Part shown: positions 1 through 43,790 of the stretch, piece after piece
Layout: the number at the start of each line of letters is the position of its first letter
Numbering within the stretch: position 1 is the first letter of the stretch
Virus record (IMG/VR): IMGVR_UViG_3300037067_013349
Length of the DNA stretch: 43,790 nt
Reading direction: 5' to 3' (one strand)
Source of the DNA: an uncultured virus (IMG/VR IMGVR_UViG_3300037067_013349)
Taxonomy: Duplodnaviria > Heunggongvirae > Uroviricota > Caudoviricetes
Made by a program: the position numbers and the translations under genes
The notes under the pieces: model-generated
The model's input: only the letters and a program-made list of their open reading frames with translations
Told to the model about the DNA's origin: nothing
The model's database searches: none

Positions 1-366
1 ATCATCGCTAATATCTTCTATTATTTCGATGCAATGGATAAAGCCAACCTTTTTGACGTCCAATCCGATTGTAAGATTGGAAAGTTCTGGGATGACCTCA
101 AATATCTTCTTCCAGAACAAGTACCTTGGCAGCTCTCTCTTTGTCGAGATGGCCGTACCAAATGGTGTATTAAGTATTTGTCCGCGAGCCATCATATCAT
201 CGTAGAGGCCCAATACTTCTTCTAAGTGCTCCTTCGGTATACGCCAACTTCGTGGTTCTTTTTTCTTCTTTGTTGGAACTGATGCTACTTGTTTTCTCTT
301 ATAGACAATAGCTACTAATATGCCAACACAAACGCTGAAGATAATACAAGATATAGCTATGACCAT
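1..366 (-). CDS. Hypothetical membrane-anchored protein, partial (runs off the left edge)
   Basis: Hand-translated ATG at 366: MVIAISCIIFSVCVGILVAIVYKRKQ..., open to position 1; N-terminal hydrophobic helix followed by a basic patch. Confidence 0.7.
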   Translation of the reverse strand, partial: MVIAISCIIFSVCVGILVAIVYKRKQVASVPTKKKKEPRSWRIPKEHLEEVLGLYDDMMARGQILNTPFGTAISTKRELPRYLFWKKIFEVIPELSNLTIGLDVKKVGFIHCIEIIEDISDD

Positions 367-367
367 T

Positions 368-1072
368 TTAGTATCCACTTAGATCGGCTTTTCCTAGGAC
401 TGGCCCCGTAATTTGCTTCTTTACTTTCGGCGTATGTTGTCTAACGACGGGATTGGCAATGAGGCTACCAACGAGTGCAGTCCCTAAACATCGGCCAGTT
501 AGAGAAACGATTCTCACTCTCTCTGGATTAGTACCAGCAAGAGCGGCCATTAGTGACTCTTGCGTCAATGTATGGAGATGGTACTCATCAACCGGCGTAT
601 TGAGCCATTCGAAAATCCGAATTCTTCTGCCAATCTTTTTAGCATTTTGTAAGACTAGCGTCGGATCTTCTACATGTTGTAGACAGTTATAAATCCACAC
701 TTCATCGGCAATCGGCAAATCACCGATTTCTTCACCGCCCTTGTTAATGAATTCGATGTTGTACATCTCATATCGACGAAAAACGGATGGTGGCCATGGA
801 ATCGGATCGACAGCTGTTAATTTGCCTGCATTATAGCAACGAAGCAGCAACGACCATGGACCAGAACCGATGTCGATGATTGAGGCACCATCAAGATCAA
901 TATCTCCGTGCTCATCACCGTATTCATCAAATATACCCATTTCTTGGGCGTAGGTCGTCTGCTTGACAATTTCGCCTAGAGCGTTCATGTCGTAACAGTT
1001 ACCCCAAAATTCAGCTTCTGCTGCTCGACGACGTTGAATATCCGCTTCGTTAGTCATTTTCTCTGCAACCAT
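368..1072 (-). CDS. Class I SAM-dependent methyltransferase
   Basis: IIDIGSGP motif I, AVDP motif II, NCLQHVEDP motif. Confidence 0.8.
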   Translation of the reverse strand: MVAEKMTNEADIQRRRAAEAEFWGNCYDMNALGEIVKQTTYAQEMGIFDEYGDEHGDIDLDGASIIDIGSGPWSLLLRCYNAGKLTAVDPIPWPPSVFRRYEMYNIEFINKGGEEIGDLPIADEVWIYNCLQHVEDPTLVLQNAKKIGRRIRIFEWLNTPVDEYHLHTLTQESLMAALAGTNPERVRIVSLTGRCLGTALVGSLIANPVVRQHTPKVKKQITGPVLGKADLSGY

Positions 1073-1085
1073 GTTGTTATGGCCC

Positions 1086-1319
1086 TTATCTATGGACCTT
1101 CCTTATTTTCGAGCCAATACTAAACGGAGATCGCTCAGCTTTCTCTACCAGATTATTAAAAGCTTGATCTCGTGATTTTTCAGTGGCATACCAATCACAT
1201 CTTCCATACCAGCATCCAAACAACATTCTAAAATACTCTATGCCGAAAGGTTTCTTCTTAGGGGCTTTCTTTTGATGATGTGGAGCATCATCAAATTCTA
1301 GATCAGCATTTCTGCTCAT
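1086..1319 (-). CDS. Hypothetical protein
   Basis: 77-aa ORF overlapping the upstream stop (ATGA coupling) in a minus-strand run. Confidence 0.6.
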   Translation of the reverse strand: MSRNADLEFDDAPHHQKKAPKKKPFGIEYFRMLFGCWYGRCDWYATEKSRDQAFNNLVEKAERSPFSIGSKIRKVHR

Positions 1320-1819
1320 CGTGCCTCCAAGAACGCGGTGGTTCCAACTACACGTGCAATATCATAGTTATGTGATTTACAAAAATCATTTACTGCTCGA
1401 ATAACAGCTCTGGCAGCAGTGCGTCGAAGTGTCGCTTTCGCAAAATCGTGTACTGCGATGGTACTACCTGGTTTCATAACCAGTAAGCTGACTTCTAAAT
1501 CGCGATAGCACGAATGATACGAATGATCGCCATCTACGATTATTATATCAAACGTCGGGGCGACCCGCAATAATAATAAGTCATCGACCGTACCAGTCAA
1601 TAACCGCATATTTGGTAGCCGATTGTCGTACCATTTTAACCCAGCTCGCTTCCAGTGTAAAGGATCTATACTGAAGAAGACAGAATCAGGACGAGCGGCA
1701 GCCCATTGTGCAACAGTAACTCCATGAAATGTACCAATTTCCAATACCACACTGTGGGCGGGTATTATCTCTAAAATAGCTTCGACTTCCTCCGGAAGCA
1801 TTAACGACTTGTTTTCCAC
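1316..1819 (-). CDS. SAM-dependent methyltransferase (Methyltransf_24-like)
   Basis: VLEIGTFHG, SIDP, DIIIVDGDHSY and KPGSTIAVHD motifs. Confidence 0.85.
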   Translation of the reverse strand: MENKSLMLPEEVEAILEIIPAHSVVLEIGTFHGVTVAQWAAARPDSVFFSIDPLHWKRAGLKWYDNRLPNMRLLTGTVDDLLLLRVAPTFDIIIVDGDHSYHSCYRDLEVSLLVMKPGSTIAVHDFAKATLRRTAARAVIRAVNDFCKSHNYDIARVVGTTAFLEAR

Positions 1820-1830
1820 TGAAATTCCCG

Positions 1831-2007
1831 TTATTGGTAATGGGCTCCGACGACTGGTCTGGTGTCGTGTGGTACTTTTACGGTTTTACAACAATAATGT
1901 TTTGTAGATTTACTTTTACTTCTTTGCATTTTCGCAAGATGCCGTTGTTTAATCTCTTCTGCTTCAGCATTTATTTGTTCTTCGCTTGGTGTGTATGGGT
2001 ATTTCAT
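1831..2007 (-). CDS. Small hypothetical protein (likely start MKYPY at 2007)
   Basis: C-terminal part of the 1831..2115 ORF; the longer start overlaps the divergent gene. Confidence 0.45.
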   Translation of the reverse strand: MKYPYTPSEEQINAEAEEIKQRHLAKMQRSKSKSTKHYCCKTVKVPHDTRPVVGAHYQ

Positions 2008-2100
2008 AGTGTATCTTTCGGCGGCAAAACCTTTTACATACATCGGAATAATATATTGTGTGAAGCCGACTTGTAGTGTATAATAGTACTGGAGAAACTG

Positions 2101-2859
2101 GTGGTTGAATACCAACTAATAAATGCTAATTGCTTAGATTTATTTGATACATTTCCTGATCGCCGTTGGGATACGATTTTTGCAGATCCTCCTGATGGCA
2201 TCAATCTGAAATATGCAACATATAACGATAGGATTCCTGAAGAAGAATACGTTCGTCTGCTTCAGAAATGGTTGATTCATTTTATTTCGCGGGCTAATAC
2301 AGTCTGGTTTTCATACAACGCAAAATGGAGCTTTCGCATTGGCACCGTAATCGATCATATAACCGAAGCTAACAGCGAAATAGAAGCAAAATCGTGTGTG
2401 CAAGTGTTCACATTCGGTCGACATAATCAGAAAGATTTAGCTAACGATTTTAGGCCATTAGCTCGTTTGCGATGGAGAAGTGCACCGTTATATCCTGACG
2501 ATATTCGTATCCCATCATGGCGTTTGGCCAATGGAGACAAGCGTGCTGATCCTCGTGGCAGGGTGCCAGGAGATGTGTTTCACTTTCCACGAGTAACGGG
2601 GAATTCAAAACAACGGAGAAGATGGTGTCCAACTCAATTACACGAAGGCTTAATTGAGCGATGCCTTAGAATGACCACGCCCGCAAATGGAACAGTGCTC
2701 GATCCTTTCGCTGGCACAGGAACGGTATTACGAGTTTGCAAACAACTTGGATATTCATGCACCTCAACAGAAATCGAGACATTATACTGCGATGAAATAG
2801 CAAAGGAGCACGAATTAAGAGTGAGTTATTTGAATGCTACCAATACAAATAGAGCTTAA
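2101..2859 (+). CDS. DNA N6-adenine/N4-cytosine methyltransferase, beta class
   Basis: FADPPD (DPPY-like) precedes VLDPFAGTGT; PTQLHEGLIERCL segment typical of the family. Confidence 0.85.
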   Translation: MVEYQLINANCLDLFDTFPDRRWDTIFADPPDGINLKYATYNDRIPEEEYVRLLQKWLIHFISRANTVWFSYNAKWSFRIGTVIDHITEANSEIEAKSCVQVFTFGRHNQKDLANDFRPLARLRWRSAPLYPDDIRIPSWRLANGDKRADPRGRVPGDVFHFPRVTGNSKQRRRWCPTQLHEGLIERCLRMTTPANGTVLDPFAGTGTVLRVCKQLGYSCTSTEIETLYCDEIAKEHELRVSYLNATNTNRA

Positions 2860-3082
2860 TGGCTCCGATCGCTACGCTATCGTTGATGCACTATCGAATC
2901 TTAGGTGTAGTAAAGGAATACATCAGTCTCATATAGCACGGAGAATCAGATGCACTCAAAGCAAGGTATCCAAACTAGAAAATGGGACTGACAACAAACT
3001 TAACCTTCTGGATTTGCATAGGTATGTAGAAGCCATTGGCTGTAGATTGACTATAACGATATCGGACAGTGATAATGAATAA
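2834..3082 (+). CDS. XRE-family helix-turn-helix protein
   Basis: GIHQSHIARRIRCTQSKVSKLENG HTH pattern; YVEAIGCRL tail. Confidence 0.8.
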   Translation: MLPIQIELNGSDRYAIVDALSNLRCSKGIHQSHIARRIRCTQSKVSKLENGTDNKLNLLDLHRYVEAIGCRLTITISDSDNE

Positions 3083-3473
3083 GATGATGGCCAAAATGGA
3101 CCCATGCCCATATTGCGGTGCGAAAGTCACTTTGAGAGATTCGTCCGTAGTTTATGGTAAATCATATGGCAAGATGTGGATATGTTCCAATTGGCCGAAG
3201 TGTGACGCCTACGTAGGCTGCCAACGAGGCTCTGACAAACCGTTGGGGCGACTAGCCAACCCAGAGCTTAGATATTGGAAGAAGCAAGCGCATTCCAAGT
3301 TTGATAAGCTTTGGCACAGTGGAGAGATGAGCCGCGCAGAAGCATATTTGTGGTTGTCCCGCTCATTAGATATACCACAAAATGAATGCCATATAGGTAT
3401 GTTCGATATAGATAAATGCAAAGCTGTTTGTGAGGCTGTCAAGAACTATCATCAATCGCAGGGTCACATATGA
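3069..3473 (+). CDS. Zinc-finger protein (DUF3268-like)
   Basis: CPYCG...C..WPKCDAYVGC, PLGRLAN, AH..FD.LW, CHIGMFD motifs. Confidence 0.8.
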   Translation: MIMNKMMAKMDPCPYCGAKVTLRDSSVVYGKSYGKMWICSNWPKCDAYVGCQRGSDKPLGRLANPELRYWKKQAHSKFDKLWHSGEMSRAEAYLWLSRSLDIPQNECHIGMFDIDKCKAVCEAVKNYHQSQGHI

Positions 3474-4279
3474 AGTTAGCATGGGCAAGCGACATACATC
3501 TGAACTTCGCTGATGATATACAACAGAGATGGTTTTTACACAATGCAAAAGAACGTGCTGACGCTTTAGTTATTAGCGGAGATATTGGGGAGAGTGAAAC
3601 GTTACATCAAACACTCAAACGAATCAGCAATATCTTCGGAAAGCCTGTTTATTTCGTGTTGGGGAATCATGATTTTTATAGGGGATCTATAGAACGAACG
3701 AAGCGTACGGCATCTAGGTGTGCATATACCACACAAAATATGTTCTACCTAAGCAACAATCCAACAATCGAATTGTCACCAACAACTGCGATGGTCGGGC
3801 ACGACGGATGGGCAGACGGTAGGTTTGGAAATTTTGATGATTCAGATGTCATTCTGAACGATTTTATATTGATCAAAGAGTTAGACTTCTATCAATATGG
3901 AGAGTTAGATAAAGAAGCAATGCGGCCAGTGCTTGAGAAACTCGGCGATGAAGCAGCACGGTATATCGCACTGGCTCTATTCTCAGCAGCACACAAATAC
4001 AAAAAGGTATATGTTGTAACACATGTACCACCTTTTCGTGAAGCCACATGGCACAACGGACAACAATCTGATGACAATTTTCTTCCATACTTCTCATGCA
4101 AGGCTATGGGTGACGCCATTCTGAAAGTCGCAAATGAATGTCCAAAATGCCAAATAGTTGTGCTATGTGGCCATACGCATAGCTCAGGTGAAGTAACTAT
4201 AGCTCCCAACTTGCAAGTCCTAACGGCACCAGGAAAATATGGCCACCCTGAAATATATCGCATATTTAATATTCAATAG
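3470..4279 (+). CDS. Calcineurin-like metallophosphoesterase
   Basis: SDIH, SGDIGE, GNHD, THVPP and CGHTH motifs. Confidence 0.9.
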   Translation: MKLAWASDIHLNFADDIQQRWFLHNAKERADALVISGDIGESETLHQTLKRISNIFGKPVYFVLGNHDFYRGSIERTKRTASRCAYTTQNMFYLSNNPTIELSPTTAMVGHDGWADGRFGNFDDSDVILNDFILIKELDFYQYGELDKEAMRPVLEKLGDEAARYIALALFSAAHKYKKVYVVTHVPPFREATWHNGQQSDDNFLPYFSCKAMGDAILKVANECPKCQIVVLCGHTHSSGEVTIAPNLQVLTAPGKYGHPEIYRIFNIQ

Positions 4280-4541
4280 TCCGGTTCAATATGCCGCTTT
4301 ATTGATAGTCGGCGGTTTGATTTTTATATTCTTAGACACGTGGGTCGTCATTTTCTTCTGTTCGATCTGCGTTCATAATCTTTATATGATATTCAGAAAC
4401 GACAGAGTTTTTAAATTCAGAAGGAAGATGTTATATGACGACCTATGCGTCTATCTTTCATTACCAGATTACAACTATATGCTTTATCATTTCTGGGTCT
4501 GGCCACTAAAAAGATTTATACCCAAGAATCGTCGTAATTAA
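4239..4541 (+). CDS. Hypothetical membrane protein
   Basis: Hydrophobic stretches; in a plus-strand gene run. Confidence 0.5.
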   Translation: MATLKYIAYLIFNSPVQYAALLIVGGLIFIFLDTWVVIFFCSICVHNLYMIFRNDRVFKFRRKMLYDDLCVYLSLPDYNYMLYHFWVWPLKRFIPKNRRN

Positions 4542-4556
4542 CTGATATAGATTCTA

Positions 4557-5669
4557 GTGCTACAACGTAAGATTACCGTTACACCGCTTCTATCGGGGGT
4601 TATTATGCACGCGACACCTACAACCGACGAGTGGGTTGCTCTTTATCTGTCTGCTGAAAAAGCGGATCGCATAAGAGCAGGAAGAATGGTTACGTACATG
4701 TCGAAAGGTCAAGTTCAAGATGTAAAGACTGAACTTGACCGGCAAGGAATCGAAATCAAGGGTAAGCTATTAGAGCGACTGCAAATCACTGGTGGCGACC
4801 CAGTATCTAGCAACGGTAACGGCAAAGCCGAAACTAAGAAGATTTTTTGGGGCGATGATGAGTGGGACTTCGTAGTATCACGAGTATCATCATTAAGCCT
4901 CAAAGAGCCAACGGCTAGCATGAAAAGCTTGGCTGAACGCATCATGAAGATGATGCCGGAAGATCAACGGAGGTCGGCACATGCTGGTCTCATATCTGAA
5001 CTCCATAAGCGATTGGCCGCATACAATAGAAGTCATTGGTTACATGTTGAGCAGGAACTCACTACCGCAAAGTCGGAGTTAGCTCGACGCGCAGAGGCAA
5101 TGACAAGAGAGCAAGTCATTGCCTCTCTCACAGAAGAAGAAATTGGGCAATTTCGCCAACGCATCATCGACAATATGACAGCTGATGATTTATGTTCACA
5201 ATTTCCTGAACATGTCATCTTAGATTGTCTATCACAAGAAACAATAATCGCTCATGCATTTGTCAGAACAATTTCATCAATGAATCGTCATTCGACGCTG
5301 ATGGAAGAGAACCTGACTATGTTAGCTCGATTGCTAGCAGAGTTGCCGCAAGAAAAAATGCGACGTCAGGTGCAAGAGGCGAAAAATGCACCGGCCAGAT
5401 TGCCACAGGTAGCATTTGTCGGCTTCAAAACCGACCAAATAGCTATCATAGCCGACGCTCTGAAAGGACGCATCAGAATTGACGTTGTTGACAAGAATCG
5501 TAGTAGGTTCGATTCACAGGCCGAAGTCATCATCATTTGGACGAAGTTTATATCTCACTCATTTGAGAAGTCAGTCGTCCAAAACATGAAGCCAGGAGCG
5601 CGATTGATACGGTTCTCCGGTGGACTCGAAAATGCTGCCAAAGAAATCAGTAGAGCACTAAAATCTTAA
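4557..5669 (+). CDS. Hypothetical protein (C-terminal DUF2325-like alpha/beta domain); true start may be 4605
   Basis: 370-aa ORF; C-terminus VAFVG...IIIWTKFISHS...FSGG. Confidence 0.7.
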   Translation: MLQRKITVTPLLSGVIMHATPTTDEWVALYLSAEKADRIRAGRMVTYMSKGQVQDVKTELDRQGIEIKGKLLERLQITGGDPVSSNGNGKAETKKIFWGDDEWDFVVSRVSSLSLKEPTASMKSLAERIMKMMPEDQRRSAHAGLISELHKRLAAYNRSHWLHVEQELTTAKSELARRAEAMTREQVIASLTEEEIGQFRQRIIDNMTADDLCSQFPEHVILDCLSQETIIAHAFVRTISSMNRHSTLMEENLTMLARLLAELPQEKMRRQVQEAKNAPARLPQVAFVGFKTDQIAIIADALKGRIRIDVVDKNRSRFDSQAEVIIIWTKFISHSFEKSVVQNMKPGARLIRFSGGLENAAKEISRALKS

Positions 5670-8600
5670 CTATTCTTCGGCTGTCAAAATACCGTCCGTG
5701 AACGTTAATTTTCTCGTCGGTGATCCACCACTGGTATCTGAAACGTAATACACTTTCGTTCCAGCTAATCCTGATGGTACAGGACCAGTAGCACCAGAGG
5801 CACCAGCAATACCTGAGGCACCATCTATACCGGTTGCTCCTGATGCACCGTCTATGCCAGTGGCACCTGTAGCTCCAGTTTCACCTTGAGGCCCAGAAGC
5901 TCCGCCCGGATCACCTTGGGGGCCGGTTGCTCCTGATGCACCATCTATGCCAGTGGCACCCGTTAATCCAATGTCACCCTGAGGACCCGTTGATCCTGTA
6001 GCACCAGTAGCCCCCGTTAAACCAACAGGACCAGTCGAGCCAGTCGCACCAATGGCTCCCGTTTCGCCCTGAGGACCCGTTGATCCTGTAGCTCCCGTTT
6101 CACCCTGCGGACCAGAAGCCCCTCCAGGATCTCCCTGCGGGCCAGTAGCACCTGAGGCACCATCTATGCCCGTGGCTCCCGTTTCGCCCTGAGGACCCGT
6201 TGAACCTGTGGCTCCAGTTTCACCTTGAGGACCAGAAGCACCACCAGGATCGCCTTGGGGACCGGTAGCCCCTGTGGCACCCAGATCTCCTGTAGCTCCT
6301 TGAGGGCCAGTAGAGCCAGTGGCTCCTGTTTCACCCTGCGGACCAGAAGCACCACCAGGATCACCTTGGGGACCGGTAGCCCCTGTGGCACCGACTGAAC
6401 CCGGATCTCCTGTGGCTCCCGTGTCGCCCTGAGGACCGGTCGCACCGTCTATGCCAGTAGCACCTGTGGCTCCAGCTTCACCCTGTGGTCCGGAAGCCCC
6501 TCCGGGATCGCCTTGAGGTCCGGTGGCACCAGAAGCACCACTAGCGCCATCAATACCAGTAGCTCCTATTTCTCCTTGCGGACCGGTAGATCCTTGGACA
6601 CCGGTAGCACCAGAGGCACCGCTAGCTCCGTACGGACCCATTAAGCCTGTAGCGCCTGTTAAACCGATATCACCCTGCGGACCGGTAGCACCAGTAGCTC
6701 CCGTTTCACCTTGTGGTCCGGAAGCCCCTCCGGGATCGCCTTGAGGTCCGGTAGCGCCAGAAGCACCAGGATCTCCGGTGGCTCCGGTTTCGCCTTGAAC
6801 TCCACTGGCACCGTCTATGCCGCTTGCTCCTTGGACTCCACTAGCTCCATCGATACCGCTTGCACCGATATCACCCGTAGTTCCTGTTTCACCCTGAGGA
6901 CCCGTTGAGCCTGTGGCTCCCGTTTCACCCTGCGGACCAGAAGCCCCTCCAGGATCTCCCTGCGGGCCAGTAGCACCTGAGGCACCGGAAGCTCCCTGCG
7001 GACCGCTTGCACCAGTTGCGCCTGTCGCTCCTGTTTCACCCTGCGGACCAGAAGCCCCTCCAGGATCTCCCTGCGGGCCAGTAGCACCAGTTGCTCCTGT
7101 TTCACCTTGAGGGCCTGAGGCACCACCAGTATCACCTTGTGGGCCTGTAGCGCCTGAAGCCCCATCTATACCAGTTGCGCCTGCGTCACCTTGAGATCCT
7201 GTCGCACCGGTTTCACCTTGTACTCCTGATGCGCCTGCTTCTCCGGTTATACCGCTAGCTCCTTGAGTACCGGTAGCACCTGAAGCGCCTGAGGCACCAT
7301 CAATACCAGTGGCACCTGCTTCTCCTTGAGGGCCAGAAGCACCGCCAGTGGGACCTTGCGGTCCTGTAGATCCGGTTGCGCCAATATCACCGGTGTCGCC
7401 AGTGTGGCCAGTAGCCCCGGAAGCACCTGGAAAACCAGTATAACCTTGTTCTCCCTGTGGGCCAGTAGCACCTGAGGCACCACTGGCACCATCGATGCCG
7501 GTGGCTCCTGTTAGTCCAATGTCGCCTTGTACACCAGTAGCACCTGAAGCTCCTGAAGCACCAGTCAGACCAGCACCAGTCGCACCAGTGAGGCCAGTAA
7601 AACCTGTAGCACCAGAAGCACCAGAATATCCGGTATATCCACTAGCGCCTTGAGCGCCTGAAGCTCCTATACCAGAAGCTCCCTGGGTACCCGTAGCACC
7701 TGAAGCACCTGAAGCACCATCGATACCAGTGGCACCAGTAAGACCTGTTTCACCTTGTGGGCCTGTAGCACCTGAAGCCCCGCTAGCTCCATCGATACCA
7801 GTAGCACCCGTGTCTCCGACACCTGAGGCACCTTGGACACCCGTAGCACCTGAGGCACCTGAAGCGCCATCGATACCAGTGGCACCTGAAGGGCCAACAA
7901 GACCGGTAGCACCAGTAGCTCCCGTTAAACCAACAGGACCAGTCGAGCCAGTCGCACCTACGGGGCCACCAAATGGACCAGAAGCTCCCGTTAGACCAGT
8001 TGCTCCGACAGGACCAGTTGCGCCGGTAGCACCAGCTCCCTGAGGACCAGTACTACCGGTTGCACCTGCATCGCCATCAGCACCAGTTGCGCCGGTTGCA
8101 CCTGCATCGCCATCAGCACCAGAGGCTCCAGCATTTCCTTGAGAACCGGTTGCACCTGCGTCACCAGCAGCACCAGTCGAACCAGTTGCACCAGTAGGGC
8201 CACCAGAAGGACCAGTAGCGCCAGTCGGGCCAGTGATACTAACGCCAGTGGCCCCTGTTGCACCTTTGGAACCAGTAGCACCAGTTGATCCAGCGATACC
8301 GGTTGCTCCTGCTGGACCAGAGGCACCACCAGTTGGGCCTTGTATACCAGTAGCTCCGGTCAAGCCGGTAGCTCCAGCTACTCCAGTCGCCCCGTCACGA
8401 CCGATGCCTGTAGCACCAGTTGCACCAGCTACACCAGTTGAGCCACCTACACCAGTTGAGCCTGTTGAACCAGCAGGGCCGGAAGCTCCACCAGTAGGGC
8501 CGGTTGCTCCCGGCTGCCCGGCAGGACCAGAAGCACCATCAAGACCAACACCAGAGGCACCAACAGGACCACCAGGGCCGGTTGAACCTGTCGCCCCCGT

Positions 8601-11600
8601 TGGACCACCGCCAGGACCAGTAGCACCGGCGGCACCATCAGCACCAGTTGAGCCAGTCGCCCCAAGTCCGCTAGCACCCTGCGGGCCAGTTGAACCGGTA
8701 GCTCCGATTGGGCCACCAGCAGGGCCAGTTGCGCCAGTGAGTCCAATACCAGTAGCACCAGTAGCACCAGTCGGGCCACCAGAAGGGCCGGTAGCACCAG
8801 GAGTGCCAGTTGCACCTGTCGCTCCAATACCAGTAGCTCCAGTTGCACCAGGCAAACTGATTCCAGTCGAGCCGGTTGCTCCTGATGGACCAGACGCACC
8901 ACCAGTAGGACCGGTTGCTCCTATCGGACCCGTCGAGCCCGTGGCACCAGCTCCTGTCGCGCCGATAGGTCCGATTGGTCCCAGCGACCCTTGCGGCCCT
9001 GTCGAGCCAGTCGCCCCTGTCGGACCGCCGCTGGGGCCGGTAGCTCCAGCCGCACCGGTTGCTCCAGAAGCACCAATGATACCAGTTGAAGACCAAGATA
9101 GATTACGATAACCGTCTGTGACTAATACCTGACCGGCTGAGCCGTCGATATTTGGGAATCGCATGTTGCTAATAACAACATTCTTCCCGGTGCCCCATGC
9201 TGAGAGTTGTAAATCCTCCCCAGACACTGAATGGATGACCGATATTTGTAGGCCGCCTGCGTCATCGTATTGTAGCCCAGCACTATCAATTAAACGGCCG
9301 TGAGTACCAGCAAATGGTATCCTATTTGGTGTGAGCCGCGTCCCATCGTTCAGAATAAAGCCTTTACGAGCACCATTAGTTGTGATTGTAAAGTACAGAT
9401 CATCTTGTATGAATTCAACTGCACCAGCTTCTGGTACTGCTAGAACGTCACCAGACTCCATTTTCACCGGTGCATTACCTGGTGCAGCTTTACCAGCTTG
9501 AATATGCAATCTTGCAGTTGGATTATGTATGCCAATACCTGTTTGCTGCCCAGTGACCACAACCGTTTCATCCGCTCTCATTCGCTCCAGTGGATGATAG
9601 AAGTTGGTCAAACGAGTCGCGTTATATTCGGGAACACCAGCGTTATTGTCAAGAGTGACAGTCCCTAACCAGCGATATCCCTTATAGTTGCCACTGGCAA
9701 CGAAGACCGGGACGCCATCTAAGGTTGCAAGACCGTCTGAATCAACTTGTATCCAGTATCCCGCTGCCAAATCGTCCGCGAACACACCAGACGTATGACT
9801 AACGACGCAAGCATACGTGTAGGAATAGAGAACTCTTTGGCCTATTGAATATGATGTCGCGGTAGCCCAATCTTCAATACGGCTCTCAGAAACAGGAGTA
9901 TATTCAACATACTTCAATTCGCCAATAGTAGCAAACCATAGTTGATCTGCACCATCTATCTCCTGCATCGGATATGTGCACGCAGTCACATCAATGCGAT
10001 AAAATCGATATTCTATCGCATTATCGAAAGTGAAATAATCAGACCATATATCAACGCCAGATGGCGGGTCGACATCGGTTCTTGTGTCCAAGACCGACCA
10101 ATTGACATTATCATTCGAGCCAGAAAATGTCCATGTCCTTGGCAGTGATGGATAATAAAGCTTGGCTTTAAATGCGTATTTGTTGATAGCCTTCTTCACA
10201 TATGGACCAAAGTCATATGTGATCCACATAGGCGTTTGGAAAGGATCGCCTGGCGTGTAGCCAGTGCCACCAATTTGAACACCCCATCCCGGATTTCCAG
10301 GCGTGTCTTCTTGGTTGAAAGCGTACCAACCGTACAGATATGTGCCACCGACCTGGACACCAGTTGAACTGGTAATGACCATGTTTGGCGTGGGATCGAC
10401 AAACGACGTCATTACCGCTGTACATGTAGTCGTTCCAGTATTGTATATGCCATCAGACGGTACAAACTTCCAGGGTGCGAACTGAATGTCAAAAGACGTG
10501 GCGTTTACAAATGATGCGAAGACATCATATGTTCTATTGGCAATTAATGGATTTGCACCCATATCATTGACAATATTCGAAACTGTTGGGGCAGTAGCAA
10601 TATTGACGACATCCCAAACACTATTGGTGTCATCATATAACCTAATCAAACTTGATTCTACGAAATTCCAACTTAAAATGGTGGAGCTAGTTATTTTAAG
10701 ATTGCCGCCAACTATGTCGCTGTCAGCAGCGTCTCCGCCATTATCAACCCATGACAAATTACCATAGCCGTCTGTTTGTAGGACTTGGGTTGGAAGGCCG
10801 TTATCTCTTGGAAGATCAAGCGCACCTAATATAATATTACCAATCGTTCCTGCCGCGATTGAGATGTCGCCTGTGTCTTTCTTCCTCTCAACAATGTTGT
10901 AAAAATTGCCTATCAATGAGTTATTGAAATAAGGTGTACCAGCTATATCATATAACGACAATATCCCAAGCCATCTGTATCCTTTGAAATCTCCAGAATT
11001 GGCATAGACAGGAACACCATCAAAAACGCCTAGCCCACATGCTTCAACCAAAATCCACAAACCGCTTGCTAAATCTGTAGCAAAATCACCTGAAGTATGA
11101 GCAGAGAGGCATGCATAGACGCTATCGTGAATAACTCTATCGCCAACATTATAAGCTGTACCAGTTTCCCAATAGCTGGCTCTTGAATTAGCTGGAACAC
11201 CGCGTACGAGCTTAATCTCATTTAGCTCAACATACATCGCCCCATAACCAGCGTCTGCGGGGCAATTGGTGATGAGCTTATAATAGCGATAAGCTATTCC
11301 ATTAGAAAATGTATAATAAGCACTCCATGTTTGATCACCTGGGCCACTTATGCCGGTTCTCGAATCCAACAGAACGTAATCGACGCCGTTCTTTGAGCCG
11401 TAGAGGGAGAATTCGGTTGGAAACGCTCCATTGTCGTTTGCCCGTAAAGCATATTTATTAACAATGGTTGGAATGTTGAAGTCGTATTGTATCCAAGCTG
11501 AGGTAGCTAGCGGAATTGGTGTTGATGACCAGCAACGAGCCACATCGTCACTAAAAGCGTTCCAAGCATCATATAGTTCACTACTTGCACTACTGACCTG

Positions 11601-12926
11601 TGGTGCTGGCGTAGCATCAGATGTCATTGTCGTGGTGCATGTTGTAGTTCCAGGATTGTTAGCACCATCAACAGACACAACTTTCCATGGGGCGAAATCG
11701 ATATCAAACGCAGTCAGCGTACCATTATAGACGGCGAACACATCATAAACCAAATCTGACTCTAATGCATTACCACCTAAATCATTGGAAAGGTTAGAGG
11801 CAACAGGTTCAGTCGCTATATCGAGCAGCTCCCAAGCAAGCACGTCAGTATTATAGAGACGAATGTGACTTGAGGAATAGAAGCTCCAGCTTAGAACATC
11901 GCCAGCAGAAGCTTCTAATCGACCACCAACAGTATCACTGCTCTCGCCACCAGGCACAATCATGCTATTAACATAACGAACTGTCGCTACGTCATCTGCT
12001 ACTGATGGGGTCGGTGTGTGATTGTTGAGGAACTCGTTATCCGTCCCAAGATCGACCGCTGGAATGCGGAATGTATTATGATTAATGACGTTGTTGTCTG
12101 AACCAGAATCCAAGGTGAATGATGATCCGACAGCCCGCTCTACCAATGCGTTGTTCTCGATAGTATTGGAACTTGCACTTACGAGCTTTACAGCGTCCAA
12201 ATTGTCATCGATTTTGTTATAGTGCAGGACGTTGCTGTCTGAATTCTGAACATAAAAGCCAATAGTATTCGACTTAGATGTGCTCTCAGTGATTGAGTTA
12301 TTGTCAGAATAGACGATAGAAAAGCCCGTATTGACGTTAGAATCACTAATATTTTCTTCACCGTGGTTTCCGGTGGAGTTGAAAATACCGATACCATCGG
12401 CATTGTTTAAGGTTGTGTTATTCGAAATTGTGTTATCGTTCGAAGAATTCTTGAGTACGATGCCGTATTCGCGGTTGCCGTCACAAGTGTTATTAGTTAT
12501 GACGTTATTTCCGCTTCCAGTTAATTCGATACCGTTCTTATTCCCTGTGCACACGCACAAATCAATAGTAAAGACGTCTTCTGGAGATGAGTTATCAAGG
12601 AGAATACCAGCTTGGTTGTCTGTAGATGCTGTCACTGTGAATAACTTAAACATGCCGGACACAGCAGTAATCCGGACAGTCGGTGCAGACGTCCCATCTC
12701 CTCTAATAATCGTTGTTCGTGGATCGTCAGTATAAATATTGAGGATCTTGTTGATTGTTAGATTCTCGGTATATGTCCCCGGCCTGACGTAAATAACGTC
12801 TTTCTCAATAGCAGCATTAATAGCCGCCTGGATAGTAGTGTATTCATCATAGTCAGTAGAACCGACGCTGATGGTGTAATCAGCAGTTGCTTTAGTGACT
12901 ATTCTGTCGGTATTTCTTAACGTCAT
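5670..12926 (-). CDS. Collagen-like tail fibre / virion surface protein with a right-handed beta-helix, two discoidin(F5/8)-like plus CBM5/12-like modules, and about 1100 aa of G-X-Y repeats
   Basis: [22 protein letters not shown] followed by GI.L..S.NN.I.NN repeats; WIQYDF..NKY..P....GS....W..LD.R..YRYY twice; W.TGTAY.VG.RV..YAC..HTSG twice; GAT/GAS/GPQ repeats. Confidence 0.85.
5775..9075 (-). repeat. Collagen G-X-Y coding repeat region
   Basis: Recurring [23 protein letters not shown] units; GC-rich periodic DNA. Confidence 0.9.
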
Positions 12927-12930
12927 GCCG

Positions 12931-13212
12931 TTACTCTCCCTCAGCCGTTATGTGAACGACAACATCATTCGTTTCACATTCTTTGAAAATGATGTCACTC
13001 AGATCCAGGATTGCCTTATAGACCTTTATGATGACCGAAGTGGCGGTCAAACTGGTAATCTTATGCGAAAGAGGATAAATGTTGTCCTCAAGGCCACCAG
13101 TATTTAGCTGGATTCCAACGCAAACCACAGGTGGTTGGCTGAACGGAAGATCGAAAGTCCATTCTATGCCACCTGCGACATAATTGATCTTGGTATCAAA
13201 TAATGTATTCAT
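12931..13212 (-). CDS. Small virion-associated protein, paralogous to an internal domain of the 32327..36577 protein
   Basis: NYVAGGIEW...DNIYPLS.KI.S..AT.V.IKVYKA.LD..DI.F.EC...DVVVHI is shared between the two. Confidence 0.75.
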
Positions 13213-13294
13213 AGGAAACTCGCCTTTTTATTTTTGCGGATTTGAAACCAAGCCATCATTATTTAACTTTTCATGGCATCTAATGTAGATACTC

Positions 13295-13582
13295 TTGAAG
13301 ATGAATGAGAAAATGGGACCAAATGTTCGAAAGCTTATCTGCCATCATATGGCCACAATAGCAGTACCGCCAAACGGCGGCATGGCAGATGCTCTCAAAG
13401 CTCTTACAACTCCTGGCAGACTTACAGAGATAGCTAAGGAATCTACTGAGTGGGTCCGACAAGCATTAGAGGTAGTAAAATCTGCGCCGAATAATCCCTT
13501 CAGCAGTGATGAAGAAATTGCTGGAGAGATTCTTAGAAGAGTAGAAGAGCGGTTGCGGCAGAGAAGAATTTCTAGTAAATAG
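13295..13582 (+). CDS. Hypothetical protein
   Basis: 95-aa ORF filling the gap. Confidence 0.6.
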   Translation: MKMNEKMGPNVRKLICHHMATIAVPPNGGMADALKALTTPGRLTEIAKESTEWVRQALEVVKSAPNNPFSSDEEIAGEILRRVEERLRQRRISSK

Positions 13583-13608
13583 AATCAAACTTACATCGGA
13601 GGATACCC

Positions 13609-13860
13609 ATGGCAACACCAATTCACGTTGCGCGCATTGCACTGCTTCCAGTCAATCCGTTAGGCGCTGTTCTAGATAAGAATACGGCCACAATAGCTCA
13701 GATGACTCAAGCATCAACAGAAGAAAGAGTATTGGTTGATGCAGATATTCCAAATTCAGTCGGCAATCCTACGCCAACTGAATATCTCAAATTAGAAGCC
13801 GCTGACGATTACACTTTGCGGCATATCGATCAGACCTATATCATCACATACGGTCAATAG
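13609..13860 (+). CDS. Hypothetical protein
   Basis: GGAGG Shine-Dalgarno just upstream; followed by a strong hairpin. Confidence 0.75.
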   Translation: MATPIHVARIALLPVNPLGAVLDKNTATIAQMTQASTEERVLVDADIPNSVGNPTPTEYLKLEAADDYTLRHIDQTYIITYGQ

Positions 13861-13862
13861 CA

Positions 13863-13904
13863 ATACAACAACGGCGTGCCATTGCTAGCACGCCGTTGTT
13901 GTAT
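13863..13904. terminator. Perfect 17-bp inverted repeat between convergent genes; probable bidirectional terminator
   Basis: atacaacaacggcgtgc (13863-13879) / gcacgccgttgttgtat (13888-13904), 8-nt loop. Confidence 0.7.
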
Positions 13905-13938
13905 GTCTCTACCTTTGTCAGGTACCCTTTAGGCATCC

Positions 13939-14415
13939 TTACTTGGGCAGAGGTGCTGGGCAAACCAGAGGTTGCGTCGGAGCGCAGGCTGCCGGTGTAC
14001 AAGCCGCAGGAGCACAGGCTTCAGGAGCACATTCCTTCCTACGGTGACGACGCCGCTCGACTTCACGCTTTACGACGACTACCTCACGAGTTCTCACAAC
14101 CCGGCGCTTCGCCTTTTCGCAAGTAACAGGCTCACAAGCTGCAGGGGTGCAAGCCGCAGGGGTGCAAGCCGCAGGGGTGCAAGCGTTGCAAGCTCTCTCA
14201 GCGGCTCTCGATGCTCGACGCTCCTTGCGGACTTCTCTGTCGCCTGGGATCAGCTTGACCGCACCGGCCATAATGTGACGAACAGGCCGAACAGCACGGA
14301 CTTTGTGAACCTCAACGGCAGTACAAGCGGCAGGGGTACAAGCTTCCGGCGCACATGCAGCTGGGGCACACGGTGCGCCCAACATTGCTGCGGATAACAA
14401 AAGTGAACTCAACAT
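13939..14415 (-). CDS. Secreted Cys/Pro/Ala-rich repeat protein (ACTPA/ACAPE)
   Basis: GGAGG upstream of the ATG at 14415; signal-peptide-like MLSSLLLSAAMLGA; three clusters of C-x-P-A-A pentapeptides. Confidence 0.8.
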   Translation of the reverse strand: MLSSLLLSAAMLGAPCAPAACAPEACTPAACTAVEVHKVRAVRPVRHIMAGAVKLIPGDREVRKERRASRAAERACNACTPAACTPAACTPAACEPVTCEKAKRRVVRTREVVVVKREVERRRHRRKECAPEACAPAACTPAACAPTQPLVCPAPLPK

Positions 14416-14550
14416 GTCAGATCCTCCAACCATAGTTTACATCCGGCCTACAAAGCCGAAAACCGTTATTAAAATACAGAGGCAATTCCTCCACAATATA
14501 CTGTATTTTTGCAAGAGGGGTTCAGGAAATTCGGTTAGTATTTATCATAT

Positions 14551-15030
14551 ATGAGCCTTGAAGTCAGTAACACCTTTGGGCGGTCGGTCAAATTAGTACG
14601 TGATAAAATACGTCAGTCGTTACATGATACCTGCGAGGGGATAGCCCATGTCTTTGCACACTACCCTGCTATGGTTTGTATTGGCCGAGTGAAGGAAAAG
14701 GGTAAGTGGACTATAGGCATAGAGGAATTATCTGACGATGATGTTGAAGGGAATCCACTTATACCAATTTATTACGTCGAATTCGCAGATGAAGATATCG
14801 AAGAAGCTATTACTCTATTTTTAGAATTAGTAAAATCGCCTAGAAAAGATTTCGAGAAATATATGTATAAAAAGCTGGGGAAGTCTATAATTCTTTCCCC
14901 ATCACCTCGAATAATTCCTCCGGGTGTCGACGCTCAAACCTATTTGTATGAGGTATTTCGAGAAAGCGTTAAACGAAGCCTTAGTCGCAAAAAACGATCT
15001 AGACGAGCTAGATCCGCAGGAAGTCCCTGA
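14551..15030 (+). CDS. Hypothetical protein
   Basis: 159-aa ORF. Confidence 0.6.
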   Translation: MSLEVSNTFGRSVKLVRDKIRQSLHDTCEGIAHVFAHYPAMVCIGRVKEKGKWTIGIEELSDDDVEGNPLIPIYYVEFADEDIEEAITLFLELVKSPRKDFEKYMYKKLGKSIILSPSPRIIPPGVDAQTYLYEVFRESVKRSLSRKKRSRRARSAGSP

Positions 15031-15139
15031 TCAAGCTGAAGCCGCTGCCGATAAGGCTGAAAGCCAAGGACTCGATGATGTCAGTGAGTTGGGAAAGGCC
15101 GAGATAGAACAACAATACTTTCCCGATGATACTCAATAA
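14948..15139 (+). CDS. Small acidic hypothetical protein (start MRYFEK)
   Basis: Acidic ORF overlapping the end of the previous gene. Confidence 0.5.
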   Translation: MRYFEKALNEALVAKNDLDELDPQEVPDQAEAAADKAESQGLDDVSELGKAEIEQQYFPDDTQ

Positions 15140-15181
15140 GAGCTGCGAGTTCAAAGCTACAATAGAACAGGAGATTTCAAA

Positions 15182-15409
15182 ATGCGAACGCCAATATATG
15201 TGATAGGCAATAATTCCCATCAGCCAGTCAGCGTCAACTATCAAGCTGGTGCAGAAGCCGCTGTTGGTGATGTGCCTCAAACTTCCCATGGCCTACTGAC
15301 GATTGTGCCTGGAAAGAAGGTAACAATCGAGCAGTCACGAGTGAATTTTGGCCAAATTCATACTTTGGCTTCCAACAACTTGCTTACATTGACAGAGGGC
15401 TATCTATGA
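15182..15409 (+). CDS. Hypothetical protein
   Basis: AGGAG Shine-Dalgarno; coupled to the next ORF (ATGA). Confidence 0.7.
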   Translation: MRTPIYVIGNNSHQPVSVNYQAGAEAAVGDVPQTSHGLLTIVPGKKVTIEQSRVNFGQIHTLASNNLLTLTEGYL

Positions 15410-15711
15410 GCCTTAGCACCATCACAATAACGCGGCAGTGCCCAGTCATTGATTATTTTGTCGTTCTACCGAACAACATCGAATCGAAGGCTACTGCTGT
15501 GCCCGTTGCTGGCTTTGTAGCGGCCACAGGCGGCGTTGTGAATAGGCTGTCTCAGGCGAGCAATCAAGGCAGACATGGCTATCGATTCGGCACTCAAGAA
15601 TGGGTTGAGTTATCCGAAGCTATTGGCGGTTCAAATGCAGCGTTGGAAGCTGGTAAGACCCTGTATGGCACTAACGTGCGAACCGACAAGCCTAAGCCAT
15701 GGGAAAGCTAG
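15406..15711 (+). CDS. Hypothetical protein
   Basis: Coupled ORF, convergent with kdsB. Confidence 0.65.
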   Translation: MSLSTITITRQCPVIDYFVVLPNNIESKATAVPVAGFVAATGGVVNRLSQASNQGRHGYRFGTQEWVELSEAIGGSNAALEAGKTLYGTNVRTDKPKPWES

Positions 15712-16478
15712 AACGGGCGATTCATTCTAATAACGAACGCCATATAATCTTCTTTAGTATCGATACCATAAGTGGGTTCGTTGGCGATTCCTACTAAGAT
15801 TTTATGACCAAAATAGAGTGCCCGTAGTTGTTCAAGACTCTCCATAGTCTCCATCTGGCATGGAGGATGTTGGACGAGTTTTAATAAGAAATCTCGCCTA
15901 TAAGCATATACACCCACGTGCCGATAAAAAATGGTTCGCAGGAATTGACTGTTATCGGGTTCTGTGCCACCGTCTAATATGCCAGGATATGGAACAGGAC
16001 CTCGGCTGAAATACAACGCCCTGTTCTCATGATCCAGAACAACCTTCACACAAGATCGGTTGCAAAGCTGCGACAGTGAGCGAATCGGAGAAGCAATTGT
16101 ACTCATCACTTCTGCTGGATTCTCTTTGAGTAGCTTGACGGCCAAATCGATCAATGAACCCTTTATCTCAGGTTCATCAGCTTGCACATCGACGATGATA
16201 TCAGCGTCGGCGTGATCTGCAATTTTACTAGTAGCTAATGCTACTCTTTCCGTGCCATTCTCTGCCGCACCGGTCATCACGACGTCTCCGCCGAATGACT
16301 CTACTTCCTTACGAATAGCCTCGTCATCAGTCGCAACGCACATACCTGTCGAATATATAGATTGCATCGCTGACTGATAGGTATGGTGCAGAACAGATTT
16401 GCCGGTATTACGCAACAGAAGTTTACCGGGCAAACGAGACGAGCCCATACGAGCAGGAATGATAATTTTACACTTCAA
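15708..16478 (-). CDS. kdsB: 3-deoxy-manno-octulosonate cytidylyltransferase (CMP-Kdo synthetase)
   Basis: IIPARMGSSRLPGKLL, VATDD, GTERVA, VQADEP, VKVV..ALYFSR, HVGVYAYR, ESLEQLRAL, GIDTKED motifs. Confidence 0.93.
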   Translation of the reverse strand: MKCKIIIPARMGSSRLPGKLLLRNTGKSVLHHTYQSAMQSIYSTGMCVATDDEAIRKEVESFGGDVVMTGAAENGTERVALATSKIADHADADIIVDVQADEPEIKGSLIDLAVKLLKENPAEVMSTIASPIRSLSQLCNRSCVKVVLDHENRALYFSRGPVPYPGILDGGTEPDNSQFLRTIFYRHVGVYAYRRDFLLKLVQHPPCQMETMESLEQLRALYFGHKILVGIANEPTYGIDTKEDYMAFVIRMNRPF

Positions 16479-16491
16479 GGGCTGGATACTC

Positions 16492-17982
16492 CCTGTAGTC
16501 CTGTAATTGCTTGGGAACGAACACTGTTCTCCCTTTTATGTGGAGTAGTTCCGCGTCGACCTGTAGCCCTGTAATCCTAACGCTATTCTCATTATCACTT
16601 CAACATTTCAGAAAAATCCTGCAGCCCTATCGATCCGGCCATCTTCACTGTTTGCGCCTGTAGTCCTGTAATTGCCTAGTAGTTACCTCCATTGCGAAGA
16701 GGCTTTGTGACGTTAATCACGACCTGTAGTCCTAACGCTATTCTCCATTTTACCGAGAACGAAATGGCCCTTTCCCTGTAGTCCTAATGCTTCATTCGGC
16801 ACCCTACTTCACCTGTAGTCCTAACGCTATTTTCATTAATCGTATCAAAGTCGTAATCGAGCGACCTGTAGTCCTGTAACGCTATTCTCCATTGCGATCA
16901 ATCGCTACACGCGGCGGCAAACCTGTAGTCCGCAGGGTAGCCACTACGAACAGATGGACCTGTAATCCTGGAAACGAACGCTCTATTTGGGAGCCTGTAG
17001 TCCTAACGCTATACCAGAAGTATGGCGACCTGTAGTCCTGTAGTTACCTGGGAACGAACGTTATTCTCCATTGCTTCTCCGAAGCACCTTCGGAATGTGG
17101 AACCTGTAGTTACCTGGGAACGAACGCTATTCTCCATTGACGGTCGCTTCAAGCAATATATGGGACTCCTGTAGTCCTGTAATCCTGGGAACGAACGCTA
17201 TTCTCCATTTGGGAAGGCGATACTCAACAGCATTCTGCACCTGTAGTTACCTGGAACGAACGCTATTCTCCATTCACTTCGGTTGAAGTCTGGTCCACCG
17301 CTGACCTGTAGTTACCTGGGAACGAACGCTATTCTCCATTAAAACCGAGCATACCATCTCCCCTGTAGCTGCTAAGCAAATACGCCATGGGAGCCTGTAG
17401 TCCTGTAGTTCTAATGCTGTTCTCCATTCATAAACACAAACCGCATAAATCGGAGTGTCCTGTAATCCTGTTTTGAGCCTGCCGTATCAGATTCCTGTGA
17501 CCCTGTAGTCCTTCTCCATTTTACTCGGTCAGATAGGCTCCATGTGACTTACCTGTAGTCCTGTAATTCAAGCGGGCCAAGAATACATCCTGTAGTTACC
17601 TGAGAACGAACGCTACTCCATTTTTCAGAAGAGATACATCATCCTGTAGTCCTGTAGTTTACCTGGGAACGAACGCTATTCCATTTGCCGCAAATTCGAC
17701 AGGCTATACGATCTCCTGTAGTCCTGTAGTTACCTTGGGAACAAACGTTATGCTCCATTAAACTGGGAACGAACGCTATTCTCCATTAGTTGCTCGACTC
17801 GCTGTTCGGTCTGCGCCCTGCAGTTACCTGGGAACGAACGCTATTCTCCATTTGGCGCGTCCGTGATCTATATGCCTGTAGTCCTGTAATCCTGGGAACG
17901 AACGCTATTCTCCATTGCTTTGGCTAGTGAAGTCTTCTAGCTTGGTCCTGTAGTTACCTGAGAACGAACGCTATTCTCCATT
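16492..17982 (-). CRISPR. CRISPR-like array 1: about 27 degenerate repeats; full repeat 36 nt (+ strand CCTGTAGTTACCTGGGAACGAACGCTATTCTCCATT); spacers mostly 27-31 nt
   Basis: Perfect 36-mers at 17103 and 17305; variants beginning CCTGTAGTCCTGT or CCTGTAGTCCTAA; unique spacers between them. Confidence 0.9.
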
Positions 17983-17989
17983 TCGCTAT

Positions 17990-18547
17990 TTAGGTTGTTT
18001 CCGGCATCTTGTCTTTCTGCACGGCCTCGGTAGCAATAGCATATTGCAGCCTGACATAGCTCGAAGCCAATATCAGAAGCGTGTTGAGATTGACGGTGAT
18101 TTTCTCCTTGGGACATTCCAGGTGCACCAGTATCTCATCATTGACCTTTCGGCCTTTTATCTCAACCGCTCCAACTTCGTTGTTCAAAATCTTGCCGTTG
18201 ATCCAAGCGGTGACGCCGTGACCGCTTGGATCGGCCCAATCGTCCGACAGACCGGCAGCCGCCATGAAAGCCAAAAGGCTTTTGCCCTCTGGCGATCGTG
18301 CTAAGCTAGAAGACATTCCAGAAGGTTTAGGGAACTTTACTGGAAGCCTCACCACTATTTCGCGCTCCACAGGAGTTTCGTCGTCTCCGAATTTGACTAT
18401 CCATACTTCCGTGGGCGGATCAGAGGTATGGCAGAGTCGAACCAGCGATATGAGTTGAGCCTTACCTTCGAGTTCCCGATACTCGCTGAGAGACCGCTGC
18501 TTTTTGTAAATGGAGCACAAATCTCCACGCTTCAAAACTGACTTCAC
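17990..18547 (-). CDS. Hypothetical protein between the arrays
   Basis: 185-aa ORF, GGGGAG Shine-Dalgarno, stop 7 nt before array 1. Confidence 0.75.
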   Translation of the reverse strand: MKSVLKRGDLCSIYKKQRSLSEYRELEGKAQLISLVRLCHTSDPPTEVWIVKFGDDETPVEREIVVRLPVKFPKPSGMSSSLARSPEGKSLLAFMAAAGLSDDWADPSGHGVTAWINGKILNNEVGAVEIKGRKVNDEILVHLECPKEKITVNLNTLLILASSYVRLQYAIATEAVQKDKMPETT

Positions 18548-18618
18548 ATTACTACTCCCCTTGAGCCATTGAAAATCATCATTGATGTCCGTATCTTTTT
18601 ATAGCTCGACGAATAGGG

Positions 18619-19140
18619 TCAATTAGCTTCGAGTTCAATTATCTTAGCTTGAAGCTCGGCAATTTGCGCCCGAAGAGCCTCGTTCTCCGCTTCCAGTGTC
18701 TTGATGCGGGCTAAAAGCTGGTCCTGGACTGCCTGCATCGACGCCTTGACCTTGCGGGCTTCCTTATATGGGTCGGCTGGCTTGGCCCGGCGACGACGTG
18801 GCGGAACGTCGGATTTCGTCTTGGCGAGCATACCGTTGTACATGTCGCGAAGCTTGCCATCCTTCCATTGATATTCTTCCGGATAATGATTGAGCATCAT
18901 CCGTAATTCGGAGAAGGTCAAGCAAAGGTCGCTGACATATTCATCCAGGATGGCCAGAAGCTTGTTGTTGTCCAGGATCTCGTTGTCGGCCCGAAAGTCT
19001 GGGTCTTCATAGACACTGTTCAATAGAGTTGCCCGCCGATAGGCATTATGGCCACTCGACTGCTGCAGCTTCCGGACTTGCTGTAAGAGCTTCTTGTACT
19101 GCCTTTTGCAGCGTGGCTGGGTTGGTGCGGTCGACCTCAT
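18619..19140 (-). CDS. Hypothetical protein with C-terminal coiled coil
   Basis: AAGGAGG upstream; LLARIKTLEAENEALRAQIAELQAKI heptads. Confidence 0.75.
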   Translation of the reverse strand: MRSTAPTQPRCKRQYKKLLQQVRKLQQSSGHNAYRRATLLNSVYEDPDFRADNEILDNNKLLAILDEYVSDLCLTFSELRMMLNHYPEEYQWKDGKLRDMYNGMLAKTKSDVPPRRRRAKPADPYKEARKVKASMQAVQDQLLARIKTLEAENEALRAQIAELQAKIIELEAN

Positions 19141-19252
19141 CGATAGTCCTCCTTAGTCTTTTATGGAAAGCTGATAGTTGTGCACATTGGCGACAGCAAA
19201 ACTTCTTGTTGCCGTTCAATGGTGTCTTACATACTGGACATAAACCTGTCAT
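19046..19252 (-). CDS. Small zinc-ribbon protein (CPVC...KFCCRQC)
   Basis: CxxC plus FCxxxC motif; overlaps the next ORF. Confidence 0.45.
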   Translation of the reverse strand: MTGLCPVCKTPLNGNKKFCCRQCAQLSAFHKRLRRTIDEVDRTNPATLQKAVQEALTASPEAAAVEWP

Positions 19253-19295
19253 TGTGCGTATTAGAGAACCTGTAGTTATCGCGTTACGGGCTTCG

Positions 19296-19691
19296 TTACT
19301 GTAATCCTGCTTCTGCGTTTTGTTCCTCGACAGGCATATCGACCTCTATCAACTCCTTGACGCCAAGCTGAGAGGTCGTTACTCTTATCGCATTGTTGAC
19401 GATATCCCAAATCTTTACTTCGCGTTCAACTATCCCTTGGCAGTTGCAGTGTACTAAACCGCTCATTCTTACAGATACACAGCAACCGGTTGGGTTGTCC
19501 AGATGTACCTTGAATTGTCGGCGCTCATAATCCTGCCAAGCCCAAATTCGCTTGCCGCAAATCTCGCAGCGCGTTATAGCTGGATAACCGTGCCAATTTG
19601 GATCAAACCAAAGTAAAGCTGCCTTGCCGATAACTATCCCAACAAGAATGCATACTGCAAGTATCAAAAACTTAATCACGTAAATTCTCAT
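19296..19691 (-). CDS. Hypothetical membrane-anchored Cys-containing protein bounded by repeat cores
   Basis: N-terminal TM helix, CEICG; repeat-like core at 19709 upstream and at its own 3' end. Confidence 0.6.
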   Translation of the reverse strand: MRIYVIKFLILAVCILVGIVIGKAALLWFDPNWHGYPAITRCEICGKRIWAWQDYERRQFKVHLDNPTGCCVSVRMSGLVHCNCQGIVEREVKIWDIVNNAIRVTTSQLGVKELIEVDMPVEEQNAEAGLQ

Positions 19692-19720
19692 ATGCGCCGT
19701 TCGGAGCCCCCGCAGTCCTG

Positions 19721-19900
19721 TTATGTTGTCTGCAAGAAGTCTCTCATTTCGATCAATTCATCAACACTTCTGAATGACATTTGGTAGCCATCCTTTTCTA
19801 GTATGAGAATCAATCCTTGCAGCATAAGCTTGAGTCGTCGAAAATTTTCCACATTGTTTAAAAATACGAGAAGTTCGTGACGCCACGAGTTTGGCACCAT
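19721..19900 (-). CDS. 59-aa ORF exactly filling the space between two repeat units
   Basis: Hand-translated MVPNSWRHELLVFLNNVENFRRLKLMLQGLILILEKDGYQMSFRSVDELIEMRDFLQTT*; ATG abuts repeat 19901, TAA overlaps core 19709-19721. Confidence 0.55.
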   Translation of the reverse strand: MVPNSWRHELLVFLNNVENFRRLKLMLQGLILILEKDGYQMSFRSVDELIEMRDFLQTT

Positions 19901-20581
19901 CCTGCAGTCCTGTAGTTACCAAACACTGGATTTCCAAACGAGATTTATTAAACCTGTAGTCCTGTAGTCTAATGCTATACTCCATTGTATCGCTATGTCG
20001 CTACTTTGCGAAGAGCCTGTAGTCCTGTAGTTACCGAACGCTATTCTCCATTTTCACGTTCCACTCGATCTTGTTGAAACTCCTGTAGTCCTGTAATCAT
20101 AACGCTATCCCAAAATGTCAGGAGGGCGTCATTAGTCCTGTAGTCCTGTAGTTACCTGGAAACGAAATTTCACCACAAAACCGAATTTTCAAAGAACTCC
20201 TGTAGTCCTGTAGTCCTAACGCTATTCTCCATTACCGTAATTTATGGGGTACCTGTAGTCCTGTAGTCCTAATGCTATTCTCCATTCATACATTCATGTA
20301 TTTTGGCGGCAATGCTCCTGTAGTTACCTGGGAACGAATGCTATTCTCCATTTGAGCAAGATCGAGCTGTGCACCGGCATTTCCTGTAGTTACCTGGGAA
20401 CGAACGCTATTCTCCATTTGTCAACAACGCTGGTATACTCCGATTCCTGTAGTCCTAATGCTATTCTCCATTTGAGAAGTGGAACGGCCTGTGCTTCAAT
20501 GCCTGTAGTCCTGTCCTATAGTCCTAACCTGTTCTCCAGAGGTTCTTACCACCTGTAGTCCTGTAGTCCTAACGCTATTTT
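19901..20581 (-). CRISPR. CRISPR-like array 2: about 12 repeats of the same family
   Basis: Repeat starts at 19901, 19953, 20016, 20082, 20137, 20199, 20252, 20317, 20383 (perfect 36-mer), 20446, 20502, 20552; spacers mostly 27-32 nt. Confidence 0.9.
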
Positions 20582-20743
20582 TCACCATTTTTTACTGCAA
20601 AGAGCCAAAGCAATGTATGTCACTCCTATGAGAATCTGCAACCCCCAAAAGGTCCAAATTCTGATGACACCCATTACCAATAAAATGGCAAACGCTACAT
20701 TCGATATTCCAGACAGCATATCGACAATTTTTCTTCTGGTCAT
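20582..20743 (-). CDS. 53-aa two-TM membrane protein between repeat units
   Basis: Hand-translated MTRRKIVDMLSGISNVAFAILLVMGVIRIWTFWGLQILIGVTYIALALCSKKW*; degenerate repeat catgtagtaccttgaaacgctatt immediately upstream. Confidence 0.55.
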   Translation of the reverse strand: MTRRKIVDMLSGISNVAFAILLVMGVIRIWTFWGLQILIGVTYIALALCSKKW

Positions 20744-20847
20744 AATCCATGTAGTACCTTGAAACGCTATTAGGTGGTTCCCATCGCCTAACTATTGTCT
20801 TCCTCTTCCCTCAAGTGTTGTTACTCATGATTCAAGAGCAAGTGCTA

Positions 20848-21399
20848 CCTGTAGTCCTGTTATACTTCTTCTGGCAGCCTGAAAATATTAACCCACCTGC
20901 CATGGATTTTTGTTTTGCGCTTCACCAATTCGCCCGGTGTTCTAGCCAATGCTGCCATCACGCGGTCTGATGTTTTTGTGCATTCATGTGGCCACCCCAG
21001 CCGCTCGGCTATCAAATGTAACAACCCCTCGTCACCAAACATGACGGCTGGATTGTCCGTTTCTCTCAGCACTTCAACAGCAGCATCACATGCTCGCATG
21101 TTTGAACCATCTAATCTTAGCGGCCTGCAGTCCTGTTATTCAATCAATCAACGTGAAAAAGGGCGGACGACCTGTAGTCCTGTTATTTGCCATGTGTCGT
21201 CTGACTCACTTCACATGTATAATATATAAAATTCAGCTTGTGCTTGTCCTGCAGTCCTTAATACCGTGTCCCAAAAGGCGGTGTCCATTGATGGAAAAGG
21301 ATATAAATGCAAACTATTTCTGCCGCGAACGTCAAATTAAATGATACAAGCGATAGTAACGTTGAATGCCAATAAGTGGCGGGACAAGTCCTGTAGTCC
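20848..21399 (-). repeat. Dispersed minimal repeat cores CCTG(T/C)AGTCC(TGT) at 20848, 21124, 21171, 21248, 21390
   Basis: 10-13-nt matches to the conserved end of the array repeat, same orientation. Confidence 0.75.
20860..21099 (-). CDS. Hypothetical protein flanked by repeat cores
   Basis: 79 aa; stop overlaps CCTGTAGTCCTGT (20848-20860); core at 21124 upstream. Confidence 0.65.
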   Translation of the reverse strand: MRACDAAVEVLRETDNPAVMFGDEGLLHLIAERLGWPHECTKTSDRVMAALARTPGELVKRKTKIHGRWVNIFRLPEEV

Positions 21400-21407
21400 G
21401 TATCCGT

Positions 21408-21436
21408 ATTATATACTACTATAAAGTGGCTGTCAA
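21408..21436 (-). promoter_or_regulatory. Perfect sigma70 consensus promoter (TTGACA-17 bp-TATAAT) pointing into the repeat region
   Basis: + strand tgtcaa at 21431-21436 and attata at 21408-21413, 17-nt spacing; predicted start about 21401, just before the first core. Confidence 0.85.
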
Positions 21437-21452
21437 GTCTACAGCACTTTGT

Positions 21453-22598
21453 TCATTGCCTAACCGTAACGTCGATATCAACCTTGTTACAAGATCGTTG
21501 AATCAACGACTGCATTTGTTGCCAGTCCCATCGAGTCGTCTCGGTGTCACCAATACGTCCAGCATATGACAAATAGTAATCGGTGGGCGGGGCGAAAATG
21601 ACAAGATGACCGATGCCGTTTGTCACTAACAATCTCGTCACGTCATTGGCGAGATGAGTGCTCCAGGTCTTGATGAAATCACGCCAACGCCGCTCATATT
21701 TCGCTTTGTCGGCGGTCGAGCCCTGCTTCCTAGTCTTCTTGCTCTCCTGAATGTCCAAGGTGTTTCGTGTGTGCTCGACATCTTCGCCACGGCGAAGACG
21801 GAATATGGTTCTGCCATTGAACCGAAAAGAAAATGGCCGGTGTTGTGCTGCCAATAGGAATGCAGTCTTGTTCTTGTTAAGCGGCAGTCTCACCTTCGGA
21901 ATTGAATGACAGAGATAAGCTTGCCATCGACCGTCGCGTTCCTTCAAATCGACGCCCTTCAACTCCCATTCGCCAGCCGTAATTTTCCACAACGCATCGC
22001 GGACAGAATGTAACCGGTAGCTCTTGGTCTTGATGACGAAAACCATCGGACCGTAGCCGTCAACATCGACCTCAAGCTTCCAGTCTTCATCCTTGGTTTG
22101 TGGGACGATGATCCGACAATCTCGTTTGTGCAGCGGAATATTGCTGCGTTTGGACGATTGCGAAAGACCACCACAGCCAGCGAGAACGGTTATCCAGCGT
22201 GGATAAGCTGATCTGTATCCACGGTGGTGTAACAAATCCTTAACCGCCTTATGCACCGCCAACTTACCCTCTCTGCCCATTAATGGGTGCTCGGCTGCAA
22301 TGATTTCGTCAAGCTGCTGAGCGATTTCGTCGCTGTAGGGGTCGACTGGGCATCGAATGCGAGGACCGACTCTGCTTTCCGGCTCATAGAGCCATCGTTT
22401 GTCCTGTTCGAGCCATTCACGAACCAATAGGTGGTTATTGGCGTCAAAATGAAGCTGTAGCCAAGCCGACATGAAATCGTTGACAATTTGTTGAATGTCG
22501 GTGGCCAGTGAGAGCAAATGCTTTTTGTGCGACTTGAAGCTGTCGTCACTACCGATCAAATCAACCCGTTTGTTCTTGATGACTCGGAAATCTCCCAT
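21453..22598 (-). CDS. cas12f: Cas12f/TnpB-family protein B, predicted nuclease-dead and C-terminally truncated
   Basis: LWKITAGEWELKGVDL..DGRWQAYLCH WED signature; RuvC-I position reads TAFLLAA, RuvC-II position HLVIFAP; WDWQQMQSLIQ..DIDV ends the protein; clear paralog of 22825..24240. Confidence 0.75.
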   Translation of the reverse strand: MGDFRVIKNKRVDLIGSDDSFKSHKKHLLSLATDIQQIVNDFMSAWLQLHFDANNHLLVREWLEQDKRWLYEPESRVGPRIRCPVDPYSDEIAQQLDEIIAAEHPLMGREGKLAVHKAVKDLLHHRGYRSAYPRWITVLAGCGGLSQSSKRSNIPLHKRDCRIIVPQTKDEDWKLEVDVDGYGPMVFVIKTKSYRLHSVRDALWKITAGEWELKGVDLKERDGRWQAYLCHSIPKVRLPLNKNKTAFLLAAQHRPFSFRFNGRTIFRLRRGEDVEHTRNTLDIQESKKTRKQGSTADKAKYERRWRDFIKTWSTHLANDVTRLLVTNGIGHLVIFAPPTDYYLSYAGRIGDTETTRWDWQQMQSLIQRSCNKVDIDVTVRQ

Positions 22599-22611
22599 AT
22601 TGTCTCCATAA

Positions 22612-22687
22612 AGGTAACTCTGGCGAGGGCTAACACGGTACGGAATGCCCGCAGCTATTCTCGCCTTCGAGACGTACAGGACGCCTC
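22612..22687 (-). ncRNA. tracrRNA-like RNA copy 1 (3' tail AGUUACCU)
   Basis: 76-nt repeat; 5' hairpin GAGGCGU-CCUGU-ACGUCUC; GGCGAG/CUCGCC stem; tail complementary to repeat AGGUAACU. Confidence 0.75.
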
Positions 22688-22705
22688 TATTTGTGATTTA
22701 TAAAA

Positions 22706-22781
22706 ACAGGACTCTGGCGAGGGCTGACACGGTACGGAATGCCCGCAGCTATTCTCGCCTTCGAGACGTACAGGACGCCTC
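22706..22781 (-). ncRNA. tracrRNA-like RNA copy 2 (3' tail AGUCCUGU followed by a U-run)
   Basis: Near-identical 76-nt copy; tail complementary to repeat ACAGGACU. Confidence 0.75.
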
Positions 22782-22824
22782 CGGTTGTGATTCTGGATAT
22801 TAGTAGCGTGAAAGTAACTATTAA

Positions 22825-24240
22825 TTAACTATCCCGATTTTCGGATTTAATCTGCAGTCCCGGTTCGTCGTCTTCCTTCTTCCGCGACTTGCCTCCTTGC
22901 TTAATGACCACATTTATACCAGCAGCCTTACCAACTTGCTCCAACTGGCGTTGCATATGGTACCAGTCCCATGCCGTCGATTCGCTACGGCCTATCTTAC
23001 CAACATGGGACAAATAGCGGCTATCACGCCATTTCCCGGTCGGTTGATAAGTCACGAGACGCCCAATGCCGAATTTGACACAGGTACTGATGACTTCTGC
23101 GGCCCAATTGTTGTTGAAGGTTTTGGTCCGATTGCGCCAATTGCGTTCCGATTTCTTTCGCCAGTCATGAACCTTACGGCCATGATTCTTACGAGCACTG
23201 GAAGCATACTTGTAGCTTTCGTTCTTACCAAATCGTTGAAGCGTCAAAGAACGACGAGCCCGTTTAATATGCTTGCAACTTCGCATTCGCATTTGCGTCT
23301 TGCCGTTGATGCGGAACAGAACAGCACCATATCGACCGGCTGATACGATAGCCGTTTTGGTGCTGCTGAACGATGCCGTGACGCCAGGAATCAGGTAGCA
23401 TATATCAGCGTACCACTTTCCTTCGAACTGGACGAGTTGGGAAGTGTTGAGAATATAATCGCCAGATGCAATTTTCCACAACACGCGACGAATTGGCGAC
23501 AACTTACGCCCACCGGTGGTGAGCCTAAACGTCATCGGACGTAGGAACCTTTTACCCTCAATCTTTTCATAGCGAACGGTCAGCTTCCATGGCTCATCAT
23601 TGCTACGGGGCACAACAAGATTGCTGTTGCTTGTATAGAATGGAACAGGTAGAGGCTTAGACGATTGTGGGTATTCTCCAAGCCCTGTTAAAATCCTAAA
23701 CCATCGTTTGTATTTGGATTTCGTCGCTGGTGCTTTGATAAGCGTCTTGCTAAGCCGATTGGTTACAATGCCAATCGGCTTAGTTCCAAGATTGGCATGC
23801 TGGGTGGTCAGCAGGCCATAGATCTGAATCCCCATTTCGTTGGTGTATGGCTGCACAGGGCATTTGATACGTGGCGGTATATCAACCTTAGGTTGATCTG
23901 ACGCCTTCTTTTTGCCGTTCTTGCCCTTCTTGCCATTTTTCTCGGCTTTTTGAGCCGCTGCCAGCTTGGCGTATTTCCGTGCCCACTCTTTGTCCTCCTC
24001 AATCCATTTGCGAAGGGCGGTTGGCGATCCAGCCTGTCGGTGCAATCGGAACCATTGACTATAAAAGTCGTTGGTAATTTGCTGCATCTGGCATGATAAC
24101 ATCACCAGACGTCTTTTCTCCTCGGCAAAATCGCCGTCACAGCCGCTCAATTCGACCCGAATGACTTTGGTGAGTCCATCAGGCTTCTTTTTACGCGGCT
24201 TCTTCGGGTCGTCTTTCACGGTCGTCTTCTTCTTACTCAT
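22825..24240 (-). CDS. cas12f: Cas12f/TnpB-family protein A, predicted nuclease-dead and C-terminally truncated
   Basis: TKVIRVEL N-terminal strand; KIASGDYILNTSQL..GKWYADICY; bridge region KYASSARKNHGR...RNRTKTFNNNWAAEVI..GIG; WDWYHMQRQLEQVGKAAGINV; GIDLG site reads IVSAG, EDL site reads YQP; no CxxC finger or RuvC-III. Confidence 0.8.
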   Translation of the reverse strand: MSKKKTTVKDDPKKPRKKKPDGLTKVIRVELSGCDGDFAEEKRRLVMLSCQMQQITNDFYSQWFRLHRQAGSPTALRKWIEEDKEWARKYAKLAAAQKAEKNGKKGKNGKKKASDQPKVDIPPRIKCPVQPYTNEMGIQIYGLLTTQHANLGTKPIGIVTNRLSKTLIKAPATKSKYKRWFRILTGLGEYPQSSKPLPVPFYTSNSNLVVPRSNDEPWKLTVRYEKIEGKRFLRPMTFRLTTGGRKLSPIRRVLWKIASGDYILNTSQLVQFEGKWYADICYLIPGVTASFSSTKTAIVSAGRYGAVLFRINGKTQMRMRSCKHIKRARRSLTLQRFGKNESYKYASSARKNHGRKVHDWRKKSERNWRNRTKTFNNNWAAEVISTCVKFGIGRLVTYQPTGKWRDSRYLSHVGKIGRSESTAWDWYHMQRQLEQVGKAAGINVVIKQGGKSRKKEDDEPGLQIKSENRDS

Positions 24241-24260
24241 TTAACATTCCCTATTGAAAA

Positions 24261-24336
24261 ACAGGACTCTGGCGAGGGCTAACACGGTACGGAGTGCCCG
24301 CAGCTATTCTCGCCTTCGAGACGTACAGGACGCCTC
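24261..24336 (-). ncRNA. tracrRNA-like RNA copy 3 (3' tail AGUCCUGU followed by a U-run)
   Basis: Third 76-nt copy directly upstream of effector A. Confidence 0.75.
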
Positions 24337-24507
24337 CGGTTTTCATGTAGGTTTATAGCTCCCTGCTGATGGTTGATTAACTTAAATCACCTGCGAGCTA
24401 CTTCTGTTATAGCCTCAGTGAAGCTATTAATTAACTGACTGAGCACATATTTCTCTGGGTTAAATCGTAGCAACCGTCGTGCTATAAGTACTATAGGGAG
24501 CCAAAAA

Positions 24508-25218
24508 ATGCGAATGAACAAACGGTACATCTACCCGCCACGTCCAAAAGACGCAATCCCTTTCAATCAGATTGGGATGTATAATCAGTACGGGTGGAAA
24601 GCCCAAACGAAATTCAATGATAAACGCACCGAAATAGCAATTGATGCGAATTCGGTCGAGATATTTAACCGCCACAAAGGACAACACAAGACATTTATGT
24701 TGTCCGACTCTTTACGAGATGAAATCGTCGCTGTTTGTCGCGATATTTTTGGGTTGGATGTGTCGCAGTGGTCATACCTCGATGGAGGGTTGCTTGATGG
24801 AAAGAGCAAACACATTGAAGGAATAGTGGTCATATGGGATATTCTGGTTCGCGAAGGCGATTGGCTCGTTGGCAGCACTTACCAAGAGCGATATGGATGG
24901 CTATTAGCAAAAGCAGAGGCCGCTGGTGGAGAGCCATTCATCGTCATCATAAACGGCCAAGAGTTTGACTTCGGCATCAGGCTCAGCGAGCACATCTTTA
25001 TGCCGCGATTCTGGGAGGATTTTGAATCTTGCTGGCAATTCACACAGAGAGTCAATAAAGCTGCCGGGTGGAGCATGGAGAATGGCGGTGAGCCTGTATT
25101 AGAAGGGATTGTGATGAAGGACCCTCAAGGAGTCTTAAAACCGGATAACGGGAAAGAAAAGAACAACACCGAATGGTCGGCCAGAAGCAGAATCAGAACC
25201 GGACGGCATCATTTTTAG
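24508..25218 (+). CDS. ATP-dependent ligase-like nucleotidyltransferase (adenylation domain only)
   Basis: QTKFNDKR (motif I-like), YLDGGL, IWDIL, EGIVMKDP; no OB domain apparent. Confidence 0.7.
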   Translation: MRMNKRYIYPPRPKDAIPFNQIGMYNQYGWKAQTKFNDKRTEIAIDANSVEIFNRHKGQHKTFMLSDSLRDEIVAVCRDIFGLDVSQWSYLDGGLLDGKSKHIEGIVVIWDILVREGDWLVGSTYQERYGWLLAKAEAAGGEPFIVIINGQEFDFGIRLSEHIFMPRFWEDFESCWQFTQRVNKAAGWSMENGGEPVLEGIVMKDPQGVLKPDNGKEKNNTEWSARSRIRTGRHHF

Positions 25219-25226
25219 GAATTACT

Positions 25227-25406
25227 ATGACACACGAAGAATTGAAAATTGGACATGAATATAATCTCATCGATCAGCCTGTGAAGATTGTTGAAATCAT
25301 ATACTTCATGGACAATGGAAGGAAAAATGCTGAAACAGCCATAGCAACGACGCGATTTGGTGGCACGGTAGAAGTGCCTATTGCAGCATTGCAGAAACGG
25401 CAATAA
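25227..25406 (+). CDS. Small hypothetical protein (start MTHEELK)
   Basis: AGGA upstream; in a plus-strand run. Confidence 0.5.
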   Translation: MTHEELKIGHEYNLIDQPVKIVEIIYFMDNGRKNAETAIATTRFGGTVEVPIAALQKRQ

Positions 25407-25435
25407 ACAACGAAATCTATCTGAAAAAGGGTGTC

Positions 25436-25639
25436 TTGCTAATGCAACAGCCGACGCTTGAAATAACGCCACTAGGAGCAGCCCTGGTTGAAGCCATGCC
25501 AGACCGAAAGAAGATGGCCCGCATTCGCAGGATGTTCCGCGAAAAGAAATGTCCTGATTCTGAGTTATTTACAGCCAAGGCTGTGGAAAAGTGGTATGCC
25601 GACCGAGGTCAGAAAATAAAAGGTATCGAGCGCACATAA
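25436..25639 (+). CDS. Small hypothetical protein
   Basis: 67-aa ORF in a plus-strand run. Confidence 0.5.
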   Translation: MLMQQPTLEITPLGAALVEAMPDRKKMARIRRMFREKKCPDSELFTAKAVEKWYADRGQKIKGIERT

Positions 25640-25650
25640 AGGAAGTATTA

Positions 25651-26310
25651 ATGACTGACGAGATACGTGAAACACATGAAAGTTTCGGAATGATTGGTTT
25701 TTCCCGTGGTACTCGCGGAGGAGCCGGGACTAATCTGTTTGGATCTTCTATCCGGCATCCTCACACAATCACATGTCGCATTAAACGGGCAATGAAAGAA
25801 AGGAGTTTAAATAGAGATGCGTACTATGGAAGAGACACCTTAATCGAAGTCGAAATGAGTCCGATGCAATTTGCGGATGCTATCACCGCTCTCAACGTCG
25901 GAGACGGTGTTCCATGCACGATTCGCTATCTCGAACGTACTGCGATGGAGGAATGTCCAGAAGAAACAATGCGGCAGCAATTCGAGCAAGAATTCAAAGA
26001 TAGCTGTCATAAAGCAACTGAGGCAGCAGGCACTCTGGTTGAACGGGCACAAGAGTTATTGGGGCAAAAGACACTCAAAGTAGCAGATCGTAAAGAGCTA
26101 CTCGAAGTTTTACGAAAGATTCAGATGGACCTAGAATCTAACTTGCCATTTATCGGAGAGCAGTTTAACAGAGCCGTGGACAAGGTTATCACGGATGCTA
26201 GAAGTTCGGTGGAAGCATTCTTCCTGCAACGCACCAATGAACTAGGTATAAAATGCCTCCAAGGCGGCGAGCCTCTGACGCCGACACCAGCTATCGAAGT
26301 TGAGGGCTAA
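25651..26310 (+). CDS. Conserved-looking phage hypothetical protein (start MTDEIRETHESFG)
   Basis: AAGGA upstream; LFGSSIRH, EVEMSPMQFA, GDGVPCTI segments. Confidence 0.75.
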   Translation: MTDEIRETHESFGMIGFSRGTRGGAGTNLFGSSIRHPHTITCRIKRAMKERSLNRDAYYGRDTLIEVEMSPMQFADAITALNVGDGVPCTIRYLERTAMEECPEETMRQQFEQEFKDSCHKATEAAGTLVERAQELLGQKTLKVADRKELLEVLRKIQMDLESNLPFIGEQFNRAVDKVITDARSSVEAFFLQRTNELGIKCLQGGEPLTPTPAIEVEG

Positions 26311-26311
26311 T

Positions 26312-26833
26312 ATGCGCACAATTTACCAAAGCAGCTACGACAAATCACATGCTGATGTCTTCGAAGAGCGGATTGCAGACATACAATTCGAAGCGTGTAA
26401 TCTGGCAGAATTGGATGAATGGACACTGACCATCATCAAAATGCTCTGCCCACCACACAAAAGACAAGCCTCGCTTGAAATGGGCAATATATGTGTCAAA
26501 GAGTCGCCCAAACACCATGCGCCGCCCAGCCGCATATTTAGAATCAAAGAATATGAAGAGCTTTTCTGGTATGTTGATATTATACCTGCTACAAGACAGT
26601 TTCTGTTCATCGCCGATAAAGAGCATACACAGGCGATACCTCCAGATGAAGGCATCGCTAAATTGATTCATTTTCAGACTGGTTGTGATACTCAATCGGT
26701 CATTTCCGATAGTGCGGCGTCTATAACAGTCAAAGCAGGTCCGATATCGATTACATCAGTCGATATGAGGACACAAGAAGACCGTAGAAAAGCAATGGAA
26801 ACAGCATTGCGACTGTGGGATAGTGATGACTAA
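26312..26833 (+). CDS. Hypothetical protein
   Basis: ORF directly after the previous stop. Confidence 0.65.
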   Translation: MRTIYQSSYDKSHADVFEERIADIQFEACNLAELDEWTLTIIKMLCPPHKRQASLEMGNICVKESPKHHAPPSRIFRIKEYEELFWYVDIIPATRQFLFIADKEHTQAIPPDEGIAKLIHFQTGCDTQSVISDSAASITVKAGPISITSVDMRTQEDRRKAMETALRLWDSDD

Positions 26834-27290
26834 CTATGAAGAATCATTGAAAAAATACGTTGAAGCAATGGTGCAGATACAACGTGCAATATACAGCGAC
26901 CAACTAATATATTGCGGCATGGAAGAAATCGTTTTAGCGTCTGGGCAGTTCGACATAGCTCAACCATTGCCAGCAGGCTTCAATGTCGGCAGGATGAAAG
27001 AATGCTTTCGTAACGCTTTTCTGTTGATGTTAGAAGGCTATACTTATGTCGAAGGTATAGCTATGACCGAATCCGCTCTATTTCCTATTCATCATGGTTG
27101 GTGTGTCGATACCAATAATCGCGTTCTGGATACTACATGGTCTGATGGAGTTGCATATTTTGGAGTCCATTTGAGTCAGGGTTTCGTCCTTGAAAGGGTA
27201 CAAAATAAAGGAAGATATGGAGTGTTTGGTTCTAAAAACGCTCTAGATATATACAAACATGGTCTACCACAGGAAGCACTAACTAGATGA
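26823..27290 (+). CDS. Hypothetical protein, possible transglutaminase-like Cys-His-Asp fold
   Basis: ECFRNAF...YVEG...IHHGWCVD...DTTW. Confidence 0.65.
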   Translation: MMTNYEESLKKYVEAMVQIQRAIYSDQLIYCGMEEIVLASGQFDIAQPLPAGFNVGRMKECFRNAFLLMLEGYTYVEGIAMTESALFPIHHGWCVDTNNRVLDTTWSDGVAYFGVHLSQGFVLERVQNKGRYGVFGSKNALDIYKHGLPQEALTR

Positions 27291-28399
27291 AAACGTTAAT
27301 TGTCGTCGGCGATTTTAACGATCAAGGCGGACGTGAGTCTAAATTCGGTGGCGAGTTCGCCAGGGAATATGTGCGCTGGGTTCGACTTCATCCACCAGTT
27401 GAGAATACTAACGATTGTGAAATCCACAACGGCGGCAGTTTTGAGGAACTGACCAATATCGACTTTACAGAGTTCAACACAATCATCTGGTTTGCAAATA
27501 TCCCAAATGATAAACCGAAACTGGTAAGGAATATTAAGGAAGTCAATCGAAAGTGTATGCTTGTCACTTCCAAACGCAACGACCTAGGCAAGTACAGTCT
27601 GACTCAGTTGTTAGGTAGAGCACTACAAACAAAAAGTAATCTGCTTGTCGAGTTCAAGGTAGGCTCCACATTTGGGAGCCTCAATGTAACGGCAATTGTG
27701 GCAACAGTATATGATCCTCTTGGCAATTGTTTTATTGAAACAACACAAAGCGTTCCATCTCTTGTCTCCGCATTATCGTGCAGGCTGCGCGAACTACGAG
27801 AATTTACAAGAGTTGGTAGTCATCAATTGGGCGAAGCCGTTCCATTTCCAACCGACGAATGCGGTGCAGAATTTTTTAACCCAGTGCGGCGATATGCCGA
27901 TACGTTCCATGCTCTCATAAGTGCCCCTACTGAACGATTCCTCGGTAATGTTTCGTTTCGGTGTACCCATGGTTTTCCATCGTTTCGCAGCAATACAGCT
28001 GTTTTCGTCTCAAAGAGAAACATCGATAAGCGCGGTATTGACGAGAATGGCTTTGTAGCGGTAAGAGAGACACCGCAAGGGATTGGTTATTATGGCCTTG
28101 ACAAACCGTCTGTAGATACTCCAATTCAGTTAGCACTCTATGCGACATACCACAAAATCAACTTCATGTTGCATAGTCACACTTACGTACAAAATGCCCC
28201 TTTCACCAGTAAGATAATTCCGTGTGGCGCAGTAGAAGAGGTTGATGAGATCCGGTCACTCATTCCATCCTCTGATTGCAATTGGTTCTTCGTAAACCTG
28301 CTTGGACATGGAAGCATTTGTGCAGTTGAGGACCCAAGCATGTGGCGCAATATACCATATATTGCACGTCCGATGCCAGAATTGTATAATGGGGAATGA
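27287..28399 (+). CDS. Protein with C-terminal class II aldolase/adducin-like domain
   Basis: GNVSFR, KPSVDTPIQ..LY, MLHSH, NLLGHG. Confidence 0.7.
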   Translation: MKTLIVVGDFNDQGGRESKFGGEFAREYVRWVRLHPPVENTNDCEIHNGGSFEELTNIDFTEFNTIIWFANIPNDKPKLVRNIKEVNRKCMLVTSKRNDLGKYSLTQLLGRALQTKSNLLVEFKVGSTFGSLNVTAIVATVYDPLGNCFIETTQSVPSLVSALSCRLRELREFTRVGSHQLGEAVPFPTDECGAEFFNPVRRYADTFHALISAPTERFLGNVSFRCTHGFPSFRSNTAVFVSKRNIDKRGIDENGFVAVRETPQGIGYYGLDKPSVDTPIQLALYATYHKINFMLHSHTYVQNAPFTSKIIPCGAVEEVDEIRSLIPSSDCNWFFVNLLGHGSICAVEDPSMWRNIPYIARPMPELYNGE

Positions 28400-28562
28400 C
28401 ATGATTATCAATTGGTCTTATACCAGTGAAGAAAGCTAGCACCAGTTGCATCAATAGCCCTTTCGTACGCGATCCGCCAACCGGATAGGGACTATAATCT
28501 CCTGGTTCGGGCTTTGCGAGATGAATGACGCATGCAAAGCCCATTAATAATTATGGTGTTAC

Positions 28563-28745
28563 ATGGTTAAATTCACATACATATGTGGGTTTGTCGTTTG
28601 TGTTAATCTCATTATATGGATCGTTATCAGATGTACGGGCAGAAAACCTCCTATTAGCAGAATTTTTCCACCAACTGTAGCAGCTATTACAGCAGCTAGT
28701 GTCGGTTATTGGGGAATTCATATCGTCAACTATTTCTTTCCATAA
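28563..28745 (+). CDS. Small membrane protein
   Basis: Two hydrophobic stretches. Confidence 0.4.
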   Translation: MVKFTYICGFVVCVNLIIWIVIRCTGRKPPISRIFPPTVAAITAASVGYWGIHIVNYFFP

Positions 28746-28763
28746 CATCAGAAGGATACTGCA

Positions 28764-29243
28764 ATGCTTAGCGAGACCGCCCTAGCCAGAGAAATTGATT
28801 TGCTTCTTGGAATATATCTGAATAAGGCCGGAAGAGTTAATGCACAATTCACGCGGAAATTCAACAAGTCGCCGACAGAAGTGCAAGATGGTGTCTTAGC
28901 CAAAATCAAAGCGTGTAATATGAAGCCATACAATCCAGTTGTTCGCAAGCAGGCAACTAAAGTCGTCATGAAGACTAGGGCGGCACCAACAATCAAGATG
29001 TACATGGACGTTTTAGAGGATGTCCGCCGAGAACGCGCAGCAATCGCCGACAGATTAGAAACGCTCAACATTGTTGAATCTTATTACACAAACAAGATAG
29101 ATGAGCGCAGAAGGGAAAGGGCAATAGCCACAACTCAGCCAGAAGACGAGGCAGCGAATGACGAAAGCGAAGAGCAAAGAACGGAGTACGACCAAGAAAC
29201 TGAGTCCGTGCAAGATTGCGAAGCAGATCGGCCTACCAACTAA
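28764..29243 (+). CDS. Hypothetical protein
   Basis: AAGGA upstream; helical with an acidic tail. Confidence 0.6.
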   Translation: MLSETALAREIDLLLGIYLNKAGRVNAQFTRKFNKSPTEVQDGVLAKIKACNMKPYNPVVRKQATKVVMKTRAAPTIKMYMDVLEDVRRERAAIADRLETLNIVESYYTNKIDERRRERAIATTQPEDEAANDESEEQRTEYDQETESVQDCEADRPTN

Positions 29244-29784
29244 AGAATGGATTGGCAACTGCCACTACGTTGCCAATCAACTGCTCAAGCACGGTATCAT
29301 CAAAGGCGAACTTCGTTATGGTCATTGGCATGGAGAAATTAGCGATCAATCGCGATTTGGTGGTCGGCGATTTACACATCACGGATGGATAGAGCTTTCA
29401 GACGGCAATATATGCGATCCGACTCGTTGGGTGTTTGAACATGCAAAGCCATATATCTACGTCGGCCCCAATAATGGAGAGTACGATTTTGGCGGTAATA
29501 AGCTCAGAAAGATGCTGATGCGTCCCTGCCCTCCTTTTGATTCATCTGTCAGCAAAGACAAAATCTATGATTACAGTCACTTGTCAGAAGGAGCAAAAAG
29601 CATCGTTTCGATGCTGACGCTATCAGTCGGCTTAATATCTATAAATCAATTGTTCTGGTTAGCCAATTGTCCGCTAGACTTCTTTGACGAGTGGGCTAAA
29701 GAGATTTATCAATGGATTATAGACATTAAGTTCGGTAGTTTTATACCATTCGATAATCGTCAATTCGTTATGTCACATGGCTGA
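29158..29784 (+). CDS. Hypothetical protein, possible Cys-His-Asp catalytic triad
   Basis: GNCH..HHGWIE..ICDPTRW. Confidence 0.65.
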   Translation: MTKAKSKERSTTKKLSPCKIAKQIGLPTKEWIGNCHYVANQLLKHGIIKGELRYGHWHGEISDQSRFGGRRFTHHGWIELSDGNICDPTRWVFEHAKPYIYVGPNNGEYDFGGNKLRKMLMRPCPPFDSSVSKDKIYDYSHLSEGAKSIVSMLTLSVGLISINQLFWLANCPLDFFDEWAKEIYQWIIDIKFGSFIPFDNRQFVMSHG

Positions 29785-30034
29785 ATGCATCCGATGCGGT
29801 TTCTGTTGCAAGCAGGCTATATGTCCATGGGGCATATGGGATGAAGTAAAGCACTGCTGTGTTTATTTAACCGAACAAACAGATGGCACATACTTATGCA
29901 ATCGACATGATGAAATAGTTGCGCGTTTAGAAGACTACGGCCATCCAGATGATCCGCCAGCCTTCGGAGGTGGATGTAGCTCCACATTATGCAATATCGA
30001 TCGAAATAAATTATTAAAACATAAGGACTCATGA
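29777..30034 (+). CDS. Cys-rich protein (YkgJ-like CxxCxxCC)
   Basis: CIRCGFCC...C..L.....C. Confidence 0.7.
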   Translation: MAECIRCGFCCKQAICPWGIWDEVKHCCVYLTEQTDGTYLCNRHDEIVARLEDYGHPDDPPAFGGGCSSTLCNIDRNKLLKHKDS

Positions 30035-30279
30035 TGTATCCTAATCAAGCAGACAATGAAGCAATTTCTTTGATTGCTGAATTTCTAAAACACAGAAAGG
30101 AAGATAAAGGGCCACATGCAGTCTCAAACGACATAGCGGCAGCACAGGTCTGTGCTACTCTTTCTGTTGGTTATGAAATCAGTCAGCTGGCAAAAGAAGC
30201 CAAGGAAATTTCTCTCGCAATAGTTGCTCACGCTAAAGCCGTCGATAGGCTAGCCGATTCGATACATAGACACCTTTAA
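30031..30279 (+). CDS. Hypothetical protein
   Basis: Coupled ORF with AAGGA upstream. Confidence 0.6.
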   Translation: MMYPNQADNEAISLIAEFLKHRKEDKGPHAVSNDIAAAQVCATLSVGYEISQLAKEAKEISLAIVAHAKAVDRLADSIHRHL

Positions 30280-30601
30280 GATTGTGAACTGACCTGCCAA
30301 GTATTCAAAGATGGCGGGCAGCGGCGAAGACAATCGGCTACGCATTCTCTATCAGGAGGAGTCGGACAGTCTTGAGTATGCAATCTGAAATCTTGGCTTT
30401 TACAATTCCATGGGGATGAGTTTTTATTCTCGCATCGCCTTTCCAATCGCACTTGCTCATTGACCGCTTGATTCCAAGCTGATTGGATAAGGGCAATAAC
30501 TTCATCTGAAGTATAAGTTGTCCCTGAAACCACGTATCCTTTTATAAATTGATCGTATGTCACAGTTTTACCCTCCTTTTTTAATTTTCAATAGGAATGT
30601 C

Positions 30602-30880
30602 ATGAAATTGCTTTATACTCTAGCTCTGGTAGTTATGTTGTTCACTTCTTGCAGCCGCCCCCAGATAGAAAAGGAGGAGGCAGAATGGTTGCAAATAAAC
30701 ATAGTAGATCAGGCTGGCCCCTTAAAATGCAATGGGCATCAGTATCTTATGCTACGATGGACAGTAATGCGAAAAGATGCACCTAGTTTATCACAATCTC
30801 AATTAATCCATGACCCCGATTGTCCTTGCCGCCAAAGACAAAAACAGAATGACACCACAACAACAAAGAATAATTTATGA
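30602..30880 (+). CDS. Putative lipoprotein
   Basis: MKLLYTLALVVMLFTSC lipobox-like; IHDPDCPC motif. Confidence 0.6.
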   Translation: MKLLYTLALVVMLFTSCSRPQIEKEEAEWLQINIVDQAGPLKCNGHQYLMLRWTVMRKDAPSLSQSQLIHDPDCPCRQRQKQNDTTTTKNNL

Positions 30881-31178
30881 TTGGGCTCTCGTCCACGAAT
30901 ATGCCAAACAAAAAATATCCGCTGAAATGATGGTAGAAGTCCAGAAAATGGACAGCGCTCTGGGGCAATTTATCAACGATCCTGGTATGCCAGAAGAAGT
31001 TCAGCGATTTGCAAGAGTAGTAGCGGACCCAGGATGTAATATGTGCTGGGTTTCGAGTAAGATCGGTTGTAATCATCTAGAGTGCAATCTGAAAATCAAA
31101 GAGTGGTTTGACGCAAGAGAAGCACTGATAACTTTCGGTCTTAAACTAGACCGCACCGCATTAACTTCTGTGCGTTAG
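30849..31178 (+). CDS. Hypothetical protein
   Basis: ORF overlapping the previous stop (start MTPQQQR). Confidence 0.5.
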   Translation: MTPQQQRIIYDWALVHEYAKQKISAEMMVEVQKMDSALGQFINDPGMPEEVQRFARVVADPGCNMCWVSSKIGCNHLECNLKIKEWFDAREALITFGLKLDRTALTSVR

Positions 31179-31205
31179 AGATGTATTTGAAGAATCGGAA
31201 TAATA

Positions 31206-31445
31206 ATGATCCACGTAATTGGTAAGACGGGTTCAGAAGTGATGATAAGCTATAATACGACAAAGGCAGAAGTGCATGCAGCTGTCAACAATGAAGAGAT
31301 GATGAAATTCATCGTCGATAACAGACCGATTGTGGTCTATCAGTTTTGGATCGACACCGGGAAAGATGGTGCGCCTGATATGTATAAAATGCTATATAGC
31401 AAAGCTATTCCCGCACCTGAAAATTTCATTCCGTCAGATATTTAG
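31206..31445 (+). CDS. Hypothetical protein
   Basis: 79-aa ORF. Confidence 0.5.
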   Translation: MIHVIGKTGSEVMISYNTTKAEVHAAVNNEEMMKFIVDNRPIVVYQFWIDTGKDGAPDMYKMLYSKAIPAPENFIPSDI

Positions 31446-32206
31446 CGCTTTTCGCCCGATTCTTCCACATCAGAATCATTCTTTTCGTGCTCTTTGACTT
31501 CCTCATCGATCAACTCTAGTAGGTAGTCTTCCAGAGCCGCCCAGCATTCTTTTTCATCGGGCTCTTCTTCTATCTTGCTATTTGAATCGGGCGAACCCCA
31601 TATATCTTCATGCTTAATTAAATGGTAATTCCCCTGATCGTGGTTGGGAATAAAACAGAAATATGGGTTTGAGTTATGGCCAAACGCATAACCGTCCCAT
31701 AGTTGACAGCGGAAATAAATTGATGGTTGCTCCCAGTCTCCGCCACCTTTTCTCATTTGACAGTGAAAAACGCACTTCTCAGGAAGAGTCAAACGCTGTG
31801 GAAGTGATATGACTCGATCAGATATATCATTATCGTTTTCCAAATCAAAGCAAACACCAAATTCTTCTGTAGCTTCTTTGAACTTATCTTGCCACATCGG
31901 CTTCGCAATGGCGTCGTAACCAAAGAAATCATCTTCTTCTGTTAATAGCATCTCAACAGCTTGATCGAGTTCGTCCAGTTGAGTAGGAATCCAGCCATAT
32001 TCAGATTCTGTAAATAAATAATTGCTGTTATTAGCTAGCATCTCTTCGAACATATCTTCAGTAATAACTATCCGGTATGAAGCGCAATATCTATGAAATT
32101 CCTCGAATTTGATTATACCAACTGATGCAACATAATTGTTTAAAAGCTGCTGCGGCTGCAAACAAATCTCTTCGCATATCATACTAGCTACACTCAAGAT
32201 ACTCAT
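31442..32206 (-). CDS. Acidic hypothetical protein
   Basis: GGAGG upstream; 254 aa. Confidence 0.75.
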   Translation of the reverse strand: MSILSVASMICEEICLQPQQLLNNYVASVGIIKFEEFHRYCASYRIVITEDMFEEMLANNSNYLFTESEYGWIPTQLDELDQAVEMLLTEEDDFFGYDAIAKPMWQDKFKEATEEFGVCFDLENDNDISDRVISLPQRLTLPEKCVFHCQMRKGGGDWEQPSIYFRCQLWDGYAFGHNSNPYFCFIPNHDQGNYHLIKHEDIWGSPDSNSKIEEEPDEKECWAALEDYLLELIDEEVKEHEKNDSDVEESGEKR

Positions 32207-32356
32207 TCGAGCCTCCTGGACCTTGCTATATATTTGCCCTATGGAAGATCGTAAATAAGACCATGTAAAGATATAAAGGATTCAAATGAGCGGCTGTACA
32301 AAATATATTATGCACAATTCGTACCTTTGGAAGAATTAAAAGGATGTCGAGTCAGA

Positions 32357-35300
32357 ATGGCAGTCACTAATCCTCATATTCCTGTCTTCTTGTTGTTGCC
32401 GGTCAATAACAATCGAACCGCCTATCGCCCATTTAGTTTACCGATAGTTCTGATGGAGACGGATCGTCGGGATTTATCTGGCGCGTCTATTCGCAATTCT
32501 GGCATCATTGTTCAGAATTGCGAGTGCGGCGGCGATATCGAATGTGAGTGTATGGGTGTAAAGACGACTACTTGCAATGAATATTGTAACGGGGCAGCTA
32601 TAAGAATCGTTATCGAAGACGTCCCGCATAAAGCACTGGTGGCAGGACAAATCCCAATTGGGTTAATGTCCCCAGACAGTGAGATATATGCTAAAAATAT
32701 CTCACTGTCTGAGATGATAGACCGAATGATACACCCAGAACTACAGACATTTTTTAGAGTAACTGGGATCGATAGCGACGGAAAGCAGATACTAACTCAG
32801 ATCGAATATGCAGAAGCAGTCGGTGGTGATCTGATGCAGTATACGACTGCATCGGGTTCCGTTGGCAATTTGGCATATTATCCCACAGCCAATTATTATG
32901 ATCTTAGTGACATAGCTATTGAAACTGAACATTTGCCGCCCGATTGGTATAATCTGACATATCAAGCAGAGTATTACGCCAGAGTAGAGAGTAAATCGAC
33001 ACCAGGGCAATTAAACTGCATAGATCCAACCAGGAAAGCGACCTCAATATATCGGTTTAGATTAAATCACCCTGGCCAAGTCATGCAGGAGACAGTAAAT
33101 CTCACTCCTGCACCGTACATGACCAATGACCAAAAAAGCGTCGACACAACAATAGAGTTTTATCGGCCTTTTACAGATGCTCTGCAAGATATATTCGATG
33201 AGCAATATCTTCTGGGTAGTGTGAACTGGGTAGATTTCATTACACCGCAGTTTGTCCCATATCTTTCGTTCTTACTCGGATTAGACTTGCCTTATTTCCC
33301 GCAGAGCTTGTATAGCCTTCGAAAGACTATGCTACGTAATGTTGTGAGGCTGCAGCAACTAAAAGGCTCACGTAATGCCATCTATGATTTGTTTGAATTA
33401 TTCGGATACATCATTTACATCAATAAGCTTTATTGGTCTAGCGATGGCAAACGACTGATTCGCCCTGGAGAGAAATTGCCGCCAGCTTACGCTGATCAAG
33501 AAATACAGATAGAAGAAGTCTGCCAAATTGAGCCAGTTCTCGCTGGATATAATAAGAGCGGATTCGGCGAGTTAATTGTCCCATTGTTATACCGGCCAAC
33601 TTATACAGAAGAGCTACAAGGTATAGTAAATGTTGTTGAGGGCGGCGATGTCACCATTAATGCATATCTGATACGAAAGAATGCATATGGTAGTGGCACA
33701 GTCTCTACCACTAAAACCACTGAACTTGTTGGCATAAATACGACATTTCTTACTGATTTCTCCATTGGTGACGCAATTACCGTATCTGGAGAAACAGCTA
33801 AAATAATCGACACTATCACTGACGACACCCATTTAACAGTAACGACTGCATTTCAAAATACTACAACAAATACGTCCTACACATATATTAGTAGAACTTA
33901 TAAAAAGCTAGAGGAAATATCTGTTGCCAGCCAAGAATGTGAGATGCCAGTTATTCCGACTGATGGTTTAGATAGCTGGTCTCAAGTTGTAATCGATAAA
34001 TCGGCTAGTTATGCTAATCCTGATGAAGATGTGTCGACAGGTGATCAGCCGCCATTCATTCATACAGGCGTCAGGATTGATAGAAAAGCCAATCTATTAT
34101 ACCTAACTTTTAACGGCGCAATTCAATTTGATGATAAATATGGATTACAAGGTGTAAATGCTCCAAATAGCGAAATGCTGCTTTATGCATTTGCTATTTA
34201 CAGCCATGAAGAACTTGTTGTTCCAGATCAAATTAAGAATTATTATAGTAACCGATTCGACATACAGCTATTAACAAAAGATGGCGAGCAAATCGGTGGC
34301 GATGTTTTAGAGTTCTTAATTGATTATCTGTTTAAGATTAAAGCATTTCACTCTTTGCTTCATACTCTTATCTATCATGCCAATCTCAATGAGACTTATC
34401 AGGTTACTCCTTTCTGTGTCGGAGGAGACCTTGAACAACGATATGACATAGACGCCGGTAGATTACAGGTGCCTCCTGCCATTCTTCCGCAGATACCCGT
34501 TGGAGAATGCTCGGTCGATCCAAGTGATTTGGGATATAAACCGGAAGACATAGCATTACGCAACAAGATATTAACCAATCTACCAGAAGAATTCCAAGCA
34601 TGGGTCAATGTAGATTGGTATATGAAAGTCAAACCGGCGATAGGAGCCACTGGGCCAGTTTATATTGAACGCGATGTAACACAAATTGGTGATGAACGAT
34701 TAGCCCCCACTCCTGCTAAAGACAATACAGATTGTAAATTCACATATCGAGGGCAAGATAGACTCATCCCAGGTGATGCAGAAGAGATAGATGGTATTAT
34801 TTATGATCCAACACCATTTGCGAATGATCAGAGTATTGCCAGCCAATCGAATATGCGCTTGTCTCCTATTACAGATGGCGTCCATGGCGTTTTCTATCCG
34901 ACCGGAGCTGAGGCTACCACAAACAGTGATAGAGCAGAGTATGGACCTTATGAAATAGATCTGTCTATTAATCCTGATACATTCTGTGAGTTGGATGGCG
35001 TATCAGACTATTGTTACAAAGGTCGTGTTGAAGATGAAATATTGCACAAGATGACTTTAGTGAGTACTGAGCAGTACCAGGCGTCATTATGTCAGTTGAG
35101 CTTCGGCCATGGCATTTATTACGCCTTTCCAGCGACATCTGAGCTAACCAACTCAATCCAGGGACCAGCACTAAAACAACCATACAACACAAATCTACCA
35201 TCTGATAACAACAGCTTCTTGGGCCGTCTGCTCAGAGCATTCGACACCGTTCAGGGCGAAAACATCCATTACACAGATCGACCATATCTCACAGATGGTG

Positions 35301-36577
35301 TGTCGGGCGAACAAAATCTGCTAGCTCTGCAACGGCCAGGCTTAAACATCCAGCTACCATTAATGCACTTTCCAGGGACACGATTTGCCACTATCAACAA
35401 GCTAGAATCAGATTTCACACATTCTAAGTGGGCCGCTAAACCATGGGATGATAAATATAGCACAAGTTGCGGGCCTTATAATCAATCTTGTAAAAAACCA
35501 ACATATCTCAATGCCAGATTAGTAGAGGGCACAGACGGTGACACCCATCTGGTGTTCGATGATGTTCCGTTTACAATTACTGCCAATAGTCTACATCCAG
35601 ACATACCGAACTTTGGATCTCATTTAATCGACACACAAAGTATATTCCATTCTGATGATGTAGTGCATGCTATCTATAGCACACAACCGGTTGGAAACCC
35701 AGCTGTATCGTTGGACAATATGTATCCTCCATCAAGAACATACACAACAGGCAAGGCTAATTATACGGTAGGCGGTGTCGAATGGATGTTCGGATATGTC
35801 TTTGATAGCACCCCGACAATAACCATTGGTCTAGAATTGAAAAACTTAGCAGACAACATTTATACGTTATCTGCTAAAATTATAAGCGTTTCTGCCACTG
35901 CTGTGGTTATTAAGGTCTACAAAGCAGTCTTAGATCCGCCAGCTGACATCGTTTTTAGTGAATGCGCAGATGACGATGTTGTAGTTCATATCATGGCATC
36001 AGTGGCTGATACCATTATTAATACTACTGACTCACCATTGTTTTCAACAGCCGCATTGTGCCACAGCACTGTACCATATTATATTGATTATATAGATGGT
36101 TATCCTGCATCATTTGGATACCAGACATATGAAGATGACGATTTTGACCGTGATGGGACCAGAACAGAATTATTCAACGAATTAGATATTGATAGGTCTA
36201 TTCCAACAGGAACAGAAGTATTATTTTATTTCATAAGCGGAATACAATACCGAAATGGATATCGCGTTGATTGTAACTGTGCAGCCTTGACCTGTGATGG
36301 CGGTACGTCACCAACGGTAGAAATCGATGTCTTACAATGTTCTATAGACAATTATAGGACAGATGCTCTGCCGTTTGAATTTTCTGATGGTATTGTCCGA
36401 TATGGCTATGATTATAACCCCGACCAGGTGATAACTGATATAGCCCTAGACGCACAAGAAGAAATTGGGGTTCATGATCTGGCTTTTGACGGTCAGATCA
36501 TATGGGACGACGAACAACAAGAATATCGTCAAATAAACATGCTCGAACTCTGTACTGGATTCCCAACTTGCATATAA
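32357..36577 (+). CDS. Large virion structural protein, baseplate wedge / P2 gpI-like domain
   Basis: FVPYLSFLLG...LRKTMLRNVVRLQQLKGSRNAIYDLFELFG and KIKAFHS segments typical of tail protein I; beta-rich GINTTFLTDFSIGD insert. Confidence 0.7.
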   Translation: MAVTNPHIPVFLLLPVNNNRTAYRPFSLPIVLMETDRRDLSGASIRNSGIIVQNCECGGDIECECMGVKTTTCNEYCNGAAIRIVIEDVPHKALVAGQIPIGLMSPDSEIYAKNISLSEMIDRMIHPELQTFFRVTGIDSDGKQILTQIEYAEAVGGDLMQYTTASGSVGNLAYYPTANYYDLSDIAIETEHLPPDWYNLTYQAEYYARVESKSTPGQLNCIDPTRKATSIYRFRLNHPGQVMQETVNLTPAPYMTNDQKSVDTTIEFYRPFTDALQDIFDEQYLLGSVNWVDFITPQFVPYLSFLLGLDLPYFPQSLYSLRKTMLRNVVRLQQLKGSRNAIYDLFELFGYIIYINKLYWSSDGKRLIRPGEKLPPAYADQEIQIEEVCQIEPVLAGYNKSGFGELIVPLLYRPTYTEELQGIVNVVEGGDVTINAYLIRKNAYGSGTVSTTKTTELVGINTTFLTDFSIGDAITVSGETAKIIDTITDDTHLTVTTAFQNTTTNTSYTYISRTYKKLEEISVASQECEMPVIPTDGLDSWSQVVIDKSASYANPDEDVSTGDQPPFIHTGVRIDRKANLLYLTFNGAIQFDDKYGLQGVNAPNSEMLLYAFAIYSHEELVVPDQIKNYYSNRFDIQLLTKDGEQIGGDVLEFLIDYLFKIKAFHSLLHTLIYHANLNETYQVTPFCVGGDLEQRYDIDAGRLQVPPAILPQIPVGECSVDPSDLGYKPEDIALRNKILTNLPEEFQAWVNVDWYMKVKPAIGATGPVYIERDVTQIGDERLAPTPAKDNTDCKFTYRGQDRLIPGDAEEIDGIIYDPTPFANDQSIASQSNMRLSPITDGVHGVFYPTGAEATTNSDRAEYGPYEIDLSINPDTFCELDGVSDYCYKGRVEDEILHKMTLVSTEQYQASLCQLSFGHGIYYAFPATSELTNSIQGPALKQPYNTNLPSDNNSFLGRLLRAFDTVQGENIHYTDRPYLTDGVSGEQNLLALQRPGLNIQLPLMHFPGTRFATINKLESDFTHSKWAAKPWDDKYSTSCGPYNQSCKKPTYLNARLVEGTDGDTHLVFDDVPFTITANSLHPDIPNFGSHLIDTQSIFHSDDVVHAIYSTQPVGNPAVSLDNMYPPSRTYTTGKANYTVGGVEWMFGYVFDSTPTITIGLELKNLADNIYTLSAKIISVSATAVVIKVYKAVLDPPADIVFSECADDDVVVHIMASVADTIINTTDSPLFSTAALCHSTVPYYIDYIDGYPASFGYQTYEDDDFDRDGTRTELFNELDIDRSIPTGTEVLFYFISGIQYRNGYRVDCNCAALTCDGGTSPTVEIDVLQCSIDNYRTDALPFEFSDGIVRYGYDYNPDQVITDIALDAQEEIGVHDLAFDGQIIWDDEQQEYRQINMLELCTGFPTCI

Positions 36578-36622
36578 TCAGGAATCCAGTACAAGCAAAT
36601 TTACAGTATTGGAGGACATCAA

Positions 36623-37099
36623 ATGGCAGCTGCAAATAGCGTAGTAGGTTTTCTTTCCGGTCTGGTTTCTTACACCAATGGCGATGTTGGCAGTTTCCAC
36701 TGCCAAATCGAGTCACCAGATCTCGTCAGCACTCTTGTGTGGAGTGTGGATGAAGATGACAGCAAAATTGTCACCGGCGAAATGTACAATGTAGATTGGT
36801 ACTATCCACTTGCCAATCTCATTGCTGGAATCGGGCTGTCAGACGATTTCTCCTGGACATCTGATATCCCTGCGAATCCTCGCACAATCAGCGATCTTGT
36901 CATCCACTTGAACATGATCTTCACATTGGATGACGGCACGCAGCAGCCAGTCTCAGCAACATACGAAAGAGGCACCAGGACTTATCATACTCCTGGAATG
37001 CCTCTTTCGACGTTACCGAGCAATATTAACACCTTGCTCACGGACCTCACTACGATGATAGATAAGGCCGTCACAGCTTGCTCATTCGAGCCTACCTAA
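36623..37099 (+). CDS. Hypothetical (probably structural) protein
   Basis: GGAGG upstream; follows the baseplate-like gene. Confidence 0.75.
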   Translation: MAAANSVVGFLSGLVSYTNGDVGSFHCQIESPDLVSTLVWSVDEDDSKIVTGEMYNVDWYYPLANLIAGIGLSDDFSWTSDIPANPRTISDLVIHLNMIFTLDDGTQQPVSATYERGTRTYHTPGMPLSTLPSNINTLLTDLTTMIDKAVTACSFEPT

Positions 37100-37482
37100 A
37101 CGCGGACTCGAATAATATTGACGTCGTGGCAGCCGCCCTTCAGCGCAATTTGGCCGTCTTGCACTTCGCAGACAGTGTTGACGAATTCCAGGACTTCTTT
37201 TTCAAAGTCCAAATCGGTATTCATTTTGCCGTTGCGGAGCGGAACGACGAAGTGTGGATGGCCCGGATGTAATGTTTGCAGTAAAGATGCAGTTACATCA
37301 CGCACTTCTGCAGGTGGTAAGTTACCAACTTCCACATACATAACTGTTCGAATTGGTACGCTCATATCATCTTTCTCAGTCGATCGGGCGAAAGCTTCCG
37401 GGGATATTTGAGGCACGTCGATTTTTGGTGCATCTTTAACCGCTGGCGGCACCGGGCAGCATTTACACTTACATTTGTCCAT
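37096..37482 (-). CDS. Hypothetical protein
   Basis: GGAG upstream; YVEVGNLPP motif. Confidence 0.7.
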   Translation of the reverse strand: MDKCKCKCCPVPPAVKDAPKIDVPQISPEAFARSTEKDDMSVPIRTVMYVEVGNLPPAEVRDVTASLLQTLHPGHPHFVVPLRNGKMNTDLDFEKEVLEFVNTVCEVQDGQIALKGGCHDVNIIRVRV

Positions 37483-37616
37483 GTTATTCTCCGTTTCGAG
37501 AGTGTATTTTAAAGCACAGGACTACAGTACAGGATAAAATACGTATTCAATATTAACAACGTAAGAGGTGTACCATCAAAACTGCATCACAATTTCCAGT
37601 AAGCTTAATAATCCCT

Positions 37617-37916
37617 GTGACTACAGCGGAGGAAGAGCAAATAGTCGAAAAGATTATATCTGATGCTCTGCCTTCTTACAGCTTTTTATCCAAAGCTTAC
37701 TATGAAAATCCAGTCGAAGCTCAACGAGCGCGTCTATTGATAAACGGAGAGGAGGTCAAAAGGGGTACCGTTGAGCAGATGAAAGAAGCTTTCACTTTAC
37801 AATCAAGCATCAACTCTAAAGCCAACATTATCGTTCAAGAGTGGCAAAAACAACCTTTATCTAACAAACCAGCTGGATTTGTGACCATTCATTCTAGGAT
37901 GGTCAGAATTCTTTAG
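37617..37916 (+). CDS. Hypothetical protein
   Basis: 99-aa ORF. Confidence 0.55.
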   Translation: MTTAEEEQIVEKIISDALPSYSFLSKAYYENPVEAQRARLLINGEEVKRGTVEQMKEAFTLQSSINSKANIIVQEWQKQPLSNKPAGFVTIHSRMVRIL

Positions 37917-40702
37917 GTGATAATGAATGTTGAGCTTGCGTGGGCATATGTCGGGCTGCTACCATTCCAAATATAGCCAGCTATGTAATAAGTTCCTGGC
38001 GGTACTCCGGTAGTGTCCCAAACCCATGACGACTGACCGTTTATAGCTGGAATTTCACCGATAGATATCCAGTGAGGCGTACCGCCCCAGCCTGAATCGG
38101 TAGTGTAACATAGATTAACTATATATCCTGATTGACAGCCAGTAGCAGTCCACCCGACTGTAATTGGTGTACCAGCAGAAAAACTGCCAGATAATGGAGC
38201 AGTAAGATTCCATGAAATCGGTGGTAAGGGACTACCAGCGACTTGTGAATGCCATATGCCAAGAATACCTCCAGACGGCGCGATTCCTTGGTATCCGTAC
38301 CATGCACACGTCCATTTACCGCTGCCTGCTCTGCGCGTAACGGCTGGGCTAAGTTGATTACCAATACCTCTATGTTCTAAGTTTGGATTATTAACTACAT
38401 ATTCGTTTGTAGTCGCCGCACCAGCGGCATTAAATTGCCTTGCAATTATTCCATAATCTGAAGTTATCGGATCATCAGGATTATTATAACTCTGCCATGC
38501 AATTGTGAAGTTACCATTTGTATCACATGCAACATCTGGCAGATACTGCCAATTAGCCTCGTGTTGATTTGCTAAGAAATCGTTCCCTTGTGCGTTGCCA
38601 TTGGCATCATAACGTCGAGCTCGAACGCCCCAGCCACTAGCATCAGGATAGCATCCCCATGCTACTGCACATAAGCCATTGCTTGCTACTGACACTCTTG
38701 GATACATGTAATCCTGCATAGAATTAGTAGTGGTATTGATCTTGAACTCACCACCAATTGCAGAACCAGAAGAATTAAATCGTATACCATATACTTCGTA
38801 TGGCGATCGCACATCATCCCAGACTACAAACATATTACCGTTATCAGCAATATCTATATCTGGATGGCGTTTCTGCAGCCCAACTGTGGTTGGCGATACC
38901 AAAAACTGACCGCCTAATTTAGTTCCAGCAGCATTAAATCGTTGTCCGAATATAAAGCGCCCATTCCCATATCGAAGGTCGTAATAGTATTGCTCCCACA
39001 CAATCGTAAAGCTCTTATCCGTAGCACGCATTCCTATAGATGGATAACTATAAAGTGAATTCGATAATGCATTGACCTCGAATTGATCTCCAAGTGGTAC
39101 GCCACTGGCGTTAAACATACGTGCATGAATGCCACTATCATCATTAATATCAGGGCCATGCCATGTAATCACAAAAGAACCATCCGGAGCCATTGCTATT
39201 GCCGGATAAGATGAGTTTACACCACTGCCATAAGTTGGAACTACAAATTGTGCGGTAGTCGGGCTGCCATCTGATGTAAAACATTGCGCCATGACCACCG
39301 GATTATTCGGAAGCCCAGTCGGACCAGTTGTACCGTCGCCACGCATCCATGTAATTGCAAAACGACCGTCTGCTGCATCAGCAACACGTGGATAATAGTC
39401 ATATTGCGAAGTCGGTTCCGGAGAAGCTGATGGTGATGGCGATATTGATGGCGACATACTTAATGACGGCGACATCGAGGGCTGTACACTTAATGAAGGC
39501 GACAAGCTAGATGAAGGTGACAGGCTTGTTGACGGTGACAAGCTTGGTGAAGGCGACAATGATATACTTGACGACGGCGACAAGCTTAGCGACGGCGACG
39601 GGCTTAATGATGTCGATGGAGATAGGCTTAGCGACGTCGACGGTGACAAGCTTAACGACGGTGACGGGTTTAATGATGTCGAAGGCGATTGACTAATAGA
39701 TGGCGATACTGAAGGCGATAATAATGATGGCGAAGGTGAAATTGACAACCAAGAAGACACTGACGGTGACGGTGATTGCGATATCGACGGCGAAGGCGAT
39801 ATGCTAGGCGAATGTGACAACGACGCTGAAGGCGACAATGATAAACTGGCCGATGGCGACAAACTCACAGATGGTGATTGGCTGGTTGAAGGCGATTGGC
39901 TGGTTGAAGGTGATAACGATGGCGATAACGAAGGCGATAAACTGGCCGATGGCGACAAACTCGCAGATGGTGATAAGCTTGCTGAAGGTGATAGTGATGG
40001 AGAAGGCGATAAGCATGGCGGCGGCGATAGCAGCACTAGCGTGTCTGGTCCCCAAACATCAACAAACCAAAAAGATTCTTTGCCACAAACAGGGGCTATA
40101 GTTCCATCTTCCAATACCCACTGAAAAGCCAACGTATCGTCATCAGGAGTTGTAAAACGCGGGCCGTATACGACAGGTGACTGTGTTATGCCAGACACAG
40201 CATTGTCCATATGGTACTTGAAAGGATCGGTAGGGCCTATTCCACAATTAAAACTTGTCTGAAAATAACAGATTGATTGGGAACTATTTTCTGCAACTAT
40301 ATATCCTATATATCCTAACTCACTTGGTTCAATAATTTGTCGTTCTATTGTACATATGCCTCTTCTGAAGACATTCTTAGTATTATTGTCGATATGCCCA
40401 TAATCAATATTTTGATCGACTTCTGTGATGGAAATAATTGTAACTGATAGCCTACTAAATCGAAGTAAAATTATTTGTTCAGCTTCAGTAGAATTTTGAG
40501 CTTGGACTCGGACAGTACCACAGGTATCATTAACACAATATCTGACATCATAGGTGCGTTTTTCACCCCATACATTGGGTGCTTTTGTGATGGTTGTGTA
40601 GTCTATTACACTTATACCATCGACATCAATAGTTTCCCATTGAGTCCAATATAGCATACCATAATCGTCCCTGAAAAATATCGATCCTTTATCTGGCGTC
40701 AT
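37913..40702 (-). CDS. Surface/virion protein with a Ser/Pro-rich linker, beta-propeller-like repeats (P.VA...G.F...W ...F.VN) and a C-terminal Ig-like domain
   Basis: About 200 aa of SPSLSPSA repeats; about six repeats of YP.IA....G.F.I.W; WDTTGVPPGTYYI. Confidence 0.75.
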   Translation of the reverse strand: MTPDKGSIFFRDDYGMLYWTQWETIDVDGISVIDYTTITKAPNVWGEKRTYDVRYCVNDTCGTVRVQAQNSTEAEQIILLRFSRLSVTIISITEVDQNIDYGHIDNNTKNVFRRGICTIERQIIEPSELGYIGYIVAENSSQSICYFQTSFNCGIGPTDPFKYHMDNAVSGITQSPVVYGPRFTTPDDDTLAFQWVLEDGTIAPVCGKESFWFVDVWGPDTLVLLSPPPCLSPSPSLSPSASLSPSASLSPSASLSPSLSPSLSPSTSQSPSTSQSPSVSLSPSASLSLSPSASLSHSPSISPSPSISQSPSPSVSSWLSISPSPSLLSPSVSPSISQSPSTSLNPSPSLSLSPSTSLSLSPSTSLSPSPSLSLSPSSSISLSPSPSLSPSTSLSPSSSLSPSLSVQPSMSPSLSMSPSISPSPSASPEPTSQYDYYPRVADAADGRFAITWMRGDGTTGPTGLPNNPVVMAQCFTSDGSPTTAQFVVPTYGSGVNSSYPAIAMAPDGSFVITWHGPDINDDSGIHARMFNASGVPLGDQFEVNALSNSLYSYPSIGMRATDKSFTIVWEQYYYDLRYGNGRFIFGQRFNAAGTKLGGQFLVSPTTVGLQKRHPDIDIADNGNMFVVWDDVRSPYEVYGIRFNSSGSAIGGEFKINTTTNSMQDYMYPRVSVASNGLCAVAWGCYPDASGWGVRARRYDANGNAQGNDFLANQHEANWQYLPDVACDTNGNFTIAWQSYNNPDDPITSDYGIIARQFNAAGAATTNEYVVNNPNLEHRGIGNQLSPAVTRRAGSGKWTCAWYGYQGIAPSGGILGIWHSQVAGSPLPPISWNLTAPLSGSFSAGTPITVGWTATGCQSGYIVNLCYTTDSGWGGTPHWISIGEIPAINGQSSWVWDTTGVPPGTYYIAGYIWNGSSPTYAHASSTFIIT
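39420..40010 (-). repeat. Ser/Pro-rich coding repeat (SPSxS)
   Basis: Recurring gatggcga/gaaggcga units on the + strand. Confidence 0.85.
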
Positions 40703-40768
40703 AGTCTCACTCGTTCGATTTCATTTAAAGGACCTCATCGGATGATATGACTATAAAGTATTTTTGGA

Positions 40769-41077
40769 TTATGGGTCGACAACCTTCACTCTTGGGTCAA
40801 AATCCTTTAATTGAAGAATTCCGCTTAATCGCTTTCCCTCTGTTACAGCATCTATAAATTGATCAAACGCTGATCCAATAACGTTAGAAAAAGGAAGATC
40901 TGGTGATACATCAGTAGAAATGGTTGCACCACTAGCAACTCCTTTTTCTATTGATTTCGACCCTCCACCAGTTACATTGTCATGGTAATCAGCCATCAAT
41001 CTCAATGCGTCAGATATGCCTCCGTCGAAATTGTCTGGCAATCTGAAAAATGTCATATACAATACTAGAGTTTTCAT
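40769..41077 (-). CDS. Hypothetical protein (start MKTLVLY)
   Basis: Follows the stop of 41085..42176. Confidence 0.6.
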   Translation of the reverse strand: MKTLVLYMTFFRLPDNFDGGISDALRLMADYHDNVTGGGSKSIEKGVASGATISTDVSPDLPFSNVIGSAFDQFIDAVTEGKRLSGILQLKDFDPRVKVVDP

Positions 41078-41084
41078 AAAATAA

Positions 41085-42176
41085 CTACCACAAGAAGAGG
41101 TAATTAGAATCTCGAAGCATAAGAGCCTCTTTGTAGTTATCATATAATTTTAAAACATTTGTTGGATGATACTTATCCACCAATTCTTGCCTCTTCCCTC
41201 TTGGAGCATAACATAGCATGCGGCGTGCTCGATTTAAGACATCTCCTTCTGGCATTACAAATTCAGTAAAATTGTTGTCAGAAATAAGCAATTCGAGATT
41301 TTGATCTTCCAGCCAACCGAATTCTGCCCTAGTAAAGCTACCAAAGCCTAAATCAAGTGCATGTTGAAATCTATCATCTTTGACGGTATAATATGGTAAA
41401 TCCATCATCGCGCAAGCTAATGCCTTTGAACCGTAGCCGGGGTCCAAATCACCAACAGGGCCAGATATACCAAGGGCCTTAAAAATAGCACAATATGTCA
41501 GGGGGCTTACAATTCTGCGGCGGCTAAACCACCTAGCAACTTTGCGAACATTGGATGAATTGATGCGAACAGTCTTTTTATAACAGATGTGTTGTAATGC
41601 TCTCCATAGATACTTGCCTCTTTCATTGGCACCTGGGTTGAAAAAATGCTCCAATATTCTGAAGTGTGATGATCTCCGCCGCATAGGGAAACATGTTATC
41701 GCACCATTAACTGAATATAGATCTCTATCGTCAGATTGTAGCCGCTCCCAATCTTCATCCAAAATACGATCAGGGTAGCAATCTGGGAGAGGCTTCGTGT
41801 TCAGTATTTCACGAAGCAATCGGTGCATCGCTATGCGGCGTTCTACCAACGTAGAACTATTGAACTGAGTGCGATTGATGCACCAATGATAAGTAGGTGA
41901 CGTATCAAGCGGGTCATCATGAAATTCTCGGAAGATTGGGACTTCATGTCTTACAGCAGCAGACGCAGGATGAACAACAAAACAATTATCGCCACGCTGC
42001 TTGTCGCGTCTTGTTAATCTAAAATAATAACGATCTCTTATACCAGTTTTATAAACCGCATGAACCGATAGTCGCTCAATAAATGCACGCTCAATTATAT
42101 CAGTCTGCTCCAACTGTGACGCAAGTAACTTCACCCACAGCGGAACTATTCTCGGTCTGGCGAATTTTCGGTGCAT
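41085..42176 (-). CDS. Hypothetical protein with possible degenerate methyltransferase fold
   Basis: VGDLDPGYGSKALAC resembles a DxxxGxG SAM-binding motif. Confidence 0.55.
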   Translation of the reverse strand: MHRKFARPRIVPLWVKLLASQLEQTDIIERAFIERLSVHAVYKTGIRDRYYFRLTRRDKQRGDNCFVVHPASAAVRHEVPIFREFHDDPLDTSPTYHWCINRTQFNSSTLVERRIAMHRLLREILNTKPLPDCYPDRILDEDWERLQSDDRDLYSVNGAITCFPMRRRSSHFRILEHFFNPGANERGKYLWRALQHICYKKTVRINSSNVRKVARWFSRRRIVSPLTYCAIFKALGISGPVGDLDPGYGSKALACAMMDLPYYTVKDDRFQHALDLGFGSFTRAEFGWLEDQNLELLISDNNFTEFVMPEGDVLNRARRMLCYAPRGKRQELVDKYHPTNVLKLYDNYKEALMLRDSNYLFLW

Positions 42177-42720
42177 TCCTGGTTTTAACCTGAATCTTAA
42201 AGGTATTCAACCAGCTTGATATTGTATCTGGTGAAACTCCAGCAGCCTTTGCACACCCAAGCAAGTGCAAATCCATCTCTACGTAGTGCTTGTAGAGCCA
42301 CTCATAGTTACAACATGGATGAGTCAGCGGTGGTGCTTGCCTTGTTCTCGGAATATTATATTTACGAATACGTTTCTTAACGGTCTTAATGCTTAAATGA
42401 GTTATCTTAGCCAATATTCTTGCACCATATAGCTTATAATAATGTCTCCACCATTCAGCACAATCCCAGCCCGGCTCTAGCTCTACGATGGGTAAAAAAC
42501 GAACGCCAGCTCTGGGTCGATTGTTCTGACGTGTGCGAACAATATCGTCACCTGTTCGCGTTTTCAGCATTCTGATATATCTAGAGCTTAAAGACAAAAC
42601 TTGCGCTAGATCATTTGTGCTGAAGAATTTATAGCGCAGGAAGAAGTTGCTTAATTGTTTCGGATCTCGTTTGTCAAGCAACTTGAATTCGTCACGGATT
42701 ACCTGGCAATGATCCTGCAT
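42100..42720 (-). CDS. Multi-HTH DNA-binding protein
   Basis: STNDLAQVLSLS; EWLYKHYVE...CAKAAGVSPDTISSWL..FKI. Confidence 0.6.
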   Translation of the reverse strand: MQDHCQVIRDEFKLLDKRDPKQLSNFFLRYKFFSTNDLAQVLSLSSRYIRMLKTRTGDDIVRTRQNNRPRAGVRFLPIVELEPGWDCAEWWRHYYKLYGARILAKITHLSIKTVKKRIRKYNIPRTRQAPPLTHPCCNYEWLYKHYVEMDLHLLGCAKAAGVSPDTISSWLNTFKIQVKTRNAPKIRQTENSSAVGEVTCVTVGAD

Positions 42721-42722
42721 AG

Positions 42723-42938
42723 CTAACTGAAAAGGGCTGTATCAAGCTTCTGCTCGAAAGATTCCTTCACATGTTTCGGCAGACCCTTAGTCTTAGTCTT
42801 GGCAAATTTGTCGAGGTCCTTCCCGCTCATTTTAGCCATTTCTGCACTCGGAGTACCCGGCTTCGCCTTTCTTTCGCCTTTTTGAATGGCTTTAGCGATA
42901 CCTGCGGCTTGCTGTTGGGCTTTGCTGACTGATGGCAT
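42723..42938 (-). CDS. DUF3008-like small basic protein
   Basis: MPSVSKAQQQAAG...MSGKDLDKFA.TK.KGLP. Confidence 0.75.
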   Translation of the reverse strand: MPSVSKAQQQAAGIAKAIQKGERKAKPGTPSAEMAKMSGKDLDKFAKTKTKGLPKHVKESFEQKLDTALFS

Positions 42939-42981
42939 TGTCGAGCTCCTATGTTATTCTATATTTGTCAGAATATGGTAT

Positions 42982-43491
42982 TTACGTAGGACTGAATACC
43001 ATATAATAAGAATCATGCCCGTCGCAATAATGATTGCGAGCTATGCTCGCAATAAATCCGTTGTCTTTATGGCTTAAGAACAACTGGGCAGCCAAATTGT
43101 ACTCACTGACATAACACTCAATATATTCCATCCCTTCTAAATGAAGCTTAATTTTTAGCATATTGATAATTAGAGTCGCTATTTTTCGGCGGCGATAATC
43201 TTTATCGACTGCTATATTGCATAATTCTATATGATCGTCATGATATTTAATAACTGCATAAGCTGCCACAAAACCGTTATGCTCTACAACATAGCATACT
43301 GAATTGTCCTCAGATAGCTCAGTATAAAAATCATCCTCTAACCATGGATATTCGAAACTGTTATGTTCTATTGTAGCTATTTGTTTAAAGTCGCGAGGAG
43401 TTATAAAACGAATGTTGGCGGGAATTGAATGAGTAAGATTTTGATATAATAGACAATCCCTTTTAGGACTCCGTTTTATCTCTTTCCCCAT
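42982..43491 (-). CDS. RimI-like GNAT N-acetyltransferase
   Basis: IEHNSFEYPW, NIAVDKDYRRRKIA, VSEYNLAAQLF, RNHY; start site uncertain (ORF extends to 43623). Confidence 0.8.
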   Translation of the reverse strand: MGKEIKRSPKRDCLLYQNLTHSIPANIRFITPRDFKQIATIEHNSFEYPWLEDDFYTELSEDNSVCYVVEHNGFVAAYAVIKYHDDHIELCNIAVDKDYRRRKIATLIINMLKIKLHLEGMEYIECYVSEYNLAAQLFLSHKDNGFIASIARNHYCDGHDSYYMVFSPT

Positions 43492-43642
43492 AAAATTCCT
43501 CCATGATTGAAAGAGCCACCGCAAGATTCGCGGCTGATATAAACGTATCTGACAGCGCATATTAGAACACAGCTTATCCTCTTTTGTCAAGATCGAGTTA
43601 GATAGACGCAGACAATTTGACATTTTTGTCTGCTTTTAGATA

Positions 43643-43789
43643 TTAGTTAAGTATTATTGACCATCGCACCACTATTGTGAAATCAGCAGATTTCTTGAAT
43701 GGCGTCTTCAAAATGCGATGGGAGAACAACCGCAGTGAGTCCTTAAATATCCCAATCGGGCCGACGATGCTATCGCCGTTTGCATCAAC
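43643..43789 (-). CDS. C-terminus of a probable tail/baseplate protein (partial)
   Basis: Hand-translated ...LRLFSHRILKTPFKKSADFTIVVRWSIILN*. Confidence 0.5.
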   Translation of the reverse strand, partial: VDANGDSIVGPIGIFKDSLRLFSHRILKTPFKKSADFTIVVRWSIILN

Positions 43790-43790
43790 T

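Follow-up and report, generated by a model that had tools for sequence, protein, structure and literature searches.

A phage locus with twin Cas12f-like proteins lacking a nuclease site and with matched tracr-like RNA and repeat classes

The type V-F1/V-U3 Cas12f proteins (AsCas12f, SpCas12f1, CnCas12f1), which act as dimers, belong to the same fold and sequence family as the proteins described below. Relatives that have lost the nuclease are already in print. From a huge phage, Al-Shayeb et al. (Nature 2020, PMC7162821) reported a Cas14/Cas12f effector with a catalytic residue lost, accompanied by an array and by no Cas1/Cas2; in the part of the paper drawn on here, this "dCas14", read as a repressor, is a single protein without one residue, with a spacer to the host glycyl-tRNA synthetase gene. 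Hoffmann, Wiegand et al. (Nature 2026, PMC13472631) described a cluster of array-associated dCas12f proteins in which part of the RuvC site is lost to a C-terminal truncation, CRISPR arrays are adjacent, a structured guide RNA is supported upstream by covariation and repression is proposed. The example that they give comes from a bacterial MAG (Chitinophagaceae), where the guide is directed at an efflux promoter, and the sections of the paper used here describe for this cluster no phage context, twin paralogs or companion gene.

The same paper covers dCas12f-sigmaE, i.e. nuclease-dead, C-terminally truncated Cas12f derivatives whose DNA binding is directed by single chimeric guides, with no tracrRNA in the account used here (PMC13472631). 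TldR proteins, some of them phage-borne, are likewise RNA-guided DNA binders with a dead, truncated RuvC (PMC10705468); they are direct TnpB derivatives with a single omega-RNA-type guide. Cas12m (type V-M) interferes by binding dsDNA, which it leaves uncut (PMC10442227, PMC11013384), and retains a RuvC-like site. Finally, part of PMC12607003 reports viral elements that carry 2–3 type V-like proteins, together with a clade of 19 members devoid of RuvC motifs, and part of PMC10691335 proposes an evolutionary scenario in which single-guide dead effectors arise from Cas12f.

Layout of the locus and the twin effectors

The DNA analysed (43,790 nt, hereafter the window) is 43.8 kb of a reported 167.8-kb contig from a large phage. 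On the minus strand, a tracr-like gene, effector A, two tracr copies and effector B are followed by a sigma-70 consensus promoter, downstream of which lie solitary half-repeat guide units, array 2, three ORFs, array 1 and kdsB (Table 1). The elements and the order proposed in a preliminary description of this DNA were all recovered, as was the phage context that it assumed: PHROGs matches in the window include a collagen-like tail fibre and DNA methyltransferases, and the related loci (5/5) lie on IMG/VR viral contigs. As that description had noted, cas1, cas2, cas4, transposase and sigma-factor genes are missing; indeed, Pfam searches of the 37 ORFs of the window found none of these domains. 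The window is thus like Cas12f systems in having no adaptation module, and we rejected an adaptive CRISPR-Cas locus because neither cas1 nor cas2 was found in it.

Table 1. Coordinates of the features of the locus in the window
Feature	Position	Strand	Remarks
tracr-like RNA copy 1	24256..24336	-	upstream of effector A; 3' tail AGTCCTGT, then T-run
effector A	22825..24240	-	471 aa, Cas12f-like, predicted nuclease-dead
tracr-like RNA copy 2	22701..22781	-	tail AGTCCTGT, then T-run
tracr-like RNA copy 3	22610..22687	-	directly upstream of effector B; tail AGTTACC
effector B	21453..22598	-	381 aa, paralog of A
sigma-70 consensus promoter	21408..21436	-	TTGACA-17-TATAAT, 12/12 match, faces guide region
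five solitary half-repeat guide units	20818..21400	-	repeat ends 21390, 21248, 21171, 21124, 20848
array 2	19871..20590	-	12 units, mixed repeat classes
o173	18619..19140	-	conserved coiled-coil companion gene
array 1	16462..17982	-	about 27 units, abuts kdsB start codon

The two effectors, already presumed to be paralogs, share 32% identity over 421 columns (BLASTP E 5e-76). Effector B lacks the basic N-terminal extension and the YASSARKNHGR segment of effector A, and its C-terminus falls at the same truncation point. Their presumed Cas12f-like nature was borne out at the level of both sequence and structure. P0001 matched AsCas12f among PDB sequences (E 1.7e-07), and the family profile matched SpCas12f1 (1.2e-18) and AsCas12f (about 1e-17), the match to the sigmaE-linked dCas12f 9n9c being weak (E 2.1e-05). 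The AF2 model of effector A (pLDDT 78.6), with its WED/REC/RuvC fold, found AsCas12f as its best Foldseek match (8j12_A, E 6.6e-18), and the natural dCas12f structures 9n9m and 9n9c were also among the matches. In the structural comparison with Cas12f and TnpB that had been suggested earlier, this model proved far nearer to AsCas12f than to ISDra2 TnpB (4.2e-06); Cas12m, another Cas12 lineage which is not known to have a tracrRNA, scored 4.5e-07. PADLOC assigned effector A to Cas12u3 (1.1e-12) and Cas12f (5.9e-11), with matches that stop at profile positions 338–341 of 398–399. Effector A therefore belongs to the Cas12f family by fold and by sequence, and effector B is tied to it through its BLASTP match to A. 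Membership of TldR was rejected, since the best matches are to Cas12f and not to ISDra2 TnpB and the guides derive from arrays.

By contrast with Cas12f, neither protein has the RuvC acidic residues, as expected from the earlier proposal that they are nuclease-dead. The RuvC-I position is occupied by S300 in A and L249 in B, and the RuvC-II position by Y398 and F335, respectively; the former column holds D in 0/19 family members (0/36 in a wider set) and the latter E in 0/19. The third motif of the D-E-D triad is missing altogether: all 19 family members stop short of the zinc ribbon/RuvC-III, the alignment of A with AsCas12f ending at residue 361/422, beyond which A has only a 26-residue basic tail and no C-terminal zinc-ribbon domain. 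Whereas the phage dCas14 has lost one residue, here the whole triad is gone and the gene is duplicated; Cas12f systems, too, have one effector and not two. Compared by description with the Hoffmann cluster (PMC13472631, in part), the locus shares the C-terminal truncation, the nearby array and a structured RNA beside it.

In a quick tree, the B proteins formed one clade (SH-aLRT 100), as did the A proteins (100), with A and B as sisters (96) and single-effector forms branching outside. The twin is, as judged from these sequences, the product of one duplication within a phage-borne clade. A and B are adjacent in 4/4 twin loci, with both ORFs intact in each; together, the tree clades and this adjacency point to selection on both paralogs.

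tracr-like RNAs, repeats and guide units

The window carries three copies of an element of ~76 nt (minus-strand starts 24336, 22781 and 22687) that are 98.6–100% identical to one another and whose tails are complementary to the repeats, in agreement with the three putative tracrRNAs described previously. Copy 1 is preceded, at a distance of about 20 nt, by a TATAAA box. Altogether, 14 copies were found among six loci, and their consensus fold comprises 23 pairs, with compensatory changes seen in 2. The 3' tail is complementary to 7–8 nt of the repeat just 5' of an invariant ACAGG, which itself borders the spacer. The two tails present in the window, AGUUACC and AGUCCUGU, match two repeat classes, GGUAACU-ACAGG and ACAGGACU-ACAGG.

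Tail and repeat covary, four sequence versions being found over the six phage loci: AGTTACC/GGTAACT (window and L001), AGTCACC/GGTGACT (L002, L003 and L004), ACTTGCC/GGCAAGT (L005) and AGTCCTGT/ACAGGACT (window). Cofolding of cognate tails and repeats gave duplexes of 8–11 bp. Covariation and cofolding thus point to a separate tracrRNA with an anti-repeat beside a CRISPR array, and to a two-part guide of the Cas12f type in which the 3' end of the tracr would pair with the repeat just upstream of the spacer. A CCUGU hairpin loop may also form a pseudoknot with ACAGG, a pairing that is invariant and hence draws no support from covariation. The repeat (36 nt) and spacer (about 30 nt) of a clean relative, L004, are also Cas12f-like. 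By contrast with Cas12f, the tracr is only about 76 nt long, tails and repeats come in two matched classes and the arrays are remodelled, with half-repeat units. In one relative, L002, a tracr is naturally fused to a half repeat and a spacer.

The separate tracr and the multi-spacer arrays set the locus apart from both TldR and dCas12f-sigmaE. The latter assignment was rejected because no operonic rpoE was found (Pfam, 37 window ORFs) and the guides are not single chimeric ones, apart from the fused copy in L002.

The promoter just past the effector B stop codon, a single perfect site, agrees with the sigma-70 promoter that had been announced; as a class, promoter-like sites are not enriched in the region (7 vs 10.9 +/- 3.2 in shuffles). 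On the minus strand we counted 51 occurrences of the repeat motif ACT[AG]CAGG, always within 16492-21390, against 0 on the plus strand, the chance expectation being about 1.3 per strand (by arithmetic). A 79-aa ORF (20860-21099) is interleaved with the solitary half-repeat units. We counted 45 candidate guide units, with a recognisable tracr-pairing block in 38, so that the earlier figure of about 40 guides is a fair one. The repeats are nevertheless very heterogeneous: since 7/45 units have no recognisable block and some "spacers" measure 10–16 nt, part of the arrays may be decaying or inert.

Proposed role and alternatives

We read the locus as a phage-borne type V-F (Cas12f) CRISPR derivative without nuclease that probably (at a probability of roughly 0.7) serves RNA-guided, DNA-binding silencing of non-self DNA. 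The tracr-like RNA would pair with each repeat end; A and B would load the tracr and guide RNAs and bind to matching DNA, leaving it uncut; and binding would keep targets that are not part of the phage genome, namely competing mobile elements or host genes, from being transcribed or replicated. That so truncated a protein binds DNA is an assumption drawn from TldR and dCas12f. We infer that the locus most likely serves multiplexed DNA binding, or CRISPRi, against host or competitor DNA.

The effectors could instead recruit a partner to the target, either o173 or a host factor (for example RNA polymerase), and there trigger transcription start or another activity, as in dCas12f-sigmaE. In the o173 protein, a basic linker joins the helical N-terminal domain (about 105 aa) to a C-terminal coiled coil. 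Its homologs adjoin the system in 6/6 loci, and its family is small (25 clusters), some o173 and effector clusters having longest contigs of equal size (15910 and 5952 nt), as would suit a partner; the one natural dCas12f characterised does act via a partner (PMC13472631, in part). Yet no family or fold assignment was found for o173 beyond the coiled coil, Pfam detected neither a sigma factor nor any other known transcription domain in the window, and the family profile lies much nearer nuclease-type Cas12f than sigmaE-linked dCas12f (see above). On balance, we consider recruitment unlikely.

That the guides aim at the phage's own promoters and time its gene expression is very improbable. TldR-type regulators control genes of their own genome (PMC10705468, in part), and the solitary guide units appear to be driven by a strong promoter. 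However, when 122 spacers (from the window, G001, G002, G003 and G004) were searched against related phage genomes, including a complete 364-kb genome and with G003 rated 100% complete, 13-mer matches were not in excess (49 vs 48 for reversed controls). No protospacer was identified, the self-target search in this phage covering 43.8 kb of the 167.8-kb contig. Moreover, the window and its closest relative have no spacer in common, though their arrays are syntenic, whereas a fixed regulatory circuit predicts shared spacers. In contigs of other public runs, array variants miss or replace units between otherwise identical flanks. Spacers thus appear to turn over quickly between close relatives, which, like the absence of excess matches to the related phages, favours our preferred reading of non-self targets.

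We give no more credit to a counter-defence decoy, by which the dead paralogs and repeat RNAs would poison a host type V-F system or titrate it out, either as dominant-negative subunits or as an RNA anti-CRISPR. The dimeric working of Cas12f and the many repeat units cut down to their protein- and tracr-binding end would fit, but a decoy needs neither its own covarying tracr nor long arrays of diverse, changing 30-nt spacers. Finally, a CRISPR system that was once active and now survives as a decaying remnant without function might account for the irregular repeats, variable spacer lengths and missing adaptation module, but is hardly credible given the intact ORFs of the twin loci, tracr copies that remain 91–99% identical to the window copy in L001–L003 (vs 52–79% for the proteins) and a family of 199 clusters (E<=1e-30) whose truncation is the same in the 8 representatives examined and in the match ranges of 150 listed clusters.

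Within non-cutting silencing of foreign DNA, our preferred reading, we tentatively entertain a more specific and rather doubtful scheme: an obligate A:B heterodimer with o173 as third subunit and interchangeable tails, forming a fast-evolving silencer with ~40 guides. A:B would correspond to the asymmetric Cas12f homodimer after subfunctionalisation: A, still possessing the basic extension and YASSARKNHGR segment that it shares with AsCas12f, would engage the guide-target duplex, while B, without both segments, would hold the tracr scaffold. o173 would couple binding to an output, the two interchangeable tails would allow one protein pair to read two repeat dialects, and silencing would be directed at rival elements or host genes.

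Novelty and significance

The preliminary description did not recognise the combination as a described subtype, which is only partly upheld. Twin paralogs, matched tracr-tail/repeat classes and a conserved coiled-coil neighbour were not found in the literature searched, parts of the cited papers included; the phage dCas14 and array-linked dCas12f are published, and the locus is for this reason a new variant rather than a new kind. In other words, the general idea is already in print, and the two-protein, two-helper-RNA form is, as far as the literature searched shows, new.

The only natural nuclease-dead Cas12f systems characterised to date are sigma-factor partners in Bacteroidota; of array-linked and phage-borne forms there are mentions in print but no studies. 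The present locus offers a compact, well-delimited case (proteins of 381–471 aa, a 76-nt tracr and clear pairing rules backed by natural covariation) for asking how phages use programmable DNA binding. It also brings side by side three stages of the scenario set out in PMC10691335, as far as the part used here describes it: complete repeats, half repeats and the fused tracr-guide of a relative. Should A and B prove a true heterodimer, or the tracr tails orthogonal, the system would be of interest both for CRISPR evolution and for small programmable DNA binders.

Effectors A and B and their family

Effectors A and B, with 32% identity (BLASTP E 5e-76), are paralogs, and neither of them matched Pfam, PHROGs or NCBIfam. 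Compared by sequence with solved Cas12f chains, A retrieved AsCas12f at E 1.7e-07, and a profile of 19 family members reached 1.2e-18 for SpCas12f1 and ~1e-17 for AsCas12f; PADLOC placed A with Cas12u3 (1.1e-12) and Cas12f (5.9e-11). The AlphaFold2 model of A (pLDDT 78.6) found its best structural match in AsCas12f (8j12_A, E 6.6e-18), followed by other Cas12f proteins, natural dCas12f (9n9m, 9n9c), TnpB, Cas12k and Cas12m.

When A and B are aligned with AsCas12f by HMMER, S300 of A and L249 of B stand at the position of the RuvC-I aspartate, and Y398 and F335, respectively, at that of the RuvC-II glutamate. The aspartate is found in 0/19 family members and in 0/36 of a wider set, the glutamate in 0/19. 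The alignment stops at residue 361 of the 422 of AsCas12f; B extends no further, and A only by a short basic tail. Given these fold and sequence matches together with the missing triad and zinc-ribbon features, the preliminary description was right to call the pair nuclease-dead Cas12f-like: A and B have the Cas12f fold, without the catalytic triad and the zinc ribbon. B is devoid of the basic N-terminal extension of A and of a segment common to A and AsCas12f, YASSARKNHGR.

The family profile, searched against 1.84 billion representative proteins, recovered 643 proteins at E<=1e-3, of which 199 also passed E<=1e-30. Among the 150 matches listed, most are ~400-500 aa long and match end to end, and the eight representatives examined (8/8) are without the aspartate and have the same end point. 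Since the profile matches hundreds of proteins and the same truncation recurs in those examined, this is a large, uncharacterised family of dead Cas12f proteins rather than a one-off. The close subfamily is represented in IMG/VR by five loci only, and one scan of 185,579 species genomes gave no confirmed member; a 59-residue candidate from these genomes was not confirmed by tblastn at 1e-5 using 168 family proteins.

A and B are adjacent, in the same order, in four loci, namely the window and the related phage loci L001, L002 and L003; L004 and L005 have a single effector each. In a quick maximum-likelihood tree, for which the careful search is unfinished, SH-aLRT support is 100 for the B clade, 100 for the A clade and 96 for their being sisters, with the single-effector forms outside; by this topology, the pair arose by one duplication inside a phage-borne lineage.

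The locus in its phage setting

The list of elements first drawn up proved right in content, order and coordinates. The same is true of the absence of cas1, cas2, cas4, transposase and sigma factor genes, none of which was detected by Pfam in the 37 window ORFs scanned, and, at the sequence level, of the three proposed tracrRNA genes, recognized as ~76-nt elements with anti-repeat-like tails.

Features of the dead Cas12f-like locus and of the tail-fibre gene in the window
Feature	Position	Strand	Remarks
Tracr-like element, copy 1 (~76 nt)	start 24336	minus	upstream of A
Effector A (471 aa)	24240-22825	minus	
Tracr-like element, copies 2 and 3	starts 22781 and 22687	minus	between A and B
Effector B (381 aa)	22598-21453	minus	
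Sigma-70 consensus promoter	21436-21408	minus	12/12 match
Five solitary repeat ends	between promoter and array 2	minus	unique sequence after each
79-aa ORF	20860-21099	minus	amid the solitary guide units; 96% identity in the closest relative, G001; no family match
Array 2	20590-19871	minus	
Three ORFs (131, 173 and 185 aa)	between array 2 and array 1	minus	173-aa ORF (o173) at 18619-19140
Array 1	17982-16462	minus	followed by kdsB
kdsB (CMP-KDO synthetase)	15708-16478	minus	directly abuts array 1; Pfam CTP_transf_3 E 4.3e-46
Collagen-like tail-fibre gene (2418 aa)	5670-12926	minus	repeats lift GC to ~60% over 6-9 kb vs ~44% elsewhere

The octamer ACT[AG]CAGG occurs at 51 minus-strand sites in the window, all inside 16492-21390, and at none on the plus strand. 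The window is phage DNA: its PHROG matches comprise the tail fibre, DNA methyltransferases and an HNH protein, and each of the five related loci found (5/5) comes from an IMG/VR viral contig, these contigs being 8-364 kb long. It contains no tRNAs. The phage-borne kdsB points to a Gram-negative host.

Tracr-like RNA and guide units

The six loci contain 14 copies of the element, and the three large contigs have no others. Identity to the window copy is 91-99% for the copies from L001-L003, compared to 52-79% for the proteins, and the mean column identity of all 14 copies is 90%. In the consensus fold, a hairpin of 7 bp carries an invariant CCUGU loop, a long stem (GGCGAG/CUCGCC) surrounds a second helix, and the 3' tail is single-stranded, usually with a U-run after it; two of the 23 pairs in the fold show compensatory changes, the variation being too low for more. 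A TAYAAN box lies 15-35 nt upstream of 7/14 copies. Among the public runs listed as carrying the locus, none was an RNA data set. Rfam gave no match at E<=1 over window positions 16000-25000.

The 3' tail is complementary to the 7-8 repeat nucleotides just before the fixed ACAGG at the spacer border, and tail and repeat segment covary, in four versions across the six loci.

Matching versions of element tail and repeat segment
Tail	Repeat	Found in
AGTTACC	GGTAACT	window copy 3, L001
AGTCACC	GGTGACT	L002, L003, L004
ACTTGCC	GGCAAGT	L005 (each side altered at three positions)
AGTCCTGT	ACAGGACT	window copies 1 and 2

The window thus has two tail types (AGUUACC and AGUCCUGU in RNA letters), and cofolding of cognate tails and repeats yielded duplexes of 8-11 bp. 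As judged from its sequence, the tail looks as a tracrRNA anti-repeat should, and its pairing with the repeat, combined with the type V order (repeat, then spacer), fixes the direction of transcription. The CCUGU loop may pair with ACAGG as a pseudoknot: the sole variant at this repeat end, GCAGG (5/45 units), would retain the pairing as G-U. Because neither motif varies otherwise, we only infer this contact. Cas12f guide structures display two-site docking, which the proposed pseudoknot resembles. GAGAATAGC stands in the same sense, not as a complement, in the stem of the tracr and in the 5' repeat part (e.g. window 22655-22663 and 17328-17336); this may reflect a shared origin in one omega-RNA-like scaffold, or chance.

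L004 displays the guide array in its clean form: tracr, effector, and 13 repeats of 36 nt with spacers of 30-31 nt. In the window, where about 40 guides had been announced, we counted 45 candidate units, 24 of class II (ACAGGACT- or AGGACT-ACAGG), eight of class I (GGTAACT-ACAGG), six with both blocks and seven with neither. The 5' part of the repeat (AATGGAGAATAGCGTT) is kept in 28 of the 45; the remaining units, including the five solitary ones that follow the consensus promoter, are half repeats. At L002:11491-11610, a tracr copy continues directly into TGACTACAGG and a unique 29 nt, so that scaffold, half repeat and spacer are naturally fused in a single guide. Complete and half repeats and one fused guide all occur across the window and its relatives; Altae-Tran et al. 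(PMC10691335) proposed these forms as successive stages in the evolution of dead Cas12f derivatives. An extra small array, whose repeat ends are the same, is located at ~123.6-124.0 kb in G001 (L031), ~86 kb from the main locus, so that guide arrays can be dispersed in such phage genomes.

Companion gene, guide targets and probable mode of action

Homologs of o173, the coiled-coil ORF between the arrays, lie directly beside the system in 5/5 related loci. The other two inter-array ORFs are not linked to the system: one is ~75 kb away in the related phage genome G003 and one is without a homolog. The o173 protein starts with a conserved helical domain, continues through a basic linker and ends in a coiled coil (AF2 pLDDT 81.7); beyond the coiled coil it has no assignment in Pfam, NCBIfam, Atlas or PDB, and its family is small (25 clusters). 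With such a neighbour the system might recruit a partner, through o173 or a host factor, which we consider unlikely; a complex prediction with A (21-451), B and o173 scored 0.00 for o173 as partner against a mark of 0.32, which says nothing either way.

We took 122 spacers from five genomes and searched their 13-mers in the window (43.8 kb) and in the related phage genomes G001, G002 and G003 (the last 364 kb, CheckV 100%): they gave 49 matches outside the arrays, and reversed controls 48. The guides are therefore not aimed at these phages or at one another, and self-regulation by the system is improbable. No convincing target emerged from the guide region or from single spacers elsewhere: the guide region (16480-21450) had no match in GenBank phages (distant mode, E<=1), two window spacers searched as 20-mers had none in IMG/VR, and one spacer had none in the 185,579 species genomes. 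One 30-nt spacer had two exact 20-mers in metagenome contigs, probably by chance, since neither lies in an array or extends past base 20. The opening 20 nt of the spacer at window 17102-17073 recur exactly at L043:2001-2020, on a metagenome contig, inside a reading frame encoding FHIPKVLYSWRIH, which we take to resemble a glycosyltransferase motif; as the identity stops at base 20, it is probably due to chance. The tail-fibre repeat region was a source of false 'spacer' matches in motif scans.

The window and G001 have no spacer in common, despite syntenic arrays and flanking proteins that are 74-97% identical. In contigs of the public runs X1 and X2, the arrays vary although the sequence on either side is identical: at 17074-17165, 90 nt of array 1 give way to 25 different letters, and at 20249-20403, 153 nt of array 2 are missing. 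As contigs can mis-join at repeats, these variants constitute modest evidence of spacer turnover.

A decoy against a host Cas12f system, at a locus that has matched tracr tails and repeats of its own, we hold to be slightly less probable again than self-regulation. A decaying remnant is the least probable of all, A and B both being intact though between-phage identity falls to 52-79%.

Phage or array-linked dead Cas12f is a kind already known in outline. Al-Shayeb et al. 2020 (PMC7162821) report a huge-phage Cas14 that lacks one catalytic residue and has a spacer against a host gene, which they interpret as repression by 'dCas14'; Hoffmann et al. 2026 (PMC13472631) report a truncated dCas12f cluster that neighbours CRISPR arrays and has a structured RNA, for which they suggest a repressive role; and a landfill virome study (PMC12607003) reports viral elements that encode 2-3 type V-like proteins, and a clade of 19 members in which RuvC motifs are missing (representative of 474 aa), its available text making no mention of a tracrRNA. 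Four family peptide motifs were absent from two text supplements of the last study. The preliminary description did not recognize a described subtype: the kind itself is in print, but in the literature searched we found no description of the conserved paralog pair, of two matched tracr-tail/repeat classes within one locus, of the 76-nt tracr with its pairing rules, or of the companion coiled-coil gene.

As for its interpretation as an RNA-guided DNA-binding system, the nuclease-dead Cas12f fold and the covarying tracr pairing are borne out, and DNA binding and biological role remain conjectural. The reading that we favour, with a probability of about 0.7, is that the RNAs of the locus would be processed into tracr and crRNAs and loaded onto dead Cas12f, and that the loaded complexes would bind DNA without cutting it and so silence non-self DNA, be it rival mobile elements or host genes.

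Follow-up and report, generated by a model that had tools for sequence, protein, structure and literature searches.

A phage CRISPR array with shortened repeats that keep the segment complementary to a separate tracr-like RNA of a Cas12f-fold system

The window analysed in this work, that is, the whole 43,790-nt stretch of DNA from an uncultured virus (IMG/VR record IMGVR_UViG_3300037067_013349), harbors on its minus strand a CRISPR array, genes for proteins with a Cas12f fold from which catalytic parts are missing, and a structured tracr-like RNA whose complementarity to the repeat is in two parts and covaries between related systems. Many repeats of the array have been reduced to their 3' end, hereafter the handle. 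The whole is probably a dCas12f-like system of a giant phage, in which units made of a short handle and a guide would suffice and the rest of the repeat would decay under relaxed constraint. From this arrangement we infer that the array is transcribed and processed, that truncated units are loaded, and that the loaded complex binds DNA and represses its targets.

Organization and Strand of the Arrays

The arrays and the sequence flanking the first of them are the following:
16492..17982, minus strand: CRISPR array 1, 27 units; the leader-proximal end is 17982; confirmed by contigs.
17983..18012, minus strand: conserved short sequence directly upstream of the first repeat of array 1; compared by eye, without a statistic.
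19901..20590, minus strand: CRISPR array 2, 12 units, with the same repeat as array 1; pieces identical in runs X2, X3, and X4.

All 27 units of array 1 start with CCTG[TC]A[GA] on the plus strand. The full repeat has 36 nt (plus strand CCTGTAGTTACCTGGGAACGAACGCTATTCTCCATT; minus strand AATGGAGAATAGCGTTCGTTCCCAGGTAACTACAGG), and the intact units exhibit the uniform direct repeats and the unique spacers of similar length (29–31 nt) that characterize an array. Sixteen of the 27 units depart from this regular layout, many of them being reduced to the 3' handle; the syntenic array of a relative is composed of 10 clean units. According to two counts, array 1 is not a product of chance: the 23 initial nucleotides of the repeat, three mismatches being allowed, matched the window 10 times and none of 100 shuffled versions, and the 10-mer CCTGTAGTCC, with up to one mismatch, occurs 44 times on the plus strand versus twice on the minus strand. 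Probing array 1 with Tandem Repeats Finder retrieved 8-nt periods only, and a repeat-family search broke it into 15 families; repeat-based CRISPR finders are predicted to under-call arrays of this kind. The short sequence upstream of the first repeat overlaps the 3' end of a 185-aa ORF, and a related sequence flanks the same end of arrays in the relative.

The array was read on the minus strand because the cas genes, the U runs of the tracr-like elements, and the pairing described below fit this strand only. In the relative, the order is tracr, about 20 nt, array, and then the cas gene. On the minus strand, CCTGTAG corresponds to the 3' end of the repeat, in the manner of type V systems, and not to the 5' end, as in type II. 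The original prediction did not state the strand of the array.

In array 2, only two of the 12 units have the full length, and the majority are in a 27-nt short form. Handles also occur outside the arrays, together with a predicted promoter:
19709..19721, minus strand: solitary handle ACAGGACU-GCGGG, 17 nt upstream of the ATG of the ORF at 19296-19691.
20848..20860, minus strand: solitary handle; 8/8 tail pairs and 5/5 loop pairs with the tracr-like RNA.
21124..21136, minus strand: solitary handle; 8/8 tail pairs, loop paired with one G-U.
21171..21183, minus strand: solitary handle; 8/8 tail pairs and 5/5 loop pairs.
21248..21260, minus strand: solitary handle; six tail pairs, loop paired with one G-U.
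21390..21402, minus strand: solitary handle; five tail pairs, 5/5 loop pairs; just downstream of the consensus promoter.
21408..21436, minus strand: predicted sigma-70-type promoter match, 12/12, TTGACA-17-TATAAT.

The start expected from the 21436-21408 promoter match falls at, or just before, the solitary handle 21402-21390. Promoter-like matches are not enriched overall (7 found versus 10.7 expected).

Cas12f-Fold Genes and Their Surroundings

Two Cas12f-fold genes and a possible accessory gene are located as follows:
22825..24240, minus strand: P0001, Cas12f-fold protein of 471 aa, supported by profile, alignment, and fold matches.
21453..22598, minus strand: P0002, Cas12f-like paralogue of 381 aa, 32% identical to P0001.
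18619..19140, minus strand: coiled-coil protein of 173 aa, between the two arrays.

A gene for a Cas12-fold effector adjoins the array, with array 1 lying downstream of both Cas12f-fold genes. PADLOC assigned the effector to Cas12u3 (1e-12) and Cas12f (6e-11), and the family profile matched AsCas12f in the PDB (E 2.6e-19), with the match stopping about 60 residues before the end of the AsCas12f chain. The structural model of P0001 (pLDDT 73) retrieved AsCas12f through Foldseek (E 4.7e-18), as well as the solved dCas12f structures 9n9m and 9n9c.

The analysis of the P0001 sequence revealed a serine in place of the catalytic RuvC-I aspartate (DLG motif in the wild type) and a RuvC-II site lacking the acidic residue; moreover, the chain ends before the zinc finger and RuvC-III. 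Neither the RuvC D-E-D triad nor the C-terminal zinc-finger/target-nucleic-acid-binding part was found, and the same is true of the 11-member alignment. P0002 stops at the point where P0001 ends, so the C-terminal part is missing there too. Both proteins are thus devoid of the acidic residues of RuvC and of the C-terminal portion with the zinc finger and RuvC-III, and P0001 appears to be nuclease-dead. The Cas12f fold with a C-terminal truncation removing part of RuvC, by which dCas12f proteins are recognized, is present here, the likeness being one of fold and truncation.

Homologs of the 173-aa protein adjoin the system in five other loci, and it could therefore be an accessory gene. We checked the presence of adaptation genes: none of the 35 window ORFs with 100 aa or more was recognized as Cas1, Cas2, or Cas4, and Cas1 was not found in any of the four related phage records, one of which is 100% complete according to CheckV. 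A tRNA scan of the window did not retrieve any gene.

A Tracr-like RNA Complementary to the Handle

Beside the Cas12f-fold genes, a structured RNA of about 80 nt, with two hairpins and a 3' tail, is present in three minus-strand copies:
24257..24337, minus strand: tracr-like element A; tail AGUCCUGU, then a U run.
22702..22782, minus strand: tracr-like element B; tail AGUCCUGU, then a U run; fits ACAGGACU-ACAGG handles.
22609..22688, minus strand: tracr-like element C; tail AGUUACCU; fits AGGUAACU-ACAGG handles.

The consensus fold of 13 tracr copies from eight loci has 19 pairs, six of which exhibit compensatory changes. A search of the window against Rfam at gathering thresholds gave no match, which places the tracr-like RNA outside the described families.

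The complementarity between this RNA and the repeat involves two separate regions. The CCUGU loop of hairpin 1 matches the ACAGG with which the repeat ends (5 nt), and the 3' tail is complementary to the 8 nt that precede this ACAGG. The loop match is present in all 39 units of the two arrays, and the tail pairs at 8/8 positions in 30 of them (tail A/B in 22, tail C in 8); of the remaining units, six have seven tail pairs and one each has six, five, and four, so that at least six pairs are formed in 37 out of 39. Among random 13-mers of the window, at least six tail pairs occur in 0.29% and complete loop pairing in 0.39%. Furthermore, the six tails found in related loci (AGUCCUGU, AGUUACCU, AGUCACCU, ACUUGCCU, AGUCACCC, and AAUUCCUU) pair at 8/8 plus 5/5 positions with their cognate repeats, and the loops CCUGG and CCUGC, which are compensatory changes, pair with the repeat ends CCAGG and GUAGG. 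Within the window, the handle carries A-to-G substitutions (positions -8, -5, and -3) and a C-to-U substitution (position -7); all of them leave a G-U pair, an A-U pair becoming G-U in the former and a C-G pair becoming U-G in the latter. According to these data, a putative RNA gene, separate from the arrays and able to pair with part of the repeat, exists in three structured copies, with 8 + 5 nt covarying across six systems, the contact being short (8 + 5 bp) and the tracr ends being predicted.

RNAduplex, run for the tracr and the repeat in the four strand combinations, could not tell these apart, all of them giving large loops and comparable energies; it was the covariation that fixed the strand. 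One relative (G001) has 8-nt-duplicated handles, yet only a UUAC-type tail was found in the 185 kb searched (51% of its genome), so the neat correspondence between tails and handles seen in the window is not universal.

Pattern of Repeat Erosion

The original prediction described a real array built of units truncated to different extents, and the units it named as examples are indeed head-only: the repeat is kept for 9 nt at 16618, 10 nt at 16922, 7–11 nt at 17362, and 12 nt at 17459 before unrelated sequence begins. A fifth unit at 17552 (17 nt) behaves likewise, giving a range of 7–17 nt. Two of these five are preceded by a full 30–31-nt spacer, which random deletion does not obviously predict.

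To describe the erosion, the presence of each repeat position (minus-strand numbering) was counted over all 39 units of both arrays. The last 8 nt of the repeat are present in 33–39 of the 39 units, which bears out the statement that the CCTGTAG end is nearly always kept; since the 27-nt form and others have spread by copying, the independent events sparing the handle are far fewer than 39, and the statistics are weakened accordingly. The same prediction had the middle and the CTCCATT end deleted in many different ways. Both are eroded, but not equally, the middle (positions 17–28; 14–22 units) being lost more often than positions 1–16, which include the CTCCATT end (23–30 units), and the forms are less diverse than supposed, since a single 27-nt form (plus strand CCTGTAGTCCTAA[CT]GCTATTCTCCATT) recurs about 12 times across both arrays. 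In array 1, one of 28 repeats lacks the handle and 14 lack the middle. The one visible headless repeat lies at 17760-17787. Handle-less units are hard to recognize.

Decay is concentrated in the left, leader-distal half of array 1: none of the 11 units at 16492-16994 retains 30 or more of the 36 repeat positions, whereas 11 of the 16 beginning at 17029 or later do so. In 11 units of the same array, CCTGTAGT is present as an 8-nt tandem copy. In both window arrays, at least 19 nt separate each handle from the one that follows. The segment that survives is the 3'-terminal part of the repeat, which immediately precedes the guide, and is the part predicted to pair with the tracr, as had been proposed; the evidence for the latter is the full pairing in six tail systems and the compensatory loop changes. 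The 11–13 nt kept suggest how little of the repeat such a system needs.

Related Loci and Searches for Targets

The protein family comprises 199 clusters at E values up to 1e-30, all unnamed. A protein-pattern scan of the genomes of 185,579 species and a search of the same genomes with a degenerate tracr pattern each gave no hit, and a 24-kb Megablast query had no match among 50,697 phage records. Handles truncated at the 5' side and solitary handles are also found in loci L007/L016, L008, and L018; in L007/L016, one tracr is joined through a 4-nt loop to a handle and a guide.

Probing the window and the related loci with the 45 window guides retrieved repeat overlaps only, and 118 guides from all loci, compared with window and related-locus DNA, matched only themselves. 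Array 1 gave four matches in the phage collection (E up to 10), all at E = 5 and taken as chance, and one 24-nt spacer gave no match in IMG/VR. No RNA runs were present among the sequencing runs listed as containing the sequence. A literature search on truncated or degenerate repeats, anti-repeats, type V systems, and phage-encoded CRISPR did not retrieve any description of such a case.

Proposed Mechanism

The data are consistent with a CRISPR system of a giant phage built on a miniature, non-cutting Cas12f-fold protein, with all parts on the minus strand. The scaffold would be supplied by the tracr-like RNA of about 80 nt with its two hairpins and 3' tail, and each array unit would contribute just a short handle and a guide. 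ACAGG, the last 5 nt of the repeat, would form a pseudoknot with the hairpin-1 loop of the tracr, and the 8 nt ahead of it would form a stem with the tracr tail, thereby rebuilding the guide–pseudoknot–stem layout known for the omega-RNA of TnpB and the guide RNAs of Cas12f. This pairing would not involve the remaining 23 nt of the repeat. In a phage without a Cas1-Cas2 pair needing the whole repeat, deletions would be tolerated in those 23 nt and at the distal end of the spacer before them, and those hitting the handle would be purged by selection, so that older units would shrink over time to handle plus guide. The idea that selection acts on guide loading rather than on Cas1-Cas2 integration fits the failure to find Cas1 and the handle substitutions that keep their pairs. 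The loaded complex would most likely bind DNA without cutting it and block the transcription of rival phages or of host genes.

A broader version of this mechanism may be depicted, which we put forward tentatively. The system could be a naturally split omega-RNA, in which a free scaffold of about 80 nt makes any transcript carrying an 11–13-nt tag (8 nt for the tail and 5 nt for the loop) a guide for the pair of non-cutting Cas12f proteins. Arrays would then need neither true repeats nor Cas1-Cas2, and units could be pared down to a tag and a guide, or occur singly after a promoter of their own, as may be the case of the promoter match 21436-21408 before the tag at 21402-21390. The two classes of tags would be read by the two tracr tails, the second class having arisen through the 8-nt tag duplication. 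If so, the family would represent a gene-silencing device widespread among phages, and no smaller crRNA handle would be known in nature.

If the mechanism with short handle-plus-guide units is correct, the array represents a natural experiment on the minimal repeat of a tracr-dependent type V system, which here would comprise just one strand of the pseudoknot and one of a short stem, or about 13 nt in all. Related phages would display three stages of guide-RNA evolution (split tracr with full repeats, split tracr with minimal tags, and fused guide), and an unannotated giant-phage family of non-cutting Cas12f-like proteins might silence the genes of hosts or rivals. A short tag with a compact scaffold would also be of interest for small programmable DNA binders.

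Alternative Explanations

The array might be a dying relic without useful guides, in which the handle survives through mutational bias or the copying of shortened units rather than selection; this we consider unlikely. Recurrent deletion forms and the mixed order of unit types speak for it, as do the spacer searches, which found no targets. Moreover, in locus L016, near-identical duplicated spacers point to unit copying, and some full repeats are followed by spacers of just 7 and 11 nt, so that deletions destroy guides there as well. Against it, every handle substitution preserves a pair, the cas-like genes are intact, as are all three copies of the tracr, and identical truncated units occur in the runs of other studies. 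The loss of the handle in a single repeat of array 1, compared with that of the middle in 14, argues in the same direction, and a tracr tail A/B shifted so as to fit the duplicated handle is hard to square with a dead array.

It is improbable that units were born short, through a non-canonical insertion of spacers duplicating only the 8–13-nt handle, with the minimal units and the 8-nt copies as insertion footprints. Such a process would account for the exact tandem copies in 11 units of array 1, for the full spacers before two head-only units, and for the spacer sets, which, although Cas1 was not found, are wholly different between the window and a relative 80–85% identical to it. However, the 16618 handle departs in three positions out of 13 from its presumed template at 16657 and resembles the neighbor on its other side; the short units cluster in the leader-distal, presumably older, half; and many internal deletions retain both ends of the repeat, which insertion could not produce.

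Still less credible, and in our opinion very improbable, is that the motif serves mainly as a promoter, as a ribosome-binding region for minus-strand genes, or as a protein site, with the array as a by-product. Solitary copies are intergenic, and one stands 17 nt ahead of a start codon; the first unit of array 1 abuts the start of kdsB, its AGG-rich end being a possible Shine-Dalgarno; the 12/12 promoter match also adjoins a solitary copy. The promoter hexamers, however, lie upstream of the motif, so the motif itself is not the promoter; promoter-like matches fall below expectation; and a fixed site would not be expected to covary, in six systems, with both the tail and the loop of the tracr.

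Assembly or sequencing errors in a repeat-rich region have been largely refuted as the source of the irregular units, and the chance that they explain them is slight. The window is metagenomic, repeats are hard to assemble, and run X1, which may be the source sample of the window itself, also contains variant arrays with different spacers. Nevertheless, Logan contigs of X1, built independently, exhibit no differences over 16300-17058 and 17311-17851 (the parts of array 1 uncovered by the listed contigs being 17058-17311 and 17851-17887), and a 151-nt contig of run X4, from another study, matches 17525-17675, truncated unit 17552 included, with no differences. Overall, runs from two other studies contain stretches identical to array 1 (17525-17675) and to array 2, and comparable short units exist in the related record and in other relatives. 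The truncated units are thus reproduced letter for letter in independent contigs, which excludes assembly error for them.

Lastly, a type II (Cas9) array on the plus strand, with CCTGTAG as the repeat 5' end pairing with a Cas9 tracrRNA, would suit the 36-nt repeat, the 30-nt spacers, and the lack of a strong internal hairpin in the repeat, but has practically no chance of being correct: no Cas9 or Cas9 HNH/RuvC domains were found among the window ORFs, the opposite strand has no anti-repeat within three mismatches, the Cas12f-fold genes, tracr, and covarying pairs all demand the minus strand, and it was the strand of the covarying pairs that led us to reject it.

Comparison with Known Systems

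The preferred reading, that of a non-cutting Cas12f-fold system with short handles, finds its closest counterpart in the dCas12f cluster (Nature 2026, doi 10.1038/s41586-026-10166-7, PMC13472631). In the sections of that article considered here, the cluster shares with our system the miniature Cas12f fold and a C-terminal truncation cutting into RuvC, lies likewise beside CRISPR arrays, and has a proposed role in transcriptional repression; one locus there combines vestigial arrays with single chimeric guides, comparable to L007/L016. The same sections describe single guide RNAs and no tracrRNA-like species, whereas here a separate tracr of about 80 nt exists in several copies; the carriers also differ, those of our system being giant phages from metagenomes only. 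The dCas12f-sigma-E activators have an adjacent rpoE, unlike the window, in which a Pfam scan found no sigma-factor domain among the 35 ORFs. TldR proteins use a single omega-RNA-like guide and no array; here, there are arrays of 27 and 12 units with a separate tracr, and a fused guide in L007/L016 only.

Huge phages harbor new type V-F subtypes, almost all without Cas1, Cas2, and Cas4, and one of their Cas14 proteins ("dCas14") lacks a catalytic residue and has been proposed to be a repressor rather than a cutter, according to the part of that study dealing with CRISPR (Nature 2020, PMC7162821). The phage arrays reported in that part are compact, with a median of six repeats, compared to the 27 and 12 units described here, and neither a tracr with two-part pairing nor short-handle repeats are described in it, both being present in our system.

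A pseudoknot beside the guide is conserved in the guide RNAs of TnpB and Cas12, as stated in the available text of a structural study (Nature 2023, PMC10097598). In the omega-RNA/Cas12f layout given there, the guide-adjacent nucleotides and a 5' region far from them make up the pseudoknot, whereas the segment that follows is engaged in a stem with a tracr-like part, the same arrangement as that proposed here; the parts of the omega-RNA are joined by a tetraloop, which recalls the fused copy of L007/L016. Compared with that text, our scaffold would be split, with a crRNA side of about 13 nt and a hairpin loop as the pseudoknot partner, as the covariation suggests.

Guides outside arrays are known from the delocalized crRNAs of CRISPR-associated transposons, which, in the portion of the source consulted (PMC11656645), combine a partial repeat match with nuclease-defective type V or type I systems lacking an adaptation module. 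Those are single conserved homing guides; here, dozens of shortened units are found within arrays and six outside them, in a phage without transposase context. The same portion presents viral mini-arrays and single repeat units, which are likewise virus-borne, lack an adaptation module, and are considered to act in virus–virus or virus–host conflict, but copy the host repeat and need the host Cas proteins, whereas this phage brings its own effector and tracr. We regard the system as a variant of the array-associated dCas12f kind.

Structure of the arrays

The region 16492–17982 (array 1) is non-coding; ORFs of at least 100 aa are absent between 16478 and 17990. It comprises 27 units, each opening with CCTG[TC]A[GA] on the plus strand; a full unit consists of a 36-nt repeat followed by a 29–31-nt spacer. 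The 23 nt that open the repeat match the window 10 times and shuffled sequences never, far beyond chance, and the 10-mer CCTGTAGTCC (at most one mismatch) occurs 44 times on the plus strand and twice on the minus strand. The decay of array 1 is confirmed: only 7–17 nt of the repeat remain in five units (16618, 16922, 17362, 17459, and 17552), the first four being those named in the original prediction as reduced to the conserved end.

The repeat also occurs in a second array, and the handle (the last 13 nt of the minus-strand repeat) occurs outside the arrays:

19901–20590, minus strand: array 2, 12 units with the same repeat, two of full length and seven of the 27-nt short form
19709–21402, minus strand: six solitary 13-nt handles outside the arrays (starts 19709, 20848, 21124, 21171, 21248, and 21390)
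21408–21436, minus strand: sigma-70 match (12/12, TTGACA-17-TATAAT), expected start at the solitary handle 21402–21390

Retention was counted per position over the 39 units of both arrays (minus-strand numbering): the last 8 nt, ACTACAGG, are retained in 33–39 units, the middle in 14–22, and the far end in 23–30. The predicted asymmetry thus stands for the conserved end, but the middle, not the far end, is lost most. Many other units bear internal deletions; a 27-nt form recurs about 12 times in the two arrays, which implies that it was copied and not made anew each time. The conserved end carries an 8-nt tandem duplicate in 11 units of array 1. At least 30 repeat positions are kept in 11 out of 16 units toward the 17982 end versus none out of 11 at the opposite end.

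Four of the six solitary handles show ATAACAGGACTRCAGG, extending the match to the tracr tail of copies A and B (see below) into the U run. A perfect promoter match is expected about 0.003 times per 8.3 kb (our own estimate); the predicted promoter 21436–21408 may drive a stand-alone guide or a transcript running into array 2. Inspection by eye suggests an ORF of about 49 codons with a hydrophobic product (20592–20741, minus strand), bordered by array 2 and by a degenerate terminal repeat at 20745–20770.

Assembly check and population variation

The possibility of an assembly error was checked against public sequencing runs. Run X1, possibly the source sample, contains 92% of the sampled words of 16300–24400, and its independently built contigs equal 16300–17058 and 17311–17851, stretches that include the most heavily decayed units, with no differences. 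Identical pieces were also retrieved from X4 (17525–17675, including the truncated unit 17552; 19686–19945; 19988–20214), X2 (19870–20062), and X3 (20039–20272), runs belonging to two other studies. The shortened units are therefore no product of misassembly.

Moreover, X1 contigs carry different spacers at array positions 17074–17165, 17137, and 17341, that is, sister arrays in the same place; one alternative spacer is also present in the related locus L007. These arrays indicate that sister strains with differing spacer sets coexist in X1, and point to spacer turnover in the population.

Pairing between the handle and a tracr-like RNA

An element of about 80 nt occurs in three copies (A, B, and C) before the two cas-like genes, genes and copies all lying on the minus strand. 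The closest relative, an IMG/VR record with flanks 80–85% identical, has a tracr, then an array within about 20 nt, and then the cas gene; its syntenic array shows no decay, all 10 repeats being perfect. The arrays are flanked at the 17982 end by a short related sequence. From strand, gene order, flank, and decay at the opposite end, the repeat reads AATGGAGAATAGCGTTCGTTCCCAGGTAACTACAGG on the minus strand, and its conserved part is the 3′ end, which immediately precedes the guide.

The three copies and ten from related loci share two hairpins, with compensatory changes at 6 of 19 pairs, and a 3′ single-stranded tail usually followed by a U run; a scan of the whole window against Rfam found no matching family. 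The hairpin-1 loop (CCUGU) complements the ACAGG that ends the repeat, and the tail complements the 8 nt preceding these five. The window harbors two tails and two handle types: the tail of copy C, AGUUACCU, matches AGGUAACU, and that of copies A and B, AGUCCUGU, matches ACAGGACU, deriving from the 8-nt duplication or lying within short forms. All five loop positions are paired in 39 of 39 units and all eight tail positions in 30 (22 with A/B, 8 with C); among the other nine, six have 7 tail pairs and one each has 6, 5, and 4. Random 13-mers reach at least 6 tail pairs in 0.29% of cases and full loop pairing in 0.39%. Every handle substitution seen leaves a G-U pair.

Tails of related loci and the repeats that they pair with
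Tail AGUCACCU; repeat AGGUGACU; 8/8
Tail ACUUGCCU; repeat AGGCAAGU; 8/8
Tail AGUCACCC; repeat GGGUGACU; 8/8
Tail AAUUCCUU; repeat AAGGAAUU; 8/8

Other tails, in related loci located via protein search and via the tracr pattern, each pair at 8/8 positions with their own repeat, and the loop covaries with the repeat end (CCUGG with CCAGG; CCUGC with GUAGG). This covariation supports the original reading on its main point, namely that the kept segment is the one that pairs with the tracr; the functional consequences are inferred. L007/L016 also carry a tracr copy fused by a link of about 4 nt to GACTACAGG and a guide-like sequence (L007 1956–2060, equal to L016 minus strand 4008–4110); this natural single guide shares its locus with split tracr/array units.

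Cas12f-like proteins and genomic context

PADLOC assigned ORF 22825–24240 (P0001, 471 aa) to Cas12u3/Cas12f and weakly flagged ORF 21453–22598 (P0002, 381 aa), its paralogue (32% identity). AsCas12f is matched by the P0001 family profile (E 2.6e-19) and by the predicted P0001 model (E 4.7e-18), which also matches solved dCas12f structures. In the P0001 alignments, S occupies the position of the wild-type DLG D and no acidic residue aligns with the RuvC-II glutamate; furthermore, the family stops about 60 residues short of the AsCas12f end, implying that the zinc finger and RuvC-III are absent. Both proteins are therefore very probably nuclease-dead. Cas12f acts as a dimer; hence, a P0001–P0002 heterodimer is conceivable by analogy.

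A profile search retrieved 199 clusters (E ≤ 1e-30) of similar length throughout; ten sampled clusters were unnamed and of metagenomic origin only, and none of 185,579 species genomes yielded the family. The tandem pair of the window is found in five related loci (L005, L007/L016, L008, L018), and a single gene in five others.

The window is phage-like: it encodes methylases, a collagen-like tail fibre of 2418 aa, and many ORFs with no family assignment; megablast of 24 kb against 50,697 phage records revealed none resembling it. The tail-fibre-like protein (5670–12926) combines beta-helix, F5/8 type C, and CBM5/12 domains with long collagen repeats, which raise G+C to 62%. The start of a phage-borne kdsB (CMP-Kdo synthetase, 15708–16478) lies 13 nt away from the final array 1 unit; in the relative, the homologous gene is split by about 440 bp with a small ORF (L001 2389–2826). 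A 173-aa coiled-coil protein (18619–19140), with only weak coiled-coil matches in PADLOC, is kept beside the system in the distant relatives L016, L018, L021, L015, and L001/L005 (37–90% identity), and is a possible accessory component.

Shortening of the repeats

The handle–tracr pairing does not involve the first 23 repeat positions, and Cas1 was found neither among the larger ORFs of the window nor in four related records, one of them rated complete. If nothing requires the whole repeat, deletions in these 23 nt should be tolerated, and likewise deletions that reach into the distal end of the spacer before them. This would fit the gap between successive handles in the window arrays (always at least 19 nt), the loss of the handle from a single repeat (17760–17787), and the 5′-truncated handles that, with solitary ones, occur in L007/L016, L008, and L018; the L021 and L015 arrays are clean.

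Four observations oppose a simple selection story: short repeat forms were propagated as copies; spacers of only 7 and 11 nt occur in L016; the relative G001 carries duplicated handles for which its examined half-genome contains no cognate tail; and two head-only units, cut to the conserved end, come after full-length spacers. Two spacers of one L016 array (minus strand, 5728 and 6091) differ at 1 of 24 nt, which suggests unit duplication within arrays.

Comparison with known systems

As in type V crRNAs, the conserved 3′ end of the repeat lies just 5′ of the guide, and the layout deduced from covariation is the guide-pseudoknot-stem one described for TnpB/Cas12f guide RNAs (PMC10097598). Huge phages with type V-F variants and a "dCas14", lacking adaptation genes, have been described (PMC7162821). 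Repeats that match only in part are familiar from transposon delocalized crRNAs (PMC11656645); a literature search of main article texts found no description of repeats pared to the tracr-pairing segment. Finally, nuclease-dead Cas12f (dCas12f) encoded next to CRISPR arrays has already been published, as have vestigial arrays and chimeric guides (PMC13472631); that study found no tracrRNA for its dCas12f systems, whereas the window carries three tracr-like copies.

Follow-up and report, generated by a model that had tools for sequence, protein, structure and literature searches.

The window, by which we mean the whole 43,790-nt stretch of uncultured-virus DNA analysed here, contains two repeat arrays, two Cas12f-like genes and a group of small genes interleaved with repeat sequence. 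The genes, arrays, lone repeat copies, promoter and RNA-like elements described below all lie on the minus strand. The repeat core CCTGTAGTCCTG matches the window 37 times with at most one mismatch, against 0.21 expected and a shuffle maximum of 2, and 36 of the 37 matches fall on the plus strand within 16492-21182. Array 1 (16492-17982) holds about 26 repeat units and array 2 (19901-20586) holds 12, both with mixed architecture. All 45 window spacers, including those of array 2, are unique, none of them recurring elsewhere in the window or in the loci retrieved from relatives.

In related phages the repeats are 36 nt long and regular, with spacers of 29-30 nt and a period of 65-67 nt. The window carries the same 36-nt repeat, but many of its units are variant; they are irregular, spanning 32-102 nt and often missing the 5′ module, and the regular ones have spacers of ~30 nt. 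The core (12-17 nt, ending in ACAGGACUACAGG) is the 3′ end of this repeat. Near-identical direct repeats, unique spacers of similar length and an adjacent cas effector gene lead us to assign the repeats of the window and its relatives to a CRISPR array. Among the 40 window ORFs no Pfam match to the adaptation genes cas1 and cas2 was obtained, and the window carries neither cas4 nor any tRNA gene that we could find. Rfam returned no family at gathering score over the whole window and none at E ≤ 1 over 16300-24500. A leader hairpin with a 9-pair stem (20770-20791) adjoins a degenerate first repeat (20748-20769), and the same hairpin stands ahead of the first repeat in the arrays of the related phage G001.

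Several cores stand alone. Four of them, at 21390, 21248, 21171 and 21124, occupy 21124-21401, and the last two form a mini-array in which a 30-nt spacer (21141-21170) separates two 17-nt units, the first of them AATAACAGGACTNCAGG. The lone core ATAACAGGACTACAGG (20848-20864) adjoins the stop codon of o79, the core-like unit ATAACAGGACTGCGGG (19709-19725) separates o59 from o131, and GATAACTACAGG (19269-19280) lies 16 nt ahead of o68. Of the eight lone cores close to the small genes, six belong to the CAGGACU type, either exactly or with a single mismatch, and those at 19269 and 20748 belong to the GGUAACU type. Neither the spacers nor the lone-core ‘guides’ have self-matches within the window, and for nine such guides no seed of at least 10 nt matched elsewhere in it. 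A peptide encoded by each repeat (MENSVRSQVTTG) was considered and set aside, given that unit lengths are not multiples of three and that its ATG has no preceding ribosome-binding site. The o68 homologue of G001, however, has a repeat-encoded ATG of this kind as its sole possible start.

The two effector-like genes are a long paralogue, o471 (22825-24240, 471 aa), and a short one, o381 (21453-22598, 381 aa), which share 32% identity. o471 has no match in Pfam, PHROG or NCBIfam. Its structure model (pLDDT 79) matches Cas12f in Foldseek (E 1.7e-18), and a profile search retrieves Cas12f from the PDB (E 4.2e-18), with the match stopping before the zinc finger and RuvC-III. The GVDLG motif of Cas12f aligns with f-l-S-A-G in o471, where the RuvC-I aspartate is replaced, and the RuvC-II position in the Cas12f-like paralogues is occupied by Q, A or E. 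Neither a complete RuvC triad nor the zinc-finger (TNB) domain of a Cas12f nuclease is present. o381 likewise has a Cas12f fold and a profile match to Cas12f. Both paralogues lie beside arrays in all three related phage records (G001-G003) and also in two further loci (L035 and L036); a scan of metagenome_contigs returned short or truncated loci only, with no usable array context. We assign the array to these two paralogous Cas12f-like proteins, both C-terminally truncated and RuvC-dead; the initial annotation had not recognised a nuclease-dead Cas12f system here. Pfam detected no sigma-factor family among the 40 window ORFs, and o173 (18619-19140), considered as a candidate sigma factor, was rejected, its model (pLDDT 81.5) having no PDB match at E ≤ 0.001.

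An RNA-like element of ~90 nt, here termed E, lies upstream of each Cas12f-like gene. E1 (24250-24338) precedes o471 and comprises two stem-loops and the tail AGUCCUGUUUUU, while E2 (22695-22783, tail AGUCCUG) and E3 (22601-22689, tail AGUUACC) stand in tandem upstream of o381. An alignment of 14 copies has a mean identity of 87% and 23 predicted pairs, which points to a conserved tracrRNA-like element. One copy in G002 is fused directly to TGACTACAGG and spacer-like sequence; the other copies end in a U-run.

The 3′ tail of E covaries with the repeat 3′ end, that is, with the core. There are four types of tail, and every one of them matches the repeats of the genome it comes from, a pattern that rests on few independent changes because the six genomes are related to one another. 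The tail AGUUACC accompanies GGUAACU in the window and G001, AGUCACC accompanies GGUGACU in G002, G003 and L035, and ACUUGCC accompanies GGCAAGU in L036, with AGUCCUG and CAGGACU confined to the window. Complements of the tail 7-mers occur 29 and 12 times in the window locus, and 20, 17, 13 and 4 times in the loci of G001, G002, G003 and L036, respectively. Core 21124 is complementary to the E1 tail at 15 of 16 positions. The predicted tail/core duplex is 7-10 bp, mostly 7-8 nt, and this shortness counts against the interpretation that we prefer below. Duplexfold energies for E with the repeat were about -26 to -29 kcal/mol on either strand for E1 and E2, and -26.4 versus -24.7 kcal/mol for E3, values that do not tell the strands apart.

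Four small genes sit between these repeats: o79 (20860-21099, 79 aa, encoding a small soluble protein), o53 (20582-20743, 53 aa), o59 (19721-19900, 59 aa) and o131 (19296-19691, 131 aa). The ORF and core coordinates given by the initial annotation were all confirmed, as was its statement that the mini-ORFs run in the same direction as the arrays. The ATG of o59 directly follows core 19901-19912, and its TAA (19723-19721) adjoins the core-like CCCGCAGTCCTG at 19709-19720; o131 starts 17 nt past core 19709. o53 fills a spacer slot between the degenerate repeat 20748-20769 and repeat 20552, its ATG lying 3 nt past the end of the former and its TGA inside the 5′ end of the latter. The TAA of o79 adjoins core 20848-20859, and its ATG lies 24 nt beyond the end of core 21124-21135. 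Beyond o131, the zinc-ribbon-like o68 (19046-19252) starts 16 nt past core 19269. Since a core is kept at every gene border, o59, o53, o79 and o131 are each bracketed like a spacer.

The distances from core to start codon are thus 0, 3, 16, 17 and 24 nt, a range that allows no single ribosome-binding or processing geometry for all cases. Two phages provide three cases of an ATG directly after a core, namely o59 and two G003 genes, with ORFs 59, 114 and at least 200 aa long; this places AGGA 7 nt upstream, and a ribosome-binding role fits. The earlier proposal that the core serves as a ribosome-binding site therefore fails as a general rule and suits only those cases where the ATG directly follows.

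To gauge chance ORFs, we filled each inter-core gap with mononucleotide shuffles of itself (20000 per gap); the observed sense-ORF length was reached in 2 shuffles for o131, 3 for o59, 17 for o53 and 51 for o79, so that sense ORFs fill these gaps far better than chance would allow. The G001 homologue of o79 has 96% amino-acid identity, with 28 synonymous and 3 non-synonymous differences and a dN/dS of 0.019. An HMMER search with o131 returned 87 representative homologues (clusters) at E ≤ 1e-3, in whose alignment C42, C45, H81 and C84 are invariant. A word-index search with o131 had recovered the query alone, a blank that reflects the sensitivity limit of that search; with o173 it also recovered only the query. 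Hydropathy suggests that o131 is a membrane-anchored small protein, and it gives two hydrophobic stretches in o53, in agreement with the two transmembrane segments first ascribed to it. o59 and o53 have no homologue in G001-G003 or viral_contigs and no Pfam or PHROG match; NCBIfam yielded one sub-threshold match (o59) and nothing above its cut-offs. For o79, the ESM Atlas returned only unnamed clusters at 0.90-0.91, inside the tool’s stated chance range. The homologue search that had been recommended for the small ORFs was thus productive for o131 and o79 and blank for o59 and o53. Taken together, the comparisons indicate that the mini-ORFs are real small genes.

The mini-gene junctions are crossed, with 0-1 differences, by contigs of four independent public runs: X3 record 8 (19100-19366), X4 record 15 (19686-19945), X5 record 21 (20494-20782) and X2 record 6 (20642-20911). 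These contigs are short (150-340 nt) and shallow, and their independent origin argues against assembly artefacts at these junctions. The contigs from the four runs also show loss of array units; they contain no presence/absence alleles of the mini-genes apart from one loose end at 19899/19900. There, a single low-depth contig (n = 1) diverges exactly at the boundary between the o59 ATG and its core, the sole hint of a recombination event.

Comparison with relatives showed where the gene content differs. o131, o59 and o53 have no match in any of the three related phage records, and removing them from the window restores the layout of G001, in which o68, array and o79 follow one another without these three genes. 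At its promoter-proximal site G001 has a different 70-aa ORF, and it lacks ~150 nt carrying cores 21171 and 21124. G003 contains further genes separated by lone cores, the two with a directly following ATG among them. Of the genes that follow the array in relatives, o68 and o173 recur in three loci and o185 (17990-18547) in two, L035 and L036 having also been examined; in each of the six genomes under comparison, a gene of the o68 family adjoins the last repeat or overlaps with it. Across these genomes, gene presence varies at cores. The initial annotation had suggested that the repeats act as cassette-insertion or recombination sites and had called for a presence/absence comparison among related phages; this comparison supports the suggestion, with o131, o59 and o53 bracketed by cores and variable at those borders. 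The regular arrays of G001, however, have no genes inside, which counts against the reading that we favour.

A sigma-70 consensus promoter, TTGACA-17-TATAAT (21408-21436), matches at 12 of 12 positions and points into the gene and array region, with its predicted start at core 21390. Between 15500 and 25000 a scan detected no terminator-like site on the minus strand, and at the cores it returned neither promoter-like nor minus-strand terminator-like sites. Dispersed promoter-like plus core units occur at 37505-37533 in the window, at three places in G001 and at one in G002. The mixed guide-plus-mRNA transcript proposed earlier gains indirect support from the promoter, from the absence of terminator-like sites in that interval and from the o68-family genes adjoining the last repeat. 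Likewise, a role for the repeat as a processing element is plausible, its core being complementary to the tail of the predicted tracrRNA-like element.

We tentatively favour a reading in which a co-transcribed array houses accessory genes as cassettes in its spacer slots, with the cores serving both as recombination borders and as RNA handles or processing sites. Of this reading, co-transcription, processing and recombination at cores are the parts that we infer. Real small accessory genes would sit within the phage CRISPR array of o381 and o471 or along its edges, and genes and array would form one minus-strand transcription unit starting from the promoter at 21436-21408. Within the repeat, it would be the core to which the E RNA base-pairs through its 3′ tail, and this pairing, followed by processing or effector binding, would separate mRNAs from crRNAs. 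Recombination from repeat to repeat would let genes be gained and lost as cassettes, and the core AGGA could additionally be used as a ribosome-binding site where an ATG directly follows.

The window arrays, being irregular, could be decaying, which also counts against this model. In the corresponding alternative, which we regard as unlikely, the array is dispensable and accepts insertions, illegitimate recombination brought in the mini-genes, and the lone cores are functionless remains of repeats. The irregular units of 32-102 nt, many without a 5′ module, the lone cores that keep only 12-17 nt, the variable distances from core to start and the lack of any spacer or lone-core guide match in the window are all compatible with such decay. 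It accounts poorly, however, for the presence, in six of the eight lone cores near the mini-genes, of the CAGGACU type, whose partners are the E1 and E2 tails specific to the window, rather than the ancestral GGUAACU type, for two lone cores lying exactly 30 nt apart, as if around a spacer, and for the three cases of an ATG directly after a core, where a rough estimate gives ~0.4 expected for ~25 lone cores. Rather unlikely, in our judgement, is the broader proposal that the repeat 3′ end is a general RNA punctuation or control signal, by which the dead Cas12f pair and two tracrRNA-like classes would recognise crRNAs and embedded mRNA leaders alike, cutting out genes or gating translation.

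Control at the level of DNA, in which the cores would be targets or operators of an E-guided dead Cas12f that switches transcription of mini-genes and crRNA units on or off, much as dCas12f does in RNA-guided repression or RNA-guided transcription, appears improbable. The effectors are predicted to be nuclease-dead and are truncated in the manner of published dCas12f proteins, as far as the available part of that report describes them (PMC13472631). The E1 tail matches the plus strand at 15 of 16 positions in 21129-21144, core 21390 coincides with the start predicted for the consensus promoter, and the dispersed promoter-like plus core units would suit such a role. Set against this are the absence of a sigma-factor gene by Pfam, with no PDB match for o173, a tail match of 7-8 nt for most repeats, which is short for a guide, and the U-run at the end of E, as in a separate small RNA.

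We consider very improbable a safeguard, presumably similar to CreTA, in which one or more toxic mini-genes, such as o53, would be silenced by effector and E RNA at the core of the mRNA start, tying retention of the CRISPR locus to the fitness of cell or phage. The small size of o53 (53 aa), its two hydrophobic segments and the position of its ATG 3 nt past a repeat end are in keeping with this idea, and E pairing would mask the core AGGA of o59. Repeat-like regulatory elements are also known in cas loci, according to the accessible portion of Shmakov et al. (10.1101/2023.03.03.530964). Against it, o53 has no homologue in G001-G003 or viral_contigs, its toxicity is hypothetical, and no spacer in the window partially matches a promoter there. 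Only a very small probability attaches to the idea that the ORFs are assembly chimeras or frames that happen to be open within long spacers: the lack of homologues and of Pfam or PHROG matches for o59 and o53, with one sub-threshold NCBIfam match for o59, is outweighed by the gap-fill test, the dN/dS of o79, the o131 family and the independently confirmed junctions, and for o79 and o131 the idea is already largely refuted.

Returning to the cassette reading, the locus resembles type V-F Cas12f systems with tracrRNA in its miniature Cas12f-fold effector beside an array with repeats of 36 nt and spacers of ~30 nt, and in a separate structured RNA, here predicted, with a repeat-complementary segment. 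It differs in that the effector lacks the RuvC-I aspartate, zinc finger and RuvC-III segment, in having two paralogues instead of one gene, in the absence of cas1, cas2 and cas4 from the window, and in being borne by a large phage with protein genes inside the array. C-terminally truncated, RuvC-dead Cas12f homologues, to which o381 and o471 are alike, have been described in RNA-guided transcription by dCas12f-sigmaE (Hoffmann et al., Nature 2026, PMC13472631), and the available text of that paper mentions a separate dCas12f cluster located close to CRISPR arrays, as well as a locus whose arrays are discontinuous. Compared with the systems in that text, the present locus has no detected rpoE or HTH partner (rpoE and sigma factors by Pfam among the 40 window ORFs), has a tracrRNA-like element where those authors found none, and is phage-borne, with paired paralogues and genes in spacer slots.

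The PeSL mobile regulatory cassettes of T4-type phages (Arbiol et al. 2010, PMC2839356; also PMC4122927), as presented in the accessible parts of these papers, are alike in that short repeats flank small, mostly unknown genes differing between close relatives, and in the shuffling of genes by repeat-repeat recombination, which at our locus would be the presumed mechanism. A PeSL, however, consists of a promoter and a terminator stem-loop, whereas the cores scanned here are neither and are instead CRISPR repeat ends. Stand-alone repeat-like elements and mini-arrays occur in CRISPR-cas loci (Shmakov et al. 2023 preprint, 10.1101/2023.03.03.530964), and solitary phage repeat units act as RNA anti-CRISPRs (PMC10651486). 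In the excerpts available, both sources describe, as here, lone repeat-derived units outside a main array, some of them two-repeat mini-arrays. Those units act through partial spacer-promoter matches, none of which was found in the window, or as decoys for a host effector; here the phage encodes its own effector and the units bracket protein genes. Integron cassettes differ in turn, as no integrase family was detected by Pfam among the 40 window ORFs and the core is a direct rather than a palindromic repeat.

The literature searched, with subscription journals outside its coverage, held nothing relevant on genes inside CRISPR arrays. Protein genes expressed within guide arrays are familiar from engineered Cas12a arrays. 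If the cores are working RNA signals, the locus would offer natural protein genes expressed inside a CRISPR array and handled by guide-RNA machinery. The short list of nuclease-dead Cas12f systems would then gain a phage-borne, two-paralogue form, possibly a heterodimer version of the Cas12f dimer, together with two matched classes of helper RNA and repeat. At 381 and 471 aa, o381 and o471 are candidates for very small programmable DNA-binding proteins. Even on the neutral reading, the locus shows large phages gaining and losing small genes at borders formed by CRISPR repeats.

The four mini-genes, small ORFs of 131, 59, 53 and 79 aa (o131, o59, o53 and o79), fill gaps between cores, the 12–17-nt 3′ ends of the CRISPR-like repeat. 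On re-checking, their minus-strand positions and core distances all proved correct as originally reported. They also fill these gaps beyond chance, as shuffles rarely reach the observed lengths: in 20000 shuffles per gap, a sense ORF equalling or exceeding the real one in length arose 2 times for o131, 3 for o59, 17 for o53 and 51 for o79. Contigs from independent public runs span the gene/core junctions with 0–1 differences, so the layout is not an assembly artefact.

Homologues were found for o131 and o79; o59 and o53 had no detectable relatives in three related phage records (G001, G002 and G003) or in viral contigs. o79 is 96% identical to its G001 counterpart, with 28 synonymous and 3 non-synonymous differences (dN/dS 0.019), and o53 carries two hydrophobic stretches. 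For o131 (19296–19691), a word-index search gave no relatives, and a full HMMER search recovered 87 representative clusters at E ≤ 1e-3, 36 of them at E ≤ 1e-10. The family shares a hydrophobic segment near the N-terminus, keeps P37, C42, C45, W52, H81 and C84 invariant and shows the conserved pattern WPAVT.C..C...W.WQ..ERR ... H..C.G. Its members are uncharacterised proteins of ~100 aa, predicted to be membrane-anchored, and Pfam holds no family for any of them.

The core CCTGTAGTCCTG matches the window 37 times at ≤1 mismatch (0.21 expected), 36 times on the plus strand at 16492–21182 and once on the minus strand at 37517. Of 22 matches to a second repeat module, CGCTATTCTCCATT, at ≤2 mismatches, 20 lie on the plus strand at 16736–20472. 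Splitting the region at cores delimits array 1 (16492–17982, ~26 units), array 2 (19901–20586, 12 units) and isolated cores at 19269, 19709, 20748 (degenerate), 20848, 21124, 21171, 21248 and 21390. Some repeat variants end in AGGACUACAGG, including a 27-nt short form without GGUAACU.

At least three repeat architectures occur together in array 1, namely single core, double core and the 27-nt short form, which is the repeat minus 17 nt of its middle; the G001 equivalent of this array is uniform, and the short form was not seen among the listed G001 repeat units. In one landfill run, contigs leave out 148 or 153 nt of array 2 (20233–20403), meaning that a near-identical phage has lost or replaced repeat-spacer units, and another contig diverges exactly at 19899/19900, the ATG/core boundary of o59. 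Immediately before the first repeat of several arrays lies a conserved minus-strand hairpin, UUAGGUG-loop-CACCUAA (window 20770–20791; relatives' loci L027 ~6263–6285 and 7812–7835, L028 ~6060–6085), whose stem varies and whose loop CCGGGAAC is complementary to repeat segment GUUCCCAGG.

Scanning viral contigs with the 16-nt core yielded 18 stretches, three of them in G001, a 184.8-kb record syntenic with the window (73–82% DNA identity). There, a 36-nt repeat, CCTGTAGTTACCTGGGAACGAACGCTATTCTCCATT, recurs regularly with 29–30-nt spacers, and a close variant forms arrays in G002 and in G003 (364 kb, rated complete). Clean arrays with a period of 66–67 nt also follow the effector gene immediately at L035 and L036, two loci that are more distant. 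The window itself encodes a 2418-aa tail-fibre-like protein (5670–12926, minus strand) with beta-helix, F5/8 type C and CBM5/12 domains and a long stretch of collagen repeats; this and the 167.8-kb length of the contig indicate that the window is part of a large phage.

Comparison with these phages bore out a presence/absence difference at repeat borders: o131, o59 and o53 are each absent from all three whole records. The minus-strand order in G001 is o381, further small ORFs, o79, leader hairpin, array, o68. In the window, o381 is followed by the promoter, four lone cores, o79, a core and the leader hairpin, then by a degenerate repeat, o53, array, o59, core, o131, core, o68. The orders thus place o131, o59 and o53 each between repeat ends. 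o53 occupies a spacer slot, with its ATG 3 nt past a repeat ending in CTACATGG and its TGA within AATGGTGAAAAATAGCG, with which the following repeat begins. Just downstream of its own consensus promoter, G001 carries a different hydrophobic ORF, of 70 aa. In G003, a gene run after an array is punctuated by lone cores, and two of its genes (114 and at least 200 aa) have an ATG directly after a core, as o59 does; this junction occurs at 3 of roughly 25 lone cores, against about 0.4 expected by a rough estimate.

Two proteins adjoin the window arrays, o381 (21453–22598) and o471 (22825–24240), paralogues with 32% identity that have no match in Pfam, PHROG or NCBIfam. Among 5.8 billion clustered proteins, only 11 belong with o471, itself included. 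Its AlphaFold model (pLDDT 79) matches Cas12f structures (E 1.7e-18), then TnpB, Cas12k and Cas12m; by sequence, the family profile matches Cas12f chains at E 4.2e-18. The Cas12f motif GVDLG aligns to f-l-S-A-G, the RuvC-II position is Q, A or E, and the match stops at the GI.V strand, with ~20 residues beyond; in this profile alignment the zinc finger and RuvC-III are not present. From the Cas12f matches, the replaced RuvC residues and the missing segments, o381 and o471 are therefore predicted to be truncated, nuclease-dead Cas12f-like proteins. Both adjoin arrays in 3/3 related records. Pfam assigned none of 40 window ORFs to a cas1, cas2, cas4, integrase or sigma-factor family. The two paralogous genes are kept as neighbours both here and in 3/3 related records. 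Cas12f acts as a homodimer, so o381 and o471 may form a heterodimer.

Each effector gene is preceded by a ~90-nt element, E, with three minus-strand copies in the window (E1 24250–24338, E2 22695–22783, E3 22601–22689) and 14 across six genomes, at 87% mean identity. It is conserved far above the effector proteins, which share 34–59% identity with o471 (closest relative 71%). The predicted fold has two stem-loops, a single-stranded tail and a U-run, with 23 pairs, two showing compensatory changes; Rfam has no family for it. The tail varies, and every variant is complementary to the repeat 3′ end of its own genome: AGUUACC with GGUAACU (E3, G001), AGUCACC with GGUGACU (G002, G003, L035), ACUUGCC with GGCAAGU (L036) and AGUCCUG with CAGGACU (E1 and E2 only). 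The two window tail classes, AGUCCUG and AGUUACC, thus correspond to two repeat-end classes; G001 tails are of the AGUUAC type only. Sense-strand counts of the 7-mer tail complements, taken for each genome in its own locus, were 29 ACAGGAC in the window (other genomes 1–14), 12 AGGTAAC in the window and 20 in G001 (others 0–1), 17 AGGTGAC in G002 and 13 in G003, and 4 AGGCAAG in L036 (in 8.3 kb). This covariation makes E a candidate tracrRNA-like partner of the repeat, and the core would comprise an anti-tail segment and, ahead of the spacer, a 5-nt ACAGG linker.

One G002 copy of E (L029 ~10690–10790, minus strand) is joined directly to TGACTACAGG and spacer-like sequence, a fusion that looks like a natural single-guide RNA. 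Far from the arrays, a dispersed unit of GTATTTTA, 6–11 nt and a core occurs once in the window (37505–37533, plus strand), three times in G001 (L038 ~500–532, L039 ~499–531, L040 ~477–509) and once in G002 (G002:C1:31144–31167). Its core fits the genome's own E tail type in the window and G001, with one mismatch in G002; the unit may be a promoter with a stand-alone handle.

Just past o381 lies a perfect TTGACA-17-TATAAT promoter (minus strand, 21436–21408), with core 21390 at its expected start site; a scan of 15500–25000 listed no minus-strand terminator-like site. In 6/6 genomes, a gene of the o68 family lies against the last repeat or overlaps it. It starts 16 nt after a core in the window, 49 nt past the last repeat in G003, and inside or beside the last repeat in L035 (9936–10325) and L036 (2203–2412). 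The sole in-frame start in G001 (L027 7305–7613) is an ATG within the repeat, and the first in G002 falls 3 nt past a core. Since this junction recurs in all six, direct reading from array into mRNA seems to be a long-standing feature of the family. Genes of the o68 family are zinc-ribbon genes, and in G001 the first ~20 residues would be encoded within the repeat.

The initial annotation's observation therefore holds; its interpretation, in which repeats may act as cassette-insertion or recombination sites or as processing or ribosome-binding elements, is supported in part. The best-supported reading of these sequences is that a dead-Cas12f CRISPR system has a co-transcribed array into which small accessory genes have been lodged, where repeat 3′ ends would persist as borders of the lodged genes. 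The comparative pattern supports gene gain and loss at cores. Two findings argue for working RNA elements at these borders over debris: the E/core covariation, and the window-specific CAGGACU type of 6/8 lone cores near mini-genes. Cores may direct cleavage, effector binding, AGGA masking or DNA-level control. Against the lodged-gene reading, the E/core complementarity is short, the lineages compared include few independent ones, core-to-start-codon distances vary and the window arrays are irregular. Spacers and lone-core 'guides' have no match anywhere in the window, and neither the 40 window ORFs nor a comparison of the o173 model with the PDB yielded a sigma-like partner.

A limited literature search found no natural protein genes in spacer slots. 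Shuffling of small genes flanked by repeats is known for the PeSL elements of T4-type phages (PMC2839356), and stand-alone repeat-like regulators are already known (10.1101/2023.03.03.530964). Truncated, dead Cas12f is likewise known from PMC13472631, where some proteins pair with sigmaE for RNA-guided transcription and a separate dCas12f cluster lies near CRISPR arrays. That paper reports no tracrRNA for its systems, whereas the system described here carries the tracrRNA-like element E.

What the first reader, a model, noticed from the sequence alone, without database searches (positions are those of the whole stretch)
21453..24240. Possible heterodimeric effector from two diverged paralogs
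A (471 aa) and B (381 aa) share motifs throughout (QQI.NDF..W, P.RI.CPV.PY, Y.RW...L.G.G...QSSK, LWKI..G, YLS..G.IG..E.T.WDW). B lacks the Lys-rich inserts and the KYA..R..HGR segment. Established: Cas12f1 works as an asymmetric homodimer on one guide. Inference: duplication may have split the two protomer roles, or each protein may use one tracr/repeat type.
Basis: inference. Interest (0 to 1): 0.75.

Follow-up and report, generated by a model that had tools for sequence, protein, structure and literature searches.

The report
Paired dead Cas12f paralogs in phage
A large phage carries two diverged copies of a miniature, non-cutting CRISPR protein next to its own guide-RNA genes, and they probably work together as a two-part DNA-binding unit where related systems use two copies of one protein.

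Summary
ORF A (22825-24240, minus strand, 471 aa) and ORF B (21453-22598, minus strand, 381 aa) are paralogs (32% identity, E 5e-76). Both fold like Cas12f. Both lack the RuvC-I Asp and RuvC-II Glu and end before the Zn-ribbon and RuvC-III, so they are predicted not to cut DNA.

They sit in a large phage beside irregular mini-CRISPR arrays and three copies of a ~80-nt tracrRNA-like gene. The 3' tail of that RNA covaries with the repeats.

The A-then-B tandem recurs in four other fetched lineages. A and B are sister clades from one duplication of a single-copy "tracr - gene - array" module. Both are under similar purifying selection.

B has replaced 19 family-conserved positions and A only 6. 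At the REC dimer interface each copy has lost a different member of a symmetric His62/Tyr68 contact, so only an A:B dimer keeps one intact pair. An A:B model scores 0.77 against 0.01 for controls, on the known Cas12f dimer surface.

A heterodimer that hard-wires the two Cas12f protomer roles is the best reading (about 0.55), but it is unproven: A:A and B:B could not be modelled. "One protein per tracr/repeat type" is weaker, because pair loci L010 and L011 have one tail type.

The parts
22825..24240 (-). Gene A: 471-aa Cas12f-like protein, predicted nuclease-dead and C-terminally truncated (A clade). It has a Lys-rich N-terminal tail and keeps the KYASSARKxHGR loop.
   Evidence: ORF. Matches solved Cas12f by sequence at E 1.7e-7. 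AF2 model pLDDT 79.8. Foldseek top hits AsCas12f 2e-18 and dCas12f 9n9c 3e-14. PADLOC Cas12u3 1e-12 and Cas12f 6e-11.
21453..22598 (-). Gene B: 381-aa paralog of A (B clade). It has the same fold and the same truncation, lacks the basic N-tail and the KYA..HGR loop, and has clade-fixed replacements at 19 family-conserved positions.
   Evidence: AF2 model pLDDT 86.7. Foldseek top hits AsCas12f 3.5e-15 and dCas12f 8e-14. Conservation analysis.
24257..24337 (-). tracrRNA-like gene, copy 1, directly upstream of A. Two hairpins, then the anti-repeat tail AGTCCTGT and a T-run.
22702..22782 (-). tracrRNA-like gene, copy 2, in the A-B intergenic region distal to B. Tail AGTCCTGT and a T-run.
22610..22687 (-). 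tracrRNA-like gene, copy 3, directly upstream of B. Tail AGTTACCT, complementary to AGGTAACT in the R1 repeats.
19847..20472 (-). Mini-CRISPR array 1, in the same orientation as the genes. It mixes 36-nt R1 repeats with ~30-nt spacers and 35-nt R2 repeats with ~18-nt spacers, plus degenerate units.
16444..17982 (-). Mini-CRISPR array 2: irregular, with R1, R2 and hybrid repeats.
18619..19140 (-). 173-aa ORF with a C-terminal coiled coil. Homologs lie next to the arrays in the pair loci L009, L010 and L011 and in the single-copy loci L012 and L013. Candidate accessory protein.
   Evidence: Synteny by tblastn. No family assignment.

Best explanation
A and B are two diverged paralogs of a Cas12f-type (type V-F-like) RNA-guided DNA-binding protein that is predicted not to cut DNA, encoded by a large phage. 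The phage also carries three copies of a compact tracrRNA-like gene and several irregular mini-CRISPR arrays. The ancestral module, still present in single-copy relatives, is 'tracr - dcas12f - array', and by analogy with Cas12f and dCas12f it presumably forms an asymmetric homodimer on one tracr:crRNA guide. One duplication of the tracr-plus-gene unit produced A and B, which have been inherited together since then. The most likely arrangement is that they now assemble through the conserved REC helix-alpha1/loop surface into an A:B heterodimer on one guide, with the two protomer roles hard-wired. A keeps nearly all ancestral nucleic-acid-contact positions and gained a basic N-tail, so it would take the PAM/TAM- and target-binding role (protomer 1). 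B has lost or replaced many of those positions, so it would take the scaffold- and R-loop-supporting role (protomer 2). The complex would bind DNA without cutting it, either silencing targets in CRISPRi fashion or recruiting a partner such as the conserved 173-aa coiled-coil protein. Shown here: paralogy, the Cas12f fold, absence of the catalytic residues and of the C-terminal Zn-ribbon/RuvC-III segment, a conserved tandem pair, a single duplication, purifying selection on both copies, tracr structure with anti-repeat covariation, and asymmetric, reciprocal sequence changes. Inferred: heterodimer assembly, which copy plays which role, DNA binding without cleavage, and the targets.
For: Identity. 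A matches solved Cas12f sequences at E 1.7e-7, and the A1 profile matches SpCas12f1 and AsCas12f at ~1e-18. Both AF2 models have Cas12f and dCas12f as top fold hits.

Catalytic residues absent. In 164 family members (of 168 proteins held; 4 shorter than 330 aa were dropped) Asp is not among the six commonest residues of the RuvC-I Asp column (R47, S27, V14, H11, I10, T9). The RuvC-II Glu column is Gln in 125. The tail after the last strand has a median of 18 aa.

Pair conserved. The A-then-B tandem is present in the window and in 6 of 13 fetched loci: L001~L009, L002~L011, L003 and L010, which are four further lineages. The 5 B-type hits on contigs of 3 kb or more each share a contig, or a contig length, with an A-type.

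One duplication. The A clade has 100/100 support, the B clade 100/100, and they are sisters at 96/89. The single-copy L004/L012, L005, L013 and P0010 branch just outside, and the two subtrees branch in parallel.

Both maintained. dN/dS between L010 and L011 is 0.089 for A and 0.093 for B.

Asymmetric specialisation. Of 127 family-conserved columns, 65 are kept in both, 19 are kept in A and replaced in B (mostly fixed within B), and 6 are kept in B and replaced in A.

Reciprocal interface loss. All 7 single-copy relatives carry Tyr or Phe at position 68, and 5 of 7 carry His at position 62. All 7 matched A proteins have lost the Tyr (Gln/Arg/Leu). All 7 matched B proteins have lost the His (Ala/Thr) but keep Tyr/Phe. 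The model puts A62 against B51, which is position 68 in A numbering. An A:B dimer therefore keeps one ancestral-type contact and neither homodimer keeps any.

Complex model. Score 0.77 against a best of 3 controls of 0.01. That mark was reached by 116 of 157 solved complexes and 2 of 215 mismatched pairs. The runs agree in at least 76% of contacts and the partner's pLDDT is at least 81. The interface is A 53-74 plus 172-194 against B 33-60 plus 128-149. This is the symmetric helix-alpha1 plus loop surface reported for SpCas12f1 (PMC12255294, passage read).

One scaffold for both genes. The tracr body is 90-97% identical across loci whose proteins are about 52-55% identical. It lies upstream of both A and B.
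Against: There is no measurement of binding. The complex pass may come from the model's memory of solved Cas12f homodimers, and the interface motifs are conserved in both paralogs, so A:A and B:B may also form. They could not be modelled because the cap was one job. The His62/Tyr68 contact rests on a predicted model, and the reciprocal contact B45-A68 is inferred from symmetry rather than listed among the 25 best pairs. In 3 of 7 A proteins position 62 is Gln, not His. Each gene has its own tracr copy, which also fits two independent modules. The window has two tracr tail types matching two repeat classes. Adjacency in three of the seven matched pairs is inferred only from equal contig lengths. 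P0009 sits in the A clade but its contig could not be fetched. No fused A-B protein was found (weak evidence). The assignment of A to protomer 1 and B to protomer 2 is an inference from which residues were lost, with no residue-level mapping onto a solved structure.
Confidence: 0.55

Rival explanations
1. A and B are two independent effectors. Each forms its own homodimer and serves a different guide class, with one tracr tail and repeat type per protein.
For: The window has two tracr tail variants. AGTCCTGT lies upstream of A and distal to B, and AGTTACCT lies directly upstream of B. They match two repeat classes with different spacer lengths: R2/R3 with ACAGGACT and ~18-nt spacers, and R1 with AGGTAACT and ~30-nt spacers. 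Each gene has its own upstream tracr copy. The dimer-interface motifs are conserved in both paralogs, so homodimers are structurally conceivable.
Against: In pair loci L010 and L011 all tracr copies (4 of 4 and 3 of 3) have one tail type, AGTCACCT, and the repeats share a single matching anti-repeat target, AGGTGACT. The pair therefore exists without two tail classes. The tracr scaffold body is the same upstream of A and of B. B has replaced 19 family-conserved positions, including a loop shared with active AsCas12f, so it is unlikely to do everything alone. Each homodimer would lack the His62/Tyr68-type contact on both half-sites.
Confidence: 0.2
2. A is the real effector and works as a homodimer like the single-copy relatives. 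B is an auxiliary paralog that modulates it, for example as an RNA chaperone or processing factor, a competitor for tracr, or a regulator of A.
For: A keeps 121 of 127 family-conserved columns by the criterion (6 are lost) and all ancestral segments. B is the more derived copy. Alone, B has no sequence match to solved structures.
Against: B is under purifying selection as strong as A's (0.093 against 0.089). It keeps the full Cas12f fold and the dimer-surface motifs. A itself has lost the interface Tyr68 in 10 of 10 A-clade sequences, which is hard to explain if A still relies on an A:A interface.
Confidence: 0.17
3. The pair is a decaying remnant of a type V-F system and has no RNA-guided function.
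For: The catalytic residues and the C-terminal domain are missing. The arrays are irregular and partly degenerate. No protospacer was found.
Against: dN/dS is about 0.09 for both genes. The truncated family has 646 representative clusters. The tracr is ~97% conserved while synonymous sites are saturated, and it shows compensatory changes and anti-repeat covariation. Related truncated dCas12f proteins are functional (PMC13472631, section 5 read).
Confidence: 0.03

Closest known systems
Type V-F Cas12f1 nucleases (AsCas12f, SpCas12f1, Un1Cas12f1)
   Same: Same WED-REC-RuvC fold, and the closest solved relatives by sequence. They use a tracrRNA plus CRISPR repeats. They dimerise through REC helix alpha1 and a loop. 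The dimer is asymmetric on one guide, with subunit 1 reading the PAM and subunit 2 supporting the R-loop (PMC12255294, passages read).
   Different: Here the RuvC Asp and Glu are replaced and the Zn-ribbon and RuvC-III segment is absent. The tracr is much shorter (about 80 nt against about 200 nt of total guide RNA for Cas12f1, per the PMC12255294 abstract). The genes are phage-encoded. There are two diverged paralogs in place of one gene.
dCas12f of the dCas12f-sigmaE RNA-guided transcription system (Flavobacterium taeanensis; PDB 9n9c)
   Same: A nuclease-dead Cas12f homolog with a C-terminal truncation that removes part of RuvC. It forms an asymmetric dimer on one compact guide RNA (PMC13472631 section 5; 10.1101/2025.06.10.658880 section 6). 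It is a strong fold match.
   Different: That system is a homodimer of one protein. It uses a single fixed guide encoded downstream with no CRISPR array, and it is coupled to a sigmaE factor with a special C-terminal domain. Here there are arrays and a separate tracr. No sigma factor was found among the 30 window ORFs scanned. There are two paralogs. The sequence relationship is more distant (E 1.8e-5) than to active Cas12f.
The array-associated dCas12f cluster mentioned in PMC13472631
   Same: Putative nuclease-dead Cas12f encoded near CRISPR arrays, with a suggested repressor role (section 5).
   Different: I saw only that one sentence. The figures are not held, so I cannot tell whether this phage family belongs to that cluster. 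The sections and passages I read mention no paralog pair, heterodimer or phage origin (term counts: heterodimer 0, paralog 0, phage 1, in the reference list).
TldR (TnpB-like nuclease-dead repressors)
   Same: Miniature RuvC-dead RNA-guided DNA binders derived from the TnpB/Cas12 lineage, acting as repressors (abstracts seen).
   Different: TldRs derive from TnpB. From recall, they use a TnpB-type omega-RNA guide rather than a tracr plus array. Here the Cas12f structures match far better than the TnpB structures (Foldseek 2e-18 against 2e-8), and the guides are tracr plus CRISPR repeats.

Membership tests
Cas12f (type V-F effector) | WED-REC-RuvC architecture of about 400-550 aa with detectable homology to Cas12f | tested here: met
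   A against PDB Cas12f at E 1.7e-7, and the profile at ~1e-18. Foldseek A 2e-18 and B 3.5e-15 to AsCas12f. PADLOC Cas12u3 and Cas12f models match A.
Cas12f (type V-F effector) | Intact RuvC catalytic triad (Asp, Glu, Asp) | tested here: not met
   The RuvC-I Asp aligns to Ser in A. Family-wide, Asp is not among the six commonest residues of that column, and the Glu column is Gln in 125 of 164 sequences. The region that would hold the third Asp is missing.
Cas12f (type V-F effector) | C-terminal Zn-ribbon / target-nucleic-acid-binding domain | tested here: not met
   A and B end 26 and 3 residues after the last RuvC strand. Neither has a Pfam OrfB_Zn_ribbon hit.
Cas12f (type V-F effector) | CRISPR array plus tracrRNA with an anti-repeat | tested here: met
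   Arrays lie on the gene strand. The ~80-nt element has two covarying hairpins (4 of 20 pairs with double changes). Its tail is complementary to the repeat, in the same register, in 6 of 6 loci where arrays are visible, with three different compensatory states. Transcription itself was not shown.
Cas12f (type V-F effector) | Two protein subunits on one guide RNA, joined through REC | tested here: inconclusive
   The A:B model scores 0.77 against 0.01 for the best control, on the REC alpha1/loop surface. No RNA was in the model, and A:A and B:B were not run.
dCas12f-sigmaE RNA-guided transcription system | Nuclease-dead Cas12f with a C-terminal truncation | tested here: met
   Fold match to 9n9c.
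dCas12f-sigmaE RNA-guided transcription system | Operonic sigmaE (rpoE) with a dCas12f-binding C-terminal domain | tested here: not met
   No sigma-factor Pfam family was found in 30 window ORFs of 79 aa or more scanned at E<=1e-5. The conserved neighbour is instead an unassigned 173-aa coiled-coil protein.
dCas12f-sigmaE RNA-guided transcription system | Single fixed guide RNA encoded downstream, with no CRISPR array | tested here: not met
   Multiple arrays with varied spacers, and a separate tracr upstream of the genes.
TldR (TnpB-like nuclease-dead repressor) | Derivation from TnpB, with an omega-RNA-type guide overlapping the 3' end of the gene (feature recalled, not from a call) | tested here: not met
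   Cas12f structures match much better than TnpB structures. The guide components are a tracr upstream of the genes and CRISPR repeats.

The most novel reading that the evidence does not exclude
This is the first natural case in which the asymmetric homodimer of a miniature class 2 CRISPR effector has been resolved genetically into an obligate heterodimer of two specialised paralogs. A would be the PAM- and target-reading subunit and B the scaffold- and R-loop-supporting subunit. They would be held together by a once-symmetric REC interface that each copy has degraded on a different side. The phage would use the complex, with its own minimal tracrRNA and self-maintained mini-arrays, to silence host or rival-phage genes without cutting. 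In this particular phage, two tracr tails that match two different repeat classes would additionally feed two guide classes, and possibly orphan repeat-end motifs in its own transcripts, into the same protein pair.
Probability: 0.45. Interest if true: 0.82.

Novelty: new variant of a known kind. Interest (0 to 1): 0.7.

Why it matters
Cas12f is unusual among single-effector CRISPR proteins because two identical subunits do two different jobs on one RNA. A natural pair of paralogs that has split these jobs would show how a symmetric homodimer becomes an obligate heterodimer in an RNA-guided machine. It would also show which residues each role needs.

Such a pair would offer a very small (381 + 471 aa, ~80-nt tracr) programmable DNA-binding platform whose two subunits can be engineered separately.

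The finding also adds a phage-borne, array-using branch to the recently recognised nuclease-dead Cas12f proteins. Its broader family is large: 646 representative clusters at E<=1e-3.

Tried and rejected
- Pfam and NCBIfam gave no usable family for A or B.
- B alone has no sequence match to solved structures.
- The window's own genome is not held.
- Prokaryote species genomes: no relative of A or B among 17 pattern matches.
- Earlier notes of this scan: none.
- Protospacers: 14 window spacers against the window and loci, and 85 spacers from all loci against all loci, gave only identical arrays in near-duplicate contigs. Three window spacers, each as an exact 22-mer, found nothing in viral contigs or genome contigs. 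The targets are unknown.
- A tracr-core probe of the viral collection returned only the five contigs already known.
- P0009's locus was not found in the viral collection.
- No longer or fused relative of B was found. The tool itself calls this weak evidence.
- The 173-aa neighbour got no family from PHROGs, Pfam, the protein atlas, PDB or PADLOC beyond coiled-coil-type matches.
- The consensus scan found no sigma-70-like promoter upstream of A or the tracr copies.
- I first considered the ~80-nt element to be a promoter, leader or self-target. I rejected that in favour of a tracr because of the hairpin covariation and the tail-repeat covariation.
- I first took the KYA..HGR segment for the RuvC 'lid'. 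The dCas12f paper places the lid between RuvC beta4 and beta5, near the C-terminus, so that label was dropped.
- Foldseek TM-scores put the A model nearer to chain A, and the B model slightly nearer to chain B, of the AsCas12f entries (A: 0.48-0.52 against 0.36; B: 0.46-0.48 against 0.42-0.46). I do not rely on this. Domain orientation in a monomer model is arbitrary, and I did not verify which chain is which protomer.
Full report
OBSERVATION

The two ORFs are as described: A at 22825-24240 (minus strand, 471 aa) and B at 21453-22598 (minus strand, 381 aa). BLASTP of A against B gives 32% identity over 421 columns, E 5e-76. B lacks A's Lys-rich N-terminus, the internal Lys-rich insert and the KYASSARKNHGR segment.

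WHAT THE PROTEINS ARE

Pfam and NCBIfam give no usable match. Other evidence places both proteins with Cas12f:
- A matches the sequences of solved Cas12f structures (AsCas12f 7wju/8dzj/8j12 at E about 2e-7; SpCas12f1 9i8y) over residues 151-445.
- A profile of A, B and their close homologs matches SpCas12f1 and AsCas12f at about 1e-18. It matches the published nuclease-dead dCas12f (9n9c) at 1.8e-5.
- The AF2 models (A pLDDT 79.8; B pLDDT 86.7) have AsCas12f, OsCas12f and dCas12f as top Foldseek hits: A 2e-18 and B 3.5e-15 to 8j12_A.
- PADLOC's Cas12u3 and Cas12f models also match A.

Both proteins lack the residues and the segment needed for cleavage:
- In the alignment to AsCas12f the RuvC-I Asp is Ser in A.
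- Both proteins stop a few residues after the strand that follows RuvC-II, so the Zn-ribbon and the RuvC-III Asp are absent.

This holds for the whole family. An exhaustive profile search found 646 representative clusters at E<=1e-3 and 199 at E<=1e-30. I aligned 164 of the 168 proteins held, dropping 4 shorter than 330 aa:
- Asp is not among the six commonest residues of the RuvC-I column (R47, S27, V14, H11, I10, T9).
- The RuvC-II column is Gln in 125.
- The tail after the last strand has a median of 18 aa and a maximum of 108 aa.

CONTEXT

The window comes from a large phage:
- It encodes a 2,418-aa collagen-repeat tail fibre, DNA methyltransferases, an HNH endonuclease and several PHROG families.
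- The window's own contig is listed as 167,790 bp.
- Relatives of A and B lie on viral contigs of 122,508, 184,768 and 363,885 bp.
- None was confirmed in one genome from each of 185,579 prokaryote species.

Downstream of B on the same strand lie two irregular CRISPR-like arrays, at 20472-19847 and 17982-16444. All repeat signatures face one way. Three repeat forms occur:
- A 36-nt repeat (R1) with ~30-nt spacers.
- A 35-nt repeat (R2) with ~18-nt spacers. R2 lacks R1's central segment and ends in a doubled ACTACAGG.
- Hybrid and degenerate units.

A tracrRNA-LIKE GENE

A ~80-nt element occurs once directly upstream of A (24337-24257) and twice between A and B (22782-22702 and 22687-22610). 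Four results point to a compact tracrRNA:
- It is 90-97% identical in loci whose proteins are only about 52-55% identical, and synonymous sites there are saturated.
- A consensus fold of 13 copies gives two hairpins. 4 of 20 pairs show double compensatory changes and only 2 cells are broken.
- After the second hairpin comes an unpaired 8-10-nt tail and a T-run. The tail is complementary to the repeat segment that lies 5 nt before the spacer.
- The tail changes together with the repeat:

| Locus | Tail | Repeat segment |
|---|---|---|
| L010, L011 | AGTCACCT | AGGTGACT |
| L009, window (B-proximal copy) | AGTTACCT | AGGTAACT |
| L012 (single-copy) | ACTTGCCTTT | AAAGGCAAGT |
| L013 (single-copy) | AGTCACCT | GGGTGACT (one G-U pair) |
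| window (other two copies) | AGTCCTGT | ACAGGACT in R2-type repeats |

That is 6 of 6 loci with visible arrays, with three independent compensatory switches. Transcription of the element was not shown. In the viral collection the tracr core occurs only in the five contigs that carry these genes.

IS THE PAIR CONSERVED?

By tblastn, A followed by B on the same strand is present in the window and in L001~L009, L002~L011, L003 and L010. That is 6 of 13 loci and four further lineages. The intergenic distances are 107-630 nt and always include a tracr copy.

Of the 8 non-self B-type proteins, 5 lie on contigs of 3 kb or more. Adjacency in those last three was not verified.

Two single-copy loci are long enough to exclude a neighbouring paralog:
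- L012 has 6.3 kb of flank downstream.
- L013 has 8.5 kb upstream and 10 kb downstream.

Both have the simple layout tracr, gene, then a regular array of one repeat type (13 repeats in L013, 4 in L012). L004-L008 are too short to judge.

PHYLOGENY AND SELECTION

An IQ-TREE analysis used 41 rows: P0001-P0030 of 330 aa or more, plus locus proteins. P0020 and three partial locus proteins were dropped for length, and 4 duplicates were removed. Results:
- The A clade has 100/100 support and the B clade 100/100.
- A and B are sisters at 96/89.
- The single-copy L004/L012, L005, L013 and P0010 branch just outside, with P0021 next.
- The branching order inside A and inside B runs in parallel.

This fits one duplication followed by co-inheritance. 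P0009 falls inside the A clade and carries the A-type interface signature, but its 7.9-kb contig could not be fetched.

Both copies are maintained. dN/dS between L010 and L011 is 0.089 for A (430 codons) and 0.093 for B (400 codons). For the window against L009, dS is saturated.

EVIDENCE BEARING ON A HETERODIMER

1. Asymmetric specialisation. I compared 10 A-clade, 9 B-clade, 7 nearest single-copy and 34 wider-family sequences. Of 127 columns conserved outside the pair, 65 are kept in both clades. 19 are kept in A but replaced in B, and only 6 are kept in B but replaced in A. B's replacements are mostly fixed within B: Asn to Asp in 9 of 9, Arg to Tyr in 9 of 9, Tyr to His in 9 of 9. They cluster in A residues 198-282, which I assign to the WED region by analogy rather than by a structural mapping, and in the 343-354 loop. 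Active AsCas12f also has that loop.

2. Clade-specific gain in A. The A clade gained a basic N-terminal tail that B and the single-copy proteins P0010 and P0011 lack.

3. Complex prediction. A:B scores 0.77 in three runs (0.76, 0.77, 0.77) against 0.01 for the best of 3 controls. That mark was reached by 116 of 157 solved complexes and 2 of 215 mismatched pairs. The runs agree in at least 76% of contacts and the partner's pLDDT is at least 81. The interface is A 53-74 and 172-194 against B 33-60 and 128-149, with reciprocal contacts such as A Asn57 to B Gly141 and A Gly186 to B Asn40. This is the symmetric helix-alpha1 plus loop surface reported for SpCas12f1 (PMC12255294, passage read). The pass may therefore reflect likeness to solved homodimers. 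It does not by itself separate A:B from A:A or B:B.

4. Reciprocal interface loss. The listed contacts place the two-fold axis near A residue 65, so position 62 of one subunit faces position 68 of the other. A62 to B51 is among the best-supported pairs, and B51 is position 68 in A numbering.
- All 7 nearest single-copy proteins have Tyr or Phe at position 68, and 5 of 7 have His at position 62.
- In 7 of 7 matched pairs, A has lost the Tyr (Gln, Arg or Leu) and keeps His or Gln at 62.
- In 7 of 7 matched pairs, B has lost the His (Ala or Thr) and keeps Tyr or Phe.
- An A:B dimer thus keeps one ancestral-type contact and places both derived residues on the other half-site. A:A and B:B keep none.

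This complementary degradation is what a shift from homodimer to heterodimer would look like. It depends on a predicted contact.

5. One scaffold. The tracr body upstream of A and upstream of B is the same.

THE RIVAL 'ONE PROTEIN PER tracr/REPEAT TYPE'

The window does have two tail types matched to two repeat classes. Three points count against the rival:
- In L010 (4 of 4 tracr copies) and L011 (3 of 3) there is one tail type, and the repeats share the matching target even though their 5' halves vary.
- The R2 class was not found outside the window.
- The two tail types in the window differ only in the 8-nt anti-repeat, not in the protein-bound scaffold.

The second guide class therefore looks like a lineage-specific addition, not the reason for the duplication.

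MOST LIKELY MECHANISM

The tracr pairs through its tail with the repeat-derived 5' handle of a crRNA. A and B bind this guide as a 1:1 heterodimer through their REC surfaces. A does what subunit 1 does in Cas12f and dCas12f, namely PAM/TAM reading and most of the guide and target contacts. B does what subunit 2 does, supporting the R-loop and the scaffold (roles as described). The complex binds DNA but cannot cut it.

The targets are unknown. No protospacer was found in the window, in the loci, or by three exact 22-mer scans. Related phages share repeats but not spacers.

A 173-aa coiled-coil protein (18619-19140) is encoded next to the arrays in pair loci and in single-copy loci alike. It may be a partner, by analogy with the sigmaE C-terminal domain that completes the truncated RuvC of dCas12f. 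This is speculation.

COMPARISON AND NOVELTY

Nuclease-dead, truncated Cas12f homologs are known, and one is an asymmetric homodimer. An array-associated dCas12f cluster is mentioned in one sentence of PMC13472631.

I found nothing on a natural pair of Cas12f paralogs or a heterodimer in three full-text searches: 'Cas12f, heterodimer, paralog', 'Cas12f, phage-encoded, huge phages, dCas12f, Cas14' and 'heterodimer, TnpB, Cas12, two paralogs'. I read only listings and abstracts there. Figures and bioRxiv supplements were not available, and they may hold relevant phylogenies.

I file this as a new variant of a known kind.

LIMITS

- There is no experimental or RNA evidence (no RNA holder listed).
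- There was one complex job only.
- Three of the seven matched pairs rest on contig length.
- The role assignment is inferred.

Noticed in passing
window 24337-24257, 22782-22702, 22687-22610 (minus strand): The window carries two tracr tail variants. AGTCCTGT (two copies) matches ACAGGACT in R2/R3-type repeats, and AGTTACCT (one copy, next to B) matches AGGTAACT in R1 repeats. Two guide classes with different spacer lengths therefore coexist in one phage. Related pair loci L010 and L011 have one tail type.
   Followed up: partly
window 19706-19725, 20845-20864, 21121-21140, 21168-21187, 21378-21399: Orphan repeat-end motifs lie at gene boundaries outside the arrays. Four have the form ATAACAGGACTRCAGG on the minus strand, and the one at 21378-21399 has a related ACTACAGGAC form. 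They extend the complementarity to the AGTCCTGTT tracr tail to 9 nt. They might turn neighbouring transcripts into guides or be regulatory sites.
   Followed up: no
window 21436-21408 (minus strand): A perfect sigma-70 consensus promoter (TTGACA, 17 nt, TATAAT; 12 of 12) lies just after B's stop codon. It is followed within about 10 nt by an ACTACAGGAC motif. No such promoter was found upstream of A or the tracr copies.
   Followed up: no
window 18619-19140 (minus strand); L012 2393-2830; L013 10859-11302; also L009, L010, L011: A 173-aa protein with a C-terminal leucine-zipper-like coiled coil is encoded next to the arrays in both pair and single-copy loci (37-90% identity). No family could be assigned. 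It is a candidate accessory subunit of the system.
   Followed up: partly
L011 11494-11610 (same in L002 1957-2070): One tracr copy is fused directly to the last 10 nt of a repeat, followed by a 29-nt spacer and further repeats. It looks like a natural single-guide-like fusion or a recombination product.
   Followed up: no
window arrays against L009 arrays: The window and L009 share identical R1 repeats, and their proteins are 71-79% identical, but they share no spacer. No Cas1 or Cas2 family was seen among 30 window ORFs scanned. How the arrays turn over is unexplained.
   Followed up: partly
window 5670-12926 (minus strand): A 2,418-aa tail-fibre protein has a long collagen-triple-helix repeat region. 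It raises local GC to 0.59-0.62 against about 0.43 elsewhere. It also has beta-helix (NosD), F5/8 type C and carbohydrate-binding domains.
   Followed up: no
A residues ~88-123 (window ~23870-23980): The internal Lys/Gly-rich insert of A is present only in the window's A and its closest relative P0002/L009, not in the rest of the A clade. It is a recent lineage-specific addition to the REC region.
   Followed up: partly

Follow-up and report, generated by a model that had tools for sequence, protein, structure and literature searches.

According to the passages of PMC11246509 on guide architecture, the tracrRNA of Cas12f makes two contacts with the CRISPR repeat, a short repeat:anti-repeat stem of 5-7 bp that lies in a pseudoknot and a long one. 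For AsCas12f, the description of the scaffold in bioRxiv 10.1101/2023.07.03.547593 has R:AR-2 stacked on stem 1 within 171 nt. Phage dead Cas12f/Cas14 proteins are already noted in print: an array-associated dCas12f cluster appears in the text and the Extended Data Fig. 1 legend of PMC13472631, and a phage 'dCas14' in the text of Al-Shayeb et al. 2020 (PMC7162821). Where these two texts touch on the subject, phage CRISPR systems usually lack adaptation genes.

Here we describe an element that occurs three times in a window of 43,790 nucleotides of phage DNA, the window being the whole stretch that was analyzed. Judging from sequence comparisons, we consider it very probable that a nuclease-dead Cas12f system (type V-F-like) encoded by the phage has this element as its trans-activating CRISPR RNA. 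We show here how the element is built, that its structure is conserved, and that both contact points co-vary with the repeat of each locus.

Results

A Cas12f-like effector that lacks the nuclease residues

Two minus-strand genes of the window encode dCas12f-like proteins, P0001 (471 aa, 22825-24240), which has a Cas12f fold, and its paralogue P0002 (381 aa, 21453-22598), with 32% identity to P0001. The profile of the 87-member family matched AsCas12f (PDB 8dzj, 8j12, 7wju) with E ~1e-37 (9e-38), other Cas12f chains as well, and 9n9c ('nuclease-deactivated Cas12f') with E 2e-15. The AF2 model of the dCas12f-like protein has a pLDDT of 90.4, and its top Foldseek matches are all Cas12f (8j12_A, E 6e-21, probability 1.00, TM 0.47/0.51), followed by TnpB, Cas12k and Cas12m, with the TnpB chains well below Cas12f. 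Both sequence and fold, with a WED-REC-RuvC core, are Cas12f-like, as expected of type V-F. The intact RuvC D-E-D triad of type V-F is absent: the aspartate of the RuvC-I column (GIDLG) is found in 0/87 members, the RuvC-II site reads LVYxQP with Q in 71/87, and the dCas12f-like protein stops short of RuvC-III. Absent too is the C-terminal CCCC zinc finger (TNB) of type V-F; no member (0/87) has a CxxC after the last conserved motif, where the median tail is 23 aa, and a weak TNB Pfam match is confined to 7/87 members, with a best E of 0.0038. The nuclease-dead state of the effector had not figured in an earlier reading of the window made from the letters alone (the sequence-only reading).

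P0001 and P0002 themselves gave no match in Pfam and PHROGs, and blastn of 21400-24400 gave none in GenBank phages. Among the window ORFs scanned there was no match to the adaptation genes Cas1, Cas2 and Cas4, and Cas1 was found in 0/4 related phage records, of which one has a completeness rating of 100%. The nuclease-dead Cas12f family with arrays comprises 248 clusters at 50% identity. Its members come from large phages and some bacterial MAGs; a genome scan for the family found three MAG loci, and the module of locus L017 lies on a bacterial MAG chromosome.

Three copies of a 76-nt element

The sequence-only reading had placed three copies of a 76-nt RNA on the minus strand, and they lie where it put them, each measuring 76 nt from hairpin to tail. 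Copy C (24257-24336) runs from 24336 to 24261 with a U-run to 24257, and its end lies 17 nt ahead of the ATG of the 471-aa gene. Copy B (22702-22781), directly 3' of the same gene, runs from 22781 to 22706 with a U-run to 22702; 94 nt downstream follows copy A (22612-22687), which continues into the ribosome-binding site and start codon (ATG) of the 381-aa gene. Their covariance scores are 104.2 bits (E 5e-25) for copy C, 104.5 bits for copy B and 109.3 bits for copy A.

The hairpin and the stem that had been described recur in 3/3 copies. Hairpin 1, GAGGCGU-CCUGU-ACGUCUC, has 7 bp including one G-U and is followed by GAA; stem 2, GGCGAG...CUCGCC, encloses an inner stem of GCU/AGC and (G)CGG/CCG(U). 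The tail and U-run that had been described apply to copies B and C, which end in AG-AGUCCUGU-UUUU; copy A has a different tail, AGUUACCU, and no U-run.

By eye, promoter-like boxes can be proposed on the minus strand upstream of copy C (TTAATC-17-TATAAA, 24352-24380) and upstream of copy B (TTAATA-16-TAATAT, 22797-22824). Boxes resembling TTAAC/T-17-TAnAAt, often after TGC, precede copies in the window and in L001, L002, L003 and L007; a consensus promoter scan did not flag the boxes upstream of the copies.

A fold conserved among related loci

A covariance model from homologous loci had been named as a check, and this model (R1) places the element beside the homologous gene in 15/18 related loci, on the gene strand every time. 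It gave 28 matches at E <= 1.5e-6 in 14/16 sources, all on the gene strand, and also matched L016 and L017, again on the gene strand. The 3/18 loci without a match are L010 and L015, both with almost no upstream sequence, and L018, which has 2.9 kb upstream. The covariance-model alignment, itself fitted to the structure, has 97.7% of its cells paired and compensatory changes on both sides in 11/20 pairs; 0/500 shuffled controls reached the observed value, and slid controls were 30-50% paired. RNAalifold on an independent MAFFT alignment recovered the same architecture de novo, with 9/17 pairs compensatory. Two pairs are GU in 16/19 and 14/20 rows, which is compatible with the minus (gene) strand only. 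Folding of single sequences is unexceptional (z -0.36, -0.86 and -2.41), and because these energies are ordinary the case for a fold beyond chance rests on the comparison across loci. Since most related copies are near-identical, the co-variation amounts to ~6-8 independent lineages.

The element thus has the conserved secondary structure expected of a tracrRNA, with a putative role as effector scaffold. Rfam returned no match for the whole window at gathering thresholds and none for 22560-22860 at E <= 10.

Arrays and repeats

The repeat that the sequence-only reading had invoked does exist, in two CRISPR-like arrays on the minus strand whose units end ...ACAGGACU-ACAGG; a second repeat variant of both arrays' set ends ...AGGUAACU-ACAGG. 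Array 1 (16492-17982) has ~21 units with mixed repeat variants, ...AGGUAACUACAGG and ...ACAGGACUACAGG, and array 2 (19901-20590) has ~11 units of 50-66 nt (one of 117) with decayed repeats ending ACUACAGG. Together they make ~32 units of decayed array downstream of the Cas12f-like genes in a large phage; the window thus has the same-strand array adjoining the effector that is typical of type V-F. The arrays look rearranged and duplicated. The best-kept part of the decayed repeats is a 13-nt docking core: ACTACAGG occurs 47 times on the minus strand of the window and 0 times on the plus strand, versus 16 times for the 5' block GGAGAATAGC. Among related loci, arrays are also present in L001-L003, L013 and L014, L004 has 13 identical repeats of 36 nt, and L016 and L017 have a solitary half-repeat only.

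The element matches the repeat at two points

It had been claimed that loop CCUGU is complementary to the repeat end ACAGG and that the 3' tail pairs with the repeat just before that end. Both pairings are borne out by co-variation. Loop CCUGU faces ACAGG in the window, L001-L004 and L013, CCUGA faces UCAGG in both L014 arrays, CCUGC faces GCAGG in L009, and CCUA faces UAGG in L016 and L017. The tail/repeat pairs are AGUCCUGU/ACAGGACU for copies B and C of this window and AGUUACCU/AGGUAACU for copy A with the second repeat variant; related loci have AGUCACC(UUU)/(AAG)GGUGACU, AGUUACCC/GGGUAACU, CUACCCUU/AAGGGUAG, UGACCA(UU)/(GG)UGGUCA and GUCAUGUGU/ACACAUGAC. There are thus 4 loop/repeat-end classes and at least 6 tail/repeat classes, and both track the local repeat. 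Cognate tail:repeat duplexes average -12.0 kcal/mol, and equally good permutations number 1/20000 in a test that counts related loci as independent; the view of the tail as the energetically best site refers to the tail-versus-repeat table. G-U pairs occur within tail:repeat duplexes, and pairing of RNA rather than DNA is therefore favored. As expected of a tracrRNA, the element is encoded apart from the array and carries an anti-repeat matching the repeat, here by two-point complementarity.

The sequence of the stem-2 loop is free to vary between loci. A pairing of the 5' half of the repeat with the tracrRNA was considered and rejected, as the shared GAGAAUAGC block has the same sense in both and is not complementary. 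At L003:7291-7377 (and also in L008) the tail is joined directly to GACUACAGG and a spacer; this tracr-repeat fusion is a putative natural single-guide form.

Half-repeats and accessory genes

Four solitary half-repeats lie on the minus strand of the window. The one at 21390-21405 (..CGGACUACAGG) follows, within a few bases, a perfect (12/12) sigma-70 consensus promoter, TTGACA-17-TATAAT, at 21408-21436 of the same strand. The half-repeat AUAACAGGACUGCAGG (21124-21139) is followed 24 nt on by the ATG of a 79-aa ORF (20860-21099), and AUAACAGGACUGCGGG (19709-19724) 17 nt on by that of a 131-aa ORF (19296-19691). The half-repeat at 19269-19284 (..GAUAACUACAGG) precedes by 16 nt the ATG of a conserved gene (19046-19252, minus strand) for a 68-aa four-cysteine zinc-ribbon protein with a KRLRRT motif; a second conserved accessory gene (18619-19140, minus strand) encodes a helical protein of 173 aa whose C-terminal part is a coiled coil/leucine zipper. 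A search for the pattern CATGACTNNAGG gave no match; the actual half-repeat has A, not T, at one position. In an atlas look-up of the coiled-coil protein nothing scored above 0.83 and no informative family emerged.

In every locus where it is visible, the end of a repeat or half-repeat abuts the zinc-ribbon/coiled-coil operon or lies <=~40 nt upstream of it. The Planctomycetota MAG loci, which have no arrays, also show a half-repeat before the zinc-ribbon operon, and a second copy in a MAG has the half-repeat and zinc-ribbon module with no adjoining dcas12f. A genomic target for the MAG half-repeat guide was sought and discarded, the only other exact match in that genome being this second copy of the module. 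It is possible, if rather doubtful, that the tracrRNA reads the 13-nt tag and not the CRISPR repeat as such, so that the RNA downstream in a tagged transcript would be a guide or would itself be regulated.

Spacer target searches

Guides of the window, searched against the window, gave no matches beyond those at chance level or derived from repeats. A wider search took 191 candidate guides, drawn from the window and from four related phage records, against the 738 kb of these sequences and brought up no convincing protospacer; the near-full-length matches are orthologous genes with a chance motif or duplicated spacers within one array. In searches of GenBank phages, the four matches of the L004 array, all to Gordonia phages at E 0.2, were at chance level, and an L001 array gave none. 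Because these searches yielded no spacer target, DNA binding and its outcome are purely what we infer in the following.

Discussion

A likeness to Cas12f tracrRNAs is also what the sequence-only reading had in mind, and the tracrRNA reading gains support from the Cas12f homologues next to the element, from its gene-strand position in 15/18 loci and from the co-variation of both contact points. Each copy would be read from the minus strand, probably under a weak -35/extended -10 promoter of its own, and would fold into hairpin 1 and bulged stem 2, the presumed counterpart of the conserved core of Cas12f guide scaffolds. Any transcript with the last 13 nt of the repeat could then be captured. 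The 3' tail would bind 8-10 nt of the repeat as the 'long' anti-repeat, here very short, and the hairpin-1 loop would bind the final 4-5 nt beside the spacer as the 'short' anti-repeat, in a pseudoknot that stacks on hairpin 1. Either as a homodimer or with the two paralogues paired, the dCas12f protein may hold the downstream ~20-30 nt as guide and bind complementary DNA without cutting it, and the likely outcome would be a block of transcription or replication at the targets. A duplex of 8-10 bp is short for RNase III in crRNA maturation, and this counts against the tracrRNA reading.

Would the positions of the copies be better explained by a cis-acting 5' leader of dcas12f mRNA, an attenuator or autoregulatory site with no trans-acting scaffold? 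Of 21 copies, 12-13 end 10-30 nt before the dcas12f start codon with a short U-run between, and copy A has no U-run. Because so many copies abut a start codon and copy A lacks a terminator, a cis role and a trans role are inseparable by these data, and the two can coexist. As the sole function, a leader is improbable: copies also stand before arrays or between genes (copy B of the window; L001:5396; L002:5206, 5803 and 8908; L014:2208), the one at L003:7291 is fused to a repeat, and a leader would not make loop and tail follow the local repeat sequence. Similar facts bear on the idea that each copy is an omega-RNA-like single guide, with its own guide after the tail and with unrelated or vestigial arrays. 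The fusion at L003:7291 fits such a form, and so does the use of single guides by sigma-E-linked dCas12f, for which the relevant passages of PMC13472631 report that no tracrRNA was found. In most copies, however, what comes after the tail is a U-run and next a ribosome-binding site or array leader, with no variable guide, and the arrays are large (~32 units here, 13 identical repeats in L004) with repeat ends that match tail and loop, which makes this very unlikely.

The dead protein, element and repeats might instead be a decoy or anti-CRISPR against a host Cas12f, acting as mimic RNAs and a dominant-negative effector. Solitary phage repeats have been described as RNA anti-CRISPRs (in the text on them in PMC10651486), an anti-CRISPR role has been suggested for a phage Cas9 whose RuvC domain is dead (in the corresponding part of PMC12669027), and the window has several solitary half-repeats. 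We give this little credence, since the system is self-contained, its effector and tracrRNA being accompanied by arrays with dozens of distinct spacers, since a bacterial MAG chromosome (L017) carries the module too, and since no host Cas12f system is known here. Least probable of all is a feature at the level of DNA with no pairing of RNA, for example inverted repeats that serve recombination or are bound by a protein. Tail and repeat end do form inverted repeats in DNA, and the arrays have a rearranged, duplicated look; against this, hairpin 1, stem 2 and several tail duplexes contain G-U pairs, which would correspond to A-C mismatches in DNA or on the opposite strand, compensatory changes preserve the RNA fold, and a repeat search of 20000-27000 reported no long inverted repeats.

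If the tracrRNA reading is confirmed, the element would rank with the smallest natural dual-RNA scaffolds so far reported for Cas12-type proteins, with a scaffold of ~80 nt, a repeat handle of 13 nt and putatively binding-only proteins of 381-471 aa. It could then provide a design template for very compact CRISPRi-type tools: the several natural tracr/repeat variants could serve as orthogonal pairs, and the natural single-guide fusion shows a way to join both RNAs. The family would also fill a proposed evolutionary step from active Cas12f to sigma-factor-linked dCas12f, in the order of RuvC-III loss first and then array reduction and tracr-repeat fusion. Two conserved accessory genes are added to nuclease-dead Cas12f systems. 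Should the tag reading be true, the system would work as a natural 'mRNA-to-guide' converter or as a post-transcriptional switch that depends on the tracrRNA. Its real output, or its partners, would then be the zinc-ribbon and coiled-coil proteins; the pair of paralogues, together with the two matched sets of tracrRNA and repeat, would provide orthogonal channels or form a heterodimer. The minimal tracrRNA, the half-repeat-tagged mRNA leaders and the two accessory genes appear undescribed in the text of the literature searched.

Comparison with known systems

Cas12m, Cas12c and Cas12k are type V effectors whose DNA binding is not followed by cleavage. They resemble the present system in binding-only targeting or interference, which is conjectural here, and differ in being larger and in belonging to unrelated branches; to our knowledge, Cas12m and Cas12c do not require a tracrRNA of the present kind. 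Features shared by TnpB omega-RNAs are the 3'-terminal position of the guide and the pseudoknot next to it, and TldR, a TnpB-like repressor, is likewise phage-borne and nuclease-dead. Both, however, use a single RNA that overlaps the 3' end of the gene and have no arrays, whereas here the scaffold lies 5' of the gene and arrays appear to supply the guides. Nor is the present effector a TnpB-clade protein with its guide at the gene's 3' end, as TldR is, its best relatives being Cas12f.

The dCas12f-sigmaE system (Nature 2026, PMC13472631; PDB 9N9C), in the parts of that article on effector and guide, is similarly Cas12f-derived, has lost part of RuvC through truncation at the C-terminus, and shows RNA-guided DNA binding without cleavage, which the present proteins are presumed to share. 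It has an operonic ECF sigma factor (rpoE) with a CTD extension, in place of which we find zinc-ribbon and coiled-coil neighbors; no sigma factor or HTH gene was detected by Pfam and PHROGs among the 60-odd window ORFs scanned. Those parts also describe a single chimeric guide and no tracrRNA, in contrast to the separate scaffold copies and arrays here, fused only in L003 and L008. Compared with the 9N9C match at 2e-15, the family is far closer to AsCas12f (1e-37). The array-associated dCas12f and phage dCas14 are nuclease-dead Cas12f/Cas14 proteins beside arrays, one in a huge phage, and the passages describing them read them as repressors. In this comparison, made by description only, those passages contain no two-point tracrRNA, half-repeat-tagged mRNAs or accessory genes.

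The closest solved relative of the effector is AsCas12f1 (PDB 8J12, 8DZJ, 7WJU; type V-F1), from which the phage effector differs in having neither RuvC acidic residues nor a zinc finger. The element and the AsCas12f tracrRNA are likened here by their architecture. The AsCas12f scaffold, in the portion of its description that concerns the stems, has stems 3-4 and a long R:AR-1 helix, and the element has no stems 3-4. It had been called unusually compact, and it is: 76-80 nt with 13 repeat bases bound, versus 171 nt and 28 bases. The likeness to Cas12f tracrRNAs that had been noticed agrees with the sections of PMC11246509 and bioRxiv 10.1101/2023.07.03.547593 on RNA architecture. As those sections present AsCas12f1, and as we propose for the phage element, the repeat has the guide on its 3' side, a short guide-side repeat:anti-repeat pseudoknot is stacked on stem 1, and a bulged stem 2 is followed by the second anti-repeat at the 3' end of the tracrRNA.

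A triplicated putative RNA beside two dCas12f-like genes

The element is very probably the tracrRNA of a phage dead-Cas12f system, as judged from its anatomy, a fold conserved across related loci, two contact points that vary together with the CRISPR repeat, and a dead Cas12f partner. We found the three minus-strand copies claimed by the sequence-only reading (A, 22687-22612; B, 22781-22702; C, 24336-24257) to be nearly identical, each measuring 76 nt when counted from where hairpin 1 begins to the last base of the tail. A U-run was also said to follow the tail, and this holds for copies B and C, which terminate AG-AGUCCUGU-UUUU, but not for copy A, which has a different tail and terminates AG-AGUUACCU-UUAU, with the ribosome-binding site of the 381-aa gene following at once.

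The window comes from a large phage with genes for DNA methylases and for a 2418-aa tail fibre with collagen repeats, and its own protein cluster lies on a contig of 167,790 bp. Reading down the minus strand between 24336 and 16492, one meets copy C, a 471-aa dCas12f-like gene (22825-24240), copies B and A, a 381-aa dCas12f-like gene (21453-22598), a sigma-70 consensus promoter, several small ORFs with a solitary half-repeat ahead of each, array 2 (20590-19901), a group of four small genes, and array 1 (17982-16492). A cytidylyltransferase (PF02348, E 4e-46; 15708-16478, minus strand) lies immediately 3' of array 1, and a homologue lies likewise 3' of an array in the related locus L001. The tail-fibre protein (5670-12926, minus strand) contains collagen-like triplets and many tandem repeats of period 9-120.

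The 471- and 381-aa genes are paralogues (32% identity over 421 columns). Neither protein itself matched a Pfam or PHROG family; searching all 1.84 billion cluster representatives returned 248 relatives at E <= 1e-3. A profile built from 87 of these 248 matched the solved Cas12f chains of AsCas12f (E about 1e-37), SpCas12f1 (4e-33), OsCas12f (2e-26), the sigma-E-type "nuclease-deactivated Cas12f" 9N9C (2e-15), and Un1Cas12f (about 1e-10). For a confident AlphaFold model (pLDDT 90.4), Foldseek ranked Cas12f at the top, followed by TnpB, Cas12k, and Cas12m. In the profile alignment, the column under the RuvC-I aspartate of AsCas12f holds D in 0 of 87 members, RuvC-II aligns with a conserved LVYxQP (Q in 71 of 87), and a median of 23 residues, with CxxC in none of the 87, separates the last conserved motif from the protein end. 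The missing RuvC-I D, the RuvC-II Q, and the short tail lacking CxxC argue that the whole family is a C-terminally truncated, nuclease-dead Cas12f. Cas1, Cas2, and Cas4 were absent among the scanned ORFs of the window, and Cas1 was also lacking in each of the four related phage records, including one rated complete.

Conservation of the RNA fold

Because single-copy folding was unremarkable (z -0.4 to -2.4), the structure was tested on 18 related loci (4 on viral contigs, 11 from metagenomes, and 3 from MAGs). A covariance model from homologous loci had been proposed as a check; built from 11 element copies, it recovered the element in 15 of the 18 loci, on the gene strand every time and often in 2-4 copies. 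There was no match in L010 and L015, for which hardly any upstream sequence is available, or in L018 despite 2.9 kb upstream. In a 20-sequence alignment, which is biased toward the model, 97.7% of cells were paired and 11 of 20 pairs had changes on both sides; these pairing and covariation values were attained by 0 of 500 shuffles, and slid partners were 30-50% paired. Given that bias, RNAalifold was also applied to 12 diverse copies aligned simply with MAFFT; its de novo prediction contains hairpin 1, the inner stems, and stem 2, and 9 of its 17 pairs are compensatory. Hairpin 1, GAGGCGU/ACGUCUC in the window, is replaced elsewhere by GAGCG/CGCUC, CAGGCCG/CGGCCUG, or ACGGUCG/CGACCGU, and stem 2, GGCGAG/CUCGCC, by GGUGAG/CUCACC, all compensatory changes. 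As with the G-U wobble noted earlier for the window, the frequent G-U pairs across copies are compatible with the gene strand only.

A tandem second tracr-like copy directly before the gene in L013 (3814-3881; L012, 2100-2167) is devoid of hairpin 1, and thus of the loop anti-repeat, and retains stem 2 and the tail. In L009, the tracrRNA copy is immediately preceded by tandem repeats of a 14-nt unit, (AGTGGGGAGTGGGK)n (2102-2171).

Repeats and their complementarity to loop and tail

The array units of the window measure 50-74 nt, and its decayed repeats are of the type AAUGGAGAAUAGCGUU(CGUUCCCAGGUA|AGG)ACUACAGG(ACUACAGG). Their 3' core, ACTACAGG, is far better kept, with 47 minus-strand and 0 plus-strand occurrences versus 16 of the 5' block GGAGAATAGC. 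Among 44 sites at 16491-21389, 23 terminate ACAGGACU[AG]C[AG]GG and 8 terminate AGGUAACU[AG]CAGG. The arrays of relatives are cleaner than those of the window, with 13 identical 36-nt repeats and spacers of about 30 nt directly 3' of the gene in L004, and regular units of 65-66 nt in L001-L003. No spacer target was found in the window, related phage records, or GenBank phages. A common motif, GGGAACCACCUAA(U/A)AGCG, upstream of arrays (about 20764-20782, minus strand, in the window; about 9225-9245 and 10775-10795 in L001) is a candidate array leader; a 53-aa ORF separates it from the first repeat in the window. In the record containing L001 (G002), the same repeat recurs in another array at about 123,660-124,060, about 90 kb from the dCas12f locus.

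The complementarity of loop CCUGU to repeat end ACAGG, pointed out earlier for the window, extends to L001-L004 and L013, and loop and repeat end co-vary across four classes. The others are CCUGA with UCAGG (both copies and both arrays of L014), CCUGC with GCAGG (L009, whose contig breaks off precisely where the first repeat ends), and CCUA with UAGG (L016 and L017, where the sole repeat-like sequence ends (G)UAGG). The tail had been predicted to pair with the bases preceding ACAGG, and tails indeed track the local repeat bases just upstream of the loop-matching end: AGUCCUGU with ACAGGACU (window copies B and C), AGUUACCU with AGGUAACU (copy A), AGUCACC(UUU) with (AAG)GGUGACU (L002-L004), AGUUACCC with GGGUAACU (L013), CUACCCUU with AAGGGUAG (L009), UGACCA(UU) with (GG)UGGUCA and GACCACUUU with AAAGUGGUC (both L014), GUCAUGUGU with ACACAUGAC (L017), and GUCAUGUU with AACAUGAC (L016). 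In a 9 x 9 duplex-energy table, whose rows are phylogenetically non-independent and include two identical row pairs, cognate tail/repeat duplexes have a mean of -12.0 kcal/mol, matched by 1 of 20000 permutations. An inverted repeat acting at the DNA level is disfavoured relative to RNA pairing by the G-U pairs present in several of these duplexes.

In L003 (7291-7377; identical in L008, 1955-2041), the tail AGUCACCU is joined directly to GACUACAGG and a spacer, that is, to the last 9-10 nt of the repeat, and a decayed mini-array follows. This copy is predicted to be a natural single-guide fusion, its long duplex shrunk to a 4-bp hairpin.

Copy position, putative promoters, and tagged leaders

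Twelve to 13 of the 21 listed copies end 10-30 nt upstream of a dcas12f start codon (about 60 nt in L017), others immediately precede an array leader (L001:5396, L002:5206, and L002:8908), and the rest are elsewhere. Upstream of many copies, promoter-like boxes were seen by eye (TTAAC/T, 16-17 nt often ending TGC, and TAnAAt), the pair stopping about 15 nt short of hairpin 1; we treat them as putative because a consensus promoter scan left them unflagged. The arrangement suggests a small RNA with a leaky U-run terminator, from which read-through would feed the dcas12f mRNA or the array transcript, so that a cis leader role alongside the trans role is possible.

Right after the 381-aa gene lies a sigma-70 consensus promoter, TTGACA-17-TATAAT, with 12 of 12 matches (21408-21436, minus strand), and a few bases downstream a solitary half-repeat (..CGGACUACAGG; 21390-21405, minus strand), as if one tagged RNA were strongly driven. 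Further minus-strand half-repeats lie 24 nt before the ATG of a 79-aa ORF (21124-21139), 17 nt before that of a 131-aa ORF (19709-19724), and 16 nt before that of a zinc-ribbon ORF (19269-19284); the leaders of these three ORFs contain no obvious Shine-Dalgarno sequence. The half-repeats before these three ORFs and after the promoter, together with the repeat or half-repeat ends near the zinc-ribbon gene of other loci, hint that the tracrRNA might act on tagged mRNAs besides array transcripts, which we consider rather unlikely.

The zinc-ribbon gene and a coiled-coil gene follow the dCas12f/array module in every locus extending far enough (the window, L001-L004, L010, L013, L017, and L020), and L016 shows just the start of the former. 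Their products, which have no family match, are a 65-70-aa protein with a four-cysteine zinc ribbon and a KRLRRT motif (in the window 68 aa, CxxC...CxxxC and KRLRRT; 19046-19252, minus strand) and a helical protein of 173-191 aa with a leucine zipper at its end (173 aa; 18619-19140, minus strand). The zinc-ribbon gene always has the end of a repeat or half-repeat next to it, either adjoining or no more than about 40 nt upstream. The loci of Planctomycetota MAGs are array-less, comprising only the tracrRNA, dcas12f, one half-repeat, and the two accessory genes. On contig C1 of one MAG (G001), a second copy of half-repeat, zinc-ribbon, and coiled-coil genes (L020) lies 22 kb downstream of L017 without dcas12f, and the 16-nt "guide" 3' of the half-repeat is identical in both.

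Proposed mechanism and relation to known systems

We propose that the element RNA is transcribed and would dock on the 13-nt end of each repeat, and that dCas12f would hold the downstream spacer as a guide and bind DNA without cutting. Cas12f proteins are dimers on one guide RNA, and DNA binding without cutting is a property of Cas12m, Cas12c, TldR, and dCas12f. A duplex of 8-10 bp is short for RNase III. The value of the system would lie in a minimal scaffold, natural tracr/repeat pairs that may be orthogonal, a natural single-guide fusion, and an accessory module.

Nuclease-dead Cas12f is already known in the literature. Excerpts of the respective articles describe a phage "dCas14" with a host-targeting spacer (Al-Shayeb et al. 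2020, PMC7162821); Cas12f branches in which RuvC-III was lost, after which the array was reduced and a half-repeat fused to the tracrRNA (Altae-Tran et al. 2023, PMC10691335); and sigma-E-linked dCas12f with single guides and no tracrRNA reported, along with a distinct cluster of array-associated dCas12f (Hoffmann, Wiegand et al. 2026, PMC13472631). The tracrRNA, the half-repeat-tagged leaders, and the accessory genes are undescribed in the literature texts searched, of which figures or supplements may hold them.

According to portions of PMC11246509, the guide duplexes of Cas12b, Cas12f1, Cas12g, and Cas12l combine a long repeat:anti-repeat stem with a pseudoknot that has a short stem of 5-7 bp; in AsCas12f1, the short stem is essential and 28 repeat bases are bound. 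The AsCas12f1 scaffold, in passages of a preprint (bioRxiv 10.1101/2023.07.03.547593), has 171 nt with stems 1-4 and two R:AR segments, and a conserved core of stem 1, stem 2, part of stem 3, and R:AR-2, the last stacking on stem 1. Measured against these partial accounts, the element looks like the AsCas12f1 conserved core alone, with the loop of hairpin 1 as the short anti-repeat, followed by stem 2, and with a tail that is an 8-10-nt remnant of the long anti-repeat. The earlier likening to the two-duplex layout of Cas12f tracrRNAs is therefore apt, and "unusually compact" is a fair description of 76 nt with 13 repeat bases predicted to be bound, compared with 171 nt and 28 in AsCas12f1.

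Follow-up and report, generated by a model that had tools for sequence, protein, structure and literature searches.

The guide RNAs of Cas12f and TnpB combine a pseudoknot with a split repeat:anti-repeat design. Nuclease-dead relatives of Cas12f (dCas12f) have recently been described by Hoffmann et al. (Nature 2026; PMC13472631). In the part of that article available to us, the dCas12f proteins are C-terminally truncated, which removes part of the RuvC site, the sigma-E-linked dCas12f activators use single chimeric gRNAs and no tracrRNA-like species is reported. The same part describes a distinct array-associated dCas12f cluster, in which putative gRNAs lie upstream of arrays and the repeats resemble the scaffold.

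Here we analyse a locus from an uncultured member of the Caudoviricetes (IMG/VR record IMGVR_UViG_3300037067_013349), in a stretch of 43,790 nucleotides that we call the window and that is part of a contig of ~168 kb. Our analysis makes it probable that the locus carries compact tracrRNA genes serving a phage-borne, nuclease-dead, truncated Cas12f-like pair of proteins, with RNA tails that are matched to the repeat ends of the neighbouring arrays. The locus would therefore belong with dCas12f and type V-F with a tracrRNA, and what appears to be new is that it has two anti-repeat alleles, each matched to a repeat class of its own. In the literature, as far as its text was accessible, we found no description of two such alleles in one phage dCas12f locus.

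The window is phage DNA and encodes, besides DNA methyltransferases and members of other PHROG families, a collagen-like tail fibre of 2418 aa. Read along the minus strand, the locus consists of scaffold copy 3, the effector gene P0001, scaffold copies 2 and 1, the effector gene P0002, a stretch of mini-repeats and small ORFs, array 2, three small ORFs and array 1 (Table 1). As in type V-F, the arrays are adjacent to the effector genes, and both lie on the same strand as these. A sequence that matches the sigma-70 consensus is a possible promoter of the mini-repeat and array-2 transcript. Scans for adaptation and partner genes covered the window: cas1, cas2 and cas4 were found neither in its 34 ORFs of at least 100 aa (Pfam) nor in 28 ORFs searched against PHROGs, and the same two collections gave no match to a sigma factor or an HTH family in the window ORFs that were scanned.

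Table 1 Features of the locus in the window (positions in nucleotides, position 1 being the first letter of the window).
Feature	Position	Strand	Description
Array 1	16492..17982	-	Heterogeneous repeats; class A and class B ends interleaved; degenerates toward the distal end
Array 2	19901..20589	-	Heterogeneous repeats AAUGGAGAAUAGCGUU...ACUACAGG; spacers of ~18-30 nt; mostly class B ends
Solitary mini-repeats (AUAACAGGACU[A/G]CAGG and similar)	20848..21402	-	Between the 381-aa gene and array 2, among small ORFs
Possible promoter, sigma-70-type TTGACA-17-TATAAT	21408..21436	-	12/12 consensus matches (consensus only); immediately downstream of P0002
P0002, 381 aa, paralog of P0001, catalytic residues missing	21453..22598	-	Sequence and family alignment
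Scaffold copy 1, tracrRNA-like	22608..22689	-	Covariance model match of 97.0 bits; tail AGUUACCU at 22612-22619
Scaffold copy 2, tracrRNA-like	22702..22783	-	Covariance model match of 94.6 bits; tail AGUCCUGU at 22706-22713, then U5
P0001, 471 aa, Cas12f fold, without RuvC acidic residues or a TNB/RuvC-III C-terminus	22825..24240	-	AF2 model, Foldseek, VIA-align, profile
Scaffold copy 3, tracrRNA-like	24257..24338	-	Covariance model match of 94.0 bits; tail AGUCCUGU at 24261-24268, then U5

The two effector proteins are 32% identical (E 5e-76). Neither of them is matched by Pfam, NCBIfam or PHROGs, and a word-indexed search of 5.8 billion clusters returned 11 matching proteins, P0001 counted in. 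The AF2 model of P0001 (pLDDT 73.9) has the Cas12f-type WED/REC/RuvC fold, with VIA-align coverage of residues ~20-458. Foldseek matches the model to AsCas12f (E 3e-18), and VIA-align superposes it on dCas12f (9n9c_A; Z 20.4, rmsd 4.6, 325 residues aligned), on AsCas12f (8dzj_A; Z 19.7, rmsd 5.3, 342 residues aligned) and on TnpB (8h1j; Z 14.1). The profile A1, searched against the PDB, also finds AsCas12f (E 4e-18), and a wider profile matches AsCas12f at 4e-37 as against 5e-16 for the Fta 'nuclease-deactivated Cas12f'.

The catalytic triad of AsCas12f, which we take to be D225/E324/D401, is not preserved in P0001 and P0002. At position 225 (RuvC-I), where the mutant chain has Ala, P0001 has Ser (VSAG); the same column of the family alignment holds Leu in P0002 (LLAA), and position 324 (the RuvC-II Glu) has no acidic counterpart (VTYQP...RY). 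The profile match to AsCas12f goes no further than residue 361 of 422, and beyond this point the phage proteins have only ~30 more residues, basic and modelled at low confidence; they therefore lack the TNB zinc finger and RuvC-III. The wider family shows the same loss of catalytic residues: in a sample of 42 members the two catalytic sites have the consensus LxPG and LVYxQP. A weak match to PF07282, the TNB signature, is seen in just two of these members, and weak OrfB_IS605 matches in seven. With E<=1e-3 as the cut-off, an exhaustive profile search retrieved 572 cluster representatives, of which 201 remained at E<=1e-30; the family thus comprises at least 201 clusters at 50% identity; among the 150 matches listed, lengths are mostly 400-500 aa. 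A scan of one genome for each of 185,579 species returned no relatives for pattern A1 and two for pattern A6, both on short MAG contigs, in a motif-based search that can miss relatives.

Structure prediction joins P0001 and P0002 by a symmetric, REC-type, Cas12f-like interface with an ipSAE of 0.73 (best control 0.00), above a mark that 116 of 157 solved complexes and 2 of 215 mismatched pairs attain. The separate runs share at least 57% of their contacts, and the partners have a pLDDT of at least 74. The prediction does not discriminate the heterodimer from homodimers, and it may have passed the mark because the model has memorised solved Cas12f homodimers.

We then turn to the RNA. On the plus strand the window reads AGGTAACT at 22612-22619 and ACAGGACT at 22706-22713 and 24261-24268, with CTCTGGCGAGGGCT... 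directly after all three sites; on the minus strand, therefore, copy 1 ends in AGUUACCU (tail 1) and copies 2 and 3 end in AGUCCUGU (tail 2). The original prediction had claimed this difference between otherwise nearly identical copies, and both parts of the claim are borne out by the sequence: each copy is ~80 nt long with an 8-nt tail, and over a 69-nt core copies 2 and 3 each show one mismatch to copy 1 (1/69). Copies 1 and 2 stand in tandem (TRF period 94 nt, 1.9 copies, 95% matches, 22617-22792). A 38-nt core pattern has three matches in the window and none in 100 shuffles, and the covariance model described below recovers exactly three copies within the window, in which scans at the Rfam gathering thresholds and for tRNAs gave no matches. 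The tail alleles are not an assembly artefact, since contigs from two other studies match exactly, one spanning 22685-22916 with the tail-2 site of copy 2 (X4) and one spanning 24159-24309 with that of copy 3 (X3), each with 0 differences.

The surroundings of the three copies differ. Copy 3 stands immediately upstream of P0001, and copy 2 lies downstream of that gene with no gene directly after it. Copy 1 has no U-run or terminator and reads straight into the RBS and ATG of P0002, so that its 3' end is undefined. As a separate observation, the summed contig depth in sequencing run X1 is 174-657 over the scaffold and ~11 in the flanks, and the same RNA core is present on many other contigs of the X1 community.

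The scaffold element recurs in 15 related loci (numbered with L below), with one to four copies beside every relative that we retrieved: 11 copies are on five IMG/VR contigs of 8-364 kb, and further copies are on eight metagenome contigs and two MAG contigs. Between loci the core shows 90-99% identity, as against 42-71% for the proteins. A covariance model recovers 25 copies, 24 of them distinct, in 16 sources, and 97.4% of the cells in its alignment are paired. In this alignment the 5' hairpin, P1, shows double compensatory changes at six of its seven pairs, with stems that include GAGGCGU/ACGUCUC, GAGCCG/CGGCUC, GAGCGG/CCGCUC, CGCCUG/CAGGCG, GACGCG/CGCGUC and CGGCCG/CGGCCG. The alignment has a covariation score of 0.173, which none of 500 shuffles (0.068) reached, and slid controls all remained at or below 0.059. 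The remaining three helices are invariant and thus provide neutral evidence. The covariation term that RNAalifold gave on a MAFFT alignment was weak (-0.14), owing to a misalignment of P1 in the divergent members that realignment to the covariance model corrected. Pattern matches of the metagenome scan in nine other loci (L015, L017, L022, L024, L027, L030, L031, L032 and L034) proved to be chance matches in which the rest of the scaffold is missing.

Most copies carry a U-run, or a hairpin and a U-run, at their 3' end, followed either by an RBS and the start of an effector gene or by an array leader and the first repeat. An effector gene follows directly on many of them (window copies 1 and 3, L002c, L003, L004, L005, L019, L021, L023, L028, L036 and L037), and this arrangement of terminator and RBS is what would be expected if the element acted in cis as the 5' leader of these genes, for example as an attenuator or a site of autoregulatory protein binding, and matched the repeats only incidentally. 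Other copies, however, are found ahead of arrays (L001a, two in L003, L029 and L033), copy 2 of the window precedes no gene, and one copy in L002 (11492-11572) is fused directly to ...GACUACAGG and a 29-nt spacer (11492-11607). The fused copy, one of the 24 distinct ones, looks like a natural single-guide form. Since the covariation of the scaffold with the repeats, described next, is also unexpected for a pure leader, we regard this explanation as most improbable; a dual role, as leader and as tracrRNA, is possible.

Pairing between tail and repeat was assessed by comparing the 8-nt tail with the commonest 8-mer before the terminal ACAGG, counting Watson-Crick and G-U pairs, in the nine loci where a scaffold is accompanied by a repeat 8-mer that occurs two or more times. 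In eight of the nine, the tail forms 8/8 pairs with the dominant repeat 8-mer of its own locus. The window and L001 combine tail AGUUACCU or AGUUACUU with repeat AGGUAACU; tail AGUCACCU faces repeat AGGUGACU in L002, L003 and L023 and, with G-U pairing, GGGUGACU in L004 and GGGUGAUU in L033; and L005 combines tail ACUUGCCU with repeat AGGCAAGU, a set of three double compensatory changes. Tail AGUCCUGU of the window pairs with repeat ACAGGACU by eight Watson-Crick pairs of eight. The exception is L029, where tail AGCCACCC and repeat GGGGGGCA form only 6/8 pairs. Non-cognate combinations of tail and repeat in the same matrix mostly form three to six pairs.

The second contact involves the loop of P1. 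In the main clade this loop is CCUGU and the repeats end in ACAGG, while in a distant clade the loop is AUUGGA and the repeat of L036, GCCGCAAAGAGUGAAUGAAAGGUCAGGUAAUCCAAG, ends in UCCAA-G; the match of loop and repeat thus switches from CCUGU/ACAGG to UUGGA/UCCAA in L036 and L037. The tail of L036, UACCUGA, pairs with UCAGGUA over 7 bp. L037 has the same loop and repeat end as L036, and its tail forms 6/8 pairs with the lone partial repeat on the contig. Taken together, the covariation of tail with repeat and of loop with repeat indicates that the final 13-14 nt of the repeat are contacted by two separate parts of the scaffold, both contacts covarying, and suggests a tracrRNA with an anti-repeat of the type V-F kind. 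The arrangement would resemble the pseudoknot and split pairing of Cas12f and TnpB guides. Against the tracrRNA reading stand the short pairing, of only 8 + 5 bp, and the imperfect fit of L029 and L037 (6/8 each).

The repeats of the window itself fall into classes that correspond to the two tails. Two 13-mers, CCTGTAGTTACCT and CCTGTAGTCCTGT, occur 13 and 25 times, respectively (with at most one mismatch; 0.01 expected for each), all within 16492-21183 bar one site at 37516. Classification of all repeat ends between 16480 and 21460 gives 22 terminal ACAGGACU-[A/G]CAGG (class B), 8 terminal AGGUAACU-[A/G]CAGG (class A) and 5 UUAGGACU-ACAGG ends, the remainder being degenerate. Further claims of the original prediction also hold: the tails are complementary to two types of repeat end, AGGUAACU-ACAGG and ACAGGACU-ACAGG, with 8/8 pairing; each array interleaves class A with class B repeats; and the variation is natural and compensatory, as the same rule of tail and repeat holds in related loci, including the three double changes of L005.

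Regular arrays, which in the sense of the effector genes read as repeat (AAUGGAGAAUAGCGUUCGUUCCCAGGUAACUACAGG) and spacer (~29-31 nt), are present in the related loci L001, L003, L004 and L033. The window arrays are degenerate, with short spacers and partial repeats, and no adaptation genes were found in the window; part of the locus may be decaying. The 83 spacers that we extracted gave only self-matches when compared with the window and all collected related loci, and the array 1 spacers, compared with a phage collection in distant mode, gave no match.

Class B ends arose through duplication of an 8-nt module, ACUACAGG. Duplications of this module also occur in L001 (six), L002 (one) and L003 (one), all of them without a tail-2 copy; exact-pattern scans of these whole contigs find two, three and four scaffold copies, respectively. 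Class B ends can therefore arise without a cognate tail, as L001, a contig of 184 kb, has six of them and no tail-2 copy. Tail 2 and the P1 loop have the seven nucleotides GUCCUGU in common, as read from the sequence, and for this reason tail 2 may have originated by a short conversion.

These observations are also what neutral decay would leave behind, with class B ends produced by slippage of the module, tail 2 as a by-product of recombination or gene conversion and many units no longer in use. Truncated spacers, partial repeats, solitary mini-repeats and the lack of cas1, cas2 or cas4 in the window agree with such a history, as do the module duplications in loci without tail 2 and the 7-nt identity. 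Neutral decay does not, however, readily account for a tail 2 that is exactly complementary, by 8/8 Watson-Crick pairs, to the repeat end most frequent in the window and that is present in two separate copies with a U-run on each, nor for a tail/repeat complementarity that is kept throughout the family. In addition, as detailed below, one form of class B end is enriched only where tail 2 is present. We therefore find decay as the whole explanation very unlikely.

Tail 2 is found in 2 of the 24 distinct scaffold copies, both from the window. Of the class B ends in the window, 16 of 22 are pure, that is, they have lost the tail-1 site, and 6 are composite; in L001-L003 only 1 of 8 is pure and 7 of 8 are composite, keeping a tail-1-type site (GGURACU) directly upstream. 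The difference between the window and L001-L003 gives a Fisher p of 0.009, in a comparison where repeats within arrays are not independent events. The predicted duplex energies are -10.7 kcal/mol for tail 1 with class A and -4.5 kcal/mol for tail 1 with class B, as against -13.3 kcal/mol for tail 2 with class B, -9.7 kcal/mol for tail 2 with the UUAGGACU repeat and -7.0 kcal/mol for tail 2 with class A. Most simply, tail 2 can be read as a compensatory allele that keeps the pure class B units usable or let them spread. The co-variation of tail 2 and class B is one evolutionary event in one locus (n=1) and so rests on the rule established from the other loci. Given the cross-locus pairing, the compensatory changes and the confinement of tail 2 to the window together with the enrichment of pure class B ends, matched tracrRNA and repeat alleles are, at the level of sequence, well supported.

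Two guide channels, as the original prediction suggested, would be a reasonable extension of the matched alleles, and they can be framed in two ways. The first is that the same arrays feed two orthogonal tracrRNA/crRNA pairings, in which the 8-nt anti-repeat acts as an address that decides which guides are matured or loaded, with the two guide sets possibly used differently; we hold this to be rather unlikely. If it were true, separate guide sets could serve different dimer states of the paralogs or different times of infection, and the locus would be a natural case of two-channel RNA-guided DNA binding in which 13-nt repeat ends, comprising the tail site and the pseudoknot site, suffice as guide handles.

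The second assigns one channel to each effector, so that tail 2 and class B repeats would supply P0001 and tail 1 and class A repeats would supply P0002, one array thus providing separate guide sets. The positions of the copies fit this arrangement, copies 3 and 2 flanking P0001 (upstream and downstream, respectively) and copy 1 lying upstream of P0002, and so do the interleaving of the repeat classes and a predicted gap of ~6 kcal/mol between cognate and non-cognate pairs of tail and repeat. The scaffold bodies, however, are 1 nt apart, so an effector could discriminate between them only through the 8-bp duplex, and L001, L002 and L003 have both paralogs and one tail type each. The predicted P0001-P0002 dimer (ipSAE 0.73) would also argue against one channel per effector, as the paralogs would combine with each other, although homodimers would still be compatible with it. 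On balance, a channel for each effector seems decidedly unlikely.

Our preferred reading remains that of compact tracrRNA genes whose tails are matched to the repeats. In this model, the three copies would encode a tracrRNA of ~80 nt for P0001 and P0002, composed of the 5' hairpin P1, an invariant three-helix core and the 8-nt 3' tail. The tracrRNA would dock on the last 13 nt of the crRNA repeat by two short helices: the P1 loop CCUGU would pair with the terminal ACAGG, a pseudoknot-like contact beside the guide, and the tail would pair with the 8 nt just upstream of ACAGG. Tail 1, AGUUACCU, would fit the AGGUAACU-ACAGG repeats, and tail 2, AGUCCUGU, would fit ACAGGACU-ACAGG and, less well, UUAGGACU-ACAGG, which would let the phage use class B repeats that have lost the tail-1 site. 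The ribonucleoprotein would most likely bind DNA without cutting it, in the manner of CRISPRi-like silencing. Its role, read from the dead active site alone because no spacer target was found, would be the silencing of DNA of the host or of rival elements. The RNA ends, processing, loading, DNA binding and the partition of guides between the tails are further elements that we infer.

If the pairing model is right, guide recognition needs 13 nt of the repeat, 8 for the tail and 5 for the hairpin loop, and the 8-nt part has been re-addressed in nature at least four times, two of them in this phage. This would offer a handle for testing the minimum length of a Cas12f-type repeat:anti-repeat contact, and it suggests how programmable DNA binders of very small size (380-470 aa) could be given orthogonal guide sets.

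Compared with known systems, the phage locus is closest in sequence and fold to type V-F1 Cas12f1 (AsCas12f, SpCas12f1 and Un1Cas12f1; 8dzj, 7wju, 9i8y and 7c7l; E 4e-18 and 4e-37 in the two profile searches). As in these systems, the design appears, by covariation, to be a dual RNA, in which a tracrRNA pairs with the repeat and the guide is at the 3' end of the crRNA; the pairing, like the pseudoknot and the two repeat:anti-repeat segments of Cas12f guides, would fall into two short segments beside the guide; and the proteins form a dimer, here a predicted one. Unlike V-F1 Cas12f1, the phage proteins have no RuvC-I Asp, RuvC-II Glu, TNB or RuvC-III, and the tracrRNA is only ~80 nt long, lies 5' of the effector genes and is present in one to four copies per locus. 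Further differences are the two paralogous effectors, the heterogeneous repeats, the two anti-repeat alleles in one locus, the location in a phage and the fact that no adaptation genes were seen in the window.

TnpB with its omega-RNA, and TldR, resemble the locus in the order of scaffold and 3' guide, which the fused copy of L002 (11492-11607) shows directly, and in fold (Z 14.1 to 8h1j). Unlike in TnpB and IS200/IS605 elements, neither transposon ends nor TnpA were seen, and the RNA is encoded 5' of the genes instead of overlapping the 3' end of a gene; unlike in TnpB and TldR systems, arrays of many spacers are present. TIGR-Tas and IscB-type guides were considered as well and set aside, as there is no Nop or HNH match, the fold is that of Cas12f and the guide is 3' of the repeat.

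The comparison with the dCas12f proteins of Hoffmann et al. (PMC13472631) is limited to the accessible part of that article. The phage proteins are, like these, nuclease-dead and C-terminally truncated (Z 20.4 to 9n9c), while their family is phage-encoded and nearer to AsCas12f (4e-37) than to the Fta dCas12f (5e-16). They differ from the sigma-E-linked dCas12f described there in that no ECF sigma (rpoE) or HTH partner was found in the window, and in that the scaffold is separate from the arrays and has a covarying anti-repeat, which points to a dual RNA. The architecture agrees with that of the array-associated cluster as described in that part of PMC13472631, to which the present clade may correspond: dCas12f is located by arrays with a structured RNA upstream, and the repeat resembles the scaffold, here through the shared GAGAAUAGC. 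With this locus, the recently described dCas12f regulators would gain a phage-borne branch that is linked to arrays and apparently uses a dual RNA.

The scaffold, a tracrRNA-like RNA of about 80 nt, and the CRISPR repeats have a stretch of sequence in common. In the window, GAGAAUAGC is common, in the same sense, to the 5' part of the repeat (GGAGAAUAGCG) and to the scaffold core (GCGAGAAUAGCUG), for example in the repeat at 17103-17138 and the scaffold at 22640-22665, while in the related locus L003 the two share GUACCG instead. The scaffold may have given rise to the repeats, or repeats and scaffold may bind the same protein surface.

One scaffold copy in the related locus L002, also found on a metagenome contig (Table), continues from ...CUCGCCAGAGUCACCUGACUACAGG into a 29-nt unique stretch and then a degenerate repeat, in place of the U-run. 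The copy resembles a naturally occurring single-guide RNA with tracrRNA and crRNA fused, in which AGUC and GACU could form a 4-bp hairpin.

The window also contains solitary mini-repeats that lack the repeat 5' part and retain only the site for tail 2 (the 3' end of scaffold copies 2 and 3) and the loop site (the terminal ACAGG facing the P1 loop CCUGU); some of them share bases with the UAA stop codon of a small ORF. The TTGACA-17-TATAAT element directly follows the 381-aa gene, with both the mini-repeats and array 2 downstream of it, which makes it a candidate promoter for the pre-crRNA. For the scaffold RNA, possible promoters are AGTTAATTAATAG in the window and GTTAAC...CTACAAT, which precedes each of the scaffold copies in L002. 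Immediately 5' of its first repeat, each array has the motif ACC(A)CC..U.GCGU, a conserved leader sequence.

Table. Positions of features in the window and related loci
Feature	Location	Strand	Remarks
Solitary mini-repeats	window 20848-21402	minus	AAUAACAGGACUACAGG, GAAUAACAGGACUGCAGG, GUAUAACAGGACUACAGG, others
TTGACA-17-TATAAT	window 21408-21436	minus	perfect consensus (12/12)
AGTTAATTAATAG, common to both sites	window 22803-22835, 24425-24445	minus	upstream of copies 2 and 3
Leader motif (first-repeat positions)	L001 ~9480; L002 ~9275, ~13125; L003 ~9300, ~13010; L033 ~2150; window ~17990, ~20770
Scaffold copy without U-run	L002:11492-11607		also on contig L020
2418-aa ORF	window 5670-12926	minus	rich in collagen-like Gly-X-Y tandem repeats
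929-aa ORF	window 37913-40702	minus
15-nt tandem repeat	window 14135-14184		3.3 copies; separate from 929-aa ORF
Lone ACAGGACTACAGT	window 37516-37528	+

The 2418-aa ORF matches many PHROG tail-fibre families, and the 929-aa ORF carries 18-96-nt tandem repeats at 39489-40020.

In the sequencing run X1, summed contig depth across window positions 22544-22751 is 174-657 over the scaffold versus about 11 in the flanks, and the scaffold core is common to many different contigs of this groundwater community.

Finally, the long and short dead-Cas12f paralogs are found together in at least four loci (22825-24240 and 21453-22598 in the window; L001, L002 and L003) and modelling predicts that they bind one another (ipSAE 0.73, versus 0.00 in controls). 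This points to a possible obligate heterodimer, in contrast to the Cas12f homodimers.
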